A stretch of 64,000 nt of DNA from an uncultured delta proteobacterium (GTDB lineage: Bacteria; Desulfobacterota; Binatia; UBA9968), in the NCBI GenBank assembly GCA_963840855.1, contig CAWJBB010000033.1:1-64000 (forward strand). The letters run 5' to 3'. The notes under the pieces are model-generated. The model worked only from the letters and a program-made list of their open reading frames with translations. It made no database searches and was not told the origin of the DNA. Positions 1-64,000 of this stretch are shown here, piece by piece (position 1 is the stretch's first letter; every line of letters starts with the position of its first letter). A program made the position numbers and the translations under genes.

Positions 1-2
1 TC

Positions 3-1478
3 TCTCGTCATGTCGATCAGACATTGCTTAAAGAGATCAGTGCGATGAACCGCCTGCAAAAAATCGATCTCCTCGATGAGCAGGGCCGGCCCTGGAAACT
101 TGCCGCACTGCCGACAGTGATAGCCCGGAAAAAAACCAGAGACGAAACCTTGCAACCGCACCGTCAGACGATAAGCTACGCGTGGGGAAAGCGATGGCGG
201 CTGCCCACGGAAAAAGCTGAGGAAATGTCGGGCGAACCGCCGCCAGCCGTCAAGGATAAAGAATTCTGGAAAGGCAGTGCCTTCGGCGTCGCCGTCGGCG
301 CGCGCAGTTTTCCAGGCATCATCGCGATCCACGCCAACGCCGACTATATTTTCAACTTCGAGAAAGCGATCGGAGTGCAAAGTCAGATCGAGGATCTCGG
401 CCGCCAATCGGACAGTGAGTTCGTCTCTTTTCTCGATAGCGACCTGAATGTCATAGCGCATACCGACCGGCGCCGTATCGGACAGCAGGAAAAAGAGCCC
501 CTGGTTTTGAAAGCGAAAGTCGACCGTCAGCTTTTCAGTCAAATCGTCGAGAGCGGTGGGGGAAAACGATACCTTGAGGTGGTGAAACCTATTGCTCTGG
601 ATGAATCCAATTTGGGTTTCCTCAAGATCGGTCTGTCACTGGGATCGATGGAGGTCGCCTGGCGCAATAGCTTGCGCGCCATCGTCATTTTGAGCATCGC
701 GATTGTAGCCGCGGGTATTCTGGGAATGGCCGCGATTTTCCATAACCAGCACTCACATCTGCAAGAGGTCAAAGCTTTGGAAATCGAAGTGTTACACAGA
801 GAACGCCTTTCAGCACTGGGAAACATGGCTGCGACCGTCGCCCATGAGGTGAGAAACCCGCTCAATGCCATTTCAATGGGACTTCAGCGTCTCAAGGCCG
901 AATTTCAGCCAACCGACGATCGCGACCAATACGCTCGCCTGACAGAACTGATGCTGGAGGAAGTGCACCGCCTCAACTCGATCGTGGAGCAATTCCTTTC
1001 GCTGGCGCGCCCTCTCGAGATTAAGCCGGAAGCATTTTTCGTACAGGATCTCCTTCATGAATTAGCCACATTGGTGGAAGACGAAGCCCAGCAATCGAAG
1101 GTGCAGATCCGAGTCTTTGCTCCGCTGACTCTGCCCGCCCTCAAGGCGGACCGTGAATATCTCAGACAAACGCTCTTGAATCTAATTCTCAATGGACTTC
1201 AAGCGATGCCCGAAGGCGGGACCTTGACGCTGGAGGCGAATACGTCGAAGGACAATTTTTTGATCAGTGTCACGGACACCGGAACCGGGATTGCGCCGGA
1301 AAACCGCTCGCGAATCTTCGAGCCTTACTTCACGACGAAGCCCAAGGGTTTCGGGCTGGGGTTGGCGATCACACGCAGGATTATAGAGACCCACGGTGGA
1401 ACGATCACTGTTTTCAGCGAAGCGGGCCAAGGGTGCCGCTTCCAGATCGTCCTGCCCGTCAACTGTAAGGAGATTTGA
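3..1478 (+). CDS. Membrane sensor histidine kinase (ZraS/AtoS/NtrB-like), 5' end outside window
   Basis: Frame is open to the window edge. It has a TM segment (AIVILSIAIVAAGILGMAAIF), H-box AHEVRNPL, N-box NLILNGLQAM, and G boxes DTGTGI, FEPYFTTK and GFGLGL. It abuts the downstream response regulator. Confidence 0.93.
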   Translation, partial: SRHVDQTLLKEISAMNRLQKIDLLDEQGRPWKLAALPTVIARKKTRDETLQPHRQTISYAWGKRWRLPTEKAEEMSGEPPPAVKDKEFWKGSAFGVAVGARSFPGIIAIHANADYIFNFEKAIGVQSQIEDLGRQSDSEFVSFLDSDLNVIAHTDRRRIGQQEKEPLVLKAKVDRQLFSQIVESGGGKRYLEVVKPIALDESNLGFLKIGLSLGSMEVAWRNSLRAIVILSIAIVAAGILGMAAIFHNQHSHLQEVKALEIEVLHRERLSALGNMAATVAHEVRNPLNAISMGLQRLKAEFQPTDDRDQYARLTELMLEEVHRLNSIVEQFLSLARPLEIKPEAFFVQDLLHELATLVEDEAQQSKVQIRVFAPLTLPALKADREYLRQTLLNLILNGLQAMPEGGTLTLEANTSKDNFLISVTDTGTGIAPENRSRIFEPYFTTKPKGFGLGLAITRRIIETHGGTITVFSEAGQGCRFQIVLPVNCKEI

Positions 1479-2846
1479 GTGCCCGAACTTTTTCATATCC
1501 TCGTAGTCGACGACGAACTGGCCCAGCGCGAGCTGGTCTCGGGTTTTCTCAAAAAGCAAGGCTTTGAAGTGGCCGCGGCCGGAAACGGTGAAAAGGCTTT
1601 GGAGCTTTTTCGTCAAGAGTCCTTCGATCTGGTCCTCACGGACCAAAAGATGCCCAACATGTCGGGTTTGGATCTGCTACAGGGCATCCACGCCATCAAC
1701 CCTGAGACGGCCGTGGTTTTGATGACCGCTTACGGAAGCATCGAAGCAGCTGTTTCCTCCATCAAAGGAGGAGCGATCGACTACCTGACCAAGCCGCTGA
1801 ATTTGGATGAACTACTTTTCCGGATTCGACAGGCCGGCGAGCACCGTCGACTCTTCATCGAGAACCGCGAACTTCGGGAAACGTTACAGGGCCGGCATCG
1901 CATAGAAGGAATTATCGGCGAGAGCGGGCCGATGCTTGACGTCATCTCTCTAGTGCGCCGGGCGGCGCCGAGTGAAGCGACGGTTTTGATCCGCGGCGAG
2001 AGCGGCACGGGAAAAGAACTGATTGCCAAGGCTATCCACTTTGCCAGCCCAAGAGCCTCCGGTCCTCTAGTTAAGGTAAACTGCGCGGCGCTTCCCGAAA
2101 CTCTTCTCGAATCGGAATTGTTCGGCCATGAAAAAGGCGCGTTCACCGGCGCCGTAACTTCGCGCCAGGGGCGTTTCGAGCTGGCCAACGGGGGAACTCT
2201 CTTCCTCGACGAGATCGGCGACCTTCCCTTGCATCTGCAGGCGAAGCTCCTGCGCGTGCTTCAGGAGCGAGAATACGAGAAGGTGGGCTCCAGCCGTCCG
2301 GTCAAGGTCAACGTCAGGATCCTGGCTGCCAGCCACAGACCGCTGGAGGCGCTCATTAAAGCGGGACAGTTGCGGGAGGATCTCTACTACCGGCTTAATG
2401 TAGTCACGATTCTCATTCCACCGCTGCGCGAGAGACGCTCGGATCTTTCACTACTGATCGAACACTTCCTGCGGCGCTTCGCGGAAAAGAACGGCAAGAC
2501 AATCCGCGGTCTTACGCATGAAGCCCGGAATATTCTTTTACGCTACGACTATCCGGGCAACGTGCGGGAGCTGGAAAATCTGATTGAACGGGCCGTGGTT
2601 CTAACCAGAGACGAAGTCATCGGGAGCGGCGATCTATCTTTGACCGTCCAGGACTCCGAGGCAGCGGATGAGCCAGGAACCAACCTTACGGTCACAGTGG
2701 AAGCGCTGGAGCGGCGCATGATCCGGGACGCGCTGGCTCGGTCTCGCGGTGTCCAGACCGAGGCCGCAGAACTGCTCGGAATCAGTGAGCGGGCACTACG
2801 TTACAAATTGATAAAATACGGCTTTCGCGAAGAAGTCTCCGAGTGA
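1479..2846 (+). CDS. Sigma54-dependent NtrC-family response regulator (REC-AAA+-Fis HTH)
   Basis: REC domain (VVDDE, LTD, YLTKP), Walker A GESGTGKE, GAFTGA loop, LFLDEIGD, YPGNVREL and a C-terminal HTH (AAELLGISERALRYKL). Confidence 0.96.
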   Translation: MPELFHILVVDDELAQRELVSGFLKKQGFEVAAAGNGEKALELFRQESFDLVLTDQKMPNMSGLDLLQGIHAINPETAVVLMTAYGSIEAAVSSIKGGAIDYLTKPLNLDELLFRIRQAGEHRRLFIENRELRETLQGRHRIEGIIGESGPMLDVISLVRRAAPSEATVLIRGESGTGKELIAKAIHFASPRASGPLVKVNCAALPETLLESELFGHEKGAFTGAVTSRQGRFELANGGTLFLDEIGDLPLHLQAKLLRVLQEREYEKVGSSRPVKVNVRILAASHRPLEALIKAGQLREDLYYRLNVVTILIPPLRERRSDLSLLIEHFLRRFAEKNGKTIRGLTHEARNILLRYDYPGNVRELENLIERAVVLTRDEVIGSGDLSLTVQDSEAADEPGTNLTVTVEALERRMIRDALARSRGVQTEAAELLGISERALRYKLIKYGFREEVSE

Positions 2847-2905
2847 GCCCAAGAGCGCGAGCTGATTGTCAGGATGTAAGATTTTTTTCAATAAGGGAGA
2901 ATTGT

Positions 2906-3394
2906 ATGGCCTTTAGCGACGACTGGTCGGAATGGTGGCGCCGTTTTCTCGCGTCTTCTCCTGGTGGAGACCAAAAAGCCGTGGATATCTTGCGTCAGCG
3001 ATACGTGGAAAAGATGCAGGCGGCAGGCCGATATAAACAGCATGCTCAAAAGATGCAGTATCCCCAGTTTCGCGAAAAACTTCTCCATATCGCGGCGGAC
3101 AAAAGTAAACATGCTGAGTGGATTGCCGAAAAGATAGCCACACTTGGAGGTAAGCTGCCCGAGGTGCCTGAGCGTCGGTCAATGGATGAAAACAGTTGGC
3201 AATCTTTGCTAACAGATCTAGAAGAAGAAAATCGCTCTGCCGATCATCTACCAGGGCAAATATCGAGTATTGAATCCGACCATCCCGACATTACCGCAGT
3301 TCTCCAACGAATCTACGAAGAGGAAAAGAAATATCGTGGGGAAATCAGGGACATGCTGATGCGGAGCGATTCCTTTGCCCTATCGCTCGCTTAG
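2906..3394 (+). CDS. Ferritin-like four-helix-bundle protein with degenerate metal ligands
   Basis: AGGGAG RBS before the ATG at 2906. Ferritin/rubrerythrin-like pattern (HAEWIAEKIATLGG; EEENRSAD), but the ExxH sites read DKSKH and EEKKY. Confidence 0.7.
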   Translation: MAFSDDWSEWWRRFLASSPGGDQKAVDILRQRYVEKMQAAGRYKQHAQKMQYPQFREKLLHIAADKSKHAEWIAEKIATLGGKLPEVPERRSMDENSWQSLLTDLEEENRSADHLPGQISSIESDHPDITAVLQRIYEEEKKYRGEIRDMLMRSDSFALSLA

Positions 3395-3490
3395 GACGAT
3401 GCTTGACTCGCCCCTTCGTAGTGCAGAATTCGCAGAAGCCATAGTGTATCAGTTATAAATTCAACCGCTCATTTTTCAGTGAGAACCGAG

Positions 3491-3623
3491 TAATCCAATC
3501 CGACCTTTTGGTCGAGAGTCTCGACGCTTTCGACGGACCTTTCTCCTTTTCTCTCTGATAGGCTAAAGAAACTATCGGAACATCCAGCCTTTTCCTCACG
3601 GCAAGGCGTGGCACAAGGCTTGC
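3491..3623 (+). promoter_or_regulatory. Sigma54 promoter with upstream palindromic enhancer (copy A)
   Basis: TGGCAC-AAGGC-TTGC at 3609-3623 is a perfect -24/-12 site. The palindrome CGACC-TTTT-GGTCG lies at 3501-3514 and a second CGACG-N4-CGACG site starts 21 bp later. A paralogous copy is at 7508-7640. Confidence 0.85.
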
Positions 3624-3709
3624 GCATAGTTAACTTCGTCGGCTCACTCAACAATACATAACCGGGAACGGCCCTAAAGGCGCCGGTCTCCGAAACAGGG
3701 AGGTGCTTT

Positions 3710-3928
3710 ATGCCTTTAGTTCAACTCGTAGTGGTCTTGATCGTGGTTGGTGTTCTGCTCGGGCTGGTTAATCGCTACATTCCGATGGCAGGATCTATCA
3801 AGTCGATCTTGAATGGGGTCGTGGTCATCGGCGTAGTTCTGTGGCTTCTGAATGTTTTTGGACTTTTCAGCTCGCTCTCGGCGATCCGTGTGGGGCCGTT
3901 GTCTTGGCTCGGCGCGATCGGTGCATAG
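3710..3928 (+). CDS. Small two-TM membrane protein (Thivi_2564-like family)
   Basis: GGAGG RBS; sequence LVVVLIVVGVLLGLVNRYIPMAGSIKSILNGVVVIGVVLWLL; first gene after the sigma54 promoter. Confidence 0.8.
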   Translation: MPLVQLVVVLIVVGVLLGLVNRYIPMAGSIKSILNGVVVIGVVLWLLNVFGLFSSLSAIRVGPLSWLGAIGA

Positions 3929-4006
3929 TTGCGGGGAGAAGGGTCGTGCTGGGTTTCCAACCTACGTGAAGTGTAACAGATAATCAGAGATCATAGAGTA
4001 CAGGCT

Positions 4007-6427
4007 ATGTTGTATTGGTCGCTGATGTTTCTTTTTGTTGCTCTAAGCGTCGGATTGCTGGTCATTGCTTTCACTGCGGGCGGCGGGCGAAATATTTTGA
4101 CGGGGCCCCTTCCACACACTCGCTGGGACTGGATCACTTATATTCCGCCTTGGGTCAGACGAATGCGAGCGAGAGCTCTGGCGGCGGCTCGGAGAATCCG
4201 TAGTGCCCGCTTCGCGAAACGACCTTGGCAGAGAGTTGTCCTTAACCTTGTAGTTTGCACAACGCCGATTATAGCGGCTCTCGTGTCAATCGGAGGTTAT
4301 CACGTCTATTTTGACCGAAGTGATCTGCCTGACATTGAACCATTCGCCCGCTTTGAGTTTCCTACCATCGGCACCGTTTACGATGCTAACGGCCAGCCGC
4401 TCATTGAACTGGCAAGAGAGTACCGGAAGATCACCAAGTATCAGGACATCCCGCCGATTGTTCGCGATGCCATCATGGCGACTGAAGACAAGCGTTTCTT
4501 CTCACATAGCGGCGTGGACTATGCGGTAATTCCGCGCATGCTGAGCAAAGTCAGGATGCGGGCTCTGGCGGCCCGACTCCTAGGACTCGGACGGCAAGAC
4601 GAAGCGCTGTTCCCGCAAGGCGGATCGACCATCACTCAACAGCTCGTGCGTGGTCATTTTCTCAAAAACCTAACGGCGAAAGAAAGCAGCAACCAGCTCC
4701 AGTATGCCGGAATCTTACCTCGCGCGCTGTCTACCACGATCGGCGCGAGTAGTGTCAACATGCTGGTTCGAAAGCTAGAGGAGATTCGGCTCTCGTTGTG
4801 GATCGAAGAAGAGATGCAGAAGCGTTTCGGTTCGAAACGCAACGCTAAAAAAGAAATTCTTGCCCGCTACGCCAGCTTCATCTACATGGGAAACAGCCAG
4901 TACGGGTTTGCGACGGCGGCGGAATACTATTTTGGCCGGCCGCTCGCCGCATTCAGCGCCGATGACGCCGACAAGGCAGCGCTCCTGGCAGGCATCGCCA
5001 AGTCGCCTCGTTACTACGCGCCCAGCGCGAAGGAAACGGAGAGAGTTCTGCGGCGCAGAAATCAAACGCTGGCGCTTATGGCGGCAAACGGTTTCATTTC
5101 CCGGGACAGTGTGAATTCAGCCGAGCAGCGCCCGATTCAAGTGGTCGAGCGGCGCAACGACAAGATGCTCCAGGCGCCGGCGGTCCTTGGAACTATCCTT
5201 CAGGAGCTCAAAGGCCGGGGCGCGGACCTCACTGTTGAAAATCTGTTTCGGGGGCGTTTCCAGGTTTACGCCACGGTGGATGTCCGGGTGCAGCAAATTG
5301 CCAACCAAGCACTGGAGCGCGGCCTCGAGCTTTATGAGAAGCGACACCCGAGCGCCAAAGGGATAGTCCAAGGTTCTGTCGTCGTGTTGAGGAACCGCGA
5401 TGCGAGCATCCTCGCCGAAACGGGCGGCCGTCAAATTTACCAGAACCGCTCCGCCGCGTACAGCGACTTTAACCGCGTTACGAAGTCCCTGCGGCAACCT
5501 GGGTCAACGATGAAACCCATGGTTTATCTCGCTGCTTTTCGACAGGGAGGCTTTAATCTTGAGACCGTGGTTCCCGACGAACCGATCGGTGTCTTGGATG
5601 GAGAGAAACAGAGTACGAAATGGATCTCAAACTACGATGAACAATTCAGAGGCATGATTCCGGTTCGCGAGGCGCTCGCAGAATCCAGAAACACCGTGGC
5701 GATTTGGCTCACAGGGCAGATTGGGATTGCCCGGGTCTTGGGAACGTCACGGAGTCTAGGAGTCAAGACGCGATTGCAGCCCTATGCCACGACGGCGTTG
5801 GGCGCGTCAGAAGTGAATTTGCTGGAGCTCGCCAATGCGTACCGCGCCATGGCATCCGGTATCCTTGCCCAGCCCTATGTGATCCGCAAGATCGCTCACG
5901 ATTCGGGTGAGGTGGCGACTGATAACGAAGACATGAGATCTCCGATCGCTGTCGACGACTCCGCGCTTGCGCTTATTCAGGAAGGCCTGCGTGGCGTCGT
6001 GCGCATTCCCACCGGAACGGCTCATGCACTTGACCCCAGTGTTTTCCCAATCGCGGTGATGGGCAAGACAGGAACGACAAACGAGTTCAGAGATGCGCTC
6101 TTTGTCGGCTCGACGTACGGCCCCGAAGGAATCACCGTCGCCGTCCGTATAGGCTTCGACGACAACCGTTCCCTCGGACCCAAGGAGACCGGCGGCAGGG
6201 TTGCGCTGCCGGTGTTCAAGGAACTCATGCTCAGCGTGTACCGCGAAAAGTTAGTAGGGCCTGTGCCGGAGTTTCCAGCGCAAATGGAACAGAACATTAA
6301 TGATTATCTGGCCGGCAACTCGATCGCGAAGGGAGAATCCTTAACTGGACTTAACCCTTCAAATCTAGCGTCGCCGCTTTCGGTGCGCTTCGCGGATGGC
6401 GGTGAAGCGTCTCAACGACGGCCATAG
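4007..6427 (+). CDS. Class A penicillin-binding protein (transglycosylase/transpeptidase, PBP1A-like) with DUF1328-like N-terminus
   Basis: Transglycosylase motifs TEDKRFFSHSGVD, QGGSTITQQL and RKLEE; transpeptidase motifs STMK (SxxK), SRN and KTGT. Confidence 0.92.
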   Translation: MLYWSLMFLFVALSVGLLVIAFTAGGGRNILTGPLPHTRWDWITYIPPWVRRMRARALAAARRIRSARFAKRPWQRVVLNLVVCTTPIIAALVSIGGYHVYFDRSDLPDIEPFARFEFPTIGTVYDANGQPLIELAREYRKITKYQDIPPIVRDAIMATEDKRFFSHSGVDYAVIPRMLSKVRMRALAARLLGLGRQDEALFPQGGSTITQQLVRGHFLKNLTAKESSNQLQYAGILPRALSTTIGASSVNMLVRKLEEIRLSLWIEEEMQKRFGSKRNAKKEILARYASFIYMGNSQYGFATAAEYYFGRPLAAFSADDADKAALLAGIAKSPRYYAPSAKETERVLRRRNQTLALMAANGFISRDSVNSAEQRPIQVVERRNDKMLQAPAVLGTILQELKGRGADLTVENLFRGRFQVYATVDVRVQQIANQALERGLELYEKRHPSAKGIVQGSVVVLRNRDASILAETGGRQIYQNRSAAYSDFNRVTKSLRQPGSTMKPMVYLAAFRQGGFNLETVVPDEPIGVLDGEKQSTKWISNYDEQFRGMIPVREALAESRNTVAIWLTGQIGIARVLGTSRSLGVKTRLQPYATTALGASEVNLLELANAYRAMASGILAQPYVIRKIAHDSGEVATDNEDMRSPIAVDDSALALIQEGLRGVVRIPTGTAHALDPSVFPIAVMGKTGTTNEFRDALFVGSTYGPEGITVAVRIGFDDNRSLGPKETGGRVALPVFKELMLSVYREKLVGPVPEFPAQMEQNINDYLAGNSIAKGESLTGLNPSNLASPLSVRFADGGEASQRRP

Positions 6428-6441
6428 ATATATTTCAAGAG

Positions 6442-6462
6442 GTCCAATATTGGACAGCAATT
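6442..6462. promoter_or_regulatory. Palindromic operator candidate GTCCAATATTGGAC(AGCAATT), copy 1
   Basis: Perfect 14-bp palindrome upstream of the CsbD gene. A 20/21 identical copy is at 14037-14057. Confidence 0.55.
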
Positions 6463-6552
6463 TATTTCAACCTGACCGATAAATGATAAGTCATCATGAA
6501 CATGAATAACCCGATCCTTGGGTAAGGATCCGAACTCTGAAAGGAGACAGGT

Positions 6553-6759
6553 ATGTGGAACAAAGATGAGATCAAAGGTAAGGGCAAACAAATTTCTGGC
6601 GCGATCAAGGACAAAGCTGGGGAATTGATCAAGGATCCCAACCTCGAAGCCAAAGGCGAAGCTGAACGCATCGCCGGGAAACTCCAGGAGAAGAGCGGAA
6701 AAGCGCGCCGGAAAACCGGTGAAGCGGTACAAAAGGTCGGCAAGGCGATTGCCGGCTAA
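6553..6759 (+). CDS. CsbD family general stress protein
   Basis: AAGGAG RBS; MWNKDEIKGKGKQISGAIKDKAGELIKDPNLEAKGEAERIAGKLQEKSG matches the CsbD pattern. Confidence 0.92.
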   Translation: MWNKDEIKGKGKQISGAIKDKAGELIKDPNLEAKGEAERIAGKLQEKSGKARRKTGEAVQKVGKAIAG

Positions 6760-6949
6760 CTTTTAGCATTCGATTTTTGTGCCGGCCTTGCCCGGTTTCT
6801 CCGGTGGCATAGAGAAAATATTTTTAGTCGCCGTTCTGCCGCCCGCCGGGGAATTCGTTATCGTTTGTATCGGCCACTTCGGGTTGGCCATCGGCGACAA
6901 AGATTGTGCGAAGTGCGAGTTCTAATCGGACAATGGGAGAAATACTCTA

Positions 6950-7372
6950 ATGGAAAACCAAGACAAAATACTCAAAATGCTTAATGACGCTCTAGCTCAG
7001 GAGCATGCGTGTCAGATTCGTTATCTTACCCATGCAGCGGTCATCTCGGGGCCTTATGCGGAAGCGGTGGCTGCTCGACTCACGGAAATAGCCGAAGACG
7101 AAAAGACTCATGCGGCTCAGCTGCGCGAGCGAATCACGGCTTTAGCTGGAACTCCGACGATGGAGATTGCCACCAAAGATCTCATTCCCGCCACGACCTT
7201 GAAAGATATCTTGCGGGTGAACATCGCCGAGGAGGAAGCAGCTATTAAAATGTACCGGTCGATGCTTGATTCGGTGGGCCATGACGGCAGCACAATTCTT
7301 TATGAGACTATTGAAGATATCCTTAAAGATGAACAGCAACACAAAGAAGAATTACAGCGCTTGCAAGAATAA
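6950..7372 (+). CDS. Ferritin-like/bacterioferritin-like protein with intact diiron ligands
   Basis: Motifs LNDALAQEH..Y, DEKTHA, EEAAIKMY and DEQQH; GGGAG RBS. Confidence 0.88.
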   Translation: MENQDKILKMLNDALAQEHACQIRYLTHAAVISGPYAEAVAARLTEIAEDEKTHAAQLRERITALAGTPTMEIATKDLIPATTLKDILRVNIAEEEAAIKMYRSMLDSVGHDGSTILYETIEDILKDEQQHKEELQRLQE

Positions 7373-7507
7373 ATTCAAAGCAGGGTTGTTGTGTCGTCAC
7401 TTTGACCGTAAGTCGAATAGGCCCGGGTTGCGTCGCGGGGAATTGGATACCGGCACCCCGGAAGTCAGGCCGGATTAGATCACGCCGACTCGTTAACGGC
7501 CGTTCCC

Positions 7508-7640
7508 TAATCAAATTCGACCTTTTGGTCGAACGATTCGACGTATGCGACGGGACTTTCATCCTTGTTTTTCTATAAGCCGAAAGAAGGGTCGGAAACT
7601 ACAGCCTTTTTCGCACCACAAGCTCTGGCACACAACGTGC
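7508..7640 (+). promoter_or_regulatory. Sigma54 promoter with upstream palindromic enhancer (copy B)
   Basis: TGGCAC-ACAAC-GTGC at 7626-7640 (GG-N10-GC) and TCGACC-TTTT-GGTCGA at 7517-7532. The enhancer-to-promoter offset is 108 bp, the same as in copy A. Confidence 0.8.
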
Positions 7641-7683
7641 TCTTACAGAGTTAAGAATAGACAAACCAAATAAAGGAGAGACT

Positions 7684-7764
7684 ATGGAAACTGTATTGAT
7701 CGTTGTTTTAGTGTTGTTTTTGATCGGTGGCGGGGGCTGGGGATATTCTCGTTGGCGCCGATAG
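7684..7764 (+). CDS. 26-aa single-TM small protein METVLIVVLVLFLIGGGGWGYSRWRR (DUF3309-like)
   Basis: AAGGAG RBS and ATG..TAG read directly from the sequence. Hydrophobic helix plus GGGGWGY and basic tail. First ORF after sigma54 promoter B; below the ORF-track cutoff. Confidence 0.8.
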   Translation: METVLIVVLVLFLIGGGGWGYSRWRR

Positions 7765-7802
7765 CGTCCGCGGGCCATTGACCTGCCCGCGAGGTCGTCC
7801 AC

Positions 7803-7833
7803 ATACCCGCCACTGGCGGCGGGATATTTCATT
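7803..7833. repeat. Degenerate copy of the CCCCGCAGCTTGCTGCGGGG-TAGTTCATT hairpin end
   Basis: ATACCCGCCACTGGCGGCGGGATATTTCATT aligns with ATACCCCGCAGCTTGCTGCGGGGTAGTTCATT at 8454-8485. Confidence 0.5.
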
Positions 7834-7926
7834 GCTCCAGCTCTCAGGGGTGGCCAACGCTGTAACGCGACTCGGTTGCGCCCAATTCACGTCGCAACAA
7901 ACCACGATGAAAGATTAGGAGAATTT

Positions 7927-8151
7927 ATGACCAAGCAAATCGAGATCCACGGACGGCGGGTCGAACTCTATAGTCCAGACAAAGGGCGCACATGGTCGAG
8001 CAGTCCGCAATCGATCGTTGCTTATGGACAAAGGAAAAAGATCTTGCGTGTGGAATTACAAAAGAGTTTTGAACGCATAGCTGAAATGCAGGACACTGAT
8101 CCGAATAATATCACTGACCGTGAGATCCCATTGAGCTTCATCGGACGGTAA
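7927..8151 (+). CDS. Hypothetical 74-aa protein
   Basis: AGGAG RBS before the ATG at 7927; co-oriented with neighbours; no family recognised. Confidence 0.6.
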   Translation: MTKQIEIHGRRVELYSPDKGRTWSSSPQSIVAYGQRKKILRVELQKSFERIAEMQDTDPNNITDREIPLSFIGR

Positions 8152-8250
8152 GACAACAAGCGACACCTCTCGCCTGCCTTTCTCTGAGTAATGTTATGGG
8201 CATCTGGCTCAACGGTGAATCCGATCACGCGAAAGAAAGGAGAAACTGAC

Positions 8251-8325
8251 ATGCACAATATTTTCTACATAGTTGGTGTTATCGTGGTAGTGCTTTTCGT
8301 TGCCGGCTATTTCGGACTGAGGTAA
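8251..8325 (+). CDS. 24-aa single-TM small protein MHNIFYIVGVIVVVLFVAGYFGLR
   Basis: AAGGAG RBS and ATG..TAA read directly from the sequence; fully hydrophobic helix; not in the ORF track. Confidence 0.78.
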   Translation: MHNIFYIVGVIVVVLFVAGYFGLR

Positions 8326-8393
8326 CCCCGGAGCCGGCGCGCACGCTCTCTTTTATACCGAAGAAAAAGGCGTTCCCAAGCAGGAAGAAATTT

Positions 8394-8485
8394 TTAATCT
8401 CTATGGGTCTAATTCCCCGCAGCTTGCTGCGACTGGATGATTGATTCGTTCTGATACCCCGCAGCTTGCTGCGGGGTAGTTCATT
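8394..8485. mobile_element. Non-autonomous palindromic element (IS200/IS605-like hairpin ends, MITE/REP-like)
   Basis: Two copies of CCCCGCAGCTTGCTGCG(GGG) about 44 bp apart with no ORF between them. It sits exactly where the following yihY-like gene is cut. Family assignment is from general resemblance only. Confidence 0.6.
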
Positions 8486-8713
8486 GGCTTGTATTTGGGC
8501 CACAGCACGGTCGCATCTATTTATGGTGCGGCCGGTTCACTCGTTACTCTTTTGTTGTGGGTCTACTATTCGTCCCTCATGTTTTTCTTTGGCGCCGAAT
8601 TAACGCAAGTCTACGCCACCCGGTATGGTTCGAAAGTGACCTCCGCAGAAAACGCTCAAAGCCCTAGGCCGGCGAGTGAATCGCAGAAGAGGCCGCAGCT
8701 GCTCAGCGCCTGA
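8486..8713 (+). pseudogene. C-terminal remnant of a YihY/virulence factor BrkB family membrane protein
   Basis: GLYLGHSTVASIYGAAGSLVTLLLWVYYSSLMFFFGAELTQVYA is the YihY C-terminal signature. The upstream majority of the gene and an RBS are absent. Confidence 0.8.
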
Positions 8714-8757
8714 CAGGGGAATAGGTTCCTTAGCTAGTTACGCTGCCAAAACAGCTT

Positions 8758-10677
8758 ATGATGATACGGAATAATGAAAAATCCTCGAGAGCGAAGCGAT
8801 CTCTGGGCAGCAGTAGCATCGGAAAACTACCGTCTCTGATCGCCGTCGCGACCTTCGTTCTGATTATTGCGTCCCTCTATTGGGCGCAAGCGGTTCTGAT
8901 CCCGATTGCTCTCTCGATCATGCTGACCTTTCTGCTGAGCCCGGTCGTCAGCGCCTCAGAACGGATCGGTCTAGGGCGACTCCCGTCAGTTATCCTCATC
9001 GTAGTCCTTACATTTTCACTCCTGGCTGGAATTGGATGGGTTGTTACGCTCCAGCTTTCCAGCCTAGGTAACGAGCTGCCCAAATACACGGTTAATATCA
9101 AGCAAAAAATAGCCGACGTGCGCGGCGCGGGTAAGGGAGGTGTTCTGGAGAAGGTTCAAAGGGCTATTGAAGAGGTTGAGGACGAAATTCAGAAAAACGA
9201 CGTACCTTTAAGGGTCCAAGAAAAACCCCGTGAGGTTGTCGTGAAGGCCGAGGAGTCGACCACGTTTTGGCCCATTCCATTGGCCCTCGGCCCGATGGTG
9301 GAGCGGTTCGCCGGCGCTGGCCTCGTGATTGTGCTGGTGATCTTTATGCTCATTCAGCGCGAAGACCTGCGCAATCGATTGATCCGCCTCGTGGGTTATG
9401 GCCGTTTGACGTTTACCACTAGCGCCCTGGAAGAAGCGGGCGACCGGATCAGCCGCTACCTACTCATGCAGACAATCATCAATTCCTCCTTCGGGCTAGC
9501 GGTGGGTTTGGCACTTTATCTGATCGGCGTCCCATATGCCGTGCTTTGGGGTTTTTTCGCGGCCGTGTTGCGTTTCATTCCTTATGTCGGACCCTTTGCG
9601 GCTGCAATCATGCCGAGCGCCCTTAGCCTGGCGGTTTTCGAAGGTTGGCTGTGGCCGGTCCTGGTTGTAGGAATCTTTGTGGCTTTGGAACTCCTCAATA
9701 ATATGATTTTGGAGCCTTTGCTCTATGCGGAGAGCGCGGGTGTTTCGGGGGTTGGACTTCTAGTCGCGGTCGCCTTCTGGACTTGGCTTTGGGGCCCGGT
9801 CGGACTCGTCCTCGCCACCCCGCTCACGGTCTGTGTTGTCGTGCTTGGCAAGTACGTACCCGGGATGGATTTTATCGGAGTGCTGATGAGCGATCAGCCG
9901 GCCATGGAATCAAACATGAGCTACTATCAGAGATTGCTAGCTATGGACCAGGCCGAAGCGGCGGAAATCGTGGAAGAGCATCTCACGACCCACCCGCGGG
10001 AACAGCTTTTCGATGGGGTGCTGATTCCGGCATTGAACTATGCCCGGAGGGACCGGGAACTTGGCAGGCTAACGGAAGATGGCGAACAATTTGTTTTCCG
10101 AGCGACACGGGAGATCCTCGAGGACCTGAACAATTTGAAGCCCGAGAGTTCGTCGGACGCATCTGACTCTTCACAACCTGCGACGATCGTCCAAAGCTCC
10201 CTGGTTATTCTTCCGAAAGTTCCCATCTTGGGATGTCCTGCCCACGACGAAGCGGACGAACTGGCACTCCTCATGTTCCGGCAGCTGCTTGATTCCACGA
10301 AATATGAAGTCGAAATTATGTCCGACGAGACGCTTACATCCGAGGTTGTCGCCCTGGTTGGCGAGAAGAATCCAGCTATGATTTGTATCGCAGCCGTACC
10401 GCCCGGCGGACTGGCCCAGACACGCTACCTCTGCAAGCGGCTGCGGGCCCGGTTTCCCAATCTCAAGATTGCGGTCGGGAGATGGGGCACAGGAAGCGAA
10501 GATAGTAACAGTATCCTGCTCGCGGGCGCTGATAAGGTCGGGACTACTATGATTGAGACACGCGAGCAGATGATTCAATTGAGCCAAATTAGCCCTCATC
10601 CCGAAGCACAGTACGGGGCGACGGCAGCTCCTTTCTCTCTTCCTGACGAAAAGCTTGCTGCTGAATTTCTCTCCTGA
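8758..10677 (+). CDS. AI-2E (PerM/TqsA, UPF0118) family transporter with C-terminal cytoplasmic alpha/beta domain
   Basis: Motifs LIPIALSIMLTFLLSP, LRFIPYVGP and WTWLWGPVGLVLATPLT, plus an extra ~270-aa soluble tail. Confidence 0.88.
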   Translation: MMIRNNEKSSRAKRSLGSSSIGKLPSLIAVATFVLIIASLYWAQAVLIPIALSIMLTFLLSPVVSASERIGLGRLPSVILIVVLTFSLLAGIGWVVTLQLSSLGNELPKYTVNIKQKIADVRGAGKGGVLEKVQRAIEEVEDEIQKNDVPLRVQEKPREVVVKAEESTTFWPIPLALGPMVERFAGAGLVIVLVIFMLIQREDLRNRLIRLVGYGRLTFTTSALEEAGDRISRYLLMQTIINSSFGLAVGLALYLIGVPYAVLWGFFAAVLRFIPYVGPFAAAIMPSALSLAVFEGWLWPVLVVGIFVALELLNNMILEPLLYAESAGVSGVGLLVAVAFWTWLWGPVGLVLATPLTVCVVVLGKYVPGMDFIGVLMSDQPAMESNMSYYQRLLAMDQAEAAEIVEEHLTTHPREQLFDGVLIPALNYARRDRELGRLTEDGEQFVFRATREILEDLNNLKPESSSDASDSSQPATIVQSSLVILPKVPILGCPAHDEADELALLMFRQLLDSTKYEVEIMSDETLTSEVVALVGEKNPAMICIAAVPPGGLAQTRYLCKRLRARFPNLKIAVGRWGTGSEDSNSILLAGADKVGTTMIETREQMIQLSQISPHPEAQYGATAAPFSLPDEKLAAEFLS

Positions 10678-10858
10678 GTAAACACTATATCTGAAGAATC
10701 CATACACTATGCCCCGAATAACGTCATTGATGTCCTCAGCCCTAACTAACCTCGCCCGAGATAAAAAACCTTATTCTTCCACTTTTATCTACAATGGAGC
10801 TATTGGAAGCGCTAGCCGGAGAAAAAGAGAAAATCTCCTGCAGAAGGAGGTGAACAAC

Positions 10859-11014
10859 ATGAATCTGACAAAAAACCTGGGAATGCTCTTGCTGGGCATA
10901 TGGCTCATCGTAACAGGCCTACTGCAAGTGGTCAGCATCCCAATTCCAACCATCGGTATTATACTGGCTCTGCTTGCTATCACTGCCGGTGTTTTGATCC
11001 TGGTGGGTCGGTAA
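10859..11014 (+). CDS. 51-aa two-TM small membrane protein MNLTKNLGMLLLGIWLIVTGL...
   Basis: Perfect AAGGAGGTG RBS before the ATG at 10859 (the track ORF starts too early); two hydrophobic helices. Confidence 0.8.
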   Translation: MNLTKNLGMLLLGIWLIVTGLLQVVSIPIPTIGIILALLAITAGVLILVGR

Positions 11015-11123
11015 GCTTTTGGGGGTTGGAGAGGCAAGAAAATTGCGTACTCGGAACCCCTTCGTCTTGTTTGGTCCGGGTGCGGCACTTTTGTTCTTAT
11101 TCTTCCGGCCCCTGATGTGGTGG

Positions 11124-13538
11124 TCAGGAAATAGCACGAGCCGCAAGTCTTTCGCCGGGAGAAAAACCACCCGGGGCTTCGGGCTCTAGGGCGAGCCGCA
11201 ACGCCTCGTCCGCGGTTTTCAAAAACTCAAAGCGGATGTCCACGCGGCCAGCGGAGGGAATCTCTTCAATGTCTCTTCGGTTCCACTCGGGAAGCAACAC
11301 GCAAGAGATGCCCGCTCTTTTTGCGGCCAGCACCTTCTCCTTGATGCCTCCTACCGGCAGTACTAAGCCCCGCAGACTGATCTCGCCCGTCATGGCGACA
11401 TCTTTGCTGATGCGCTGTCCCGTTAGAAGTGAAACGAGAGCGACGAAGAGCGTGATCCCAGCACTGGGGCCGTCCTTTGGGATAGCGCCCGCAGGAATAT
11501 GAATGTGCAAGTCGTTCTTCTTGAAAATATCGGGATCGATTCCCAGTGTCTCCGCGCGTGATTTGACCAGGCTCAAAGCGGCCTGTGCGCTTTCTTTCAT
11601 GACATCGCCAAGCTGGCCGGTTAAAATTAACTTGCCGTCTCCCGGCATCTTGGTCGCTTCGACAAATAAGATATCCCCGCCGAAGGGTGTCCAGGCCAAG
11701 CCGGTAGCCACACCCGGCAAGCTGGTGCGCAGGGCGATCTCGTTGAAGAATTTTGGCGGCCCCAGGTAGGCAGGGATGGATTCCGGCTTGACCGCGATCG
11801 TTTCATTAAAACCATCCGCGACGCGCGTTGCCACACTGCGGCAGACAGCTCCCAACTCGCGCTCGAGTTGACGAACGCCGGCTTCGCGCGTATAGGAGCG
11901 AATAATTTCCCGAATGGCATTGTCAGTAAAATTAATATCGCCGGGTTTGAGGCCATTTTCGGAAATCTGTCGAGGGACTAGGTATCCTTTTGCAATCGCC
12001 AGCTTGTCTTCCTCGATGTATCCCGGCAATTCCAAGATTTCCATTCGGTCACGCAGCGGGCCCGGAACCGTATCGAGCACGTTCGCCGTGGCGATGAACA
12101 ATACCTGAGTTAGATCGAAGGGCATAGCGAGGTAATGGTCCTGAAAGGTTGAATTTTGCGAGGGGTCGAGGACCTCCAGCAAAGCGGCGGACGGATTGCC
12201 CTGAAAACTCGCGCTAAGCTTGTCGACTTCATCCAGCATGAAGACAGGATTGCGACTGCCGGCCTTTTTAATCCCTTGAATAATATTTCCCGGCAGCGCT
12301 CCGATATAGGTGCGCCGATGCCCGCGAATATCCGCCTCGTCATGGACGCCGCCGAGACTTTGGCGCACGAACTTACGATTCATCGCCCGAGCGACGCTTT
12401 GCCCGAGCGAGGTCTTGCCTACTCCCGGAGGACCGACTAAGCACAGGATAGGGCTTTTTCCTTCCGGCATGAGTTTACGAACGGCGAGAAATTCGATAAT
12501 GCGCTTCTTCACTTTTTCGAGACCGTAGTGGTCGGCGTCGAGAATCTCACGCGCCTTCGGAAGGTCGATTTCTTCTTTGGTGACAATGCTCCAAGGAAGC
12601 TCTACCAACCAGTCGAAGTAGGTTCTCAACAACGAGTGTTCAGGCGCCATCTCAGGAATACGCTCTAAACGAGTTAGTTCTTTTAGCGCTTCCTTCTCGA
12701 CCTCAGGCGGCATTTTTGCCTCGTAGAGTTTTTTTCTTAGCTCTTCAATTTCGCCACCTTTGCCATCCTCCTCGCCGAGTTCCTTGTGAATCGCCTTTAA
12801 TTGTTCACGCAGGAAATACTGGCGCTGGGTTTTGTCCAGGGATTCCTTGGTGTTATCGCCAATTTTCTTGCTCAGCTCCAGCAATTCGATCTGCCGCGCT
12901 AACTTTTCTGAAACCCTTTGGGCGCGCACCTCCGGGTCGAGTATTCCGAGGATTTCTTGTTTTTCGGCGGTTGGAAGGTCCAAAGTGGAAGCGACCATAT
13001 CGATGACGGATAACGGATCTTCAATTCTTTCAATCATCGCTCTCAACTCGTTCATGGGCTCAGAGAATAGCGACAAGGCCCGGGCTGCCTCTTGACGCAG
13101 ACGCAATATTCTCGCCTCGAATTCCTTGGTCTGCGGTATCTTTTCTTCCACCATCGTGACGCGCGCGATGAGAACCGGATCGGTCTCGAGGAATTCGCCA
13201 ATCTCAAAGCGGCGGCGGCCTTGCACGAGGACCTGACGCTGACCGTCCGGCAGGGTAAACAGTCTTAGAATATCCGCGGCGGTGCCGACTTCGTAAAGGT
13301 CTTTGGGCTCCGGCATTTCTATTTTCGGATCGCGTTGGACAACAAATCCAACCGGCACTTGTTGGCGAACCGCCTCCTCGACAGCGTGGCGCCTGGCCGG
13401 GCTACGGACCGAAAGCGGCATTATCATGGACGGGAAGAGCACCCGGTTGCGCATCGGTAGGATGACCAACGCTCCCTCGGGGATATTGAGGCGCTGCTTG
13501 GATTTAACGGATTCCTTTTCTTCTTCTTCAGTGTTCAT
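11124..13538 (-). CDS. lon: ATP-dependent protease La (LonA)
   Basis: LON N-domain, Walker A GPPGVGKTS, MLDEVDK, catalytic PKDGPSAG and GGIKEK. Confidence 0.97.
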   Translation of the reverse strand: MNTEEEEKESVKSKQRLNIPEGALVILPMRNRVLFPSMIMPLSVRSPARRHAVEEAVRQQVPVGFVVQRDPKIEMPEPKDLYEVGTAADILRLFTLPDGQRQVLVQGRRRFEIGEFLETDPVLIARVTMVEEKIPQTKEFEARILRLRQEAARALSLFSEPMNELRAMIERIEDPLSVIDMVASTLDLPTAEKQEILGILDPEVRAQRVSEKLARQIELLELSKKIGDNTKESLDKTQRQYFLREQLKAIHKELGEEDGKGGEIEELRKKLYEAKMPPEVEKEALKELTRLERIPEMAPEHSLLRTYFDWLVELPWSIVTKEEIDLPKAREILDADHYGLEKVKKRIIEFLAVRKLMPEGKSPILCLVGPPGVGKTSLGQSVARAMNRKFVRQSLGGVHDEADIRGHRRTYIGALPGNIIQGIKKAGSRNPVFMLDEVDKLSASFQGNPSAALLEVLDPSQNSTFQDHYLAMPFDLTQVLFIATANVLDTVPGPLRDRMEILELPGYIEEDKLAIAKGYLVPRQISENGLKPGDINFTDNAIREIIRSYTREAGVRQLERELGAVCRSVATRVADGFNETIAVKPESIPAYLGPPKFFNEIALRTSLPGVATGLAWTPFGGDILFVEATKMPGDGKLILTGQLGDVMKESAQAALSLVKSRAETLGIDPDIFKKNDLHIHIPAGAIPKDGPSAGITLFVALVSLLTGQRISKDVAMTGEISLRGLVLPVGGIKEKVLAAKRAGISCVLLPEWNRRDIEEIPSAGRVDIRFEFLKTADEALRLALEPEAPGGFSPGERLAARAIS

Positions 13539-13966
13539 GCATGTTTCCTTAGCTCGATGATCAGCAGGCCGTCTCGAAAAGAAATTTCTCCCACCGATAG
13601 AGCTTGTTCGTTTGGCACGAGCCTGAGTCGCCGGTCAAAGCGACCGAGCGGAATTTCCCATAGCTTTAGTTCTCCGTCGTAGCAGCATTTCGGCAGCGGC
13701 CGTTCGCCGGCGATGACCAGGTCGCGTCCCTCTAGCCGTACGTCGACCCGGTCAACTGCGACTCCAGCGAGGGCCGAAATCACCCACAGGCATTCGTCCG
13801 TCTCGACGACGTTAACCGGAGGTTCCCAGCTTGGCGTTCTCCCACGGGAAGACCGATAGCGAGCCCCGGCGGCGACTTGTAGGAAATTCCTACGGATCCG
13901 CTCTGCCTGCTGGAGCAGATCGTTAGCTCGCTGCCAGATTATGAAATCCCAATCATGCGCTGACAT
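13535..13966 (-). CDS. Hsp20/alpha-crystallin small heat shock protein
   Basis: Motifs WEPPVNVVET, LVIAGER, EIPLGRFDR and FRDGLLIIEL. Its stop overlaps the lon start (ATGA). Confidence 0.88.
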   Translation of the reverse strand: MSAHDWDFIIWQRANDLLQQAERIRRNFLQVAAGARYRSSRGRTPSWEPPVNVVETDECLWVISALAGVAVDRVDVRLEGRDLVIAGERPLPKCCYDGELKLWEIPLGRFDRRLRLVPNEQALSVGEISFRDGLLIIELRKHA

Positions 13967-14036
13967 AAAATCCGGACGCCCCACCTAATGCGGTCGCACA
14001 TGCTGGTATTAATACGCCATAATTGTTTTCAGAACC

Positions 14037-14057
14037 GTCCAATATTAGACAGCAATT
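14037..14057. promoter_or_regulatory. Palindromic operator candidate GTCCAATATTAGAC(AGCAATT), copy 2
   Basis: Lies in the divergent region between hsp20 and the 14182 gene. A TAAATT -10-like box at 14073-14078 puts the palindrome centre near -41.5. Confidence 0.55.
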
Positions 14058-14181
14058 CAACACAGGTCAGTGTAAATTCATAAGGATTCACGGCATAGGG
14101 TCTCACTTCGCGGTTACCTGAAATTCTTCAAGTAACCCTGCCATCCTCAACCCTCTAACCGGTCCGACCAAGGAGATTAAA

Positions 14182-14502
14182 ATGTACAGTCGAAACGTGA
14201 GTTTCAAACTCAAGGCCAAAAGCACGGCGGAGTTCACGCGTATTCTTGAGGGAGAGGTTATCCCATTGCTCCGAAGACAAAGGGGATTCGAGGATGAGAT
14301 CAGCTTCATCGCTCCAGAACGCAACGAGGCAGTCGCCATCAGTCTTTGGCATAAGAAAGATGACGCGGAGACTTATCACCAGAAGACTTATCCTGAGGTC
14401 TTGAAGGCCCTGTCGAAGGTGATTGAAGGCACTCCCAAAGTGGAGATCTTTGAGGTTGGAAACTCCACCTCTCACCAGATCGCTGCTAGCGCGGTCAACT
14501 GA
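14182..14502 (+). CDS. Dimeric alpha+beta barrel (ABM-like) small protein
   Basis: AAGGAG RBS; pattern ..IPLLRRQRGF...AISLW..K.DAE.Y.. typical of ABM-fold proteins. Confidence 0.75.
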   Translation: MYSRNVSFKLKAKSTAEFTRILEGEVIPLLRRQRGFEDEISFIAPERNEAVAISLWHKKDDAETYHQKTYPEVLKALSKVIEGTPKVEIFEVGNSTSHQIAASAVN

Positions 14503-14565
14503 CAGGGTTTGGAGAGAGGCAGCAATTCCTCTCTGGATCGTACTTTTGCAATGCCAGAGGTTTTT

Positions 14566-14844
14566 ATGAATCTCATAATCCAAATATTAGTGGGAGCACT
14601 TACCGGTTGGTTGACGGGAAAAGTGGTCGAGGTGGAGGCTCGCGTAAACGTTGTGAAAGAGGGACATGTTTTGGACACGTTCTATGGGATCATCGGTGCC
14701 TTGATCGGGAAGCATCTGTTTTTCTGGATCGTTATCGGCAAGGGTAGCACCATGAGCGATCTCTTAACTGCGATCCTTGGCTCAATCACCGTCGTGGGAG
14801 CAGCTCGGCTGCTAACCGACCGGTGGCGCCGCGTCCAATCTTGA
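14566..14844 (+). CDS. GlsB/YeaQ/YmgE (transglycosylase-associated) stress membrane protein
   Basis: Motifs IIQILVGALTGWLTG, GIIGALIG and LLTAILGS; GAGG RBS. Confidence 0.8.
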   Translation: MNLIIQILVGALTGWLTGKVVEVEARVNVVKEGHVLDTFYGIIGALIGKHLFFWIVIGKGSTMSDLLTAILGSITVVGAARLLTDRWRRVQS

Positions 14845-15071
14845 GAGACGAATATTATTCCCAAACCCCTCGGGACGTACCGCACTTTCGCATCATGGCG
14901 GATCCAACCGGAAGCAAAGCAGCCCCATCCTGCCTGGACAAAGCGCCGGTTAAGGGATAGTGTCATTCGCGGGCGTCAACCACCGAGGTTTCGCGCCCAA
15001 CACTAAGTGACCGACCGAGCCCCACAGCCAGACGACCGTTGTAATCATCGTGGGCATTGAAAGGAGACACG

Positions 15072-15753
15072 ATGACGATTCAACAAACTCCTCAAGCGGA
15101 CGAGTTCAAGCGACAGTTACGCGATTCGTTGCAGCGCGAGACCTTCAGTAGCCACGCGACCAGGATCGAGCGTCATTCGAACGTCTACACCTGCGGCGAT
15201 CATGACGATATGGTCTATTTCATCGAGAGCGGTCAGATCAAGCTGTTGATGCTCTCCCGAAGGCAGAGAATGCCTTCTTGCCATCCATAGCGGCGGCGAT
15301 ATTTTCGGCGAGTTGTCTTTGTCCGGATTAGGCGCGCGCCTGGAAACGGCTACGGCGATGAAAGCGACGACCGTAAAACAAATACCCTGCGCTCAGTTTT
15401 TTGCGTATCTAAGCCGCGACTCGCTGTTCGAAGGCTTCGTGCGCTACCTGGCGGTGCGCATCGCCGACCAACAGCAGGTCATCGCCAACCTGGTGACGGT
15501 GGACAGCGAACAACGACTGGGGAAAACGCTGTTGCAGTTGGCTCGCACAATGGGCAAGAAAGACCCGCGCAGCATTCGTATCGAGCTGAAAATTTCACAT
15601 GAAGAATTGTCCGAGATGGTGGGAACGACGCGGCCGCGGATCAGTTTGTTTATGCAAAGATTTCACAACCTTGGACTGATAGAGACGAATAAAGATCGCT
15701 TCCTCGTCATCAAAGAAAACAAGCTCACCGAATATCTGGCTCAGATCGCCTAA
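15072..15753 (+). CDS. Crp/Fnr family transcriptional regulator (one frameshift near 15258)
   Basis: The cNMP domain VYFIESGQIKL continues in another frame as EGRECLLAIHSGGDIFGEL, then EQRLGKTLL and the HTH ISHEELSEMVGTTRPRIS. Joins track ORFs 15057 and 15313. Confidence 0.88.
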
Positions 15754-15837
15754 CGTGTCCGTGCGGCTGCGCAAACCACATTCTCCATTCGTTCTAAAGT
15801 TGTTCAGCATTAGGCAGCTATTCCATTCGCGCTGGTC

Positions 15838-16461
15838 CTACCTGCCAGCCAAGCGCACAGTGCTCGCCTGGGGCCCTTTTTCTCCCGCTGCCTCGGCGAA
15901 ATACACTTCCGTCCCCACCTCCAATTGGTCGAAGCCGGGTTGCAGCACGCTATTCTTGTGAAAATAGATCTCACGTCCATCTGGAGTTTCCAAAAATCCG
16001 TAATCCTCTTCGAGAAAAAGTTTTGTCACCCGCGCCAGCGGCGCAGGCTCATGAACTTTGACCTTGCCGCGCCGCTTGCGCGCATAGTCTTGAAGTTTTC
16101 GCCCCGCCGAATTGAAGGCGTCGCGAATGGCGACGTAGACATCTTCGTGGGCGGCATGTTTGCTCGGTTCGTGGCTTTCGGTCAGATCTTTGCCGGCGAG
16201 TTCCAGTTCGCGGAGCCTGACTGCGCTTAAGCGCTTGGGCGTGCGATTGACCACCAGCTCACCGCCGGGAACCGTGAGATCGATGCGAACCTGGTAGGCT
16301 TTCCCTTTATGGTGATGGCGGTGCGGCGCTTCGACCACCACGTGACAGCCCATGATTCTGTCATAGTAAGAATCTAGCTTTGCGGCTTTTTCTCGGACAG
16401 TTTCTTCGATAGCGGGCGAGTGCGGCATATTGCGAAACGTGATCTGCAGGGGATTTACCAT
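15838..16461 (-). CDS. HPF/RaiA (S30EA) ribosome-associated protein fused to a cold-shock domain
   Basis: PLQITFRNM..S.AIE, DVYVAIRDAF..A.RKL, then CSD YGFLETPDGREIYFHKNSV...GEKGPQAS; GGAGG RBS. Confidence 0.92.
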   Translation of the reverse strand: MVNPLQITFRNMPHSPAIEETVREKAAKLDSYYDRIMGCHVVVEAPHRHHHKGKAYQVRIDLTVPGGELVVNRTPKRLSAVRLRELELAGKDLTESHEPSKHAAHEDVYVAIRDAFNSAGRKLQDYARKRRGKVKVHEPAPLARVTKLFLEEDYGFLETPDGREIYFHKNSVLQPGFDQLEVGTEVYFAEAAGEKGPQASTVRLAGR

Positions 16462-16836
16462 AGGTTAGTCTCCTCCGCGTGTTATGTTGGCTCGTCGGCT
16501 TCGCGTTCCCGACCGCCGATCGGAACGGCAAGAGATATGCCATCGACTGCCTCCCGCGCTGCGGTAATCCATTGATGCTCTGGCGCTCTCGCATACGCAG
16601 TCCCGGTCCCGGGGAGTTTCTTCCAAAGGCCGAGAAAACGCGACGGCGTTATTCTCAACCATGAATATGCATTCTCTCCGTTGAGGTTAGTCTCTCATCT
16701 TTATTAAGACAAATAAATAGGAAAATGCCACTGAGCGTTGATTCGGCAGCGGGCATAATAATTGCGCGTGCTTAGTGGACGAGAACCTCCATTCGGGCCA
16801 TCCCTACAACGACAATGCGGAGGGAGCGTTCAAAGT

Positions 16837-17532
16837 TCAAGGTACAACGTTCAAGGTTTCAAGCCGTGACTGTGAAGGCGAGACAAAAGGCTTCCATCCC
16901 GAGTCCCATTCCAGATACTCCAATCCGGCAAATCGCTTTTTGTAATCGTACGCGAATGGTTCCCGGTAAGCGTAGCCTGGATAATAGTAGTGACACCCGC
17001 GCTCGCGGGAAAAGCGGATCGAATGAAGCATCATCAAAATGCCCAAGCTCCTCTTGGCCTGTGCTGGATCGAAGACAGCGTACACCGCCGAAGTCGCGGT
17101 TTCTCCCACATCCAGGAACGTGACCCCGACGAGTTTGTCGCCGACATAAACCGATAATTCCAGATTCGGACAGGGCACGGCAGCGGGAACGGGCGACAAG
17201 AAGTCGTGGAGAGAGGAGGGGATGTTTTCCGTGAAGCGCAGCCTGTGTTTGGCGAAGAGATCCTCCTTCGCCTCGTCGATTGATGACGCGCCGATAACGA
17301 GCTGGGTATCGTGATTGTTCCTGAGCACGCGCTTTTGACCGCGGCTAAGGCTGAACCGGTTGAGATCGATACGCAAGGGAAGAACATTAAACTCTACGTC
17401 GTCATGCATCGAGGTCCGGTACTGAAAGAAAAAGATACCGAAGTGGCGCCACCCCTCGGCCCAGAGACGATCCATCTCAGCCGGCGGTACACACAAACAA
17501 AGGAAGTTTTGCTGGCGGTTCGAGGTTCCCAT
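16837..17532 (-). CDS. Arginyl-tRNA-protein transferase family protein (bacterial Ate/Bpt)
   Basis: Motifs LWAEGWRHFG, LPLRIDL..F..SRGQKR, SAVYAVFDP..KRSLG and YYYPGY..YKKRF. The ATG at 17532 overlaps the UbiD-family stop (TGATG); the track ORF start at 18132 is overextended. Confidence 0.85.
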   Translation of the reverse strand: MGTSNRQQNFLCLCVPPAEMDRLWAEGWRHFGIFFFQYRTSMHDDVEFNVLPLRIDLNRFSLSRGQKRVLRNNHDTQLVIGASSIDEAKEDLFAKHRLRFTENIPSSLHDFLSPVPAAVPCPNLELSVYVGDKLVGVTFLDVGETATSAVYAVFDPAQAKRSLGILMMLHSIRFSRERGCHYYYPGYAYREPFAYDYKKRFAGLEYLEWDSGWKPFVSPSQSRLETLNVVP

Positions 17533-18944
17533 CACGACGAAAAGAACCTTCCGTATTTCTTTGCCACCTGCGCTTTCATTTTGGCGCTTGAGCCCGAGGC
17601 GAGCGGAAAATCTTTTATCCATTCGTAGGGCCGCGTCGCATCGATGATCGCGCGAGTGCTGAAGCCCTTTTTGTCTTTCGGTATCACCGGATCGAGGGGA
17701 CCGCTCCAGGCGCGGCGGATAAAGTCGGTATCGTTGGCAGGGTCCGATCTGGTGCACATGGCCCAGAGCACATCGTTCATATCGTAGGGATCGATATCGT
17801 CGTCCACGACAACGATGTAGCGTCCCAGGTACGCGCCGGCGCCGCACTGGGCCGCGATGACACCGGCTTGCTTGGCATGTCCTGGATAACGCTGCTTGAT
17901 CGACACTGCGGTAAAAAAACGGCCTTGGAAACAAGCGACGCCGCGTATATCCGGCACGCCGGCTTTCTCCAAATGATCCCATATAAACGCCGAGCGTACT
18001 AGGTTGTCGTCGGAACCGCCAGGAGGCCGCGACGATGGCGCGCCAGTGAGGATCGGATTGTTGCGGTGCATCAAACGTTTCACTTTGATAATCGGTTCGG
18101 TGCGCTCGCCGCTGGCGTAGTAACCAGTCCACTCGCCGTAGGGGCCTTCACGCCGTTGCTGATCGGATAAACATTCTCCTTCGATGGTGATTTCAGAATA
18201 GGCGGGAAACGGCAGACCCGCATGTTTGCCGAGGATGACATCGACCGCCTGGCCGCGGATTCCCCCAGCGTAATCGTACTCCGATTTACCCCACGGCAGA
18301 CTATTGGCCGCGGCGGTCAGCAGCAGCGGATCGTCGCCGAAGCTTATCGCCACGGGGCAGGGGCGGCCTTGGTCGAAGTATTTCTGGCGGATAATCCGGC
18401 CCTGTTTTCCCGGCGAGATATAGAGCGCCAGCGTGTCACGATCGTGCACCATGACGCGGTAGCAGCCGATGTTGACCCAGCCTTCGTCGATATCGCGGGT
18501 AATGACGAGGTGGGCCGTGCCGATATATCGGCCGCCGTCCTCTTCATGCCAGTGCGGCACCGGCAAAGAGAAGAGGTCGATGTCCTCGCCTTCGTAAACA
18601 TTTTCCAGCACCGGTCCTGTCTCGACCACCCGCGGCGGGATGTACTGCGGGTTGTTCAAGCGTTTGCGCCACGCTTGAATAAACTGGTTACGATCATAAT
18701 CGAGCGGCAGGTGGGTCGTCAGACATTGGCGTTTAAGCGACTGATGGTGGACGCCGACGAGCACCCGGTGACCCGCGGGATAGTCTTTGATCTTGTCGAA
18801 GAGAATCGCCGAATAGGGCGGATTGCGCGCGTATACTTCGGTGACCGCGCCCATTTCGTATTGCCAATCCACGCCGTCGACATGTCTCAGCTCACCGAAC
18901 TCGTCAACTCTATCCATCCAGCCGCGTAAATCGTTATATAGCAT
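17532..18944 (-). CDS. UbiD family (prFMN-dependent) decarboxylase
   Basis: Motifs YNDLRGW..GEL, HEEDGGRYI, NIGCYR, EGPYGEWTGYY and VVVDDDID. Confidence 0.93.
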   Translation of the reverse strand: MLYNDLRGWMDRVDEFGELRHVDGVDWQYEMGAVTEVYARNPPYSAILFDKIKDYPAGHRVLVGVHHQSLKRQCLTTHLPLDYDRNQFIQAWRKRLNNPQYIPPRVVETGPVLENVYEGEDIDLFSLPVPHWHEEDGGRYIGTAHLVITRDIDEGWVNIGCYRVMVHDRDTLALYISPGKQGRIIRQKYFDQGRPCPVAISFGDDPLLLTAAANSLPWGKSEYDYAGGIRGQAVDVILGKHAGLPFPAYSEITIEGECLSDQQRREGPYGEWTGYYASGERTEPIIKVKRLMHRNNPILTGAPSSRPPGGSDDNLVRSAFIWDHLEKAGVPDIRGVACFQGRFFTAVSIKQRYPGHAKQAGVIAAQCGAGAYLGRYIVVVDDDIDPYDMNDVLWAMCTRSDPANDTDFIRRAWSGPLDPVIPKDKKGFSTRAIIDATRPYEWIKDFPLASGSSAKMKAQVAKKYGRFFSS

Positions 18945-19420
18945 CCTTTTGTCCTTTCGGTTTGTTATCAAAAACCCGCATTTCCCTGAGTGAACTTAGT
19001 TGTCAGCAATTTTATAGAGTCTCGTGGCGGTTTTTCAACTATTTGCCGCCGGTCATCATCGGTCATGCCTGTTAGACATTGGTTTACGAAATTCTTGAGA
19101 GTCCGCGCTGATAAGGCCGACGCGAATTTCCATATCAGTTCCTTGACTCCAAACTATTTGTAGTCCACGGCTCACCCGCCTAATCGTACGGCGTCTCGTA
19201 CCTAAGTTTGTAGTGCAAACAGTTAGGAGGAGCCAAATGTTCTAAGATTATGCAAACAGGCGGGTTAAAAGCTCCAATATTGTTCAAGACCTTTTGAACG
19301 GCTTAAACGACTTGAACGTCGCGAACCGCGTTTGATGGCCCGCCGAGGTTTACTTGGCCTTGGCTCCGTCGTGCTTTTGCATCGATGCACGAGTAATGCG
19401 GGCTGGAGGTTCGTTCCAGT

Positions 19421-20449
19421 TCATTTCTCCAGCAATCGTTTCATCCGTTCGACGACGTCGGCGGGTTGCGCCATGACTTCGCGGGCCAGTTCTTCGAGCT
19501 CCTCGCCATGAACGGGGGCGATCTCCAATCTCCGATCTTTGGCACTGGCCTGAAAATCCGGGTCGTTCAGAGTCTTCTTGAAAGCAGCCTGAAGAATTTT
19601 CGAGCGGTCGGGCGGTAGCCCCGGCGAACTGACGTAGGGACGGCCGAACGCCGCGACAGCAAGGATGATCGTGGCGAGGCGTTTTCCCGCGTCTGGAGTT
19701 TTATTTTCGTTCATCAGTTCCCAAATGGTCGGAACATCGGGCAACCTCGGGTCGCGCTTTTTGCCCGTTTGCATCAATACGCGCACATAACCATTCTTGG
19801 ACCAGCTGAGGAGCGGTTCGCGTCCGTATAAAGTTTCCACAGAGATACCGCGGCAAAGGACCTCTCCTCGCTCCACTGCCAGTTCGACTTCAGGACCATC
19901 CTTGTAGCCGGTGAGCGTATTGAATTTTGCGCCGAGGGTCTCCTCGAGCAGGTTTCCGAGATAGTAGCCCGTCGAAGAGGTCCCGGTGGCGCCGCATTTC
20001 GGCGGCACGGCTGCCTTACGCACGTCGTCGATCGACTTGTACGGACTGTCGGCGCGGATGTAAATGAGCTGTTCGACCTGTGTAGGACTGCCGAGCCAGG
20101 TGAACTTTGGCCAATCAAACTGAACTTGTTGCCTCTTCACCAGCTGATCGAAATAGAGCCCGCCTCGAATCCCGCCCAGGGTGAGTCCATCGGCCTTGGC
20201 GACTTTGTAAACGTAATTGGCCGCAATCATCGCCCCGGCGCCAGGCATGTTCTGGACAATGATATTTGGATTGCCGGGAATATACTTGATCAGGTAGCGA
20301 GCGATCAAGCGCGTCCACGCGTCATCGACGCTGCCGGCGCCGTAGCCAGCGACGATCCTGATTGTCTTCTCTTGATAGAACGGCGCTTGGGCTAGCGCGC
20401 TGAAGGGCGAAACAAAGACGAGAGCGAGAACGAAAAGGATTCTGTTCAT
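19421..20449 (-). CDS. Bug/TctC family tripartite tricarboxylate transporter substrate-binding protein (orphan)
   Basis: Signal peptide ending in AQA; FYQEKTIRIV, IPGNPNIIVQNMPGAG, AVERGEV and PDVPT. Confidence 0.92.
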   Translation of the reverse strand: MNRILFVLALVFVSPFSALAQAPFYQEKTIRIVAGYGAGSVDDAWTRLIARYLIKYIPGNPNIIVQNMPGAGAMIAANYVYKVAKADGLTLGGIRGGLYFDQLVKRQQVQFDWPKFTWLGSPTQVEQLIYIRADSPYKSIDDVRKAAVPPKCGATGTSSTGYYLGNLLEETLGAKFNTLTGYKDGPEVELAVERGEVLCRGISVETLYGREPLLSWSKNGYVRVLMQTGKKRDPRLPDVPTIWELMNENKTPDAGKRLATIILAVAAFGRPYVSSPGLPPDRSKILQAAFKKTLNDPDFQASAKDRRLEIAPVHGEELEELAREVMAQPADVVERMKRLLEK

Positions 20450-20570
20450 GGCGACCCTCCCCTGTGCAGGTTTGTTCGGCGGGGATAATACCGGATTGCC
20501 GCGAAACATACAAGAAAGAGAGCGCGCCGTTAAAGCGAGTGAGGCGTTGGTTGTGCGGCGGAGTGGCGGG

Positions 20571-20810
20571 TTATTGGTGCCCGTTGTTGCCGTTGAGATG
20601 GGCTATGCCGAGAGGCGTAAGAGTGACTTCGGGATTGCGCAGTGTGTCGGTTCGGTGGACTTGGATAAGACCCTCAATGAGAGCATCCTCCCAAATTGTA
20701 TGTCTGGGACATGTGCTTTGCCACGCGTTCATGGTTTCGTCATAGGTCCGACGGCGATCTGCGACCCAGGCAAGAAACTGCAGCATCAATAGATTAGCCG
20801 ATTCAGACAT
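20571..20810 (-). CDS. Small hypothetical protein (possible winged-helix-like)
   Basis: GAGG RBS; sequence QFLAWV..R.Y.E.M.AW.STCPR..IWEDA....V.LTP.G looks protein-like. Confidence 0.6.
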   Translation of the reverse strand: MSESANLLMLQFLAWVADRRRTYDETMNAWQSTCPRHTIWEDALIEGLIQVHRTDTLRNPEVTLTPLGIAHLNGNNGHQ

Positions 20811-20941
20811 ACACGCCTCGCATAATCCATCTTTCGACACTTTAACCGTGATGAAATAATCTCAACAATTCCTATATCTTTATGTTCTATCAACTTAAGG
20901 ATTAGCTTTACTTGTGGTGTAGTTGCGATAAGTTTTTGTTG

Positions 20942-22132
20942 TTAATCCCCATTCTGAGCCAGATGAAAAAACTCGATAGCATTGCCGCAGACCATCTTGT
21001 GCTTCTCGTCTTCCGGCACGCCGGCGAAGTTGCGCTCGATCACGCCCATTGAATCAGGCCAGTCCGATTCTTGGTGTGGAAAGTCGGAGCCCCACATCAA
21101 GCGTTCGACGCCGATCTTGTAGCGAAGCTCGACTCCGACCCGGTCGAATTGAAAGCCCCAGAGAAAATGCTCGCGGATGTATTCGCTGGGCGGACGGTTG
21201 AGCGGCTTGAAGCCTAGCAGGCGCTCGGCCCAGTGGTGATGTCGGTCGTAGCGCACGTCGCAGCCCTGCAGAAAAAACGGAATCCAGCCGATCTGATTCT
21301 CGGCGAAAAAGATTTTCAGCTTCGGAAAGCGGTCGAAGAGCCCTGACAACACCCACTGCACCGCGGGGATCGCACCGCAGCCGCGCTCCGGACCGAAGCG
21401 GCTTGCCTGGTAGACGAGGTCCTGGTTGAGTTTTTTCATGATCTCTTCGGGCTCATGCGGGTATTTAAAGAGCGGGCCTTTGCGTTCGCCGCTGCGGTCG
21501 AGGTCCACATGCACGCTAACGGGTACATGCATGTCCAGCGCCGCCGACCAGAAGCGGTCGTCTTCCTCTGAAGGGTAGGCTTTCCCGCTTGGCAGGCCTT
21601 GAAGCAAGACGGTCTTGAATCCCGCCTTGGCGCAGAAATCCATTTCAGTGATGACGTCGGCAAGCTCGCACCCCAGCGGCAGGATGCCGACGCCAATAAG
21701 CCGCTCCGGATCGACCGCGCAGTACTCTTCCGCGAGCCAGCTGTTGTAAGCCCGGACGACCGCTTTGTAAGCGTCGTTGTCTTCAACGCGCCGCCAGAAT
21801 TTAGGCCCGCCTTGCTGGGAGGGAAAGAGCACTTCGGCGTCGATACCGTCTCGGTCTTGTTCCTGAATCCGTTGTTGCGGGCTTCCTGTTCCCGGCGTGC
21901 CTTCGTATCTCCCGCCGAACGGCACGTAAGCATCACGGCCCCTGCCACCGTAGAGATCAGCAGCGGCGGCCGGTCGAAAGATTTTGTCGCCGATCGTCCA
22001 CTTGTCGCTGTCGTCGGGCTGGCGCACTAATCGCGGCGCCTGGTCGCGAAATTTCCCCGGGACGCGATTGATCCAATGCTTCGAGTCAATTTCCAGGTGC
22101 GAGTCGCCAGAAATGTAATGGTACTTCTTCAT
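20942..22132 (-). CDS. Amidohydrolase_2 family protein
   Basis: Motifs ISGDSHLE, DGIDAEVLFP, VSVH, FDRFPKLK..AE and WGSDFPH. Confidence 0.93.
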   Translation of the reverse strand: MKKYHYISGDSHLEIDSKHWINRVPGKFRDQAPRLVRQPDDSDKWTIGDKIFRPAAAADLYGGRGRDAYVPFGGRYEGTPGTGSPQQRIQEQDRDGIDAEVLFPSQQGGPKFWRRVEDNDAYKAVVRAYNSWLAEEYCAVDPERLIGVGILPLGCELADVITEMDFCAKAGFKTVLLQGLPSGKAYPSEEDDRFWSAALDMHVPVSVHVDLDRSGERKGPLFKYPHEPEEIMKKLNQDLVYQASRFGPERGCGAIPAVQWVLSGLFDRFPKLKIFFAENQIGWIPFFLQGCDVRYDRHHHWAERLLGFKPLNRPPSEYIREHFLWGFQFDRVGVELRYKIGVERLMWGSDFPHQESDWPDSMGVIERNFAGVPEDEKHKMVCGNAIEFFHLAQNGD

Positions 22133-22732
22133 TACAATGCACTCTCCCGTATTGGCCTAATTGGAACTGTGAATAGTTCGAGCAGCTCCAAGCGTTCAAG
22201 CGCTTCATGCCGCTAATTTCGCTCAACTCGTAAGCCGAAATCATTTGTGGCGATCTTAACCAAATAAACCAGCCCTGCCAAGTGAGGAACCAGTAAACCT
22301 GTAGCGTATGGCTCCCGGTCGCAGGGCTTGCCCGGTAATCTTGCGCCCATCATCACCAAGTTCGCCGAAAATAGGAAAATTAATGATCCGCGTCAACACA
22401 GGAAATCCGGTTGACATGATCGGCCGTTATTCACTACTCTCCGGTCAATCTGGCTAGGATGACAAATCGGTCGTCTCGGAGGGTGAACGATAGTATCGAC
22501 GCGGCAACTTCATGGCCGATTTCACCAGCGTGCTGGATGGCCTGGTGCCGAGCGAGTCAATCATGGCACTGATCTGGCGCGGGCCGAATCGGGAGCTGGC
22601 GAACGGCTCCCCTCCGTTCGCTAGTCATTCAATGCCGCCGCGACTGTTGGAGATTTCCGAGAAATAGAAAACTGCATTGAACGAGGCTCGTGGAAGGATC
22701 TCGAAGCGAATTCAAAATAGCGAGGATTTGCC

Positions 22733-23848
22733 ATGCAAATACGAGCGGACAATGTGGGCAGTCTTTTGCGCCCGCCGGAGCTGTTGGAGGCGCGGGCGGC
22801 GCTGCGCGAAGGACGCATAGATCGTAATCAAGCGCGCGCAGTCGAGGACCGCGCGATTCTTACGGCGCTCGAACTTCAGAAGTCGGTGGGCATTGATGTC
22901 CTCACTGACGGCGAGTACCGGCGAGATATTTTTACGGCGGACATTACACGGGCAGTGGAGGGACTCGTGCCGGGCAAGCCGACCGTGAGTTTTCAATGGC
23001 GTGGGGCCGGAAGCGAACTGGCGAAGGAATCGAAGGAGGGCAACCTGCAGCTTGTCGTTGGCGGCAAGCTTGCGAAGAAAGGCCGGCTCACTCCGGACGA
23101 GGCGCCGTTTCTCAAGCAGCATGCGCCGGGTCCGTTCAAAGTTTGTACGCCGGCGGCGATGCAGCACGCCATCAGCCGATACAAACCTGGAGTAACGGAT
23201 AAATTTTATCCGACGATTCATGAGATGCTGCACGATGTCGCGGCGATCATGCGCGACGAAGTGCAGGCGCTGATCGACGAAGGCGCTTCCTATGTGCAAA
23301 TGGATGCGCCGTCTTATTCGACGTTCTTCGATCCGAACCGGCGGGAGACCCTCAAGCAGAGCGGCGTGGATACGGATGCGGCCTTCGATGCCGCCCTCGC
23401 GGCGGACAATGCCATGATCCAGGGCATCAAGCGCAGCCCTGAGGTGGTAACGGCGATTCACTTCTGTCGCGGCAACAAACGCAGCTCGTGGGGCGCCGAG
23501 GGCGGCTACGAGCCTATTGCGGAGAAAGCTTTTGGCTCGCTCAAGATGGATCGATTTCTCTTGGAATTTGATAGCGACCGCGCCGGTGGTTTCGAGCCGC
23601 TGCGCTTCGTGCCCAAAGGCAAGACCGTCGTGCTCGGGTTAGTCACGACCAAATTCCCGCAATTGGAGTCCGAAGATGAGTTGTTGCGGCGGATCGAACA
23701 GGCTGCGAAGTACGTGCCGACGGAAAATCTTGCCATCAGCACGCAGTGTGGTTTCGCCTCGGCCGCCTCTGGTAATCTCATCACATGGGACGACATGAAG
23801 CGGAAACTCGAACTGGTGGTGAAAATCGCGCGCCGGGTGTGGGGATGA
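22733..23848 (+). CDS. Cobalamin-independent methionine synthase II family (single-barrel MetE-like) protein
   Basis: Motifs RADNVGSLLRP and TDGEYRR; Zn ligands HFCRGN, LLEFD and TQCGF. Confidence 0.92.
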   Translation: MQIRADNVGSLLRPPELLEARAALREGRIDRNQARAVEDRAILTALELQKSVGIDVLTDGEYRRDIFTADITRAVEGLVPGKPTVSFQWRGAGSELAKESKEGNLQLVVGGKLAKKGRLTPDEAPFLKQHAPGPFKVCTPAAMQHAISRYKPGVTDKFYPTIHEMLHDVAAIMRDEVQALIDEGASYVQMDAPSYSTFFDPNRRETLKQSGVDTDAAFDAALAADNAMIQGIKRSPEVVTAIHFCRGNKRSSWGAEGGYEPIAEKAFGSLKMDRFLLEFDSDRAGGFEPLRFVPKGKTVVLGLVTTKFPQLESEDELLRRIEQAAKYVPTENLAISTQCGFASAASGNLITWDDMKRKLELVVKIARRVWG

Positions 23849-23956
23849 ATGAATCGTTCAAACCATAAGCCCTGGACAATTTCCAGACTTCCGGTCTAAA
23901 AAAGGGTATCTCGAAGAAAACGAACCGACGAAGCGTGATTACATGGAGGAGGACAA

Positions 23957-26180
23957 ATGACGCAGGTTGTAGGCAAATCAACGCCGAGGGTCGAGGGCGA
24001 GTTAAAGGTTACGGGAAAGGCGCTTTATAGCGGCGATGTGCAACTGCCGGACAACGCTTTGGGGAATGTGTCTCAGAAGCCCGATCCCATACGGGCGCAT
24101 TAAGAAGATCGACTATCGCAAGGCGCTGCAACTACCGGGGGTGAAGGCCGTCATCACCGGCGAAGACGTCACGGGACTCAGAATCGGCCGCTGCATATAT
24201 GACACGCCGGTCATGGCGGATGGCGTTGTCCGGTTCATCGGCGAGAAGGTCGCCGCGGTGGCGGCGGAGACGAAGCAGGCCGCGGAACAGGCGCTGGACT
24301 TGATCGAGGTCGAATACGAGGAAATGGAACCGCTAGTCGATCCGGAACAAGCCACCAAAGACGGTTCGCCGATTCTCCATCCCGATCTTCTGTCTTACCG
24401 AGGCTTGCCGGTGCCCGTGGAAAAACTCGGCAACGTGTTCGCCTACCTCAAGTGGGGCAAGGGCGATCTCGAAGAGGGGTTTAAGCGAGCCGATCTAGTC
24501 GTAGAGAATACTTTTACGACCCAGGTAACCCATCAATCCTATCTGGAACCCCACGCCTGCGTGGTCGATACGCATCCTGACGGCAGCGCGGATGTCTGGT
24601 CATGCAGCAAGACGCCGTTCGCGGTGCGCGGGCAGCTCTCCAACTGCATAGGCGTCGAGAAAGAAAAATTGATTTTCCATCCGATCCACATCGGCGGCGA
24701 TTTTGGCGGCAAGGGCGGATTCATGGACGTGCCCGCCGCCTATTTTCTGTCGAAGAAGAGCGGCCAGCCGGTAAAGATGATCATGGACTACACCGAGGAG
24801 TTGACGGCGGGCAATCCGCGCCACCCGTCGATCATCAAAGTCAAAACCGGGGTGAAAAAGGATGGCACCATTACCGCGCACCACATGGATTTTCTCTTCG
24901 ACAGCGGCGCCTACGGCTCGATGAAACCGGCGGGTTATCTGATCGGCGCTTCTACCTGCGCCGGGCCGTACAAAATCGACAACTGTTTGATTGAAGAGAG
25001 AATGGTTTACACGAACAAGATTCCCTGCGGCCATATGCGCGCGCCGGGTGATCCCCAGGGCTTCTTCGCCAACGAAAGCCAGATGGATATCGTGGCGCGC
25101 AGGCTCGGCATGGACCCGGCGGCGTTCAAGCGCAAGAATATGCTGAAGGACGGCGACGAGACGCCCATCGGCGGCCATGTTTCTCACATACGCGGCAATG
25201 AGGCTTTGGGAAAAGCGATCGAGCTGGCGGGCTATAATAATCCGAAGCCTAAGAACGTCGGACGCGGTCTGGCGTTTTCCGAATGGAGCCCAAACGGCGG
25301 CGAGGGCAACGTCTTCGTCACCATCGATAAAAAAGGTCGCGTGAACGTCGAAACTCCGGTCGTGGACCAGGGCGCGGGCGTTCTTACGGTTATCGTCGAA
25401 GTTGTCGGCGAGGAGCTTAAAGTGCCCGCCGATCAAATCGGTATGACGCAGCTCGACAGCACGTCGGTGCCCAGCGATGGCGGCGTGGGCGGCAGCCGCG
25501 CGACTCGAGTCTATGGCAACGCCTCTTATGAAGCCGGCGTTAAAGCGCGCGGCGAACTTATCGCGGTGGCGGCGCGGACCCTTGGCGTGGACTCGGGCGA
25601 ACTGGAGTTGGCGCAGGGCGCAGTGGTGCACAAGAGATCGAAACGCAAACTAAGTTTTGCCGACATCGTCAAAGCCTACGGATCGCCGCTCACGGTCAAA
25701 GGCTACTATAAGAGCTCGGAGAAATCCCACGACGCGTCGGTCTCCGCGCAGATCTGTGAAGTGCATGTCGATCCGGAGACCGGCCAGATTACGCTACGAA
25801 ACATGATCTCCGCGCACACCACCGGCAAGGTCATCAATCCGCTAATGCACCAGGGGCAAATCGATGGCGGCGTGGTGTTCGGTCTGGGTTACGCTCTCAC
25901 CGAAGAAATCAATTTTGACGGCGCCAAAATCACAACGACAAATTTCGGTGAATTCAAAATTCCCAACATCAAGGACATCCCGCCGCTGAAAACTCACGTC
26001 GCGGAAAACGTGCCGAGCGGACCGGGACCCTATAATAGTCTGGCGATCGGCGAGGTGGCGAATACACCGACGGCGGCGGCGGTGGCCAACGCGGTGGCGG
26101 ATGCGTGCGGCGTACGGATTACCGACTTGCCGGTTACATCGGAGAAAGTTTATCAGGCGCTGAAAGCAAGGTACGCGTGA
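23957..26180 (+). CDS. Xanthine dehydrogenase/aldehyde oxidoreductase family molybdopterin-binding large subunit (frameshift near 24052)
   Basis: GGAGG RBS and MTQVVGKSTPRVEGELKVTGKALY at 23957 join the track ORF. Motifs YLEPH, IGGDFGGK, MRAPG, DQGAG, GQIDGG and IGE. Confidence 0.92.
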
Positions 26181-26192
26181 ACATTAAAACCT

Positions 26193-26255
26193 GTTTCGAT
26201 TTTTGGGTTTCGCGTTTCGCGTTCAACTCGAAACTCGAGACGCGGAACTCGAAAC
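26193..26255. repeat. Tandem-inverted heptamer element (GTTTCGN)n...(NCGAAAC)n
   Basis: GTTTCGA..GTTTCGC GTTTCGC followed by ACTCGAA ACTCGAG ACGCGGA ACTCGAAAC; intergenic. Confidence 0.7.
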
Positions 26256-26276
26256 CGCGAAGCGAGGGAGGTATCT

Positions 26277-27353
26277 ATGGCTGAAACACTACGCTACTAC
26301 ATTGCCCATAACGGCGGGCTCAACGTCATGCGGCCGCAGGGGGATTCATTCAACACCGTCGGTGAATTTTTTCACGGTAAGACTTTGGAGCATATCATCG
26401 GCGGCATCAACAGACCGGAACTGCTTTTTGCCGCGGTGGCGTTCGATGGCGGCTATCGCTCCGAAGATGGCGGTAAAAATTGGACGAAGATCATGGCAGG
26501 GGATGTGCGCACGTTTACGGTGGACCCCCATGATGAGCGCGTCATCTACATGGGAATCGGCCCTATTCGTCTTTTCCGGAGCGAAGACTCGGGAAAAACC
26601 TGGGAGCCGTTGGATGGCATGCTCGCCTTGTCCGACAACGTGAAGAAGAAATGGGACGTGCCGGCACGGTTGCGCGGCGTTGAGTTTCCCCACGTGCGCC
26701 ATATCTTCATTCACCCCGAAGATCAGAATCTCATTTGGGTCTTGCTTGAACACGGCGGCAATCTGCTGAGCCGTGATCGCGGCCAAAATTGGGAAGATCG
26801 CAGCGACGGCATCGACTACGTGGACATGCACTACATCGAAAATTACCCTGGCAGCAAAGAGCGCTTCTACGTCTCATCCGCTCGCGGTTTCTTCCGCACA
26901 GACGACGCCGGAAAGCAGTGGCGCCGCGCCGAGACCGGCATGCCCTGGGGGTATACTGAGTTGCATAGTTATTCCCATGAATGGCACTTCATGCCGGGCG
27001 ATACGCCGCGCATGGTTCTCTGCGGTGGCAAGGGTTCGCCGGGCGTGTGGTCACGAGAAAAAACGACGCCTCTAGGTCACATCCTCCTCAGCGACGACGG
27101 CGGGGAGAACTGGCGCATTTCCGCCAACGGGTTGGAAAAAGAAAATCCCTATATGCCCTGGGTGCTGCTGCATCATCCGCTCGATAGGAACGCGCTCTTT
27201 TGCGGCATGGGCGACGGCTCGCGCGGTTACGGCTTTGACGCGAGAATCAAAGGAAAAGGCGCATTCTACGTCAGTCGCGACCGCGGCGACTCCTGGGAGC
27301 CGGTACTCAAAGACGCGCCGTCGATTCTGACGGCGTGGGTTGCACCAAATTAA
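26277..27353 (+). CDS. BNR/Asp-box repeat beta-propeller protein
   Basis: Repeated S.D.G..W boxes: SEDGGKNW, SEDSGKTW, SRDRGQNW, TDDAGKQW, SDDGGENW and SRDRGDSW. No signal peptide. Confidence 0.88.
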   Translation: MAETLRYYIAHNGGLNVMRPQGDSFNTVGEFFHGKTLEHIIGGINRPELLFAAVAFDGGYRSEDGGKNWTKIMAGDVRTFTVDPHDERVIYMGIGPIRLFRSEDSGKTWEPLDGMLALSDNVKKKWDVPARLRGVEFPHVRHIFIHPEDQNLIWVLLEHGGNLLSRDRGQNWEDRSDGIDYVDMHYIENYPGSKERFYVSSARGFFRTDDAGKQWRRAETGMPWGYTELHSYSHEWHFMPGDTPRMVLCGGKGSPGVWSREKTTPLGHILLSDDGGENWRISANGLEKENPYMPWVLLHHPLDRNALFCGMGDGSRGYGFDARIKGKGAFYVSRDRGDSWEPVLKDAPSILTAWVAPN

Positions 27354-27533
27354 AAAAGGCGTAACGACAAAGAGCGCATTAATACGGCGCGCAGCCGGGA
27401 CCTAAGATTTCGGACTTGGAACTGGGACTCCTCAGACAGGCATAACGGAATTTTCACAAGTCATTTGAAGGAGTCTCTTCCGTTCGTCCGAAGGGTCGAA
27501 GGACTCCGGCGAAGTTTTTCAGCAGCCTGCTAA

Positions 27534-28655
27534 CTAATACCCGAAGCCGTAGAGCCGGGCGCAGTTATCCCACAAATATTTCCTTTTTGTCTGTTCGCTG
27601 AATGGGAGTCTTAAGAAACTCTCTACGGCGTGGGGGTATTTCACGTCGAGATGCGGGTAATCGGTTGAGAAGACGATGTTGTCTTCCAGGCCGAAATCCG
27701 GAATATTCTTCGCCACGACTTCGTCGCATTCAACTGAACCCCAGCACTGGCGCTGGAAGTATTCCAGCGGTTCGAGCTTCATTTCCGGGTGTTCGGCCGC
27801 GCCGGTTAGCTCGGCGTATTCACCCATGCGCCAGAGGAGCCAGGGAATCCAGGCGCAGTTGCCTTCCAAAAACGCGACTTTCAATTTTGGAAAACGTTCC
27901 ATGACACCGCCGTAGATCATGTCGGCGCAGGCAAACATGTTGGCCATCGGGAACGACAGCGTGTTGAACATGGCGAAGCTTGGGATGAATTCAGAGATCG
28001 CCGGTTGCGGCAGGAAAACGCGCCCGGCTTCATGGAAGCCGACGGGAATTCCCAGCTTCTGGCATTCCTCCCACAGTGGATCGTAGTAGGGATCGCTCCA
28101 CATTCTGCCGTTGACGTGATTGGGACGCACGAGAATGCTGCGAAAGCCAAGCTCCGTCACGACGCGGCGGGTTTCTTGCACGGCCGACGAGACATCATGC
28201 GGCGCGACTATCGCCGCGCCGAACATCCGGTCGGGAGCGGCTTTGCAAAAATCATACAGCCAGTCGTTATACCCCTTGGCGATGGCGGCGGCGAGTTCCG
28301 GGTCCAATCCGTCGACAGCGAGTACGAACAGCCCGCGGCTCGGATAGAGAATAGCGACGTCAAGTCCTTCTTTGTCCATTGCCTTCAGTTGTGCCACGTT
28401 GTCAAACCCGCGGGCTTCTTCCTCGGGATAACGTTCATTGAGTATCTTCTCGCGGATCGGTCCGAGCGCCGGACTCGACTTTGGCGCTGGGCGCGGCATG
28501 ATCTTGCCATCGACCTCCACGCCGAGGTCCCGTTTGTGCCGGTTGAGGCCGACAGGCGCGCGACCGAGGAATTTCTTGTCGATGTAGTTTTGCCATAGAT
28601 CGCAGGGTTCCATGACATGCATGTCGGAATCCATCGCTTTGAAACCGTTTTTCAT
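27534..28655 (-). CDS. Amidohydrolase_2 family protein
   Basis: Motifs MDSDMHVME, MDKEGLDVAILYPS, VGFHE, ERFPKLKVAFLE and FSTDYPH. Confidence 0.93.
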   Translation of the reverse strand: MKNGFKAMDSDMHVMEPCDLWQNYIDKKFLGRAPVGLNRHKRDLGVEVDGKIMPRPAPKSSPALGPIREKILNERYPEEEARGFDNVAQLKAMDKEGLDVAILYPSRGLFVLAVDGLDPELAAAIAKGYNDWLYDFCKAAPDRMFGAAIVAPHDVSSAVQETRRVVTELGFRSILVRPNHVNGRMWSDPYYDPLWEECQKLGIPVGFHEAGRVFLPQPAISEFIPSFAMFNTLSFPMANMFACADMIYGGVMERFPKLKVAFLEGNCAWIPWLLWRMGEYAELTGAAEHPEMKLEPLEYFQRQCWGSVECDEVVAKNIPDFGLEDNIVFSTDYPHLDVKYPHAVESFLRLPFSEQTKRKYLWDNCARLYGFGY

Positions 28656-28753
28656 GGGAGTCTCCTGAACCTTGGTTCGATCTGCAACGATCCTATCAAA
28701 GCTGGCCGCCGGGGTTCAAACGGGCGATTTGGGACGAGGCGTGATGGCAATAT

Positions 28754-28806
28754 GTAGGGATAGGTCCCGTTCCCCTCTTTTGGGCAACCACGGGGGTTGC
28801 GCCTAC
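28754..28806. repeat. GTAG-type REP-like palindrome pair (degenerate)
   Basis: GTAGGG...GGGCAACCACGGGGGTTGCGCCTAC, intergenic and downstream of the monooxygenase. Confidence 0.5.
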
Positions 28807-28838
28807 GATTTTTCGCCAAATTAAACCGCCGCTCCTAC

Positions 28839-30470
28839 TTATTTGGCGCCGCGGATGTGGTCGATGATGTCAGAGGCGTCTCGTGGGACGGAGTCGCCGC
28901 GCCAGGCGACATGGCCGTCGGGGCGAATCAACACCAAGCCGCGCTCGTAGGTTTCTTTCACTTTCGGTTCGTTCAGCGGGATGATGTTTAGCGGCATGCC
29001 AACTTTGGCTGCCGCGGTGGCGAATGCCGGCGTGTCGCCTTGCTTTGCGGAAAGATCCAATAACGTGAAGCCTCTGCCGAACAGGTCCAGCGTCGATCTG
29101 CCATCTCTAAGCCAGACATGGGGAGCCCGTACACCCGGCCAAGTAGAGGGCACATAGATTCCGTGATCCAGTTCAGGCGGCGCCGTGCCGTCGGCAACGC
29201 AGACGGGCGAGTCTTCATAGCGGTAGCCCAATTCGATACCCGCTGAGTCGTGCTGAAATTCCTTGGCACGGGTGCGCATGATAGCGGCGCGGGCTTTCTC
29301 ACGAAACTGTTTCCCCTCGTCGCTGTCATTCTCGATTTGTGGCGAGAAGGGAGTTTGATTGTCGAAGCTGGCGCGCATTTCAGCGGCTTCGTTGACGTTG
29401 ATCATGGCGATCGGTTTGCGCTCCGAATTGTAACTGTCGAGCAGTTCCGCTCCGCCCCAGCCTTCGAGCACCGCGGCAAGTTTCCAGCCAATGTCGACGG
29501 CGTCGCCGACGCCGGTGTTCATGCCGAACCCTCCCGCCGGCCAGTTTAAATGCGCGGCATCGCCAGCGAGAAAGACCCGTCCTTCCCGGTATCGTTCCGC
29601 CACGACGCAATGGCCGGTCCACGGCCGCATCGCCAAAAGTTCGAAATCAATCGTTTCGCCGAGGGCGGCGCGGAGTTTCTCCGGCGCGTTCAAAACATCG
29701 AGCTGTTCTTGTTGTACGTTTCGGATGTTCAAGCGCCAGAGGTCCTTTCCGTCGACCGCGGCGATGGCGCCGTTAATTTGCGAATTGATAATCTGGTATT
29801 GAACCGCGGCTCCGTGGTTGCCCATCGTCAACAATGGAGCACGAAACAATACCGCCACGTTCATGCCTTGAGAAAAGACGCCTTGGAACTGGATATCAAG
29901 TGCGCGCCGGATATTGCTTCGGCCGCCGTCGCAACCGACCAAATAATCCGCCTCGATGGTTTCATGTCGGCCGGTTTTTTTGTCGACGATCTCGGCGAAC
30001 ACTTGTCCACCGTCTTGCCGGAACGATTCGAAGGAAGTCTCGTAACGAATCTCAACCGTGGGAAGAGAGTTAGCATGCTGGTGCAGGACGGGATCAAAAT
30101 AAGGCTTCGAAATCCACAGCCGGCCTTCCGGGCTATAGGGCGAACGCGCTGCCGGATCGCCATTGGCCGGATGGTCGAAGCGGGCGATTTCATAACCGTC
30201 CATGCGCGTGACGAATAGGTAATTTCTCGGATAGTCGGTCGGGTAGCCCGACTCAAAACGCATGCGGTCGGCGATGCCCCAGCGGCGCAGATGCTCCACG
30301 GTGCGGGTGTTGGCAAGATTGGTCGTAGGAAATTCTACGCTACCGTCGGATTGCTCGACGACGAGACAACGGATGCCGCGATAGGCTAGTTCGATCGCCA
30401 GCGACAAACCGACGGGCCCGGCGCCGGCGATGAGCACGGGATAACGCTTCGACGCAGTCGCCTCACTCAT
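28839..30470 (-). CDS. FAD-dependent monooxygenase (PheA/TfdB-like aromatic hydroxylase family)
   Basis: Motifs GAGPVGL, LVGCDGGRS and LAGDAAH..P.GG.GMNTG; C-terminal RAPHVWL and LIRPDGHVAWR. Confidence 0.93.
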   Translation of the reverse strand: MSEATASKRYPVLIAGAGPVGLSLAIELAYRGIRCLVVEQSDGSVEFPTTNLANTRTVEHLRRWGIADRMRFESGYPTDYPRNYLFVTRMDGYEIARFDHPANGDPAARSPYSPEGRLWISKPYFDPVLHQHANSLPTVEIRYETSFESFRQDGGQVFAEIVDKKTGRHETIEADYLVGCDGGRSNIRRALDIQFQGVFSQGMNVAVLFRAPLLTMGNHGAAVQYQIINSQINGAIAAVDGKDLWRLNIRNVQQEQLDVLNAPEKLRAALGETIDFELLAMRPWTGHCVVAERYREGRVFLAGDAAHLNWPAGGFGMNTGVGDAVDIGWKLAAVLEGWGGAELLDSYNSERKPIAMINVNEAAEMRASFDNQTPFSPQIENDSDEGKQFREKARAAIMRTRAKEFQHDSAGIELGYRYEDSPVCVADGTAPPELDHGIYVPSTWPGVRAPHVWLRDGRSTLDLFGRGFTLLDLSAKQGDTPAFATAAAKVGMPLNIIPLNEPKVKETYERGLVLIRPDGHVAWRGDSVPRDASDIIDHIRGAK

Positions 30471-30620
30471 TGATTGTTACGCATTGCCCATCAACCCGGC
30501 CCCAGCGCTCATGGGATCACGGCCTCTTGGAAATTAACCGAAGTAAATCACAGTTGGCAGGCCGCGACAACGAGAAAACCAAGTCGGTGCAATAAGAGCT
30601 GGAGTGATGGCGGCTGAGAA

Positions 30621-31913
30621 CTATTGACGTTTAACAACAGCCAGCGCTTCCATGTGGAAGGTTTGCGGAAACAAATCGATGGGCTGAACCGTCTGCAGTT
30701 TGTAACCGCGCTGTGCCAGGGCGGCGAGATCGCGCGCCAGTGTCGCAGGGTCGCACGAAATATAGAGTATGGTTTCGGCATTGAGAACCGCGAGGTCGCG
30801 CTCGATGCCTTTGGCGCCGGCGCGCGGCGGGTCGAGAACGATTTTGTTGAACCGTTCTTTGCGCCGCGCCAGTTGCGCCAACGCGCCGGGGACGGGCGCG
30901 ACACGCCAGCGGATATTTTCGATGCCATTGCGCTGGGCATTGAGTTTGCCGCTATCGACCGCATGGCGGTGGCCTTCGACGGCGACGACTTTTCCGGCGC
31001 GCCGGGCGATGGGCAGCGTGAAATTTCCCGCGCCGCAGTAAAGTTCGAGCACATAGTCACCGTTGGCGAATTCGCCGGCGCGCAGAAGATGATGCAAGAT
31101 CGTGCGGTTGCCTTCCGGATTGATCTGAGTGAAAACGTCGGCCTCGACGGCCAGGCACATGTCCGTTTCGGTGGCGACGCTGATACGGGTATCGCCCCAG
31201 ACGTGACGCCGGCCGTAGCCCGCTACGATAACTCCGCACACGCCCGCGCTGCCGTCCAGCAGTTTGCTGATCGTTGCGCTGTCCGAAGGAGCCAATGGTC
31301 CGGCGGCGATGGCGATGAGGACCAGCTCGTTTTCTCCGTCACCGGCGACGATCTCAATTTCCACGATATTTGTCGCCGCCTCTTTAACCCAACTCCGGAC
31401 ATGCTGCAATGCGCGGTTAATCGCCTCCGAGGCGACCTCGCAGCTGTCGATCTCAACCAGATCGTGGGAGAATGAGCGCGAAAAACCGACTTGCCGGCCG
31501 TTGTTACAGCGCAGGCGAATGCGCCGGCGATAGTGAAATTCGCGCGGCGCGGCGACTATAGGAAGGACTTCGAAATCCTTCAGTTTGCCGATGCGCCGCA
31601 GAGCGTCTTCGAGGCTTTGCTGTTTGGCCGTTAGCTGCGCGCCATAGTCGATCTGTTGCCACGGGCAGCCGCCGCAGGGGCCGACGTAGGGGCAAGGGGG
31701 CCGGCGCCTTTGGGCCGAAGCCTCGGTTATATTGATCAGCTCGGCGATGGCATAGCTGCCCTTCGATTCAATCAGGCGGGCGGTCACGCGATCGCCGGGG
31801 ACAGTACCGGCGACCATGATCACCCGGCCATCGTGGCGACCGATGCCGTATGGGCCGTGGGAGAGCGAGCCGATCTCTAGCGTGAATGCGTTTTTCGCGT
31901 TACTCTCAGCCAT
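30621..31913 (-). CDS. rlmD: 23S rRNA (uracil-C5)-methyltransferase RlmD/TrmA family
   Basis: TRAM domain, Fe-S motif CPYVGPCGGC, FTQIN, ELYCGAGNF, LDPPRAG, YISCDPATLARD and DLFPQTFHME. Confidence 0.88.
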   Translation of the reverse strand: MAESNAKNAFTLEIGSLSHGPYGIGRHDGRVIMVAGTVPGDRVTARLIESKGSYAIAELINITEASAQRRRPPCPYVGPCGGCPWQQIDYGAQLTAKQQSLEDALRRIGKLKDFEVLPIVAAPREFHYRRRIRLRCNNGRQVGFSRSFSHDLVEIDSCEVASEAINRALQHVRSWVKEAATNIVEIEIVAGDGENELVLIAIAAGPLAPSDSATISKLLDGSAGVCGVIVAGYGRRHVWGDTRISVATETDMCLAVEADVFTQINPEGNRTILHHLLRAGEFANGDYVLELYCGAGNFTLPIARRAGKVVAVEGHRHAVDSGKLNAQRNGIENIRWRVAPVPGALAQLARRKERFNKIVLDPPRAGAKGIERDLAVLNAETILYISCDPATLARDLAALAQRGYKLQTVQPIDLFPQTFHMEALAVVKRQ

Positions 31914-31922
31914 TGAGAGGAA

Positions 31923-31992
31923 TTAACCACAAAGAGCTCAGTGCGGCAAAGCCGCCACCAAAGGGAAGAAAAGACTTAACCACAAAGGACAC
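31923..31992. repeat. Direct repeat TTAACCACAAAG flanking a GTGCGGC-AAA-GCCGC hairpin
   Basis: Two exact 12-bp copies at 31923 and 31976; a related TAACCACGGGCACAAA occurs at about 35684. Confidence 0.55.
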
Positions 31993-32034
31993 ATTTATAC
32001 TGCGCGCAGCCAGTTCAATTAGTTTTTAGAATAT

Positions 32035-32406
32035 ATGAGTTACCAAGACGATCCGCGGTTTTTTAAGGGAATTGAAGAATTCAACCAGCAGTTGTTCTTC
32101 GAGTGTCACGAGACCCTTGAAGAGATCTGGCTTGAGGAACATGGCGAAGCACGGCCGTTTTTTCAGGGCATCATTCAAATCGCCGCCGGCTATTTCAAGT
32201 TGCAGCAAGGGGTGCCGGCGGGCGCGGTTAAACTCTGGCGCACCGGTCTGGAAAAGATCGCGGCCTATCAGCCGGTGTATTTGGGAATGAACGTGGAAGC
32301 CCTCATGCGCAGCGTCCAACGGAATTTAGCCGAGCTTGAGGACGCGCAACAACACGGCGGCCCAACGCCCGCGCTGGAAATTCCTTCTATACATCTCATC
32401 TGCTGA
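32035..32406 (+). CDS. DUF309 domain protein
   Basis: Pattern GIEEFN...FFECHETLEEIW......FFQGIIQIA. Confidence 0.9.
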   Translation: MSYQDDPRFFKGIEEFNQQLFFECHETLEEIWLEEHGEARPFFQGIIQIAAGYFKLQQGVPAGAVKLWRTGLEKIAAYQPVYLGMNVEALMRSVQRNLAELEDAQQHGGPTPALEIPSIHLIC

Positions 32407-32412
32407 CGCTCT

Positions 32413-33090
32413 TTGATGATCCGCTGTACTGACGTTCGTAAAGTCTACCGCCAGGGCGAAGCTGAAATCATCGCTCTGGGGGGTGTCTCTCTGGAAATAC
32501 CTCGGGGCTCGTTTGCCGCCATCATGGGGCCGAGCGGTTCCGGGAAAAGCACGTTGCTGCATCTGATCGGCGGCTTGGATCGTCCCAGCGCTGGCGAGTT
32601 ACTGGTGGACGGGCGGCTGATAGCGCAAATGGCCGATGATGAGATAACGCTTTTTCGGCGCAAGCGAGTGGGTTTTGTGTTCCAGTTTTTCAATCTGCTG
32701 CCGACATTGACGGCCTTTGAAAATACCGCGCTGCCCTTGGTTCTCGACGGGCGCTCGAAAACGCAAGCGGGTGAGCGCGCGCGCCAGCTCCTGGCCAAAG
32801 TCGGTCTGGAGAAACGCGAGCACCACCTACCCGAAGAAATGTCGGGAGGAGAGGTCCAGCGCGTTGCTATTGCCCGGGCGTTGGCTTTTGGTCCGCCGAT
32901 CCTGTTGGCCGACGAACCGACCGGCAATCTGGACTCGAAAACGGGAGAGGCGATCTTGTCGCTCTTACGCCGGATCAACGAAGAAGACGGTTGTACCGTC
33001 GTGATGGTCACGCATAGCAATGAGGCGGCGAGATACGGCCACCGTACGATCTTTCTCCGCGACGGCAGAGTGGAGAAGGAAACGGCGTAA
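32413..33090 (+). CDS. ABC transporter ATP-binding protein (LolD/MacB-like)
   Basis: Motifs GPSGSGKS, GFVFQFFNL, MSGGEVQR, LADEPTGNLD and MVTH. Confidence 0.95.
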   Translation: MMIRCTDVRKVYRQGEAEIIALGGVSLEIPRGSFAAIMGPSGSGKSTLLHLIGGLDRPSAGELLVDGRLIAQMADDEITLFRRKRVGFVFQFFNLLPTLTAFENTALPLVLDGRSKTQAGERARQLLAKVGLEKREHHLPEEMSGGEVQRVAIARALAFGPPILLADEPTGNLDSKTGEAILSLLRRINEEDGCTVVMVTHSNEAARYGHRTIFLRDGRVEKETA

Positions 33091-35672
33091 TGTTCGCGCT
33101 CCTCAGCACTATCTCTTGGCGCCATGTCCGGCGCCACCGGCTAAGAACACTGCTGACTTTTGTGGGCATGGCCCTCGGTGTCGCGGTGATCGTGGCCATT
33201 GCGCTAGTCAATCGCTCGCTTAGCACTTCATTCCAGGCGACCATCGAGCAGATCGCGGGCAAAGCTGTCTTGCAGGTGTCCAACGCCGAAAGCGGGATGG
33301 CTGAGTCGATCTTTCCAACGATACGGGATACCGAGGGGGTTCAGCATGCCGCGGCGGCAGTCGAGGGCTTCTTGCCGGTGAGCGGTGTGGAGCGGGAGCG
33401 GCTCTATGTTCTCGGCGCGGATCTACTGACGGATTCCGCAGTGCGCGATCATCAGTTCACGGACTCCGGATTCGCTTTTGATCAGGCGCTGGACTTTATC
33501 GCCCAGCCGGATTCCATCGCGTTGACCGAGTCGTTCGCGCGCCGGTTCGGTCTTCGGATCGGCGCGCGCATTACGCTTAGCACCAGCGCTGGAAAGCAAA
33601 ATTACACGGTGCGCGCGCTGCTCAAAGAACAGGGCACGGCGAGGGTCTTCGGCGGTAATTTCGCGCTGATGGACCTGCCGGCGGCGCAGCGAGCCTTCGG
33701 CAAGGAGGGAAAACTCGACGTCGTCGATCTGACCGTGGAAGAGGGCAACAGGATAGAAGCCGTGCAAGAGCGCCTGCGCCTGCGCCTCAGCGGAATGGCG
33801 GAGGTGGAGCGGCCGAAAAAGCGCGGCGAGCAGATCGAGTCGCTGCTGACCTCCTTTCGCGTTGGGCTTTTCTTTGTGAGCTTGATCGCGCTGTTCGTCG
33901 GGTTTTTTCTTATCTACAACACGGTCGCGGTTTCGGTCGTGCAACGCAAGCGGGAGATCGGTACGCTGCGTTGCCTGGGCATGCGGCGGGGCGAATTGCT
34001 CCGTCTCGTCTTGAGCGAAGCGGTGATCCTTGCGCTCGTGGGGGCCGTCGCGGGTTGTTTTCTCGGTTGGGCGTTGGCGCAGGCCGCGCTGCTGGCCGTC
34101 GGCGAAACCGTGCGCAATCTGTTTTCGTCCATCGCGCTCGCCGGCAGCAGCCTGTCCGTGAATGAGTTGGCGTTGGCGCTGGCGAGCGCCGTCGGCGTCG
34201 CCCTGTTTGCGGCTTTGCATCCGGCCGTGGAAGCTATACGAATCAGCCCGTTGGAAAACGCCCGGCAAGCCGCGTGGCGACCGGTCTTTCACGGCAGAAA
34301 ATCTTGGGCGACTCGGCTCGGCTTTCTATGTCTCGTGGTTTCGCCGGCGCTGGTTTTCTTTGCGCCGTCTGTTGCCGGGGCGGTTCGGCAGTTCAGTGTA
34401 GGCATAGTCGGCATGTTGGTGTTTTTGCTCGGCCTTGCGTCCTTTAGTCCGCTGTTCATCAGTTTCGCGGCAAGGCAGTTCCAGCGTTGCGCGGCCGACA
34501 TTCCTGGACTGTCTTGGGCCGAAACCAGACTCGCGTCGGATAGCGTAATGAGAAATCCGTTGCGCTCGGGCATCACCGTTGCGACCATGATCATTAGCCT
34601 GGCGGCGATTTTTACCATCGCAGCCTTTATTAACAGCGTGCGCGGTTCACTGTTGGCGTGGGTGGATCAAATGGTCACCGCGGATATCATAGTAAGCTCG
34701 GGGGCAAGAACCGCCGGGCCGCGAAATGTGTCGCTGCGCGAAGATCCTTTGCCGGGTCTGAAAGCTCTGCCCGGCGTAACAATCGTTGATCTCTATCGTC
34801 TCGTTCGAGCGAACTATCAAGGGAGGACTATCGTCGTGGAATCTTTTTCCGCCGTGGAGTCGGCAAGCGTGCGCACTCTACCCATGGCCGAGGGCGACGG
34901 AACTAAAGCCTTGCGGGAAATGGCGGAAGGCAAGGGAGCGATCATCAGCGAAAGTTTTCAACGCAGGTTTGGCAAAGGCACCCATGACACCATCGAGCTT
35001 GCCACGCCATCCGGTCCGGTGGGCTTCAAGGTGCTGGGCATCTATGTCGACTATTCGTCAGACATCGGCAGCGTGCTGATGGACCGCGCACTCTACAAAA
35101 AATACTGGCGGGATGATCTCGTGGATGCGTTCGACTTGTGGTTGGAGCCGGGCGCGGACATGCAAGCGGTGATAGAAAAGATCAAAGCGGCCTATGGAGA
35201 AAAATACCAGCTGTTTGTGAGCACCCACCGGGAATTGCGAGACGCCGTGGTTAAAATCATGGAACAATCGTTTGTCGTCAACTACGCGGTTGAAATCGTC
35301 GCCATCGTGGTCGCCATCTTCAGTGTCATCAACACACTGCTCGCGTCGGTGATGGACCGGACACGAGAGATCGGCGTGCTGCGCGCCATCGGCGCAACCC
35401 GGGCGCAAATACGGCGCATGGTTCTTTTAGAAGCGGCCGCGATGGGACTCATGGGCGGCGTGCTCGGGTTGTTTGCCGGCACGATCATGGCTTACCATCA
35501 TGTGGTCTATAACACAAAGGTGCTAACCGGCTGGACCTTTCAATTTCACTACCCCTACGACGTAGCGCTGGTCGCGCTTATAGCGGCGGTGCTGCTCTGC
35601 CTCGCTGCCGGCTACGGTCCGGCTAAGCAGGCCGCGGCGACCCCCATCGTGAGCGCCATCGGATACGAATGA
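33090..35672 (+). CDS. ABC transporter permease with two MacB-PCD/FtsX units
   Basis: Motifs R.LRTLLT, V.QRKREIGTLRCLG and DRTREIGVLRAIGAT; translationally coupled to the ATPase. Confidence 0.92.
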   Translation: MFALLSTISWRHVRRHRLRTLLTFVGMALGVAVIVAIALVNRSLSTSFQATIEQIAGKAVLQVSNAESGMAESIFPTIRDTEGVQHAAAAVEGFLPVSGVERERLYVLGADLLTDSAVRDHQFTDSGFAFDQALDFIAQPDSIALTESFARRFGLRIGARITLSTSAGKQNYTVRALLKEQGTARVFGGNFALMDLPAAQRAFGKEGKLDVVDLTVEEGNRIEAVQERLRLRLSGMAEVERPKKRGEQIESLLTSFRVGLFFVSLIALFVGFFLIYNTVAVSVVQRKREIGTLRCLGMRRGELLRLVLSEAVILALVGAVAGCFLGWALAQAALLAVGETVRNLFSSIALAGSSLSVNELALALASAVGVALFAALHPAVEAIRISPLENARQAAWRPVFHGRKSWATRLGFLCLVVSPALVFFAPSVAGAVRQFSVGIVGMLVFLLGLASFSPLFISFAARQFQRCAADIPGLSWAETRLASDSVMRNPLRSGITVATMIISLAAIFTIAAFINSVRGSLLAWVDQMVTADIIVSSGARTAGPRNVSLREDPLPGLKALPGVTIVDLYRLVRANYQGRTIVVESFSAVESASVRTLPMAEGDGTKALREMAEGKGAIISESFQRRFGKGTHDTIELATPSGPVGFKVLGIYVDYSSDIGSVLMDRALYKKYWRDDLVDAFDLWLEPGADMQAVIEKIKAAYGEKYQLFVSTHRELRDAVVKIMEQSFVVNYAVEIVAIVVAIFSVINTLLASVMDRTREIGVLRAIGATRAQIRRMVLLEAAAMGLMGGVLGLFAGTIMAYHHVVYNTKVLTGWTFQFHYPYDVALVALIAAVLLCLAAGYGPAKQAAATPIVSAIGYE

Positions 35673-35700
35673 CGCAAAAGACCTAACCACGGGCACAAAA

Positions 35701-35961
35701 TTACCGCCACCGCAGGTTCAAATCGTTCCAGCCGTCCAATAATCCGGCGGTCGTTTTGAGCGGTCCTTGAATGGCGCCCTCAGCGCGCGCCAATGAAAAA
35801 ACCAGAGAGGTAGCAGCGCGAGTCAAACCTAACTCTTGTGTCACCGGCAAAAAGAAGATGGTGAAGCCGTAAGCATGAAGCCCGCCGCCAAGAAGCCGGA
35901 TGGCGCAACTGGCGCCGATCATGCGCCAGCCATAAAAGAGACTCGTGAACTTATTCAACAA
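35701..35961 (-). pseudogene. Truncated tandem paralog of the adjacent MFS transporter (first ~68 aa only)
   Basis: LFYGW.M....IR.LGGG.H.YGFT.FFLP.TQELGL.RAATSLVFSLARAEGAI.GPL matches the upstream MFS, then runs into unrelated repeat-like sequence. Confidence 0.8.
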
Positions 35962-35968
35962 GCAAATC

Positions 35969-37249
35969 CTAAGTTTGCGGTTTAGGTCTCGTCAACATAA
36001 AGTACAGCGCTCCGGAAACCAGCGAAAGCGCGATGAATCCAGACATCAATGGACTATAGCTCTGATAGTGATCATAGACCGCGCCGGCAATGACCGGTCC
36101 GAAAGCCGGACCCCATAGATAGAAAAAGCTCATGGTGCCGCGGATCGTCGCGAAGGACTTGCGGCCGAAAAAATCGCCGACGGTGGCCCAGCCCACCGGA
36201 AAGATCGATTCCATGAACGTAAACAGCAGGGTAAAAACCCATAACGCCCATTCACCATCACCGTAGGCGAGAAAAAAAATCGACGCCGCGCCGATGGTCA
36301 TGCACAGACCCATCAGTCTGGGCTTGCTCACGTGGTCGGCAATCCAGCCGACGAGCAGATGAGACGGCAGGCTCATAAGGGCCATAGCCGCGAGCAAGGC
36401 GGCGGCGCGTTGCTCCGATACGCCGCGCCACACCATGATCGGAATAAAATGCACGGTGATGGCATTGAACACCGCGACGCGGGTGGTGGTGGCAAGTATG
36501 ATCATCCAGAAGGCCGAGGTTCGCATCGCCTGGTTTAAAGTAAAGTCGGCTTCCGGGCTTTGGCTCGGCGAATCTTTTGTACCTGGCGCCTTGGAGTGAT
36601 AATCGGGCTGGGTAGCCGACGGTGCGGCGCCATCGGGCAGCATGCCCAAGCTCTCCGGCGAACGCTTGACGAACAGCGCCACGGGGACCCCAACCAGAAT
36701 CAAGCCAACGCCGGACAAGAATGCGCCCCAACGCCAGCCCCAGGTATGGACGGTGAAGGCGAGCAGCGGCGTGATCAGCGTGCCGCCAATGCCGATGGCG
36801 GAGCTGACCAGCGTCATGGCAAGAGCGCGCCGGCGGATAAACCAGGTGTTGGCCAAAACCATCGGCGAATGCATGAAGCCGGCGGAAAACGACAGCGAGA
36901 TGACGCCGAGATAGACGACGAGAAAGCCATAGTAGGTTTCAATCGTCGCGAGCAGCATGTAACCGATGCCGGACAGGATAACTCCGGCCAGGATCATCGG
37001 GCGCGGACCGAGGCGGTCGATCAGATAGCCGGCCAGCGGACCTTCGATGGCCCCTTCGGCGCGGGCCAAGGAAAAGACGAGCGAGGTAGCCGCGCGACTC
37101 AGCCCCAGTTCCTGAGTGATGGGTAGGAAGAAGACAGTGAAGCCATAGAGATGGAATCCGCCGCCAAGCATGCGAATGCCGCAGCCGACGGCAACCATCC
37201 ACCAGCCGTAAAAAAGACCATTGAGTCGCGCGGTGAATTTTTCGATCAT
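35969..37249 (-). CDS. MFS transporter (MCT/OFA-like)
   Basis: About 12 TM segments, motif A GYLIDRLGPR, WFIRRRALAM and DFFGRKSFATIRG; likely start MIEKF at 37249. Confidence 0.92.
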   Translation of the reverse strand: MIEKFTARLNGLFYGWWMVAVGCGIRMLGGGFHLYGFTVFFLPITQELGLSRAATSLVFSLARAEGAIEGPLAGYLIDRLGPRPMILAGVILSGIGYMLLATIETYYGFLVVYLGVISLSFSAGFMHSPMVLANTWFIRRRALAMTLVSSAIGIGGTLITPLLAFTVHTWGWRWGAFLSGVGLILVGVPVALFVKRSPESLGMLPDGAAPSATQPDYHSKAPGTKDSPSQSPEADFTLNQAMRTSAFWMIILATTTRVAVFNAITVHFIPIMVWRGVSEQRAAALLAAMALMSLPSHLLVGWIADHVSKPRLMGLCMTIGAASIFFLAYGDGEWALWVFTLLFTFMESIFPVGWATVGDFFGRKSFATIRGTMSFFYLWGPAFGPVIAGAVYDHYQSYSPLMSGFIALSLVSGALYFMLTRPKPQT

Positions 37250-37272
37250 TAATCCGGTAAAAGGGACCCAGG

Positions 37273-37294
37273 CCCTTCGACTGCGCTCAGGGGC
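37273..37294. repeat. REP-like CCCTTCGACTGCGCTCAGGGGC unit
   Basis: Resembles the widespread CCCTTCGACxxxGCTCAGG intergenic repeat; a reverse half (GTCGAAGG) occurs at about 27495. Confidence 0.4.
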
Positions 37295-37467
37295 TGGCCG
37301 GACGGGCATAAAATCCGGAAGGCGTTGGCCGGGCGCGATGATTTCGTTCAAATTATCCGACAGCCCGGCGCAATGTCAACGCTAGGTTAAGACCCCAACG
37401 CTGATGTTTGTTCTTCATTGGTGTATAAAAGTTTCTAACCGAGAGCGCAAAACGAAAGGAAGGCGCG

Positions 37468-38473
37468 GTGAAACACAGGATTACATTGATTCCGGGCGAC
37501 GGCATCGGCCCCGAGGTGATGAAGCCGACGCTTAAAATTATCAAGGTGGCCGGCGTGAACGTCGAGTGGCACAGTCACCTGGCCGGAGCCACGGCGCTAA
37601 AAAAACATGGGACGACGATTCCGCAGAAACTCATGGACTCCTTTGAGCGCGACAAGGTTGCCCTCAAAGGACCGGTGACGACTCCGGTGGGGGAGGGCTT
37701 CGCGAGCGTTAATGTCGAACTGCGCCAGAGCTTCGACCTTTACGCTAACCTCCGGCCCATCAAGAATCTTCCGGGCGTCAAGGCGCGCTATGAAAACGTC
37801 GATCTCATCGTCGTGCGCGAAAATACCGAGGGGCTTTATTCTGGTATCGAACATGAAGTCGTACCGGGGGTGATGGAAAGCCTGAAAATCATCACTGAGA
37901 AGGCGTCCACGCGAATTGCCCGCTTCGCCTTCGACTACGCGCGCGCCCACGGGCGCAAGAAAGTCGCGGCGGTGCATAAAGCCAATATCATGAAACTCAC
38001 CGACGGCTTGTTTCTTCAATGCGCGAGGAACATGGCGCCGCGCTACCATAAAGATCGCCTTCAGCGATCTCATTGTGGACAACGCTTGCCTGCAGCTAGT
38101 TCTGGACCCGACGCGTTTCGATGTCTTGCTGCTAGAAAATCTTTACGGCGACATCGTCTCGGATTTGGCGGCGGGACTGGTGGGCGGTCTGGGCGTCGTC
38201 CCAGGCGCCAATTTGAGCAACACCCACGCGCTGTTCGAGAGCGTGCATGGCAGCGCGCCGGACATCCAGGGCAAGAATATCGCCAATCCAACGGCGCTGA
38301 TCCTCGCCGCCGTGATGATGCTCGAACATATCGGGGAAAAAAAGGCGGCGACGCGCATCTCCGGCGCTCTCGAGGCGGTGTTGAGAAAAGGCGAGCACTT
38401 AACCCCCGATCTCGGCGGCAGCGCGACCACGACGAAATTTGCCGATGCGATCATGCGGGAGATTGAACGATAA
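37468..38473 (+). CDS. Isocitrate/isopropylmalate dehydrogenase family, NAD-IDH-like (frameshift near 38048)
   Basis: IPGDGIGPE, LKGP, LYANLRP, VRENTEGLY and VHKANIMK, then in the second frame VDN, NLYGDIVSDL and ESVHGSAPDI. Confidence 0.92.
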
Positions 38474-38496
38474 GGAGGAAAACAATTTACTCGAGA

Positions 38497-39651
38497 TCAA
38501 CCATCGCACACCACCCATTCCCTTGGAAAGGCGTTCAGACTCTCACAGCCGTTTTTTTTGACGACCAGTGTTTCGCCGAACTGCAGGCCCATTTTTTCGT
38601 CGTAAGTCATGAGATTCGGCTGAATTACGATGACCATGTTTTCGCGGAAAACCAACTCCCGCGACTCATGGCGTTTGCGCGTCTTGGTCTGGAAGATCGG
38701 CGGGTATTGATTGACGCCATGCACGAGGTCGTCGTAGGTGCTATAGCCGCGCTCGTGAATGATCTCCGCCGCTTCTTCGGCTTCCGTGGTCGTCGCGCCG
38801 TCTTTGATGACCTTGGACAATACCTCGAAGGCTTCCATCGCCGCGTCATGCATTTTTCGCCATTCCGGCGTCGGCCCCTCGCCGATCGAAAAGGTCCGGT
38901 GAATCTGGCCGCTGTACCCTGAGTAAGCGCCGCTGATCTCGGTGATCAAACAGTCGCCTTTTTGCAGCTTGCGGTTGGACTGAAACTGCGACGGCACGGG
39001 AAAATCCGGCTCGCGCATCGCCATGCTGCTCATGAAGTGAATGCCCGCGTAACCGCCTTGCTTCAAATAGACCGGCTCGATGATTGCCGGAATCTCATCT
39101 TCGCGCATGCCGGCTTTCAATTCCTCGGCCAGCGCCTCTATGGACTGATCCGTCAGCTTCGAAGCCATGTGGATGCGTTCGACTTCTTCGGGGCTTTTTA
39201 TCGTCCGCATCATGCGCAACTTGCCGCCCAAATCGACAAAAATCGCATTCGGATATTTTTCCCGCAGGCTGTTGTAGAGCTGAAAGCCGATGGACCCAGC
39301 CAGCCCGATCTTTTTCGCTTCCAAGCCGCGCTCGCCAATCAATTCCATGACACTTCTGTTGGTATTGGCGCCGGCCCAGCGGACATCGTTGATCCACGAC
39401 ATGACTCTTGCCATCGGAAAATGATTGAAAAGCTGCATTAAAATCACCGGTTCTTTGCCGCTCTGCATGAGTAGATAGGCTTCGCGGCTGCTCGGCCAAT
39501 CGCTGAGCCAGTAGATGTCCGACGCATAGCGGCCGCTGCCGTAGAGGAGTAGCGCGTCGACACCCTCCTGTTCCATCAAGCCGTAAACCGCCTGATGCCT
39601 TCCTTTGAGCTCTTGGTCGGAAAAAGTCGGATAGTCCTGTCTTTGCCGCAT
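38497..39651 (-). CDS. M24 (Xaa-Pro peptidase/creatinase-fold) family protein with degenerate metal site
   Basis: Creatinase N-domain, RTIKSPEE and pita-bread motifs (GYSGQIHRT, LVHG, VIQPN, QFGETLVV). Confidence 0.85.
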   Translation of the reverse strand: MRQRQDYPTFSDQELKGRHQAVYGLMEQEGVDALLLYGSGRYASDIYWLSDWPSSREAYLLMQSGKEPVILMQLFNHFPMARVMSWINDVRWAGANTNRSVMELIGERGLEAKKIGLAGSIGFQLYNSLREKYPNAIFVDLGGKLRMMRTIKSPEEVERIHMASKLTDQSIEALAEELKAGMREDEIPAIIEPVYLKQGGYAGIHFMSSMAMREPDFPVPSQFQSNRKLQKGDCLITEISGAYSGYSGQIHRTFSIGEGPTPEWRKMHDAAMEAFEVLSKVIKDGATTTEAEEAAEIIHERGYSTYDDLVHGVNQYPPIFQTKTRKRHESRELVFRENMVIVIQPNLMTYDEKMGLQFGETLVVKKNGCESLNAFPREWVVCDG

Positions 39652-39912
39652 CGTGAAGCCCTCCTGATCGTCATGCGTTTAGCTGTCATTTCTGTAGCAC
39701 CGATGGGATTGGCGGCGCAACCAACGTTGCCTAGGTCGCCGTTACGCTGCTGCAAAGGTGGGGACGGCTATACCACGGAACCTCCGCCAGTCATCCGGAT
39801 CGGCTGCTTTACTCCTTCACGCGCCTAAGGATTCCTCGGAATGGTTTAAGAAACTAACGATAATCCCGATATTTCATTTGACCTAACCCCAAGTTCCAGG
39901 CCCACGTCCCGC

Positions 39913-42612
39913 ATGGTGATTTCATTGGCGATGGATGCAAGTCGGGATTGCGGACGGCGAGGCGGGTCATGTGTTATGAAGTGCAACTCCAAGAAACCGA
40001 AGCTAAGGTCGCAAACCAGCGTGCGCCGGCGCAGGCCGCACGCGAAAAAAACTCGCAGGACCGTTGGCAGTGAGAAGAAGCTCCAGCGTCTAACCAAGAT
40101 GCTCAAGGAGCTTGTGAGCCGTTTATCAAAATCCATCGTAGCCAAAGATCACTTAAAGGCGGAAAAGGCCAAGTTAAAAAAAACCGCCGCTGAATTGGCG
40201 CGCGAGATCTCCGAGCGCAAACTGGCGGAGGAATGGACGCGGCGGCATGAAGCGCATTTTCGCTCGATGATCGACAGTGTCAAGGAGCATGCGATTATTC
40301 TGCTGGATTACGACGGGCGCATCGTGAGCTGGAACCAAGGGGCGGAGCTGATTACGGGATATGGAACCGAAGAGATTCTCGGTAAACACGTCATCTGTTT
40401 CAATCCAGCTGAAGACCTTGAGGGTAGTGCTGAAGAGATTTTAAAGACGGCGCTGGCCGCGGGCCAGTGGGTGGGCGAAGGCTGGCGGGTGCGTAAAGAC
40501 GGCAGCCGGTTTTGGGCGAGCGTCGTCGTCACCGCGGTGCGCGACGGCACGGACACCCTGCTTGGTTTTACTAATGTCATGGGCGATCTGACCCGACGCA
40601 AGCAAGCGGCGGGAGCAATTCAGCTTGCCAAAGAAGAGGCGGAGGCAGCCAACCAGGCCAAGTCAGATTTCCTGGCTAACGTCAGCCACGAAGTACGCAC
40701 TCCCATGACCGGGATCATCGGCATGGCCGGCCTGCTTGCCGAGACTGAACTGTCCGCGAAACAGCGAGAATATTGTGAAATCATCCGGCACTCCAGCGAA
40801 TCTCTGCTCACGGTGATCAACGAGATTTTGGATTTTTCCAAAGCCGAGGCCGGCAAAATGGAGCTTGAGATCATCGACTTCGATCTGCGCACCGCCGTAG
40901 AGGATGTTACGGGACTTTTTGGCTCACAGGCGGCGGACAAAGAGATCGAGCTGATCAACTTCGTCCGTTATGACGTGCCGACGGCGCTCAAGGGGGACCC
41001 TGGAAGGCTACGACAGGTTCTCTCCAATCTGGTCAACAATGCTCTCAAGTTCACAGTCAAGGGCGAAGTGGTTTTGCGAGTCAAAGTTGTCGAGCAGAAC
41101 GCCGCGGTGGCCAAGCTGCGATTCGAAGTGGCGGATACGGGTATCGGTATTCCCGAAGGCGACATCGATCATCTCTTCAATCCCTTTACCCAGGCGGATG
41201 CCTCCACCACTCGCAAATACGGCGGGACCGGGCTTGGGCTCGCCATCTGCAAGAAATTCATCGCGCTCATGGGCGGCGAAATCGGCGTTGAGAGTGAGAT
41301 CGGAAAGGGTAGTACTTTTTGGTTCACCCTGCCGTTGCTAAAGCAACGTAAGGCCACACGGCAAGCTTCCAAGCCACGCCACAACCTCGCAGGTTTGAGT
41401 GCTCTCGTGGTTGAGAGCAGCGCGAGCAGCCGCGAGGTTTTGGACCATTACCTCGACGCGTTAGGGATCAAATGCCGCTGCGCGGACAATTGCGCGGTCG
41501 CTTTGGAATTGCTGCGCCGCGCCGCCGCCCACGACGAGCCTTATGACTTGGTGATCTTGGACTCAAAATTACTTGCGATGGATGGTTTAGTGCTGGCCCA
41601 CACTATCCGCCAAGATGCAACGACCGGCGCGCCAAAGCTTATGCTCTTGACCGCGGTGGGAAAACGGGGCGACGCTAAACTTGCCGAGGAGGCCGGATTT
41701 GACGCCTATCTGACCAAGCCAGTCAGCTTCTCATGTCTAACCGACTGCCTTGCCTTTGTGGCCGGAGAAGCGCCAGCGGCCGGGGCATACGGGCCTCTGG
41801 TTACACGCCATATGGTGGCTGAGGTGAAAGGGCAAAATCGGGTTCGGGTTCTGGTCGCTGACGACAATCACATAAATCAGAAGGTAGTGGCAAGCTTGTT
41901 GGAAAACATGGGCCACCGAGCCGATGTGGTCGCCAGCGGCAGGGAGGCTTTGGAAGCATTTATCCTCGTACCCTACGACGTCGTGCTCATGGATGTGCAA
42001 CTGGCGGAAATGGACGGCGTCGAGACTTGCCGCCGCATTCGCATTCTGGCCAATGAGACTGGGCGCCGCACGTTCGTCGTCGCCGTAACCGCCCACGCTA
42101 TGAAAGGGGACCGGGAAAAGTATCTTGGGGCGGGCTTCGACGGTTACGTCTCCAAACCGGTCAACCCTCAGGAGCTCAAAGCTGTTATTGACTCAAGGAC
42201 CACCGGCGATTCGTCGATGGCGTCATCCAAGGTGGCAGCGGAGCCTCTGGCCGTTCTCAATCTCTCGGAGGCCTTGGCCCGGGTCGAGGGGAACCGCGAA
42301 TTACTTGCCAAAGTTGCCCGCGTATTTCTTGAGATTTATCCGAAATTGCTCGAAGAGTCTCAGAAGGCCGTTGCAGGAGCGGACTGCGACCTGCTCGCAC
42401 GAGCCGCCCGCACCATTGCCTCGTCGGCTGGGCAAATAGGGGCGGGCAGGGTCCGTGCGGCCGCTAAGAAACTGGAAGCACTGAGCCGCCAGGGTGATTT
42501 ATCCGACGCCCCTGATGCCCTGAATAAACTCGATAGCGAAATTCGCTTGGTCGAGTCCGCCATTGTTGAACCGTCTAACCCGGATTATTCATGGCTTCGC
42601 AACGAGGCGTAA
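39913..42612 (+). CDS. Hybrid sensor kinase PAS-HisKA-HATPase-REC-REC-Hpt-like (start uncertain)
   Basis: PAS ([15 protein letters not shown]), [39 protein letters not shown], two REC domains and a helical tail. No TM seen. Confidence 0.92.
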
Positions 42613-42816
42613 GCCCCTGGTGCCATCACAGGACTTTTTCCACTCGGTTAACTGCTCTGCCGAATCCCCCAAACGGCAATTGTATCTCCCTTTGGCACGC
42701 TGCATCCGGCTAGCTTCTGGCACGTGCGCTGAAAAACTCTGTCGCCAGGCTGTTAGACATTTCTTCCCTACCGTGAGAACCTTTTGGTTACGAATTCCAT
42801 TCCTGGGAGACTGTTT

Positions 42817-43644
42817 ATGAGCGTCCGGCAAATTTTACCTCGAATACTACTGGCTCTAATTTTGTCACTCGCCTTAACTGCTGTTACGCCCGCGGCGCAG
42901 TCCACGAAGCAGGAGTATGAACCGCAGGTGGGGCAGGAGGGAAAAGATGTCGAATGGGTCCCGACTCCGCAGGTGTTGGTAGACAAGATGCTCGACATGG
43001 CGAAGGCTACGCCGAAGGATTATGTCATCGATCTGGGTTCGGGCGATGGCCGCACGGTTATCACGGCGGCGAAGCGGGGGATCCGCGCCCACGGCATAGA
43101 ATACAATCCGGACATGGTGGAGCTAGCCAAACGCAACGCCGCCAAGGAGGGCGTCAGTGATAAGGCCACGTTTGCAAAAGCCGATTTGTTTGTGAGTGAT
43201 TTTTCCAAAGCGACTGTGTTGACGTTATTTCTTTTGCCGGAGATTAATTTAAAGCTGAGATCCAAGATCCTCAATCTCAAACCGGGTACGCGCATTGTTT
43301 CCAACACCTTCGATATGGAAGAGTGGGAGCCGGACGAGAGCGCTACTGTGGGCGAAGGGTGCGGCAGCTGGTGTACGGCGCATCTGTGGATCGTGCCCGC
43401 GAAAGCGCAAGGAACCTGGCGGCTCGCGCACGGCGAACTCAGGCTCACGCAGACTTTTCAAAAGATCTCCGGCACGTTCAGCGCCGGCGCTAAGACCATG
43501 CAAATCTCCGATGGCAAACTGAACGGCGACCGCATCACGTTTTCCGCCGCCGGCGCGCAATACAGCGGGCGGGTGAACGGAAACGTAATGGAGGGCAGTC
43601 TAAGTTCCGGCGGAACTTGGAAGGCGGTCCGCACCGCCAAGTAG
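42817..43644 (+). CDS. Class I SAM-dependent methyltransferase with N-terminal signal-like peptide
   Basis: Motifs WVPTP, VIDLGSGDGR, GIEYN, VLTLFL and LKPGTRIVS; GGGAG RBS. Confidence 0.88.
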   Translation: MSVRQILPRILLALILSLALTAVTPAAQSTKQEYEPQVGQEGKDVEWVPTPQVLVDKMLDMAKATPKDYVIDLGSGDGRTVITAAKRGIRAHGIEYNPDMVELAKRNAAKEGVSDKATFAKADLFVSDFSKATVLTLFLLPEINLKLRSKILNLKPGTRIVSNTFDMEEWEPDESATVGEGCGSWCTAHLWIVPAKAQGTWRLAHGELRLTQTFQKISGTFSAGAKTMQISDGKLNGDRITFSAAGAQYSGRVNGNVMEGSLSSGGTWKAVRTAK

Positions 43645-43655
43645 GTGATTGCTTC

Positions 43656-44651
43656 TTAGATTCGCAAGAGGCGTTTGGCGTTTCCCTCAAGCAGAAGCAG
43701 CTTGTCGGTTTCCGAAATATCCAGCTGCTCGACCTTTTTGGCGGCGTCCCAGTCCCCTAAACCGTACGGATAATCGGTGCCAACCATGATGTGGTCGACG
43801 CCGCCGAGGCCGATCAGATACTTGATCGTGTCGAGGCGGTAGATCATGTTGTCGTAGTAAATGTTTTTTAGATACGCGCTGGGCGGCATCTTGGCTCCGG
43901 CGGCCCGCGCACCCGAGCGCACTTGCCATCCCCGGTCGAATCGACCCAGATGATAGGGAAAAAAGCCGCCACCGTGGAGAATGCAGAGCTTCAAGTTGGG
44001 GAACCGGTCGAACACGCCGCTGTAGGTCATGAAACCGAAGCAGAGCGCGCTGTCGGCGGGATTGCCGCATATGAGTTTCAAGCCATAAGGATTCATTTTG
44101 TCAGCGCCAGCGACGTCTTCCGGGTGCATAACCACCATGACATCCAGTTCTTGCGCTTTTGCCCAAAACGGATCGAACTCTTCGGTGCCATAGTAGTTGC
44201 CGTTGACGTTGGTGCCGATGTAGCCGCCGCGGAAATTAAGATCGCGGACGGCGCGCTCCAAGACCCTGGCGGCGCGCGCCGGGTCCTGCAGCGGTACGGA
44301 GGCCAAACCGACGAACTTGTCAGGATGGTGATTGATCAATTCGTAAATACCGTCGTTATAAACCTTGCACCAGTTTTCGCCCTGCTCGCCCGTGAGTCTG
44401 TAGCCGAGGGTGGCGGTGTGCGCTTCCAGCGCGGCCATGGCGAGCTTTGAGTCCTGCATCATCTTGAGCCGCTTGTCGATGGCCGGCAGCTCCGGATGAA
44501 GAACGAACGGCGGGCCGCCCGCGAAAGAAAGCGAGCGCTGTCCGTCTTTCTCGATTAGCTCGACGCCAAGGTGTCTACCGCGGACTTTGGCTTCCTGCAA
44601 AAGACTTTCGGGAACGTAATGATGATGCACGTCGATGGCGCAAGTGTTCAT
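43656..44651 (-). CDS. Amidohydrolase_2 family, ACMSD/LigW-like decarboxylase clade
   Basis: Motifs IDVHHH, VPLQDP, VMHP, HGGGFFP and GTDYPY. Confidence 0.9.
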   Translation of the reverse strand: MNTCAIDVHHHYVPESLLQEAKVRGRHLGVELIEKDGQRSLSFAGGPPFVLHPELPAIDKRLKMMQDSKLAMAALEAHTATLGYRLTGEQGENWCKVYNDGIYELINHHPDKFVGLASVPLQDPARAARVLERAVRDLNFRGGYIGTNVNGNYYGTEEFDPFWAKAQELDVMVVMHPEDVAGADKMNPYGLKLICGNPADSALCFGFMTYSGVFDRFPNLKLCILHGGGFFPYHLGRFDRGWQVRSGARAAGAKMPPSAYLKNIYYDNMIYRLDTIKYLIGLGGVDHIMVGTDYPYGLGDWDAAKKVEQLDISETDKLLLLEGNAKRLLRI

Positions 44652-44699
44652 TTTGGCCTAGATCCCTCTTTCGGAAATTTTAATTATCGATAATCGTCG

Positions 44700-44732
44700 C
44701 CCTCACCCTAACCCTCTCCCCGCGGGAGAGGG
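44700..44732. repeat. REP-like CCCTCACCCTAACCCTCTCCC-CGC-GGGAGAGGG hairpin
   Basis: Perfect 9-bp stem CCCTCTCCC/GGGAGAGGG in an intergenic position; a degenerate reverse relative occurs near 63800-63835. Confidence 0.6.
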
Positions 44733-44794
44733 AAGGATGAGAGAAGAACTTTTAACGAGCAGGAAACGAAGTGTTCGCCGAGCGGACCAGCTAG

Positions 44795-46456
44795 TTACAC
44801 GCACAGTTGTTGGCGACGCACCTTGCCGGGGAAAACATCGTTGCAACTGCCGTCCTCGACTACAGTTTGGCCGTTGACGACCACGGCTTTCATCCCGGGC
44901 GGGTGCCGCTTGACTTCTTGAGCGTCAATGACGGCTGGCAGCTTCTCGCTGACTAAATCGTCGATCTTGTCGGCGTCAAAAATCGTCACGTCCGCGGGCA
45001 TGCCTTCGCGCAGCAGACCGCGGTTGAGGCGAAGCTTCTCAGCCGGGAACCCGGTCACCTTGTGCACCGCTTTCTCCAGGCTCATCAGATGCTTCTCGCG
45101 ACTCCAGTAGCCGAGCACTCTGACCGGGGCGCCATGCCAGAAGAAACGGTCGAGATGCGCGCCCACGTCGGTGCCGATCAAACTGGTTTCCGACTGAATC
45201 ATCTGCGCCAGAATATCCTGATGGGCATTGGCGAGGCCGTGATAGACGCACTGGGATTTGAGATTGTCCTCCAGCCAGGTATCGAAGAACGCGTCCACCT
45301 CGGCCTTCTCGGTGAGCCGCGCGATTTCCGCGACGTTCTTGCCTTCGAGCTTTTTGAGTTCCGGTTTCTCGATATGTTCGAAAACCATGCGGTCCCAAGA
45401 ATGCCATTCGGGAAATTCCGGTTTGCCGGCTCCCGCAATGCGTTCTTGTTCGAGTTTTTTTCTGATTTCTTTGTCCCCGAGCTTGCTGCTGAGGTCGCTC
45501 GAGTTCTTGATCGCTTCCCAGGTCGGCAGGCCGTTCAAGAAAAAGCAGTCGTTGATGGTAAAGCGGCGGATGTGAGTGTAGGGGATGACGACGCCGAAGA
45601 GCTGTTGGCCGCGCTTCTGCGCTTCCTCCATGTAGGCGATGGCCTTCGGGGCGTCTGCCTTTTGTCCGGGACGCTGGCGAAATTCGTTGCCGATCTGCAA
45701 GCCGCGAATGCGTTTTAGCATGTCGGGAACGCCACTCTCGGGCTGGAGCATCATCTGAAAGCCGTTGAATTGAAAGCAGCCGTTGTATTCCGCCGCTACG
45801 TTGGCCAGCTCGACGATCTCGTTATGATTGGCGAAGGTGCTCGGCGTGCCGGCGTGAATCGCGGGTCCGCCGCGCGGACTGGTGGAAAATCCGATGGCGC
45901 CCAGCTCCATCCCTTCGCGCACCATTTTTTTCATCGCATCGAGTTCCTCCGGTTTTGCTTCGCGCTCATAGGCGGCTTCGCCCATGACCGTAAGCCGAAC
46001 CGGGGAATGGGGCATGAGAGGAAGGCAGTTCACGGCGATATGGCCTTCAATATAATTGAGATATTCGGCGTAGGTGTTCCACTTCCAGTCCTTGTCGTCG
46101 ACATACTTATCCAGCACGCGGCGCAGATACTCGACCAGCACCTTGCGTGGCTCGGGCTTGGCTGGCACCGGCGCGCAGGAGGCGCCGCAATCGCCGATGA
46201 CGATGCTGGTGACGCCGTAATTGACCACCGGATTGCCGTTTGGATACTGGACGATGAAGGCGTCCATGTGGGTGTGGGAGTCGATGAATCCGGGCGCCAC
46301 TACATGTCCTTTGGCGTCGATCTCTTTCTTTCCCGAGCCAAGGTTTTTGCCGATGGCAGTGACTTTTTCGCCGTCGATGGCGACATCGGCTTCGAAGCCT
46401 GGGCTTCCACTGCCGTCAATAACGGTGCCGTTTTTAATTACCAAATCGTGAGCCAT
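44795..46456 (-). CDS. N-acyl-D-amino-acid deacylase (amidohydrolase_3) family protein
   Basis: Motifs DLVIKNGTVIDGSG, APGFIDSHTHMD, IGDCG, GTDVGAH and ADVTIFD. Confidence 0.9.
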   Translation of the reverse strand: MAHDLVIKNGTVIDGSGSPGFEADVAIDGEKVTAIGKNLGSGKKEIDAKGHVVAPGFIDSHTHMDAFIVQYPNGNPVVNYGVTSIVIGDCGASCAPVPAKPEPRKVLVEYLRRVLDKYVDDKDWKWNTYAEYLNYIEGHIAVNCLPLMPHSPVRLTVMGEAAYEREAKPEELDAMKKMVREGMELGAIGFSTSPRGGPAIHAGTPSTFANHNEIVELANVAAEYNGCFQFNGFQMMLQPESGVPDMLKRIRGLQIGNEFRQRPGQKADAPKAIAYMEEAQKRGQQLFGVVIPYTHIRRFTINDCFFLNGLPTWEAIKNSSDLSSKLGDKEIRKKLEQERIAGAGKPEFPEWHSWDRMVFEHIEKPELKKLEGKNVAEIARLTEKAEVDAFFDTWLEDNLKSQCVYHGLANAHQDILAQMIQSETSLIGTDVGAHLDRFFWHGAPVRVLGYWSREKHLMSLEKAVHKVTGFPAEKLRLNRGLLREGMPADVTIFDADKIDDLVSEKLPAVIDAQEVKRHPPGMKAVVVNGQTVVEDGSCNDVFPGKVRRQQLCV

Positions 46457-46535
46457 TAGGAGCGCCTCCTTATGCAGGTAAGATTAATTTGCTTATCCCA
46501 CCGAATGGGTTCGGCTGTCAACTGCTTGATATCCA

Positions 46536-46730
46536 GTTCCTAGTTTCGAGTTTCTGGTTTCAGGTTAATCGGATCGCGGACGTATATCCGTCCGCGTAAA
46601 TCGTCGTGTTACGAATCTCAGTAGTTGAGACTGTTATAGGAGTGGTCTCTAAAGTGGGCTGATTTGAAACTAGAAAGTCTCGAGCTCCGAGACTTGGCTG
46701 GACAGAAACTAGAAACCAGAGACTAGAAAC
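46536..46730. repeat. Tandem-inverted heptamer element with internal hairpins
   Basis: Left arm AGTTCCT AGTTTCG AGTTTCT GGTTTCA; right arm AAACTAG AAACCAG AGACTAG AAAC; inner stems CGCGGACG/CGTCCGCG and GTCTCG/CGAGAC. Confidence 0.7.
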
Positions 46731-46740
46731 TTCCCCTGGT

Positions 46741-48243
46741 CTACACCGCGTCTGCAGGCCGCTCGTATTTGGCTTTGCCCATGCGCTCTTTGATCGTAGG
46801 ATAAGCGATGGTAAAAATCGTGATCGCGATGAGCGACAAGCACGCTGGGAAACAAGCAGCCACTTGGCGCCATAGGCCGCGGTGGATATCCATAAATAAT
46901 TTTCCGCGATCTTACCCAGGGTAAGCCCCAGTATCAGCGGCGGCCGCGGCCAGCCAAATTTGACCATGAAATAGCCGATCACTCCGAAAAGAATTGTCGT
47001 TATGTTATCGTTGATATCGTTATTCGCGGTGAAAGAGCCGATGAAAACGAGGAACATCAAAAAGGGTATCAGTATCGAACCACGAACGAATGTGAGAGCA
47101 GCGAGATGATTCAAAAACATAAAGCAAATACCGGCGACGATGATATTGGCGATAATCAGCACCCAAACCATGGCGAAGGTGACGTCGAGCTTGGATTTGA
47201 GCATTTCCGGTCCAGGGTTGAGTCCGACGATCAACATGGCCCCGAGGAGCAGAGCCATGGCGCCGCTGCCCGGAATACCGAAGGCAATCGTTGGTATCAA
47301 ATCGCCGCCCCGTGTTGAGTTGTTTGCACACGCGGGGCCGAGCAGGCCTTCGATGGCGCCCTTGCCGGCTCTCGATTTGTCTTTTAATCCCTGCACCGCG
47401 TGGGCGTAGGAAATCCACTGGGCCACGTTGGCGCCCAAAACCGGTAGAACCCCAAAGTACACGCCGATCAAACTGCAACGCATGACCAGCCAGAAGTGGC
47501 GGAAGGTGTCTTTGACCCCTTCCATGACGCCGGTTATTTTTCCGGTCTGGCCGCCCGCAATGCTCGTGCCGCGCACCGCGAGATCGACGATTTCCGGTAT
47601 GGCGAACAACCCCACGACAACCGGTATTAGATCGAGCCGGTCCCATAAATAAAGCGATCCGAAGGTGTAGCGCAAAGATCCCGTTTGCGGGTCTACGCCG
47701 ATGGCGGCGAGCATAAGTCCGAGGCCGCCGGCAAGAAGCCCTTTGATCAACGACGGTCCGGCAAGCGTTCCGATAAACGTAATGCCCATGATCGCGATAA
47801 TGAACAATTCCGGGTGAGCCGAACAGCAATACGAGGGGACGCATAATAGGAATGGAGAGGGCTAGTGAGAATGCTCCGATCAGGGATCCCAGCACGGAGC
47901 TTGTTATCGCCGCGCCCAAGGCGCGGCCGGCCTCGCCATTTTTAGACATGGGGTAGCCATCTAATATGAGCGCGGCGGAGGATCCCTCCCCTGGAATCCC
48001 GAAAAGAATCGACGTCAGGTCGCCGGTGGTGCCGGTGACGGCGAGCATGCCGAGCAGAAAGCAGAAGGCTTCGATGGGAGTTTTGATCGTATATGAGAAC
48101 GGCAACATCAACGCGAGGGTTGACAGGCCGCCGATGCCGGGAAGCAGGCCGACCCAAAAACCGATGAAGATCCCCAGCAGCATATATCCGAAAGCCGGCC
48201 AGGCGAGAACTTTCCAAAACCCGATAACGAAGGCTTCAAGCAT
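46741..48243 (-). CDS. tctA: Tripartite tricarboxylate transporter large membrane subunit TctA (frameshifts near 47812 and 46830-46850)
   Basis: GLLPGIG, SILFGIPG, LDGYPM..NGEAGRAL, then GVDPQTG..RYTFG, ANN...G..IPT..FGIPG and PL.LG..LG. The C-terminus IAYPTIKERMGKAKYERPADAV stops at 46741. Confidence 0.9.
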
Positions 48244-48393
48244 ATGAAACTCCTAACGCTCTATTCGACCTGTGGACCATGCTCCATATCGCATCTTGAA
48301 CCGTGGGTCAACCGATTCAGGCCAGGGAGTAATGGAGTTATGCACTTAAAATCAATGGCGTCTTGATTGAGGCCGACGTTCCACGACAATATG

Positions 48394-49488
48394 CTACTTG
48401 CTCAAGATCCGCTTGAGCGCGGCGGTCACGTCGGGCGGCTGATTGACGATTTCCTTTGCCAGCGATTCAAGCTCCTCGCCCGCGACCGGCCCGGCCTCCC
48501 AGCCGCGCTTCTTTAGCTCATCGTTAAATGCAGGGTCCTTAAACATTTTCGTCCAGGCCTGGCGCAGAATGTTGACTCGTTCTGCGGGTACGCCCGGTGT
48601 CGAAACAATGGGCCGCGAACCAAAGCCCCACAGACCCAGATAGGTCGTGATCAAACGCCGCTTGGAGTCGGAAATTTTGTATCGCTCCATCAATTCGAAA
48701 ACAGTCGGTACGTCGGGAATTTTGGGGTGACGTTTCTCTTCGGTCTGGAGGAGAATCCGGACGAAGCCCTTCTTGTGCCAGGTCAAGAATGGTTCGCGGC
48801 CGAAGAACCCTTCTATCGTGATGGCGCGGCAGTTAACTTCGCCGCGTTCCATGGCGAGATCTTGTTCGGAGCCGCCGGGATAGCCGCTTACGACGTTGAA
48901 TTTCAGCCCAAGAGCGTCTTGCAGCAGACGTGGCAGGTCGTAGCCGGTGCTACCCACGCCCGTGGCCGAGCACTTCGGCGGATCGTTGGTGTCGCGCAAA
49001 TCATCCAAGGACTTAAACGGCGCGTCAGAGCGGATATACAGGAGATGTCCGCCGCGGTCAGGCGTGCCGATCCAGCTGAATTTCGGCCAGTCGAACTGGA
49101 CTTCCTTGCTCCCGGTTATTTGCGCAATGATCAGTGCGCCGCCGATCGCGCCCAGGGTAAGCCCATCGGGCTTGGTGACGTTATAAACATGATTCGCCGC
49201 AATCATCGCGCCGGCGCCGGGCATGTTCTGGACGACGAACTCCGGATTTCCCGGAATGTGTTTTCCGAGAAAACGGGCATAGGTGCGTGCCCATTGATCG
49301 TGGTTGTCGCCGGGCTGGTAGCCGACGATCACGCGCAGCGTCTTACCTTGGTAAAAATTCGCTTGCGCGAATGCTGGTTCAAGGTTCAAGGGGTTCAAAA
49401 GTCCAAAAGTTAGAAATCCGAAAACAGAAAGAACCTTGAACAGGTGAACCTTTGAACATTTGAACGAATCGTTGAGCGGATAGTTCAT
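48394..49488 (-). CDS. Bug/TctC substrate-binding protein, array member 9 (repeat-encoded leader)
   Basis: Motifs FYQGKTLRVIVG, IPGNP..VVQNMPGAG, PPKCS and MERGEVNCR. Confidence 0.92.
   Translation of the reverse strand: MNYPLNDSFKCSKVHLFKVLSVFGFLTFGLLNPLNLEPAFAQANFYQGKTLRVIVGYQPGDNHDQWARTYARFLGKHIPGNPEFVVQNMPGAGAMIAANHVYNVTKPDGLTLGAIGGALIIAQITGSKEVQFDWPKFSWIGTPDRGGHLLYIRSDAPFKSLDDLRDTNDPPKCSATGVGSTGYDLPRLLQDALGLKFNVVSGYPGGSEQDLAMERGEVNCRAITIEGFFGREPFLTWHKKGFVRILLQTEEKRHPKIPDVPTVFELMERYKISDSKRRLITTYLGLWGFGSRPIVSTPGVPAERVNILRQAWTKMFKDPAFNDELKKRGWEAGPVAGEELESLAKEIVNQPPDVTAALKRILSK
49377..49465. repeat. 89-bp (GTTCAAG-like)x4 / (TTGAAC-like)x4 tandem-inverted element inside a Bug leader
   Basis: GTTCAAG GTTCAAGGG GTTCAAAA GTCCAA ... 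TTGAACAG GTGAACCT TTGAACAT TTGAAC. Confidence 0.85.
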
Positions 49489-49510
49489 AACGGCCTCACT
49501 TTTGTCAAAT

Positions 49511-49907
49511 TTATTTGCTCAAGAGTTTTTTCAGCCATTCGATCACTTCCGGTGGTTGATCGATCACTTCCTTGGCGTGGATTTGGCCATCGAACGAGGC
49601 GAGGCGCAATGCCCGCCATCACTATTGCGGCGTTTTTGGCGACGTTGTAGACATGGCATTGGACGCGATTCGTGGCCGGATTGCCAGGAATATGTTTCCC
49701 CATGCTGCGGGAATAGGCGCGCGCAAAAAGATCGTGCGTATCGCCGGGTAGATTGCCAACGACGATGCGAATGGTTTTGCCATGGTAAAAATGCTTGCGC
49801 GAATACTCGTTCAAGGTTCAAGGGTTCAAGAGTTCAAGGGTCAGAACGGAGAAGAGTCCGAGAACCTTGAACCCTTGAACTTTTGAACTCTTGAACTGGT
49901 TTGCCAT
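49511..49907 (-). pseudogene. Internally deleted Bug/TctC gene, array member 8
   Basis: Leader MANQFKSSKVQGFKV.., then YHGKTIRIVVGNLPGDTHDLFAR..IPGNP and HVYNVAK, then a jump to the C-terminus AKEVIDQPPEVIEWLKKLLSK*. About 400 bp versus about 1090 bp for its neighbours. Confidence 0.85.
49809..49896. repeat. 88-bp tandem-inverted element inside a Bug leader
   Basis: GTTCAAG GTTCAAGG GTTCAAGA GTTCAA ... TTGAACCC TTGAACTT TTGAACTC TTGAAC; one G shorter than the other copies. Confidence 0.85.
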
Positions 49908-49910
49908 TTC

Positions 49911-50993
49911 TCATTCGCGCCCGAGCACCCACTTCATACGCTCGATGATTTCACGGGGCTGGGTCATGACCTCCTTGGACAGGCTCTGCAGCTCTTCGCC
50001 TTTTGTTGGATCGACCTCCCATCCCTGTTTGGCGGCTTCGCCCAGCAGATCTGGATCGGCGATGGCTTTTGCATAGGCGTCGCGAAGAATCTTAACGCGG
50101 TCGGCGGGGGTGCCGGGAGCGGCGCCAATGGGGCGGCCAAGGGTGGCGGCGGTCAAAATAACTTTGGCGAGACGGCGGCCGGCCTCGGAAGTCTTGTACT
50201 GCTGCATCAGCTCGATCAACGTGGCAGTGTCCTTCAGCCGTGGATCGCGCTTTGCGCCGGTTTGCAGCATGACGCGCACATAGCCGGATTTATGCCAGCG
50301 TCTGTACGGCTCGCGGCCAAAATAGGTTGCGAGCAGCGGCGACCAGCAGATGACTTCATTGCGCTCAATGGCCAATTCAATATCCGGAGCCCCCGGGTAG
50401 CCGCTGACGATCTGAGTTTTGATGCCGAGAGTTTCTTCCAGGAGTCTGGGAATATAGTGGCCAGTGCTGCCCGTACCCGTGCTGCCGCATTTGGCCGGCT
50501 CTTTCGCGTTACGTAAATCGTCGATGGTTTTGAATGGCGCGTCGGCGCGAATGTAATGGACGATGTCGTTCTTTTCCGGCGAGCCGATCCAGTTAAATTT
50601 TGTCCAATCGAATTTCACTTCGGGTCTGCCCACCAGTTGATCGAAATAGAGCGCAGGGTTGACAGCCCCAAGGGTCAACCCGTCGGGTTTGGCAACGCCA
50701 TACACGTAATTGGCGCCGATGATGTTCCCGGCTCCAGGCATGTTCTGCACCACGATCGACGGGTGTCCCGGGATGTACTTGACGATGTGACGCGCCGTGA
50801 GACGCGCCCAGAGATCGTAACCGCCGCCGGTGGTCGAAGCGACGACCAGCGTGAGGGTTTTGCCCTGATAGAAGGGTGTCTGGGCAGACGCCCGTTCAAT
50901 GTTCAAGGGGTTCAAGAGTCCAAGCGCCAGGACAAAGAAGAGTCCGATAACATTGAACGCTTGAACCCTTGAACTTTTGAACGCCTTAGGCAT
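49911..50993 (-). CDS. Bug/TctC substrate-binding protein, array member 7 (repeat-encoded leader)
   Basis: Motifs FYQGKT, GGGYDLWAR, VVQNMPGAG, PAKCG and IERNEVICW. Confidence 0.93.
   Translation of the reverse strand: MPKAFKSSRVQAFNVIGLFFVLALGLLNPLNIERASAQTPFYQGKTLTLVVASTTGGGYDLWARLTARHIVKYIPGHPSIVVQNMPGAGNIIGANYVYGVAKPDGLTLGAVNPALYFDQLVGRPEVKFDWTKFNWIGSPEKNDIVHYIRADAPFKTIDDLRNAKEPAKCGSTGTGSTGHYIPRLLEETLGIKTQIVSGYPGAPDIELAIERNEVICWSPLLATYFGREPYRRWHKSGYVRVMLQTGAKRDPRLKDTATLIELMQQYKTSEAGRRLAKVILTAATLGRPIGAAPGTPADRVKILRDAYAKAIADPDLLGEAAKQGWEVDPTKGEELQSLSKEVMTQPREIIERMKWVLGRE
50894..50982. repeat. 89-bp tandem-inverted element inside a Bug leader
   Basis: GTTCAAT GTTCAAGGG GTTCAAGA GTCCAA ... 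TTGAACGC TTGAACCC TTGAACTT TTGAAC. Confidence 0.85.
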
Positions 50994-51000
50994 CCTTTAC

Positions 51001-52095
51001 TTACTCCCGTCCGATAACCCATTTCATTCGATCGATCACATTTTGCGGCTGACTCACGACCTCTTTGGCCATGCCATCGAGCTCGTCGCCGGTGAGCGGG
51101 GCCAGTTCCCAGCGCCGTTTCTTCACCTCGGCCAAAAGCTCCGGATCATTCATGGTAGCGACGTAGGCCTGCCGCAAAAGCTTCACACGCTCCGCCGGCA
51201 GCGCGGGCGGCGCGACGATGGGACGGCCCAGGGTGGCGGCTGTTAAGACCACCCGCGCGAGGCGCTTGCCCGCCTCCGGGGTTTTATACTGGTCCATCAA
51301 CTCGTAAATGGTTGGCACGCTTTCCAGCCGCGGGTCACGCTTTCTGCCCATTTGAACTAGCACGCGTACGAAGCCTTTCTTGTACCAACTCATGTAAGGT
51401 TCGCGTCCGAAGAAGGTTGCGATGAGCGGCGACCAACAGATGACTTCCCCTCGTTCCACGGCCAGATCGATTTCCGTTCCGCCCTGGTAACCACCGACGA
51501 TGGTGTGCTTCAGTCCGAGTGTTTCTTCGAGAAGTCGCGGTATGTAATGGCCGGTGGTTCCCGTTCCTGAACTACCGCACCGAGGTGGTTCCTTGGCCGT
51601 CCGAATATCTTCCACGGTTTTATACTGTGAGTCGGCGCGCATGTAATGGAGCGGTTCGTTCTGTTCGGGAGAACCAATCCAGGTAAACTTAACCCAGTCG
51701 AATTTGATTTCTGATCGGCCCACCAACTGATCGAAATAGAGCGCGGGAAGAATTGCGCCAAGCGTAAGTCCGTCGGGTTTGGCTAAGTTATAAATCTGGT
51801 TCGCGGCAACGACGGAGCCCGCGCCTGGCACGTTCTGGACGACAATCTCCGGATTGCCGGGAATATGCTTGCCGTAATAGCGAGCGAGCAAGCGCGCCCA
51901 TAGATCATATCCACCGCCGGTTGAGGAGCCGACGACGAGCTTGATGGTCTTGCCTTGGTAAAAAGGCGTCTGGGCAGACGCCAGTTCAAGGTTCAAGAGG
52001 CTCAAGAGTTCAACGACAGAAAAGGCAAGGACTCCGAATACCTTGAACCTTTGAACTTTTGAACTCTTGAACCCGTGGAGCGGTGACCTTTCCAT
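51001..52095 (-). CDS. Bug/TctC substrate-binding protein, array member 6 (repeat-encoded leader)
   Basis: Motifs FYQGKT, GGGYDLWAR, VVQNVPGAG, PPRCG and VERGEVICW. Confidence 0.93.
   Translation of the reverse strand: MERSPLHGFKSSKVQRFKVFGVLAFSVVELLSLLNLELASAQTPFYQGKTIKLVVGSSTGGGYDLWARLLARYYGKHIPGNPEIVVQNVPGAGSVVAANQIYNLAKPDGLTLGAILPALYFDQLVGRSEIKFDWVKFTWIGSPEQNEPLHYMRADSQYKTVEDIRTAKEPPRCGSSGTGTTGHYIPRLLEETLGLKHTIVGGYQGGTEIDLAVERGEVICWSPLIATFFGREPYMSWYKKGFVRVLVQMGRKRDPRLESVPTIYELMDQYKTPEAGKRLARVVLTAATLGRPIVAPPALPAERVKLLRQAYVATMNDPELLAEVKKRRWELAPLTGDELDGMAKEVVSQPQNVIDRMKWVIGRE
51984..52072. repeat. 89-bp tandem-inverted element inside a Bug leader
   Basis: GTTCAAG GTTCAAGAG GCTCAAGA GTTCAA ... 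TTGAACCT TTGAACTT TTGAACTC TTGAAC. Confidence 0.85.
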
Positions 52096-52141
52096 GAATA
52101 GTATCAGCCTCCGTGCTCCGATCTAATCACCATTGCCGGTT

Positions 52142-53174
52142 CTACATCCCGATCAGTTTTTTTACTTTCTCCACGATGTCCGGCGGGGTGGTCATGACTT
52201 CTTTGGCAAGCTTGTCGAGTTCCTCGCCGGCGGCCGGGTCGATATCGAGCCGGCGCCTTTCCGCCTCAGCCAAGAAGGCCGGATCACTGATCGTCTTGTT
52301 AAACGCGTCGCGCATGATCTTCACTCGGTCCGCCGGTACGCCCGGAGGGAAAACCATGGGCCGGCCAAACTCGTCGGACGCCACCACGACCTTTACGAGG
52401 CGCCGAACATTTTCGGAGGTCTTATACTTGTTCATCAGCTCGTCGAACAACGGCACGTCTTTAAGCCTTGGGTCGGGGCTGCCGCCCGTCTGGTAAAGCA
52501 CGCGAACGAAGTTTTTCTTGCGCCAGGTAATAAACGGCTCACGCGAAAAAAAGGCATTGATGGTAAAAGCCCGGCAAACGACTTCGCCGCGCTCCACGGC
52601 GAGGTCGATGTCCGATCCCGCGACATACCCCGAGACGATGTCGAACTTGGTGCCAAACGCATCTTCCATGAGCTTTGGCATATAATACGCCGACGAGGTG
52701 ACTCCGGTTGCGCCGCACTTGGGCGGACTGGACGCAGTTCGAATATCTTCGATCGTCTTATAGGGCGCGTCGGCGCGCATGTACATGAGACTCTTCGAGC
52801 TTACCGGACTGCCAATCCAGATAAACTTACTCCAGTCGAATTTGGCCTCCGGCCGCTTGGCGAGTTGCTCGAAGTAGAGCGCGGGATAAATCGCGCCGAG
52901 GGTTAGACCGTCAGGTTTGGCGATATTGTAAACCTGATTGGTGCCGATCAATCCCGCCGCGCCGGCCACGTTTTGAATGATGATGTTTGGGTTTCCCGGA
53001 ATGTGCTTGGGCATGAATTCCGCGACCAGGCGCGGGTAAAGGTCATAGACGTCGCCCGGCTTGGCGGCCGCTATTATCGTGACAGTCTTACCCTGATAGT
53101 AGGGAGTCTGGGCGGATACACTTGGAGACCCACGCGACGAACAAAAGCAGAAAGTAGATGACGCTCCGATGCAT
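52142..53174 (-). CDS. Bug/TctC substrate-binding protein, array member 5 (frameshift in leader near 53125)
   Basis: GAGGAG RBS and MHRSVIYFLLLFVAW at 53174 shift into PSVSAQTPYYQGKT; motifs PPKCG and VERGEVVCR. Confidence 0.88.
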
Positions 53175-53218
53175 AAAATCTCCTCTTGATGATTCACTCG
53201 ACGAGCCCGTTTAATTCT

Positions 53219-54247
53219 CTATGTCCCTAATAATTTTTTCATTCGTTCAATGACTTCCGGCGGTTGTGCGACAATCTCTTTTGCCAAAGCTTCCAGTTCT
53301 TCGCCGGGAACCGGATCCAGGTCCAATCGTTTCTTCTTGGCGTCGTCCAAAAGGTCCGGATCGCGCACGGACCTCATGAAGGCCTCACGGAGAATTTTCA
53401 CCCGGTCCGCTGGGATACCCGGAGTCGCGACGATGGGACGGCCAATCTCGTTGGCGGCCAAGATCACCGCAGCCAAGCGGCGCGCGGAATCGGCGGTTTT
53501 GTGTTGGTCCATGAGTTCATGGAGAGTTGGAACCTCAGGCAAATTAGCGTCCCGTTTCTTGCCGGTTTGAATGATTACACGAACAAAACCTTTCTTACGC
53601 CAGGTGTGGAAAGGCTCGCGGGCAAAGAAGGCGGCGATCGTGAAGGCGCGGCATTGTACCTCGCCTCGCTCTACGGCCAGGTCGACATCCGTGCCGGAGT
53701 TGTAACCGGTAACGATGTTGAATTTCGCCCCGATGGTCTCTTCCAAGAGCTTGGGCAGGTAGTAGGCAGATGAAGCCGTGCCTTCGGCGCCGCACTTGGG
53801 CGGCGTGGAAGCTTTGCGGATATCCTCGACGGTTTTATAGGGAGTGTCGCTCCTCATGTAGAGCAGATGATGCGACACGGTGGTGTTGCCGATCCAGGTA
53901 AACTTTTGCCAGTCGAACTGGACCTCCTTCCGTCCGACGAGCTGATCGAAGTAGAGCGCGGGTTGGATTGACCCGATGGTGAGGCCATCAGGCTTGGCTA
54001 CCCCGTAGATGTAATTGGCCGCAACCATGGAGGCCACGCCCGGCATGTTTTGCACGATGACATTCGGAGTGCCGGGAATATGTTTTGGGATGAACTGGGC
54101 AACCAGGCGCGCATAGAGATCATACACACTGCCCGCTGGGGTACCGGCCACAAGCCGAATGGTTTTACCCTGGTAGAAGGGGGCCTGCGCGTGAAGGCTA
54201 AAGGGCCACAGTAACACGACGAGAAAAATGAAAAAGCTCGAAAACAT
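53219..54247 (-). CDS. Bug/TctC substrate-binding protein, array member 4
   Basis: Conventional signal peptide; motifs FYQGKT, IVQNMPG, PPKCG and VERGEVQCR. Confidence 0.93.
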   Translation of the reverse strand: MFSSFFIFLVVLLWPFSLHAQAPFYQGKTIRLVAGTPAGSVYDLYARLVAQFIPKHIPGTPNVIVQNMPGVASMVAANYIYGVAKPDGLTIGSIQPALYFDQLVGRKEVQFDWQKFTWIGNTTVSHHLLYMRSDTPYKTVEDIRKASTPPKCGAEGTASSAYYLPKLLEETIGAKFNIVTGYNSGTDVDLAVERGEVQCRAFTIAAFFAREPFHTWRKKGFVRVIIQTGKKRDANLPEVPTLHELMDQHKTADSARRLAAVILAANEIGRPIVATPGIPADRVKILREAFMRSVRDPDLLDDAKKKRLDLDPVPGEELEALAKEIVAQPPEVIERMKKLLGT

Positions 54248-54450
54248 GAAACGGCCACCTTCTTTCCATACGCAACCGCAGGCTGGTTACCCTCAGTTGT
54301 GCCGTGACGTCACTGGGTCGGCGTCTCGACAGGGTAGTCAACGGCTCGTCAATCACCCAAAAGTTTGCGCCTCCGCCGGAAATTTGGCCGGAGCATATCC
54401 CTCAAGGCTGCCAGGTTGCAACAACCCCGAGGGATTGCCGGTGAAATTTC

Positions 54451-55489
54451 CTATTTTCCGCCCAGTAACTTCTCCATACGCTGTACGACGTCAGGGGTTG
54501 CCGCCATGACCTCTTTTGCCAAGGCCTCGATCTCCGCGCCGGTCGCCGGATCCATTTCCAGGCGGCGCTTTTCGGCCGTCGCCAAAAGCGCCGGATCGCT
54601 CACCGACTTGTCGAACGCGTCACGCAGTATTTTCAGCCGGTCCGCCGGAACTCCGGGAGCGGTAACCAGGGGGCGGCCAAACTCGCCGGCGGACAAAACG
54701 ACTTTTGCCAGGCTTCTTCCGGCGGCCGTCGTTTTATACCGGTCCATCAATTCGTAGATTGTCGGCGCTTCCTTGAGACGGGCGTCGCGTTTGGCGCCGC
54801 TCTGCATCAGAGTGTTGACGAAACCGCGCTTGCGCCAGGAAATGAACGGCTCCCGGGCGAAATAGGCGGTGATCGTAAAGGCGCGGCAAACCACCTCGCC
54901 GCGCTCGACGGCGAGATCCACATCTTGACCGGACTGATAGCCTAACACGATGTCGAATTTCGTTCCGAGGGTTTCTTCCATGAGTTTGGGCAGGTAATAG
55001 CCGGTGGAAGTAATACCGTTGGAGCCGCACTTGGGCGCCGCCGAGGCATTACGGATATCATCCATCGATTTATAAGGAGCGTCCGACCGCATATATAATA
55101 AGTGGTTCGAGGTGACCGGATTGCCGACCCAGCCGAACTTGGTCCAGTCGAATTTGGCTTCGGGCTTTTTCGTGAGCTGCTCGAAATAGAGCGCCGGGTA
55201 GATGGCGCCGATGGTCAAGCCATCCGGTTTGGCGACGTTGTAGACCTGATTGGCCGCGATCATCGACGCGGCGCCCGGCACGTTCTGGATAATGATATTC
55301 GGATTGCCGGGAATGTATTTCGGCATGAACTCAGCGAGCATGCGCGGGTACAAGTCATAGGCGTCGCCGGCTTTGGTGCCAACAATAATTGTTATCGTTT
55401 TTCCTTGATAAAATGGGGTCTGAGCCTGGGCATGGCCGGCCACGGCAGCTTGCCATCAGGATTATTAGAGCGACCAACAAACAATGCAT
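54451..55489 (-). CDS. Bug/TctC substrate-binding protein, array member 3 (frameshift in leader near 55445)
   Basis: AAGGAGG RBS and MHCLLVALIILMAS at 55489 shift into VAGHAQAQTPFYQGKT; motifs APKCG and VERGEVVCR. Confidence 0.88.
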
Positions 55490-55543
55490 TTCGATACTTC
55501 CTCCTTAAAAGATTTTCGACCGAACTTTAACATGTTAAAAAAT

Positions 55544-56576
55544 TTATAACCCACTAATTAATTCGAGTATTTTTTTCACCCGTGCCAGGACATCCGGCGG
55601 TTGCTGCAAAATTTGCTGAGCGAGTTTTTCCAAATGCGCGCCGCTCGTAGGATCGACATCCATTCTTTGCTTCCGCGTCTCGGCGAGCAGTTCGGGATCT
55701 TTCATGGACTGATCGAAGGCCCGCCGCAGCATTTCGACGCGCTCCGCCGGCGTCCCCGGACCGGAAATAATCGGCCGTCCGAAGGACTCGGCCGCGAGGA
55801 TCACCTGGGCAACGCGGCGACTGTTCTCGGGCACGTTTTCTTTGTCGAAGATCTCCGCGATGGTCGGTACATCAGGGATTCTTTCATCACGCTTGGCGCC
55901 GGTATAGAGCAGGATTCGAACAAAGTTTTTCTTTTGCCAACTCAAGAACGGCTCGCGTCCGAAGAAGGGCGACGCGGTCATGCCACGGCACATGACTTCG
56001 CCTTTTTCGACCGCGATGTCGATCTCGGACCCGCCGGGATATCCTAAAACAGTATTGATTTTTAGAGGCGGCAAGGTGTCCTCCAACATGCGCGCCAGGA
56101 TGAAATCGGTGCTGACTGTTCCTGTAGAGCCGCATTTGGGCGGCTCTTTGGCGTTTTTCACGTCCGAGATGGTCTTGTAAGGACTGTCGGCGCGCATATA
56201 AAGAATCATCGGTTCCATGACCGGAGAGCCTATCCAGGCGAACTTGCGCAGGTCGAACTTCACTTCAGGCCGGCCGACGAGTTGGTCGAGATAGAGGCCG
56301 CTGCTTGGAAAACCGATGGTCAAACCGTCGGGTTTGGCGACGTTGTAGACGTAATTGGTCGCTACGACGGAACCCGCGCCGGGCATATTCTGCACGATGA
56401 AACTCGGATTGCCTGGGATATACTTCGGCATGAAGCGCGACAGCAGGCGCGCCCAACGATCGTAAAACCCTCCGGTGGTAAAGCCGACCACAACCCTGAC
56501 CTGTTTGCCTTGGTAAAAGGGAGCGGCTGGGCGTGAACGTGGAAGAGCCAAAGCTCGCCCAAATAGACCGGTTCAT
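55544..56576 (-). CDS. Bug/TctC substrate-binding protein, array member 2 (leader disrupted by small indels)
   Basis: GGGAG RBS and ATG at 56576; fragments LWLFHVHAQ and APFYQGKQ lie in different frames; motifs GGFYDRWAR, PPKCG and VEKGEVMCR. Confidence 0.85.
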
Positions 56577-56765
56577 TTGTGCTCCCTGCTCGCATGGGTG
56601 CTCGGCCTGGTCGAGATGATTCGGATTGGATCTCGACGGCCGGCGGGTACGAGTGCGATTGACGTAAGCCTCGCGGAGGGTGACGCCAAGATGAACTGCT
56701 GATTAGACTAAGAGATCGCCATGTCGATGCAACTCCATTTCATTCGTCTGGTTTTCGTCACGACC

Positions 56766-57797
56766 TTATTCGGCGAGAACTTTTTTGACCCGCTCCATGA
56801 CATCGCTCGGCTGGTTCATGAGTTCTTTCATCAGAACTTGTAGCTCTTCGCCGGGCGTATACTCCATATCCATCTGGCCCTTTTTCGCTTCTTCGATAAG
56901 GCCGGGATCTCTCATGGCTTTGGCATAGGCATCCCGCAGCATCTTCACTCGATCCGGCGGGTTGCCCGGGCCAGCCACCATCGGCCGGCCAAATTCTCCG
57001 CCCGCCAAAACGATGCGCGTTACGCCGCGCATAACTTCTGGAGTCTTATATTGGTCCATGAGTTCGAAGAGCGTCGGTGCATCGCCCATGCGCGGATCGC
57101 GCTTCGGTCCGCCTTGGAGTAGGTGACGGTCGAAGCCCTTCTTGTGCCAGGTCTCGAACGGCTCGCGGCCAAAGTGAGGAGGGATGTCCATGCCCCGGCA
57201 GACGATTTCACCGCGCTCCACCGCGACGTCGATCTCGCTGCCGCCCTGATATCCCGTCACCGTGTTGAGCTTTGCCTTGAAAGCTTCGTCCATGAGTCGC
57301 GCGATAAGATAGCCCGTACTGGCTGTCCCCGTCGAGCCGCATTTGGGCGGTTCGCTGGCTTTAATGATATCCGCAACGGTCTTGAACGGACTATCGGCGC
57401 GGAAATAGAGCATCGTCGGCGCCTTTTCCTGGGTGCCGATAAATTCAAATTTGCGCATGTCGAACTTGACTTCTTTACGGCCGACGATTTGATCGAGGTA
57501 CAAGCTATTGATCGGCACCAACAAGGTCAGACCGTCGCTTTTGGCCAGGTTGTAAACATAGTTGGCCGCGATCACCGAACTCGCCCCAGGCATGTTTTGC
57601 ACGACGAAGTTGGGGTTTCCGGGTATGTATTTTGGCATATAGCGCGACAGCAGTCTCGCCCAGCGGTCGTAGAAGCCTCCGGGCGTAAAACCGACGATAA
57701 CTCTAACGGTCTTATCCTGGTAGAACGGCGTGGCTTGAGCCCGAAGGAACGAGGCGGAGGAAACGATCAAAAAGACGACGAGGATTAGAGTGCCCAT
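56766..57797 (-). CDS. Bug/TctC substrate-binding protein, array member 1
   Basis: GGAGG RBS, signal peptide, FYQDKT, GGFYDRWAR, PPKCG and VERGEIVCR. Confidence 0.93.
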   Translation of the reverse strand: MGTLILVVFLIVSSASFLRAQATPFYQDKTVRVIVGFTPGGFYDRWARLLSRYMPKYIPGNPNFVVQNMPGASSVIAANYVYNLAKSDGLTLLVPINSLYLDQIVGRKEVKFDMRKFEFIGTQEKAPTMLYFRADSPFKTVADIIKASEPPKCGSTGTASTGYLIARLMDEAFKAKLNTVTGYQGGSEIDVAVERGEIVCRGMDIPPHFGREPFETWHKKGFDRHLLQGGPKRDPRMGDAPTLFELMDQYKTPEVMRGVTRIVLAGGEFGRPMVAGPGNPPDRVKMLRDAYAKAMRDPGLIEEAKKGQMDMEYTPGEELQVLMKELMNQPSDVMERVKKVLAE

Positions 57798-57980
57798 TAG
57801 CCCTCCTGACTTTTCCTATCTAGCATGCTCCCGGCAGTCCTATTCATCGGTCACCCGCGTTGAGGCGGGAAGAACTTCTGGATTAAGCCGGTGAATGCTT
57901 GTGGCAAAATGAGTTGACAAAGGGGAATTGCCGGATCGCGTGTGATGCGAGTTAACGCCGTTTGCACGCTGCTATGAATT

Positions 57981-58469
57981 TTATTCCCATCCAAGCCAGG
58001 CAAAGATGCGCCCCTCGGGAAAGGGCAGTGTAAGGAGCTTTACGAACAGCAACCAAAAAACGCCATAGGCAAGCGCCGTCAAACCGATGGACAGGCCCCA
58101 TGACTCCTTCGATTGAATTTTGAGGTACGTAAACATCATTACGACAATGCTGATAGGGAATCCCACAAGCCAAACCCCGAGCAAAAAGCAAAAAAACCAG
58201 GTAAACATGACAATAGCCCGCTTTTTTGCCAGCGCCGGATCAATGTCTTTGGTAAATTGAAAATCCATCGGCGTGCCGTCGGATGTTTGCTTGGGCTTAT
58301 ATCCTCTTAAATCCAGAACGACCTGGATAACGGCCAAGATCACCATCGGGAAGCCGATGGCCCAAGGGTAAAGCCTGGCCTGGAGTCGCCAATCCTGGGC
58401 GACGTAAACCCAAACGATAAAAAATATTAGTGCGCAAATACTAAAAATCGCCGGCCCTCTGATTTTCAC
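57981..58469 (-). CDS. tctB: Tripartite tricarboxylate transporter small membrane subunit TctB
   Basis: About 160 aa with 4-5 TM segments; ARLYP, LVGF and LF..LL.LPFPEG pattern; co-oriented with the Bug array and tctA. Confidence 0.85.
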   Translation of the reverse strand: MKIRGPAIFSICALIFFIVWVYVAQDWRLQARLYPWAIGFPMVILAVIQVVLDLRGYKPKQTSDGTPMDFQFTKDIDPALAKKRAIVMFTWFFCFLLGVWLVGFPISIVVMMFTYLKIQSKESWGLSIGLTALAYGVFWLLFVKLLTLPFPEGRIFAWLGWE

Positions 58470-58482
58470 GATGTTATCCTTC

Positions 58483-59514
58483 CTATACGGCCCAGCCGTA
58501 GAGTTTCATGGCGTTGGCGCGCGTGATCTTAGCTTTCTGCTGGTCTGATATATCCGTTCTGCCGCGCACTGTCGATACCATATAGGGAAAATTACCGTCC
58601 CAGTGGGGATAGTCGGAGGCGAACAGTATCACATCTTCGCCGGCCTTTTCCAGAACATACGGGAGCGTGTTTTCTTCCGGCTCGGTGGCGTAGAACCAGT
58701 TGCCAGCGGTCATATACGCGCTCGGCTTTTTCTTCAATAGCGGCGCCTCGGATTGGCGCTTCTCCCATTCTTCATCCATCCGGTCCATCCAGTAGGGCAC
58801 CCAGCCGCAACCGCATTCCAAAAAGGCGATGCGCAGGTTGGGAAACTTTTCCGGCACTCCGCCATAAACCAGCGCCGCGCAGTCGATAAAGGTTTCGAAG
58901 GGACGCCCAATGGTGTGGCGGAATAAAAAAGTGTCGAAGCGGATTTCCCCCGCGGGCCCCTGGCGCGAGTTGTGAATCAACAGCGGCGCGTTGAGCTTCT
59001 GTAACTCTTCATAGATCGGCCAGAACAGGGGCTGGCCGATATGTTCTTTCAGCCCAAAGGTGCCGACCGCGATGCCCACAAGGCCGAGCTTGGTTATCGC
59101 CCGCTGGGCTTCTTTGCACGCGGCATCGACATCTTGAAAGGGGACGAGGCCCACGGCTTTTAGGCGCGGGCTTTCGGCGCAGACTGACGCAACCCAATCG
59201 TTGTAACCGCGGCAGTAAGCGGCGGCATAGTCTCTCTCCGGTGTTTGCGTGATGCCAAAACCGCTGGTTGGAAACAAGACTGAAATGTCGATGCCCTCTT
59301 TGTCCATATCGCGCAGCCGGGTCGGCACGTCGTCAACTTGCAAGCCGAGCTTGCCAAACATGCTGGAGTCCCAGACATCGTTTGGCAAAAGTCCGCCCTG
59401 GCGGCGGCAATAGGGCTCAGCCATAAACTTGCGAATATCCGAGTCACGGTCGCGCACATGACCGTCGGCGTCGATAACTCTCACGTCTGCCAAATTTGGG
59501 ACTGCCATGACCAT
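58483..59514 (-). CDS. Amidohydrolase_2 family protein heading the tct operon
   Basis: Motifs IDADGHV, DMDKEGIDISVLFPT, LLIH, EKFPNLRIAFLECG and FASDYPHWD. Confidence 0.93.
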   Translation of the reverse strand: MVMAVPNLADVRVIDADGHVRDRDSDIRKFMAEPYCRRQGGLLPNDVWDSSMFGKLGLQVDDVPTRLRDMDKEGIDISVLFPTSGFGITQTPERDYAAAYCRGYNDWVASVCAESPRLKAVGLVPFQDVDAACKEAQRAITKLGLVGIAVGTFGLKEHIGQPLFWPIYEELQKLNAPLLIHNSRQGPAGEIRFDTFLFRHTIGRPFETFIDCAALVYGGVPEKFPNLRIAFLECGCGWVPYWMDRMDEEWEKRQSEAPLLKKKPSAYMTAGNWFYATEPEENTLPYVLEKAGEDVILFASDYPHWDGNFPYMVSTVRGRTDISDQQKAKITRANAMKLYGWAV

Positions 59515-59667
59515 CTCCTTCGAATACTATCGGATTTACCCAGGCTCCACAGGTTTCGCTATACCGCGCCACCGATTACCATACGACACGATTGAAGGTC
59601 AATGGCGATTTACCCTTTTTCACTGGATGCAACTGTGGTAAATGGGCTCCAAGCATCGAGAGTCATC

Positions 59668-60864
59668 ATGGATTTTCGCCTGACCGAGGAAGAAGAAAAA
59701 CTGCGCAGAAGCGTAGAAGACTTCGTGCGCGACGAATTGATCCCGCTGGAGCCGGAGTTTGCCAACGCGCCGGACATTTTTGAAGGCACGCGGTGGAAAA
59801 GCCGCGCGACCTTGAGCCGCGATCCGGAAATCAAGCGCTACATCGCGCTCATGGACGGCTTGGAAAAAAAGGCTGAAGCGAAGGGGCTCTGGTATCTCGA
59901 CGTGCCGCAGCAATATGGCGGCATGGCGGTGAGCAATGTCGCCATGATCGCCACCACCGAGGAGCTGGAGAAAAGCTCGATTCCTTTTGAATTGGGCAAC
60001 CATGTCTCGAATATTCTCTATAATTGCACGGGCGATCAGGTCGAACGGTTTTTGCTACCCTGCATCCGCGGCGAAAAAACATCCGCCTTCGCTTTGAGCG
60101 AGCCGGCGTCGGGCGCCGATCCGTCGATGTTGCAAACCACGGCGACGCCCAAGGGCGACGACTTCATCATCAACGGCACAAAAATGTTTCCTACCTTCGC
60201 CGATGTCGCGGACTTCGTACAGCTCTTCGCCCGCCTGCCGGGCACCAAGGGGCGCGAAGGCGTTACCTGCTTTCTGATCGACACCGGGGCGCCCGGCTAC
60301 CGCGTCGTGCGCAGCATCGAGACCATCGCGGGAAGCGAGCCCTGCGAGCTGGTCTTCGAAGATTGCCGGGTGCATAAATCGCAGGTGCTGGGCGAAGTGG
60401 GCAACGGCTGGGCGCTCAATCAGGCATGGCTGGGCGCGCGCCGCTTTCAAGTGGGCATGCGGGCGCACGGCATGGCGCGCCGCGTGCTGCGCACCGTGGC
60501 CGACTTGTTGCGTGGCGATGCCAAAGAGGCGGAAAAGTACAGCGGCGCCATCGGCCACTTTCTCGGCGAGCTAGAGGCGCTGAGAACGATCACCTATTAC
60601 GGCGCATGGAAAGCGGATCAAAAACTCGATGTCCGCACCGAAGCTGCCAACGTGAAACTGTTCGGCACCGAGCTATTGCACAAGGTGATCGATTTTGCAC
60701 TGGAAGCGGCCGGTCCGGCCGCGTTTCGCAAACGGCACGCTATCGCGCGGTCGTTCCGTCACGCCCGGGCGCGCCGGATCATCGAAGGGCCGTCGGAAAT
60801 CCAGCGCCATATCATACAACGCGCGCTCTTCAGAGAGGGCGTCGCGCTGTGCGAGTTGATTTGA
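59668..60864 (+). CDS. Acyl-CoA dehydrogenase (catalytic-type subunit)
   Basis: Motifs MDFRLTEE, FALSEPASGAD, INGTKMF, VLGEVGNGW and RIIEGPSEIQR (Glu at the usual catalytic position). Confidence 0.92.
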   Translation: MDFRLTEEEEKLRRSVEDFVRDELIPLEPEFANAPDIFEGTRWKSRATLSRDPEIKRYIALMDGLEKKAEAKGLWYLDVPQQYGGMAVSNVAMIATTEELEKSSIPFELGNHVSNILYNCTGDQVERFLLPCIRGEKTSAFALSEPASGADPSMLQTTATPKGDDFIINGTKMFPTFADVADFVQLFARLPGTKGREGVTCFLIDTGAPGYRVVRSIETIAGSEPCELVFEDCRVHKSQVLGEVGNGWALNQAWLGARRFQVGMRAHGMARRVLRTVADLLRGDAKEAEKYSGAIGHFLGELEALRTITYYGAWKADQKLDVRTEAANVKLFGTELLHKVIDFALEAAGPAAFRKRHAIARSFRHARARRIIEGPSEIQRHIIQRALFREGVALCELI

Positions 60865-60866
60865 AT

Positions 60867-60955
60867 AGGCGAGAGGCGAAAGGCGGTAGGCGTGAGAGTC
60901 GACGGAAAAGCGTGCGTTGCCCTAGAACTCATGCCTGTTGCCTCTCGCCTCACGC
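60867..60955. repeat. Tandem-inverted heptamer element (AGGCGNN)n...(NNYGCCT)n
   Basis: AGGCGAG AGGCGAA AGGCGGT AGGCGTG ... CATGCCT GTTGCCT CTCGCCT CACGC; intergenic between the two ACAD genes. Confidence 0.75.
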
Positions 60956-60968
60956 GCTGAATTCTTTT

Positions 60969-62074
60969 ATGGATTTTAGACTTAGCGAAGAAGAAAAACT
61001 GATTCGCGAAACCGCGGCGCAGTTCGTGCGCCGCGAAATGATGACGCGGGAGCGGGACTATCTCAGGCAGGAAGAGCTGTTTTTGCCGCCCGGTGATCCG
61101 CCGCGGCGCGAGCTCGACCCCGAGGCGTACGATTCTCTGCGCGAAAATCGCCCGGCGTATCGGGCTTTGGGCGCCGGAGCTGCAAACGTCCGGCGAAGGC
61201 GAACCGATGAGCACCGTAGCACGGGTGTTGGTTCATCGGGAGTTCGGCCGGACCATTCTGCCCTTTGAGCCGGCTTTCAATTCCGGCCTTAGTGGCCGGG
61301 ACGCCCTACGCCAAGGATCTAATGGCCGGCAAGCTATCGCTGTCCCTGGCCTTCGATCAGGTTCACGGCACCGGGACCCTCGAGGGCGTCACAACCAGCT
61401 ATCGGCAAGCCGCCGACAGCTTCGCGCTCAGCGTTTCGCGCATGGATATATTAAATCCAGAGGCTGACCTCTTCTTGCTGCCGGCTCGACACGAAGCATC
61501 GGAACAAGTCGGACTATTTCTGATTGCGTCGGATGCGCCGGGACTTTGCATCGATGCCAGCGAGGATTTGACCACGGATGCGATCATCGCCTCGCTTTCG
61601 CTCGACCAGTGCATCGTCAGCAAGGATCAGCTGTTGGGCCATGAATCCGAGATTGCGACGATCGTCGCGTCGGAGCAGTTGCGCATCGCGGCGCGCTGTC
61701 TCGGCATCGCCATGCGTTGCCTCGCCGACACCATCGAGCACGCGCGCAACCGCGTGACCTTCGGCAGGCCGCTTGCGCAGCGCCAGGCGGTTCAATGGAT
61801 GCTGGCCGATTTATCGACCGATATCGCGACGTCGACCTGGCTCACGCTGGAGGCCGCGTGGCGTGCCGATAATGATATGCCGTACTTTCAGGAGGCGGCG
61901 CTGGCGAAGAAACGCGCGGCGAAAATGGCTTTCCAGGCCGCCGATACGGCGATCCAGATACATGGCGGATATGGCGTGTGCAAAGAGTTTCCCTTCGAGG
62001 GCTTCTATCGCGAAGCCCGGCTGATGCGCCTGCTCTATGGACGGGAAGCGGAGATGGATCGGGCGCGCGGGTGA
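60969..62074 (+). CDS. Acyl-CoA dehydrogenase-like subunit lacking the C-terminal catalytic Glu (frameshifts near 61140 and 61278)
   Basis: MDFRLSEEEKLIRETA start; R.TFGRPL..RQAVQW.LAD and AIQIHGGYG present, but the tail is LLYGREAE rather than IxEGxxE. Confidence 0.85.
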
Positions 62075-62084
62075 AAAATTTTTA

Positions 62085-62167
62085 AGGCAAGAGGCATGAG
62101 GCACTGAGGCGCGAGCAGGGCGAGACGAATTTCGTCTTCCTCTACTGTAGCCTCGCGCCTCACGCCT
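62085..62167. repeat. Tandem-inverted heptamer element of the AGGC family, second copy
   Basis: AGGCAAG AGGCATG AGGCACTG AGGCGCG ... TAGCCT CGCGCCT CACGCCT. Confidence 0.72.
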
Positions 62168-62186
62168 GCGACTGAAAGGAGCTAAG

Positions 62187-63339
62187 ATGCGACGAAAAAA
62201 AGTTTGTTTTGTCGGCTACGGTTCGACGGAGTATTCGCGCAAATCGGAGGAGTCGCAATTGGGCCATTATGCGACGGCGATTCGCGCGGCGTTGAATCAG
62301 ACCGGGCTCAAGAAGAACGACATTCACGGGCTGTCGATCACGACGCAGGCGAGTCCCGACACCGCGCCGCATGTGGCGGAGCAGCTGGGTTTTGAATTGG
62401 ATTGGGTATTGAACGGCGATTACGGCGGCGCGGGCGGAGTCGGCGCGGTGCGTCGGGCGGCCGATGCCATCGAGTGCGGCCATCTCGACGTCGCCCTGTT
62501 GGTGGGCGGCAACTCTTTCGATCGAAGCGTGGCGCATCAGCGTCCGCTGGAATACCAGCGCGGCAATTTCGTCGATGTTTACGGCTACGGCGGGCCCAAT
62601 AGCTTGATGGCGTTGATCCAAAGGCTGCACATGGAAAACTTCGGCACGACTTTGGAACAAATTGGCAAGATCGCCGTGGCGCAGCGCTTCAATGCGATCA
62701 ATAATCCGCAGGCGCTGTTTCGCGAGCCGATGTCGATGCAGGACTATCTCAACTCGCGCATGATCTCCGATCCGATCCGGCTGTTCGACTGTGTTATGCC
62801 GTGCTCCGGAGCCGAATGCTTGATTGTCGCTTCAGAGGAAAAAGCCAAACAGATTACCGACAAGCTGGTTTATCTGGTTACAGACGCCGAGAAGGTGCAC
62901 TACCAGGTCGCCAACATGTTGCCGGAGAAGACCACCTTTGGCATGAAAGCGGTGGGCGAGAAAATATTCGCGGAAGTGAAGCGCGAAGACATCGACTTGT
63001 TTGAAATTTACGACGACTATCCGATCGCGGTGATGATCCAGATCGAAGACTTCGGTTACTGCAAAAAAGGCGACGGCGGAAAATTCGTCGACGCTCACGA
63101 TTTGACTTACAACGGCGATTTTCCCGTCAACACCGGCGGCGGCGAGTTGTCCGTCGGCCAAGCCGGCCTTGCAGGCGGTTTTTTGCACGTCGTCGAAGCT
63201 CTGCGGCAACTCAGAGGGCGAAGCCGAAGGCCATCAGGTGAAGAAGGCTGAGCGTGCTTTGGTCACCGGCATCGGCTGGCTCAACTATGGGCGCAATCTC
63301 GGCACCACCGCCGCGCTGGTCATGGAAAGGAGAAAGTAA
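62187..63339 (+). CDS. Thiolase-fold protein of the SCP-x/Ltp2 type (frameshift near 63218)
   Basis: Motifs AVAQRFNA..NP.A, SRMISDPIRLFDC, EIYDDY and PVNTGGGELS. It continues in another frame as EAEGHQVKKAERALVTG..RRK*, overlapping the next start (TAATG). Confidence 0.88.
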
Positions 63340-63756
63340 TGGCTGAAGCAAGGACTCCGCAAAAAAGCTTGCCCAAGATCAATCCCGTCGACGCGCCGTT
63401 TTGGCAAGGCGCCGCAAACGATAAGTTTCTTCTGCAGAAGTGCAAGAGCTGCGGCAAGGTGCAATTCTTCCCGCGCGTCGCCTGTGTCGACTGCTTCGGC
63501 GAGATGGCCTGGATCGAAGTCGAAGGGCACCGGCAAGATTCATACTTTCACGCTAGTGCGCGTGCCGCGCAACCCGGCTTTCAAGGAAGAGGTGCCGATC
63601 TATTATATCAACGTGATCTTGGATGAAGGTGTAATCATTGAAAGCCGATTGGTCGGCGATTCCAAAGAAAAAGTGAAAATGGGCGACCGGGTCAAAGTCG
63701 TTTATCAGGCGACCCACGATCCGACGATAAAGCTGCCGTGCTTTGAGCTGGCATAG
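63339..63756 (+). CDS. DUF35 Zn-ribbon/OB-fold protein (frameshift near 63522)
   Basis: PFWQG, CKSCG..FFPR..C.DC, then G.GKIHTFT...P....V.LDEG....RLV...KMG.RV. Confidence 0.9.
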
Positions 63757-64000
63757 GGGAATTTTGGATTTTCGATTTTGCGATTGTTTTCCGAAAATTC
63801 CCTCCCCGCGAAAGTGGTGGGGGCAGAGTGAGGGAAACCTCTGTGCATAAAAAAATCATAGGCAAAAGGCGTGAGTGGAAAAATGAATAGGAAAGTCGTG
63901 TGGCGGTGCGATATTCAGTTCAGGCACGACGGTGACTTAGTTTGCTTGTGAGGCTACAGCAAAGCTGACTTCGAGGAAGGTAAAATGATTAAAGCCCGAT

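Follow-up and report, generated by a model that had tools for sequence, protein, structure and literature searches.

A tandem-unit hairpin repeat as the putative signal peptide of a Bug/TctC solute-binding protein clade

We find that an 88-89-nt tandem-unit inverted repeat, carried at the 5' end by three intact Bug/TctC genes and by a decayed one in the window (the whole 64-kb stretch of DNA analysed here), appears to be translated as the predicted leader of these proteins. On balance we favour a history in which a hairpin repeat of the intercistronic type was absorbed as the putative Sec leader of a Bug/TctC clade and was exchanged between paralogs, so that a non-coding type of repeat would be doing duty as working protein sequence, here a predicted export signal. 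The observation behind the original prediction is confirmed, and its interpretation is partly supported.

The element and the genes that carry it

The four copies lie exactly where they were predicted, all on the minus strand, but the four Bug genes said to carry them prove to be three intact Bug/TctC genes and a decayed pseudogene, which holds the copy at 49809-49896. The genes, the elements and their parts are as follows.

51001-52095, minus strand: gene 4, Bug/TctC solute-binding protein of 364 aa (PF03401, 57.2 bits)
51984-52072, minus strand: element copy of gene 4 (model match 99.3 bits)
52043-52072, minus strand: gene 4 element, first arm; four GTTCAA at 8-nt spacing, reads FKSSKVQRFKV
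Minus strand: gene 4 element, loop; encodes FGVLAFSVV
51984-52013, minus strand: gene 4 element, second arm; reads ELLSLLNLE
49911-50993, minus strand: gene 3, Bug/TctC protein of 360 aa (Pfam TctC, 55.4 bits)
50894-50982, minus strand: element copy of gene 3 (model match 99.1 bits)
50953-50982, minus strand: gene 3 element, first arm; n-region FKSSRVQAFNV
About 50924-50952, minus strand: gene 3 element, loop; h-region IGLFFVLAL
50894-50923, minus strand: gene 3 element, second arm; GLLNPLNIE, spacing 8-9-7
About 49502-49914, minus strand: gene 2, Bug pseudogene remnant (tblastn; intact relatives P0141 and P0157)
49809-49896, minus strand: element copy of gene 2; 26-nt arms, 92% complementary
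48394-49488, minus strand: gene 1, Bug/TctC protein of 364 aa, PGDNHDQWAR subgroup (Pfam TctC, 48.8 bits)
49377-49465, minus strand: element copy of gene 1; FKCSKVHLFKV / LSVFGFLTFG / LLNPLNLE (model match 100.9 bits)

The translations agree with the layout first described, GTTCAA x4, loop and TTGAAC x4 coding for FKSSKVQxFKV, a hydrophobic core and LLNPLNLE-xAxAQ: the first arm, with its units at 8-nt spacing, gives the basic n-region, the loop the hydrophobic core, and the second arm the c-region, with A-x-A and then Q. Allowing at most one mismatch, GTTCAANNGTTCAA matches 18 times in the window versus 0.21 in shuffles (maximum 1 in 100 shuffles), and 17 of the 18 matches fall inside the four copies, as do 28 of the 70 GTTCAA hexamers in the window. 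Run over the 64 kb with filters off, a covariance model of the four copies recovers those four alone, the next match having E = 0.2, and the remaining six Bug genes (52142-53197, 53219-54247, 54451-55443, 55544-56551, 56766-57797 and 19421-20509) lack the element, as had been claimed. Because their loops and flanks are homologous, we conclude that the four copies descend from one ancestral leader; independent insertions are not supported. The copy in gene 1 is the most diverged, with GTTCAC replacing one first-arm unit, and that in gene 2 is the best palindrome of the four.

The element begins at nt +24 in genes 1 and 4 (ATG at 49488 and 52095, respectively) and at nt +12 in gene 3 (ATG at 50993), and it lies 69 nt past the gene 5 stop codon in gene 4 and 18 nt past the gene 4 stop codon in gene 3. 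Gene 2 retains about 115 codons at its N-terminal end and about 35 at its C-terminal end, with the roughly 210 codons between them gone; tblastn recovers gene 1 residues 5-120 in one frame and 330-364 in another. It carries a TGA within the second arm of the element, where the intact relatives P0141 and P0157 read LLNPLNLE, plus further frameshifts. Other frameshifts, besides those of gene 2, are present in the window. One candidate ATG of gene 2 (49914-49912) shares ATGA with the gene 3 stop codon, and the gene 2 element is shorter by 1 nt, the second-arm CCCC having become CCC; this loss, in a C run, may be a sequencing error for that base.

Reading frame, start codons and codon conservation

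Translation through the second arm is possible only because its units are spaced 8-9-7 and not 8-8-8 nt: this spacing, found in 3/3 intact genes, keeps every TTGAAC outside the TGA frame, and the pseudogene spacing of 8-8-7 creates the in-frame TGA. The first arm, (GTTCAANN)x4, is stop-free in all frames and gives Lys and Arg to the n-region. Solved Bug/TctC structures are homologous to gene 3 from residues 39-46 onward, and paralogs with ordinary leaders reach a common mature start, AQ-x-x-FYQGK. None of 120 relatives of gene 7 has the leader described here, and 120/120 join a conventional one to the same A-x-A-Q-x-x-FYQGK start. Conservation is 0.97 at A37 and 1.00 at Q38. From these sequence features we infer that the element is translated as a predicted Sec-type signal peptide of Bug/TctC proteins, which would direct Sec export, although an unusually long c-region (7-13 residues) containing Glu and Arg, and a Glu that interrupts the hydrophobic stretch of gene 4, count against predicted export.

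Were the true starts downstream, the element would be an untranslated 5' or intercistronic hairpin and the leader an annotation artefact. Gene callers do over-extend Bug ORFs through other upstream repeats, as in MNFGFWIFDFGL-type N-termini, and at locus L030 the element immediately precedes the ribosome-binding site in a TctC gene with an ordinary leader and is clearly untranslated. In genes 1, 3 and 4, however, codon 1 is the sole ATG, GTG or TTG ahead of the hydrophobic core, with none between the first arm and that core, and a start past the core would strip a periplasmic binding protein of its signal peptide altogether. The stop-prone arm is open in frame in 3/3 intact genes and in 72 database proteins, and the annotated ATGs are preceded by Shine-Dalgarno-like purine runs; an artefact is already disfavoured and, in our judgement, very improbable.

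Conservation of synonymous sites in the leader clearly exceeds that in the saturated mature domains, a constraint that the original prediction had proposed to look for. The Bug paralogs of the window are 49-66% identical (32-53% at four-fold sites), and at conserved degenerate residues the leader keeps the same codon in 14/17, 13/19 and 14/16 cases, compared to 61/157, 63/157 and 86/202 in the mature parts (Fisher p = 6.5e-4, 0.018 and 4.8e-4, respectively). The arms are written in minor codons (GTT 0.16, AGT 0.10, TCA 0.05, CTT 0.10, TTG 0.20). Mean pairwise identity among 74 leader-bearing proteins is 0.67 in the first arm, 0.45 in the loop, 0.83 in the second arm and 0.82 in the mature domain, figures biased by the choice of sequences with recognisable arms; the conventional leaders of the gene-7 clade are at 0.43, versus 0.85 for the mature part. 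When gene 3 is compared with its closest relatives, the leader evolves faster than the mature part, with 3 changes in 40 leader residues between P0003 and gene 3 at an overall identity of 99%. A leader that is defined at the nucleotide level and translated is supported.

Spread, free-standing hairpins and exchange between paralogs

Of 122 database relatives of genes 3 and 4, 72 have both arms of the leader, 34 none of it and 12 a part. The hairpin is dispensable, many lineages of the same clade showing ordinary leaders or arms that have decayed. Sequences closely related to these proteins carry the source label 'Deltaproteobacteria' or Binatia. When the leader profile is searched against 1.84 billion representative proteins, 35 of 45 matches run on into a Bug mature start, 9 are pieces of leader with a truncation or frameshift and 1 is an unrelated repeat protein; a family scan of 26 profile matches places 0/26 in any family but TctC. 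The idea of a portable secretion leader thus holds within the Bug family and is not supported across families, the informative matches all being Bug proteins or fragments.

Related units outside the Bug genes had been listed at 16828, 19282, 22176 and 35716; the first two are a one-armed run and a small hairpin, and the last two are degenerate and model-negative. Features of the window outside the four copies are as follows.

16828-16865: five units in a run, forming one arm, at a gene 3' end
19282-19317: small hairpin, -12.6 kcal/mol
60867-60950 and 62085-62165: hairpins of the same architecture with other cores, between co-directional genes

The covariance model finds no full free-standing copy in the 64-kb window, so that dispersal in this genome is unsupported, and the free-standing hairpins lie in other genomes. 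Hairpins with its architecture and core are almost always intergenic there: among the matches listed, 27 of 123 loci, chosen by the arm pattern itself, match the full model and 0/123 hold a coding copy, no credible ORF spans the hairpin in 23 loci examined, and of 14 loci flanked by an ORF on each side, 10 have both ORFs co-directional and the gap between them occupied by the hairpin. Such look-alikes may have arisen convergently, through a general process of repeat formation, and not be relatives.

Leader and mature-domain histories, when compared as had been suggested, are discordant, with 15 subtype changes on 71 tips versus a shuffled mean of 17.1, so that leader subtypes are scattered near-randomly over the mature-domain tree; presence or absence of the leader requires 17 changes, of which well-supported branches enforce at least 6. 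Different leader subtypes are carried by 26 pairs whose mature domains are 93% identical or more, among them P0006 and P0024 (99.7% identical), and P0123 has a gene-3 leader on a gene-1-type mature start. Leaders appear to move between Bug paralogs, as judged from these sequences; the mosaic pattern is drawn from metagenome-assembled proteins, in which a repeated 5' module is a prime spot for assembler chimeras, and the mosaic pairs and P0123 may be such chimeras.

We propose, as the probable course of events, that the element belongs to a non-coding repeat type with tandem 7-9-nt units in inverted arms around a loop, hairpins that would normally occupy short gaps between co-directional genes. 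A large Bug/TctC clade of uncultured bacteria would go back to an ancestor in which a hairpin of this kind, bordering the 5' end of a Bug gene, entered the ORF and then supplied an entire Sec-type signal peptide, one arm becoming the n-region, the loop the core and the other arm the c-region. This leader module would later have been inherited and lost many times and, through recombination with the conserved arms and the conserved FYQGKT mature start as anchor points, exchanged among Bug paralogs. We infer this direction of events, with the non-coding hairpin first.

What maintains the arms, and the closest known systems

The element can form an mRNA hairpin, as was suggested: the sense RNAs of genes 1, 2, 3 and 4 have predicted folds of -28.5, -48, -45.5 and -36 kcal/mol (z = -3.85, -7.67, -7.54 and -3.44, respectively), and in the four DNA copies 6 pairs are changed on both sides versus 2.0 in shuffles, a number matched by 1 of 500 shuffles. 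In a coding hairpin of dual use, the mRNA stem-loop itself would be selected. It lies 14-69 nt past the previous Bug stop codon and 12-24 nt into the next gene, where it could shield the 3' end of the upstream cistron, be an RNase III site, or throttle downstream initiation; any of these would govern how much each tandem binding-protein gene yields relative to the others. REP hairpins between malE and malF set the relative output of those genes. The folds and two-sided changes are consistent with this role, as are synonymous-site conservation restricted to the arms, the gap-filling free-standing copies, the pseudogene hairpin, kept and even improved amid decay elsewhere in the pseudogene, and 13 G-U versus 1 A-C cells on the sense strand, although this last count is biased, the structure having been predicted on that strand. 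The finding of 0 promoter-like sites in 48200-53300 versus 2.2 expected weakly favours one transcript. We nonetheless consider selection on the stem-loop somewhat unlikely: the antisense strand is about equally stable (-23.6, -50.3, -39.3 and -36.5 kcal/mol), the covariation rests on four DNA copies, and the arms have decayed in many lineages in which the protein is otherwise conserved.

That the leader matters as a peptide alone, its arms a neutral relic kept alike by template switching and gene conversion among paralogous leaders and functional at neither the RNA nor the DNA level, is quite conceivable, though we lean against it. Template switching is reported to homogenise inverted-repeat arms, coding sequence included (PMC7202029, PMC8794818, PMC8604942), and the 1-nt loss in the pseudogene improves the arm match as such correction would; the subtype scatter is what frequent conversion predicts, and the hairpin is repeatedly lost with the gene retained. 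Yet the loops have strongly diverged and the arms have not, so that conversion tracts would need to be very short, and leaders within one genome are no more alike than orthologous leaders across genomes, the gene 3 leader being near-identical to that of P0003 but sharing 66-70% identity with the leaders of genes 1 and 4. Nearly all intact copies also keep the 1-nt bulge (9-nt spacing) uncorrected, which shows that selection acts on the reading frame but does not show that it acts on the stem. By analogy with a proposal for Geobacter metallireducens, the units might instead be a DNA-level array of nucleoid or regulatory protein sites, or a recombination handle, with an architecture like that of the Geobacter class 1-3 sites (PMC2700814). 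Several core families side by side in the window and the apparent leader exchange, with P0123 coupling leader and mature start of different types, fit such an array, which we regard as improbable: no candidate binding protein was found, the 8-nt period is out of step with the DNA helical repeat, the Geobacter proposal is itself putative, and P0123 and the mosaic pairs may be chimeras. Within the absorbed-hairpin history that we favour, our best guess is that homogenisation by template switching and gene conversion, plus a retained mRNA-hairpin role at cistron boundaries, keeps the arms palindromic.

REP/BIME elements of enterobacteria are short palindromes that lie between co-directional genes and fold into mRNA hairpins, the best-known example following the binding-protein gene malE, and the look-alike hairpins sit in similar places; REPs, however, are single palindromes of 20-40 bp, often GTAG/CGTC-tagged and linked to RAYT transposases, and the Bug element has tandem-unit arms and no such tag. 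Similar in tandem-unit inverted architecture are the class 1 (GTTGCTYN), 2 and 3 sites of G. metallireducens, reported as 3-5 tandem 7-9-nt units, multicopy and mostly intergenic, paired with an inverted set at variable distance and with insertion sequences at a fixed distance (PMC2700814). Their core differs from GTTCAANN, they are termed putative IHF/HU sites, and the passages on them describe no coding copy forming a signal peptide (PMC2700814).

Rickettsia palindromic elements are reported as hairpin repeats that are intergenic and also translated in frame in conserved protein genes (PMC2229807, PMC10969869), and the Bug element likewise forms a hairpin, has intergenic counterparts and is read in frame. 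Compared by description, they are 105-150 bp and lack tandem octamers, versus 88-89 nt of tandem units here; they occupy surface loops of many unrelated genes and are neutral or slightly harmful, whereas the Bug element would be one ancestral capture, in one family, as a whole predicted signal peptide. The 168-bp Yersinia MITE YPAL/RU-2, palindromic, mobile and hydrophobic in translation, is reported as part of the predicted signal peptide of YPO1552, a putative exported protein (PMC2229807). As described, YPO1552 is a single hypothetical protein to which the repeat gives only part of the predicted leader; in the Bug element the n-, h- and c-regions correspond to arm, loop and arm, the host family is well known as periplasmic, and the leader module is conserved in at least 72 protein clusters.

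Anatomy of the element and its predicted translation

The 88–89-nt hairpin element is found near the 5' end of genes in a Bug/TctC array, with the following arrangement.

Bug/TctC genes and the element copies they carry
48394–57797, minus strand: head-to-tail array of Bug/TctC genes (Pfam PF03401)
19421–20509: further Bug/TctC gene (PF03401)
48394–49488, minus strand: gene 1, intact, with an 89-nt element starting 24 nt after the ATG
49911–50993, minus strand: gene 3, intact, with an 89-nt element starting 12 nt after the ATG
51001–52095, minus strand: gene 4, intact, with an 89-nt element starting 24 nt after the ATG
between genes 3 and 1, minus strand: gene 2, a pseudogene remnant holding an 88-nt copy

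The four copies of the original prediction are present, but only three of the genes that hold them are intact, the fourth being a pseudogene remnant. Genes 1, 3 and 4 score 48.8, 55.4 and 57.2 bits against PF03401 (TctC; cut-off 27), and PDB relatives include BugD, Bug27 and TctC-type binding proteins. Read in the coding sense, the element consists of four GTTCAA units at exact 8-nt intervals, then a ~27-nt loop and four TTGAAC-type units, the arms being 30-nt tandem arrays. The pattern of adjacent unit pairs is matched 18 times versus 0.21 times in shuffles, with 17 of the 18 matches inside the four copies, which also hold 28 of the 70 GTTCAA hexamers of the window. With a covariance model of these copies, the 64 kb give no further match (next best E = 0.2), and among Rfam covariance models nothing curated matches the element: a chance-level mir-335 hit in 46000–64000 has 22.1 bits where the gathering score is 64 (E = 0.72).

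Homology to solved Bug/TctC structures starts at residues 39–46 of gene 3, and element-free paralogs carry ordinary leaders of ~22 residues, e.g., MFSSFFIFLVVLLWPFSLHA/QAPFYQGK (slash, mature start), that join the A-x-A-Q-x-x-FYQGK start common to the element-leader genes; the same junction is present in all 120 gene 7 relatives compared, gene 7 being a further paralog of the array. In genes 1, 3 and 4, no ATG, GTG or TTG other than the annotated ATG precedes the hydrophobic stretch, and the next in-frame start follows the core, such that a binding protein begun there would have no leader. The first arm reads F-K-S-S-K-V-Q-x-F-K-V, with a net charge of about +2 in gene 1, +3 in gene 3 and +4 in gene 4, giving an n-region that is positively charged as in Sec-type leaders and whose Lys/Arg residues are encoded by the GTTCAA units. 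The loop encodes 9–12 hydrophobic residues, and the second arm reads (E/G)-L-L-N-P-L-N-L-E, followed by x-A-x-A/Q, in a c-region that is long and charge-bearing. The uncharged core spans 12 residues in genes 1 and 3 (LSVFGFLTFGLL, IGLFFVLALGLL), compared with about 10–15 for the Sec criterion; in gene 4 and most relatives, a Glu follows 9–10 core residues (FSVVELL, LTLELL). Ala occupies positions −3 and −1 (ASA/Q, AFA/Q) at the same place as in the ordinary-leader paralogs, with conservation of 0.97 at A37 and 1.00 at Q38.

These translations agree with the proposed correspondence of one arm to the n-region, the loop to the hydrophobic core and the other arm to the c-region. The leaders of genes 1, 3 and 4 contain neither a twin-arginine (RR) motif nor an L-x-x-C lipobox, which argues against a Tat or lipoprotein signal peptide, and we infer Sec-type (signal peptidase I) export of the three products via the leader. 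The element is real, translated and of old origin: in one protein family, a hairpin repeat of a non-coding type encodes a complete predicted signal peptide. It would offer an unusually clear view of non-coding repeat DNA becoming a working protein module, in which hairpin arm, loop and arm correspond one-to-one to n-, h- and c-regions. For annotation, leaders of this kind resemble repeat artefacts yet are real in dozens of protein clusters.

The spacing of the units bears on how the element is read. GTTCAA is stop-free in all frames, and the first arm keeps perfect 8-8-8 spacing. TTGAAC reads TGA in one of three frames and, since 8 = 2 mod 3, three such units 8 nt apart must meet the TGA frame. 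In the intact copies the second arm is spaced 8-9-7, with the same sum of 24 as 8-8-8, and its units therefore fall in frames reading xLE, LN, LN and xE; the resulting LLNPLNLE is retained in most relatives. Spacings of 7 and 9 nt are also found in non-coding copies elsewhere, so that 8-9-7 is consistent with, but short of proof of, adaptation to coding, of which the stop-avoiding spacing would be a visible scar.

Constraint on the arms and descent of the four copies

We compared codons at conserved residues with degenerate codons between the leader and the mature part of each gene pair.

Identical codons at conserved residues (Fisher test)
Genes 1 and 3: leader 14/17, mature 61/157, p = 6.5e-4
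Genes 1 and 4: leader 13/19, mature 63/157, p = 0.018
Genes 3 and 4: leader 14/16, mature 86/202, p = 4.8e-4

The arm codons are minor ones in this genome (8721 codons: GTT 0.16, AGT 0.10, TCA 0.05, CTT 0.10, TTG 0.20), and the codon comparison argues that the arms are constrained as nucleotides. Among 74 leader-bearing proteins, selected for recognisable arms and hence biased in the arm figures, mean pairwise identity is 0.21 at the extreme N-terminus, 0.67 in the first arm, 0.45 in the loop, 0.83 in the second arm and 0.82 in the mature part; in the gene 7 clade, with ordinary leaders, leader identity is 0.43 versus 0.85 for the mature part.

Predicted folding of the sense RNA of each copy
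Gene 1: −28.5 kcal/mol, z = −3.85
Gene 2: −48.0 kcal/mol, z = −7.67
Gene 3: −45.5 kcal/mol, z = −7.54
Gene 4: −36.0 kcal/mol, z = −3.44

Antisense folds are about as stable (−23.6, −50.3, −39.3 and −36.5 kcal/mol for genes 1–4), with no consistent strand asymmetry. Across the four copies 97.7% of cells pair, and six pairs are changed on both sides, compared with a shuffled value of 2.0 (one shuffle in 500 was as high), a signal of stem covariation that, from four related sequences, is only suggestive.

What keeps the palindrome could be a role in mRNA at cistron boundaries, a bias of template switching or conversion, or a role at the DNA level. The hairpins of the Bug array lie 14–69 nt past the preceding stop codon, the position that free-standing copies occupy, and if the stem also acts in mRNA the element would be a compact example of dual coding; the antisense strand folds about equally well. 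Template switching is documented to homogenise the arms of inverted repeats in the available portions of PMC7202029, PMC8794818 and PMC8604942. Inversion of the loop by such switching is rejected, as the two loop subtypes of the window copies align co-linearly instead of as reverse complements. An intrinsic terminator is likewise rejected: the element has no T run, and none of the seven terminator-like sites (6.5 expected) corresponds to it. Right after the gene 4 element (51965–51982, minus strand), a short GC-rich stem, GGCGTCTGCCCAGACGCC, arises from the ASAQTPFY codons, with TTTTTA behind it. A simple scan flags this as terminator-like; such sites are no commoner in the region than by chance (7 vs 6.5).

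The four copies align over their full length, including loops and flanks, with a mean column identity of 84% (95 columns) or 74% (141 columns), and therefore descend from one leader; the homologous flanks and loops indicate inheritance instead of independent MITE-type insertions. The element-bearing genes are old paralogs, with 49–66% protein identity and four-fold degenerate sites that are 32–53% identical. The gene 2 remnant matches gene 1 residues 5–120 in one frame and 330–364 in another, with ~210 codons missing, and a TGA inside its second arm is met from both candidate starts. Two intact gene 2 relatives elsewhere (database proteins P0141 and P0157) read LLNPLNLE, so the 8-nt spacing of the pseudogene (CCCC to CCC) is derived. 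Loss of the extra base leaves the pseudogene copy more perfectly palindromic than the other three (26-nt arms, 92% complementary) and yields the TGA.

Other reading frames of the region are interrupted as well. TctA (46560–48243) breaks near 47800 into two frames that overlap, and in three of the six ordinary-leader Bug genes (52142–53197, 54451–55443, 55544–56551) the leader region is out of frame with an intact mature part; this could reflect real decay concentrated in leaders or assembly indel errors. These frameshifts bear on how far the single-base difference of the pseudogene copy can be trusted.

Distribution of the leader and its apparent exchange between paralogs

We find that the leader is common among close relatives of the window proteins. 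In a set of 122, comprising the best 120 relatives of gene 3 (70–99% identity) and two of gene 4, both arms are present in 72, one in 12 and neither in 34, with four N-terminally truncated; some relatives are labelled ‘Deltaproteobacteria bacterium’, ‘Candidatus Binatia’ or ‘Methylomirabilota’ in their sources. A word search with gene 4 residues 1–42 had returned two matches from 12 candidates; the rarity that this suggested is contradicted by the 72 of 122, and the low count stems from the word prefilter and is no sign of rarity. Among 1.84 billion representative proteins, a profile made from the leaders of the three intact window genes gives 45 matches at E up to 0.001, of which 35 run straight into a Bug mature start, nine are short, truncated or frameshifted pieces and one is an unrelated repeat protein. 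A Pfam scan of 26 of these identifies TctC in six (three above the cut-off) and another family in none, and the leader is therefore specific to Bug proteins; the portable leader of the original prediction finds no support across protein families among these matches. Within the family the leader is carried by several subgroups: the mature part of leader-bearing fragments is nearest to gene 7 (87% over 52 residues), genes 8 and 9 (69–72% over 65) or gene 1; none of the 120 closest full-length gene 7 relatives has the leader.

The leader and the mature domain have different histories. On a FastTree phylogeny of mature domains (131 rows), leader presence or absence changes 17 times (shuffled mean 33.2, minimum 24), with at least six changes forced by well-supported branches, and the junction type, AQTP versus AQAN, changes 23 times. 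The loop subtype (…SVVE versus …LTLE) changes 15 times on 71 tips compared with a shuffled mean of 17.1 (minimum 12), and its distribution is therefore essentially random; moreover, 26 pairs with mature domains at least 93% identical differ in loop subtype. The anticipated discordance of leader and mature trees is borne out by these two observations. In the pair P0006/P0024, the mature domains are 99.7% identical and MTNSFKSS is common to both, and the differences between the two extend from where the first arm ends as far as the junction. P0123 has exactly the gene 3 leader, joined to a gene 1-type mature start and then to unrelated sequence. These patterns are the mark of leader cassettes exchanged between paralogs, with the arms and FYQGKT as anchors; a serious caveat is that these are metagenome assemblies in which a repeated 5' module is prone to chimeras. 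The leader cassette is a mosaic among paralogs, some of it possibly due to such chimeras.

In P0146 the leader is fused to the last ~40 residues of TctC, a remnant of the same kind as the window pseudogene; P0123 and P0146 represent either real rearrangement at the leader or assembly chimeras. A third repeat family of the window, ATTTTSG-type 7-mers at 63761–63785, is found in translation (NFGFSIL.../NFGFWIFDFGL) at the predicted N-termini of the Bug relatives P0044, P0061, P0074, P0077, P0084, P0095 and P0166, in P0044 and P0166 in place of the first arm of the leader. From these, Bug gene 5' regions in this lineage seem to attract tandem short-unit repeats.

Non-coding look-alikes and known repeat systems

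Searching 185,579 species genomes for runs of three units yields at least 123 stretches in many phyla, mostly plain tandem runs, with units on both strands nearby in at least 22 of the 123 loci listed. The full-length model matches 27 of the listed loci at E up to 0.01, two of which (L023 and L024) overlap on one contig. The listed matches are titled Binatia (L029, L032, L074), ‘Deltaproteobacteria’ MAGs, Fluviicola, Ferruginibacter, Tepidisphaeraceae, Phycisphaerales, cyanobacteria and others, and several genomes give more than one locus among them, e.g., Fluviicola, Dino_bin29 and Binatia SMAG_U1024. The GTTCAA core alone occurs, among the matches listed, in MAGs labelled Binatia or Deltaproteobacteria, Bacteroidota, Planctomycetota, cyanobacteria and others. 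No credible ORF crosses the hairpin in the 23 loci examined, and where ORFs flank the hairpin on either side they are co-directional in 10 of 14 loci, with the hairpin filling the gap. None of the 123 listed loci is a coding copy, and only one, L030, has a TctC gene nearby: at 3124–3237 of CAVUVW010000011.1, an untranslated GTTCAA-type element with 9-nt spacing lies just upstream of the RBS of an ordinary-leader TctC gene, an arrangement that plausibly pictures the state before capture. Since these loci were picked by arm pattern, they show the architecture as non-coding DNA and not common descent. Of the dispersed, free-standing copies that had been proposed, hairpin look-alikes exist in other genomes, but the window itself holds four coding copies, partial runs at 16828 and 19282 and no free full copy.

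Other repeats of the window
60867–60950: AGGCG-type hairpin of the same architecture, fold −48.5 kcal/mol, z = −5.25
62085–62165: AGGCG-type hairpin of the same architecture, fold −44 kcal/mol, z = −4.75
46535–46561 and 46703–46731: AGTTTC-/AGAAAC-type 7-mer runs, inverted, ~140 nt apart

Each AGGCG-type hairpin (tandem 7–8-nt units, loop, inverted units) lies between co-directional acyl-CoA dehydrogenase-type genes and fills the gap there. The AGTTTC/AGAAAC runs lie at the 3' end of TctA, whose ORF apparently continues through them. At 16828–16865, a one-armed run of five GTTCAA-type units, reading TTGAAC on the minus strand, overlaps the stop codon of a minus-strand ORF with an ATE_C domain (arginyl/leucyl-transferase-like).

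A broader reading, which we regard as doubtful, is that the leader is a domesticated member of a widespread and essentially undescribed class of intercistronic hairpins built from tandem 7–9-nt units, that the class has a common role, dependent on some factor, in processing mRNA or setting operon stoichiometry, and that the 89 nt in Bug genes would combine cistron-boundary control with a complete signal peptide, the arms serving as homology blocks that move leaders between paralogs. The comparison brings into view a type of hairpin with tandem-unit arms that, in many phyla, lies between co-directional genes. To our knowledge, the tandem-unit repeat class of Geobacter has gone unexplained since 2009.

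In the literature searched (Bug/TctC leaders, in-frame palindromes, STRR/heptanucleotide repeats), we found no account in which an element of this kind encodes a Bug/TctC leader. REP/REPIN sequences comprise a single palindrome of 20–40 bp with a GTAG or CGTC tag and a RAYT, whereas the element has arms that are 30-nt tandem arrays and no such end tag was seen, and we reject that assignment. The element is more like the class 1–3 sites of Geobacter, with 3–5 tandem units of 7–9 nt and an inverted set across a variable spacer; this repeat class was noted in 2009, and the accessible part of that report catalogues paired tandem-octanucleotide sets (GTTGCTYN and two other classes) in Geobacter metallireducens and proposes them, without test, as global-regulator sites (PMC2700814). 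In-frame palindromic repeats (RPE) are known from Rickettsia (excerpts of PMC2229807 and PMC10969869), and a Yersinia MITE is reported in the former excerpt as part of the predicted signal peptide of YPO1552. Exaptation of a repeat into coding sequence is an already known kind of event, to which the element adds an instance and no new category.
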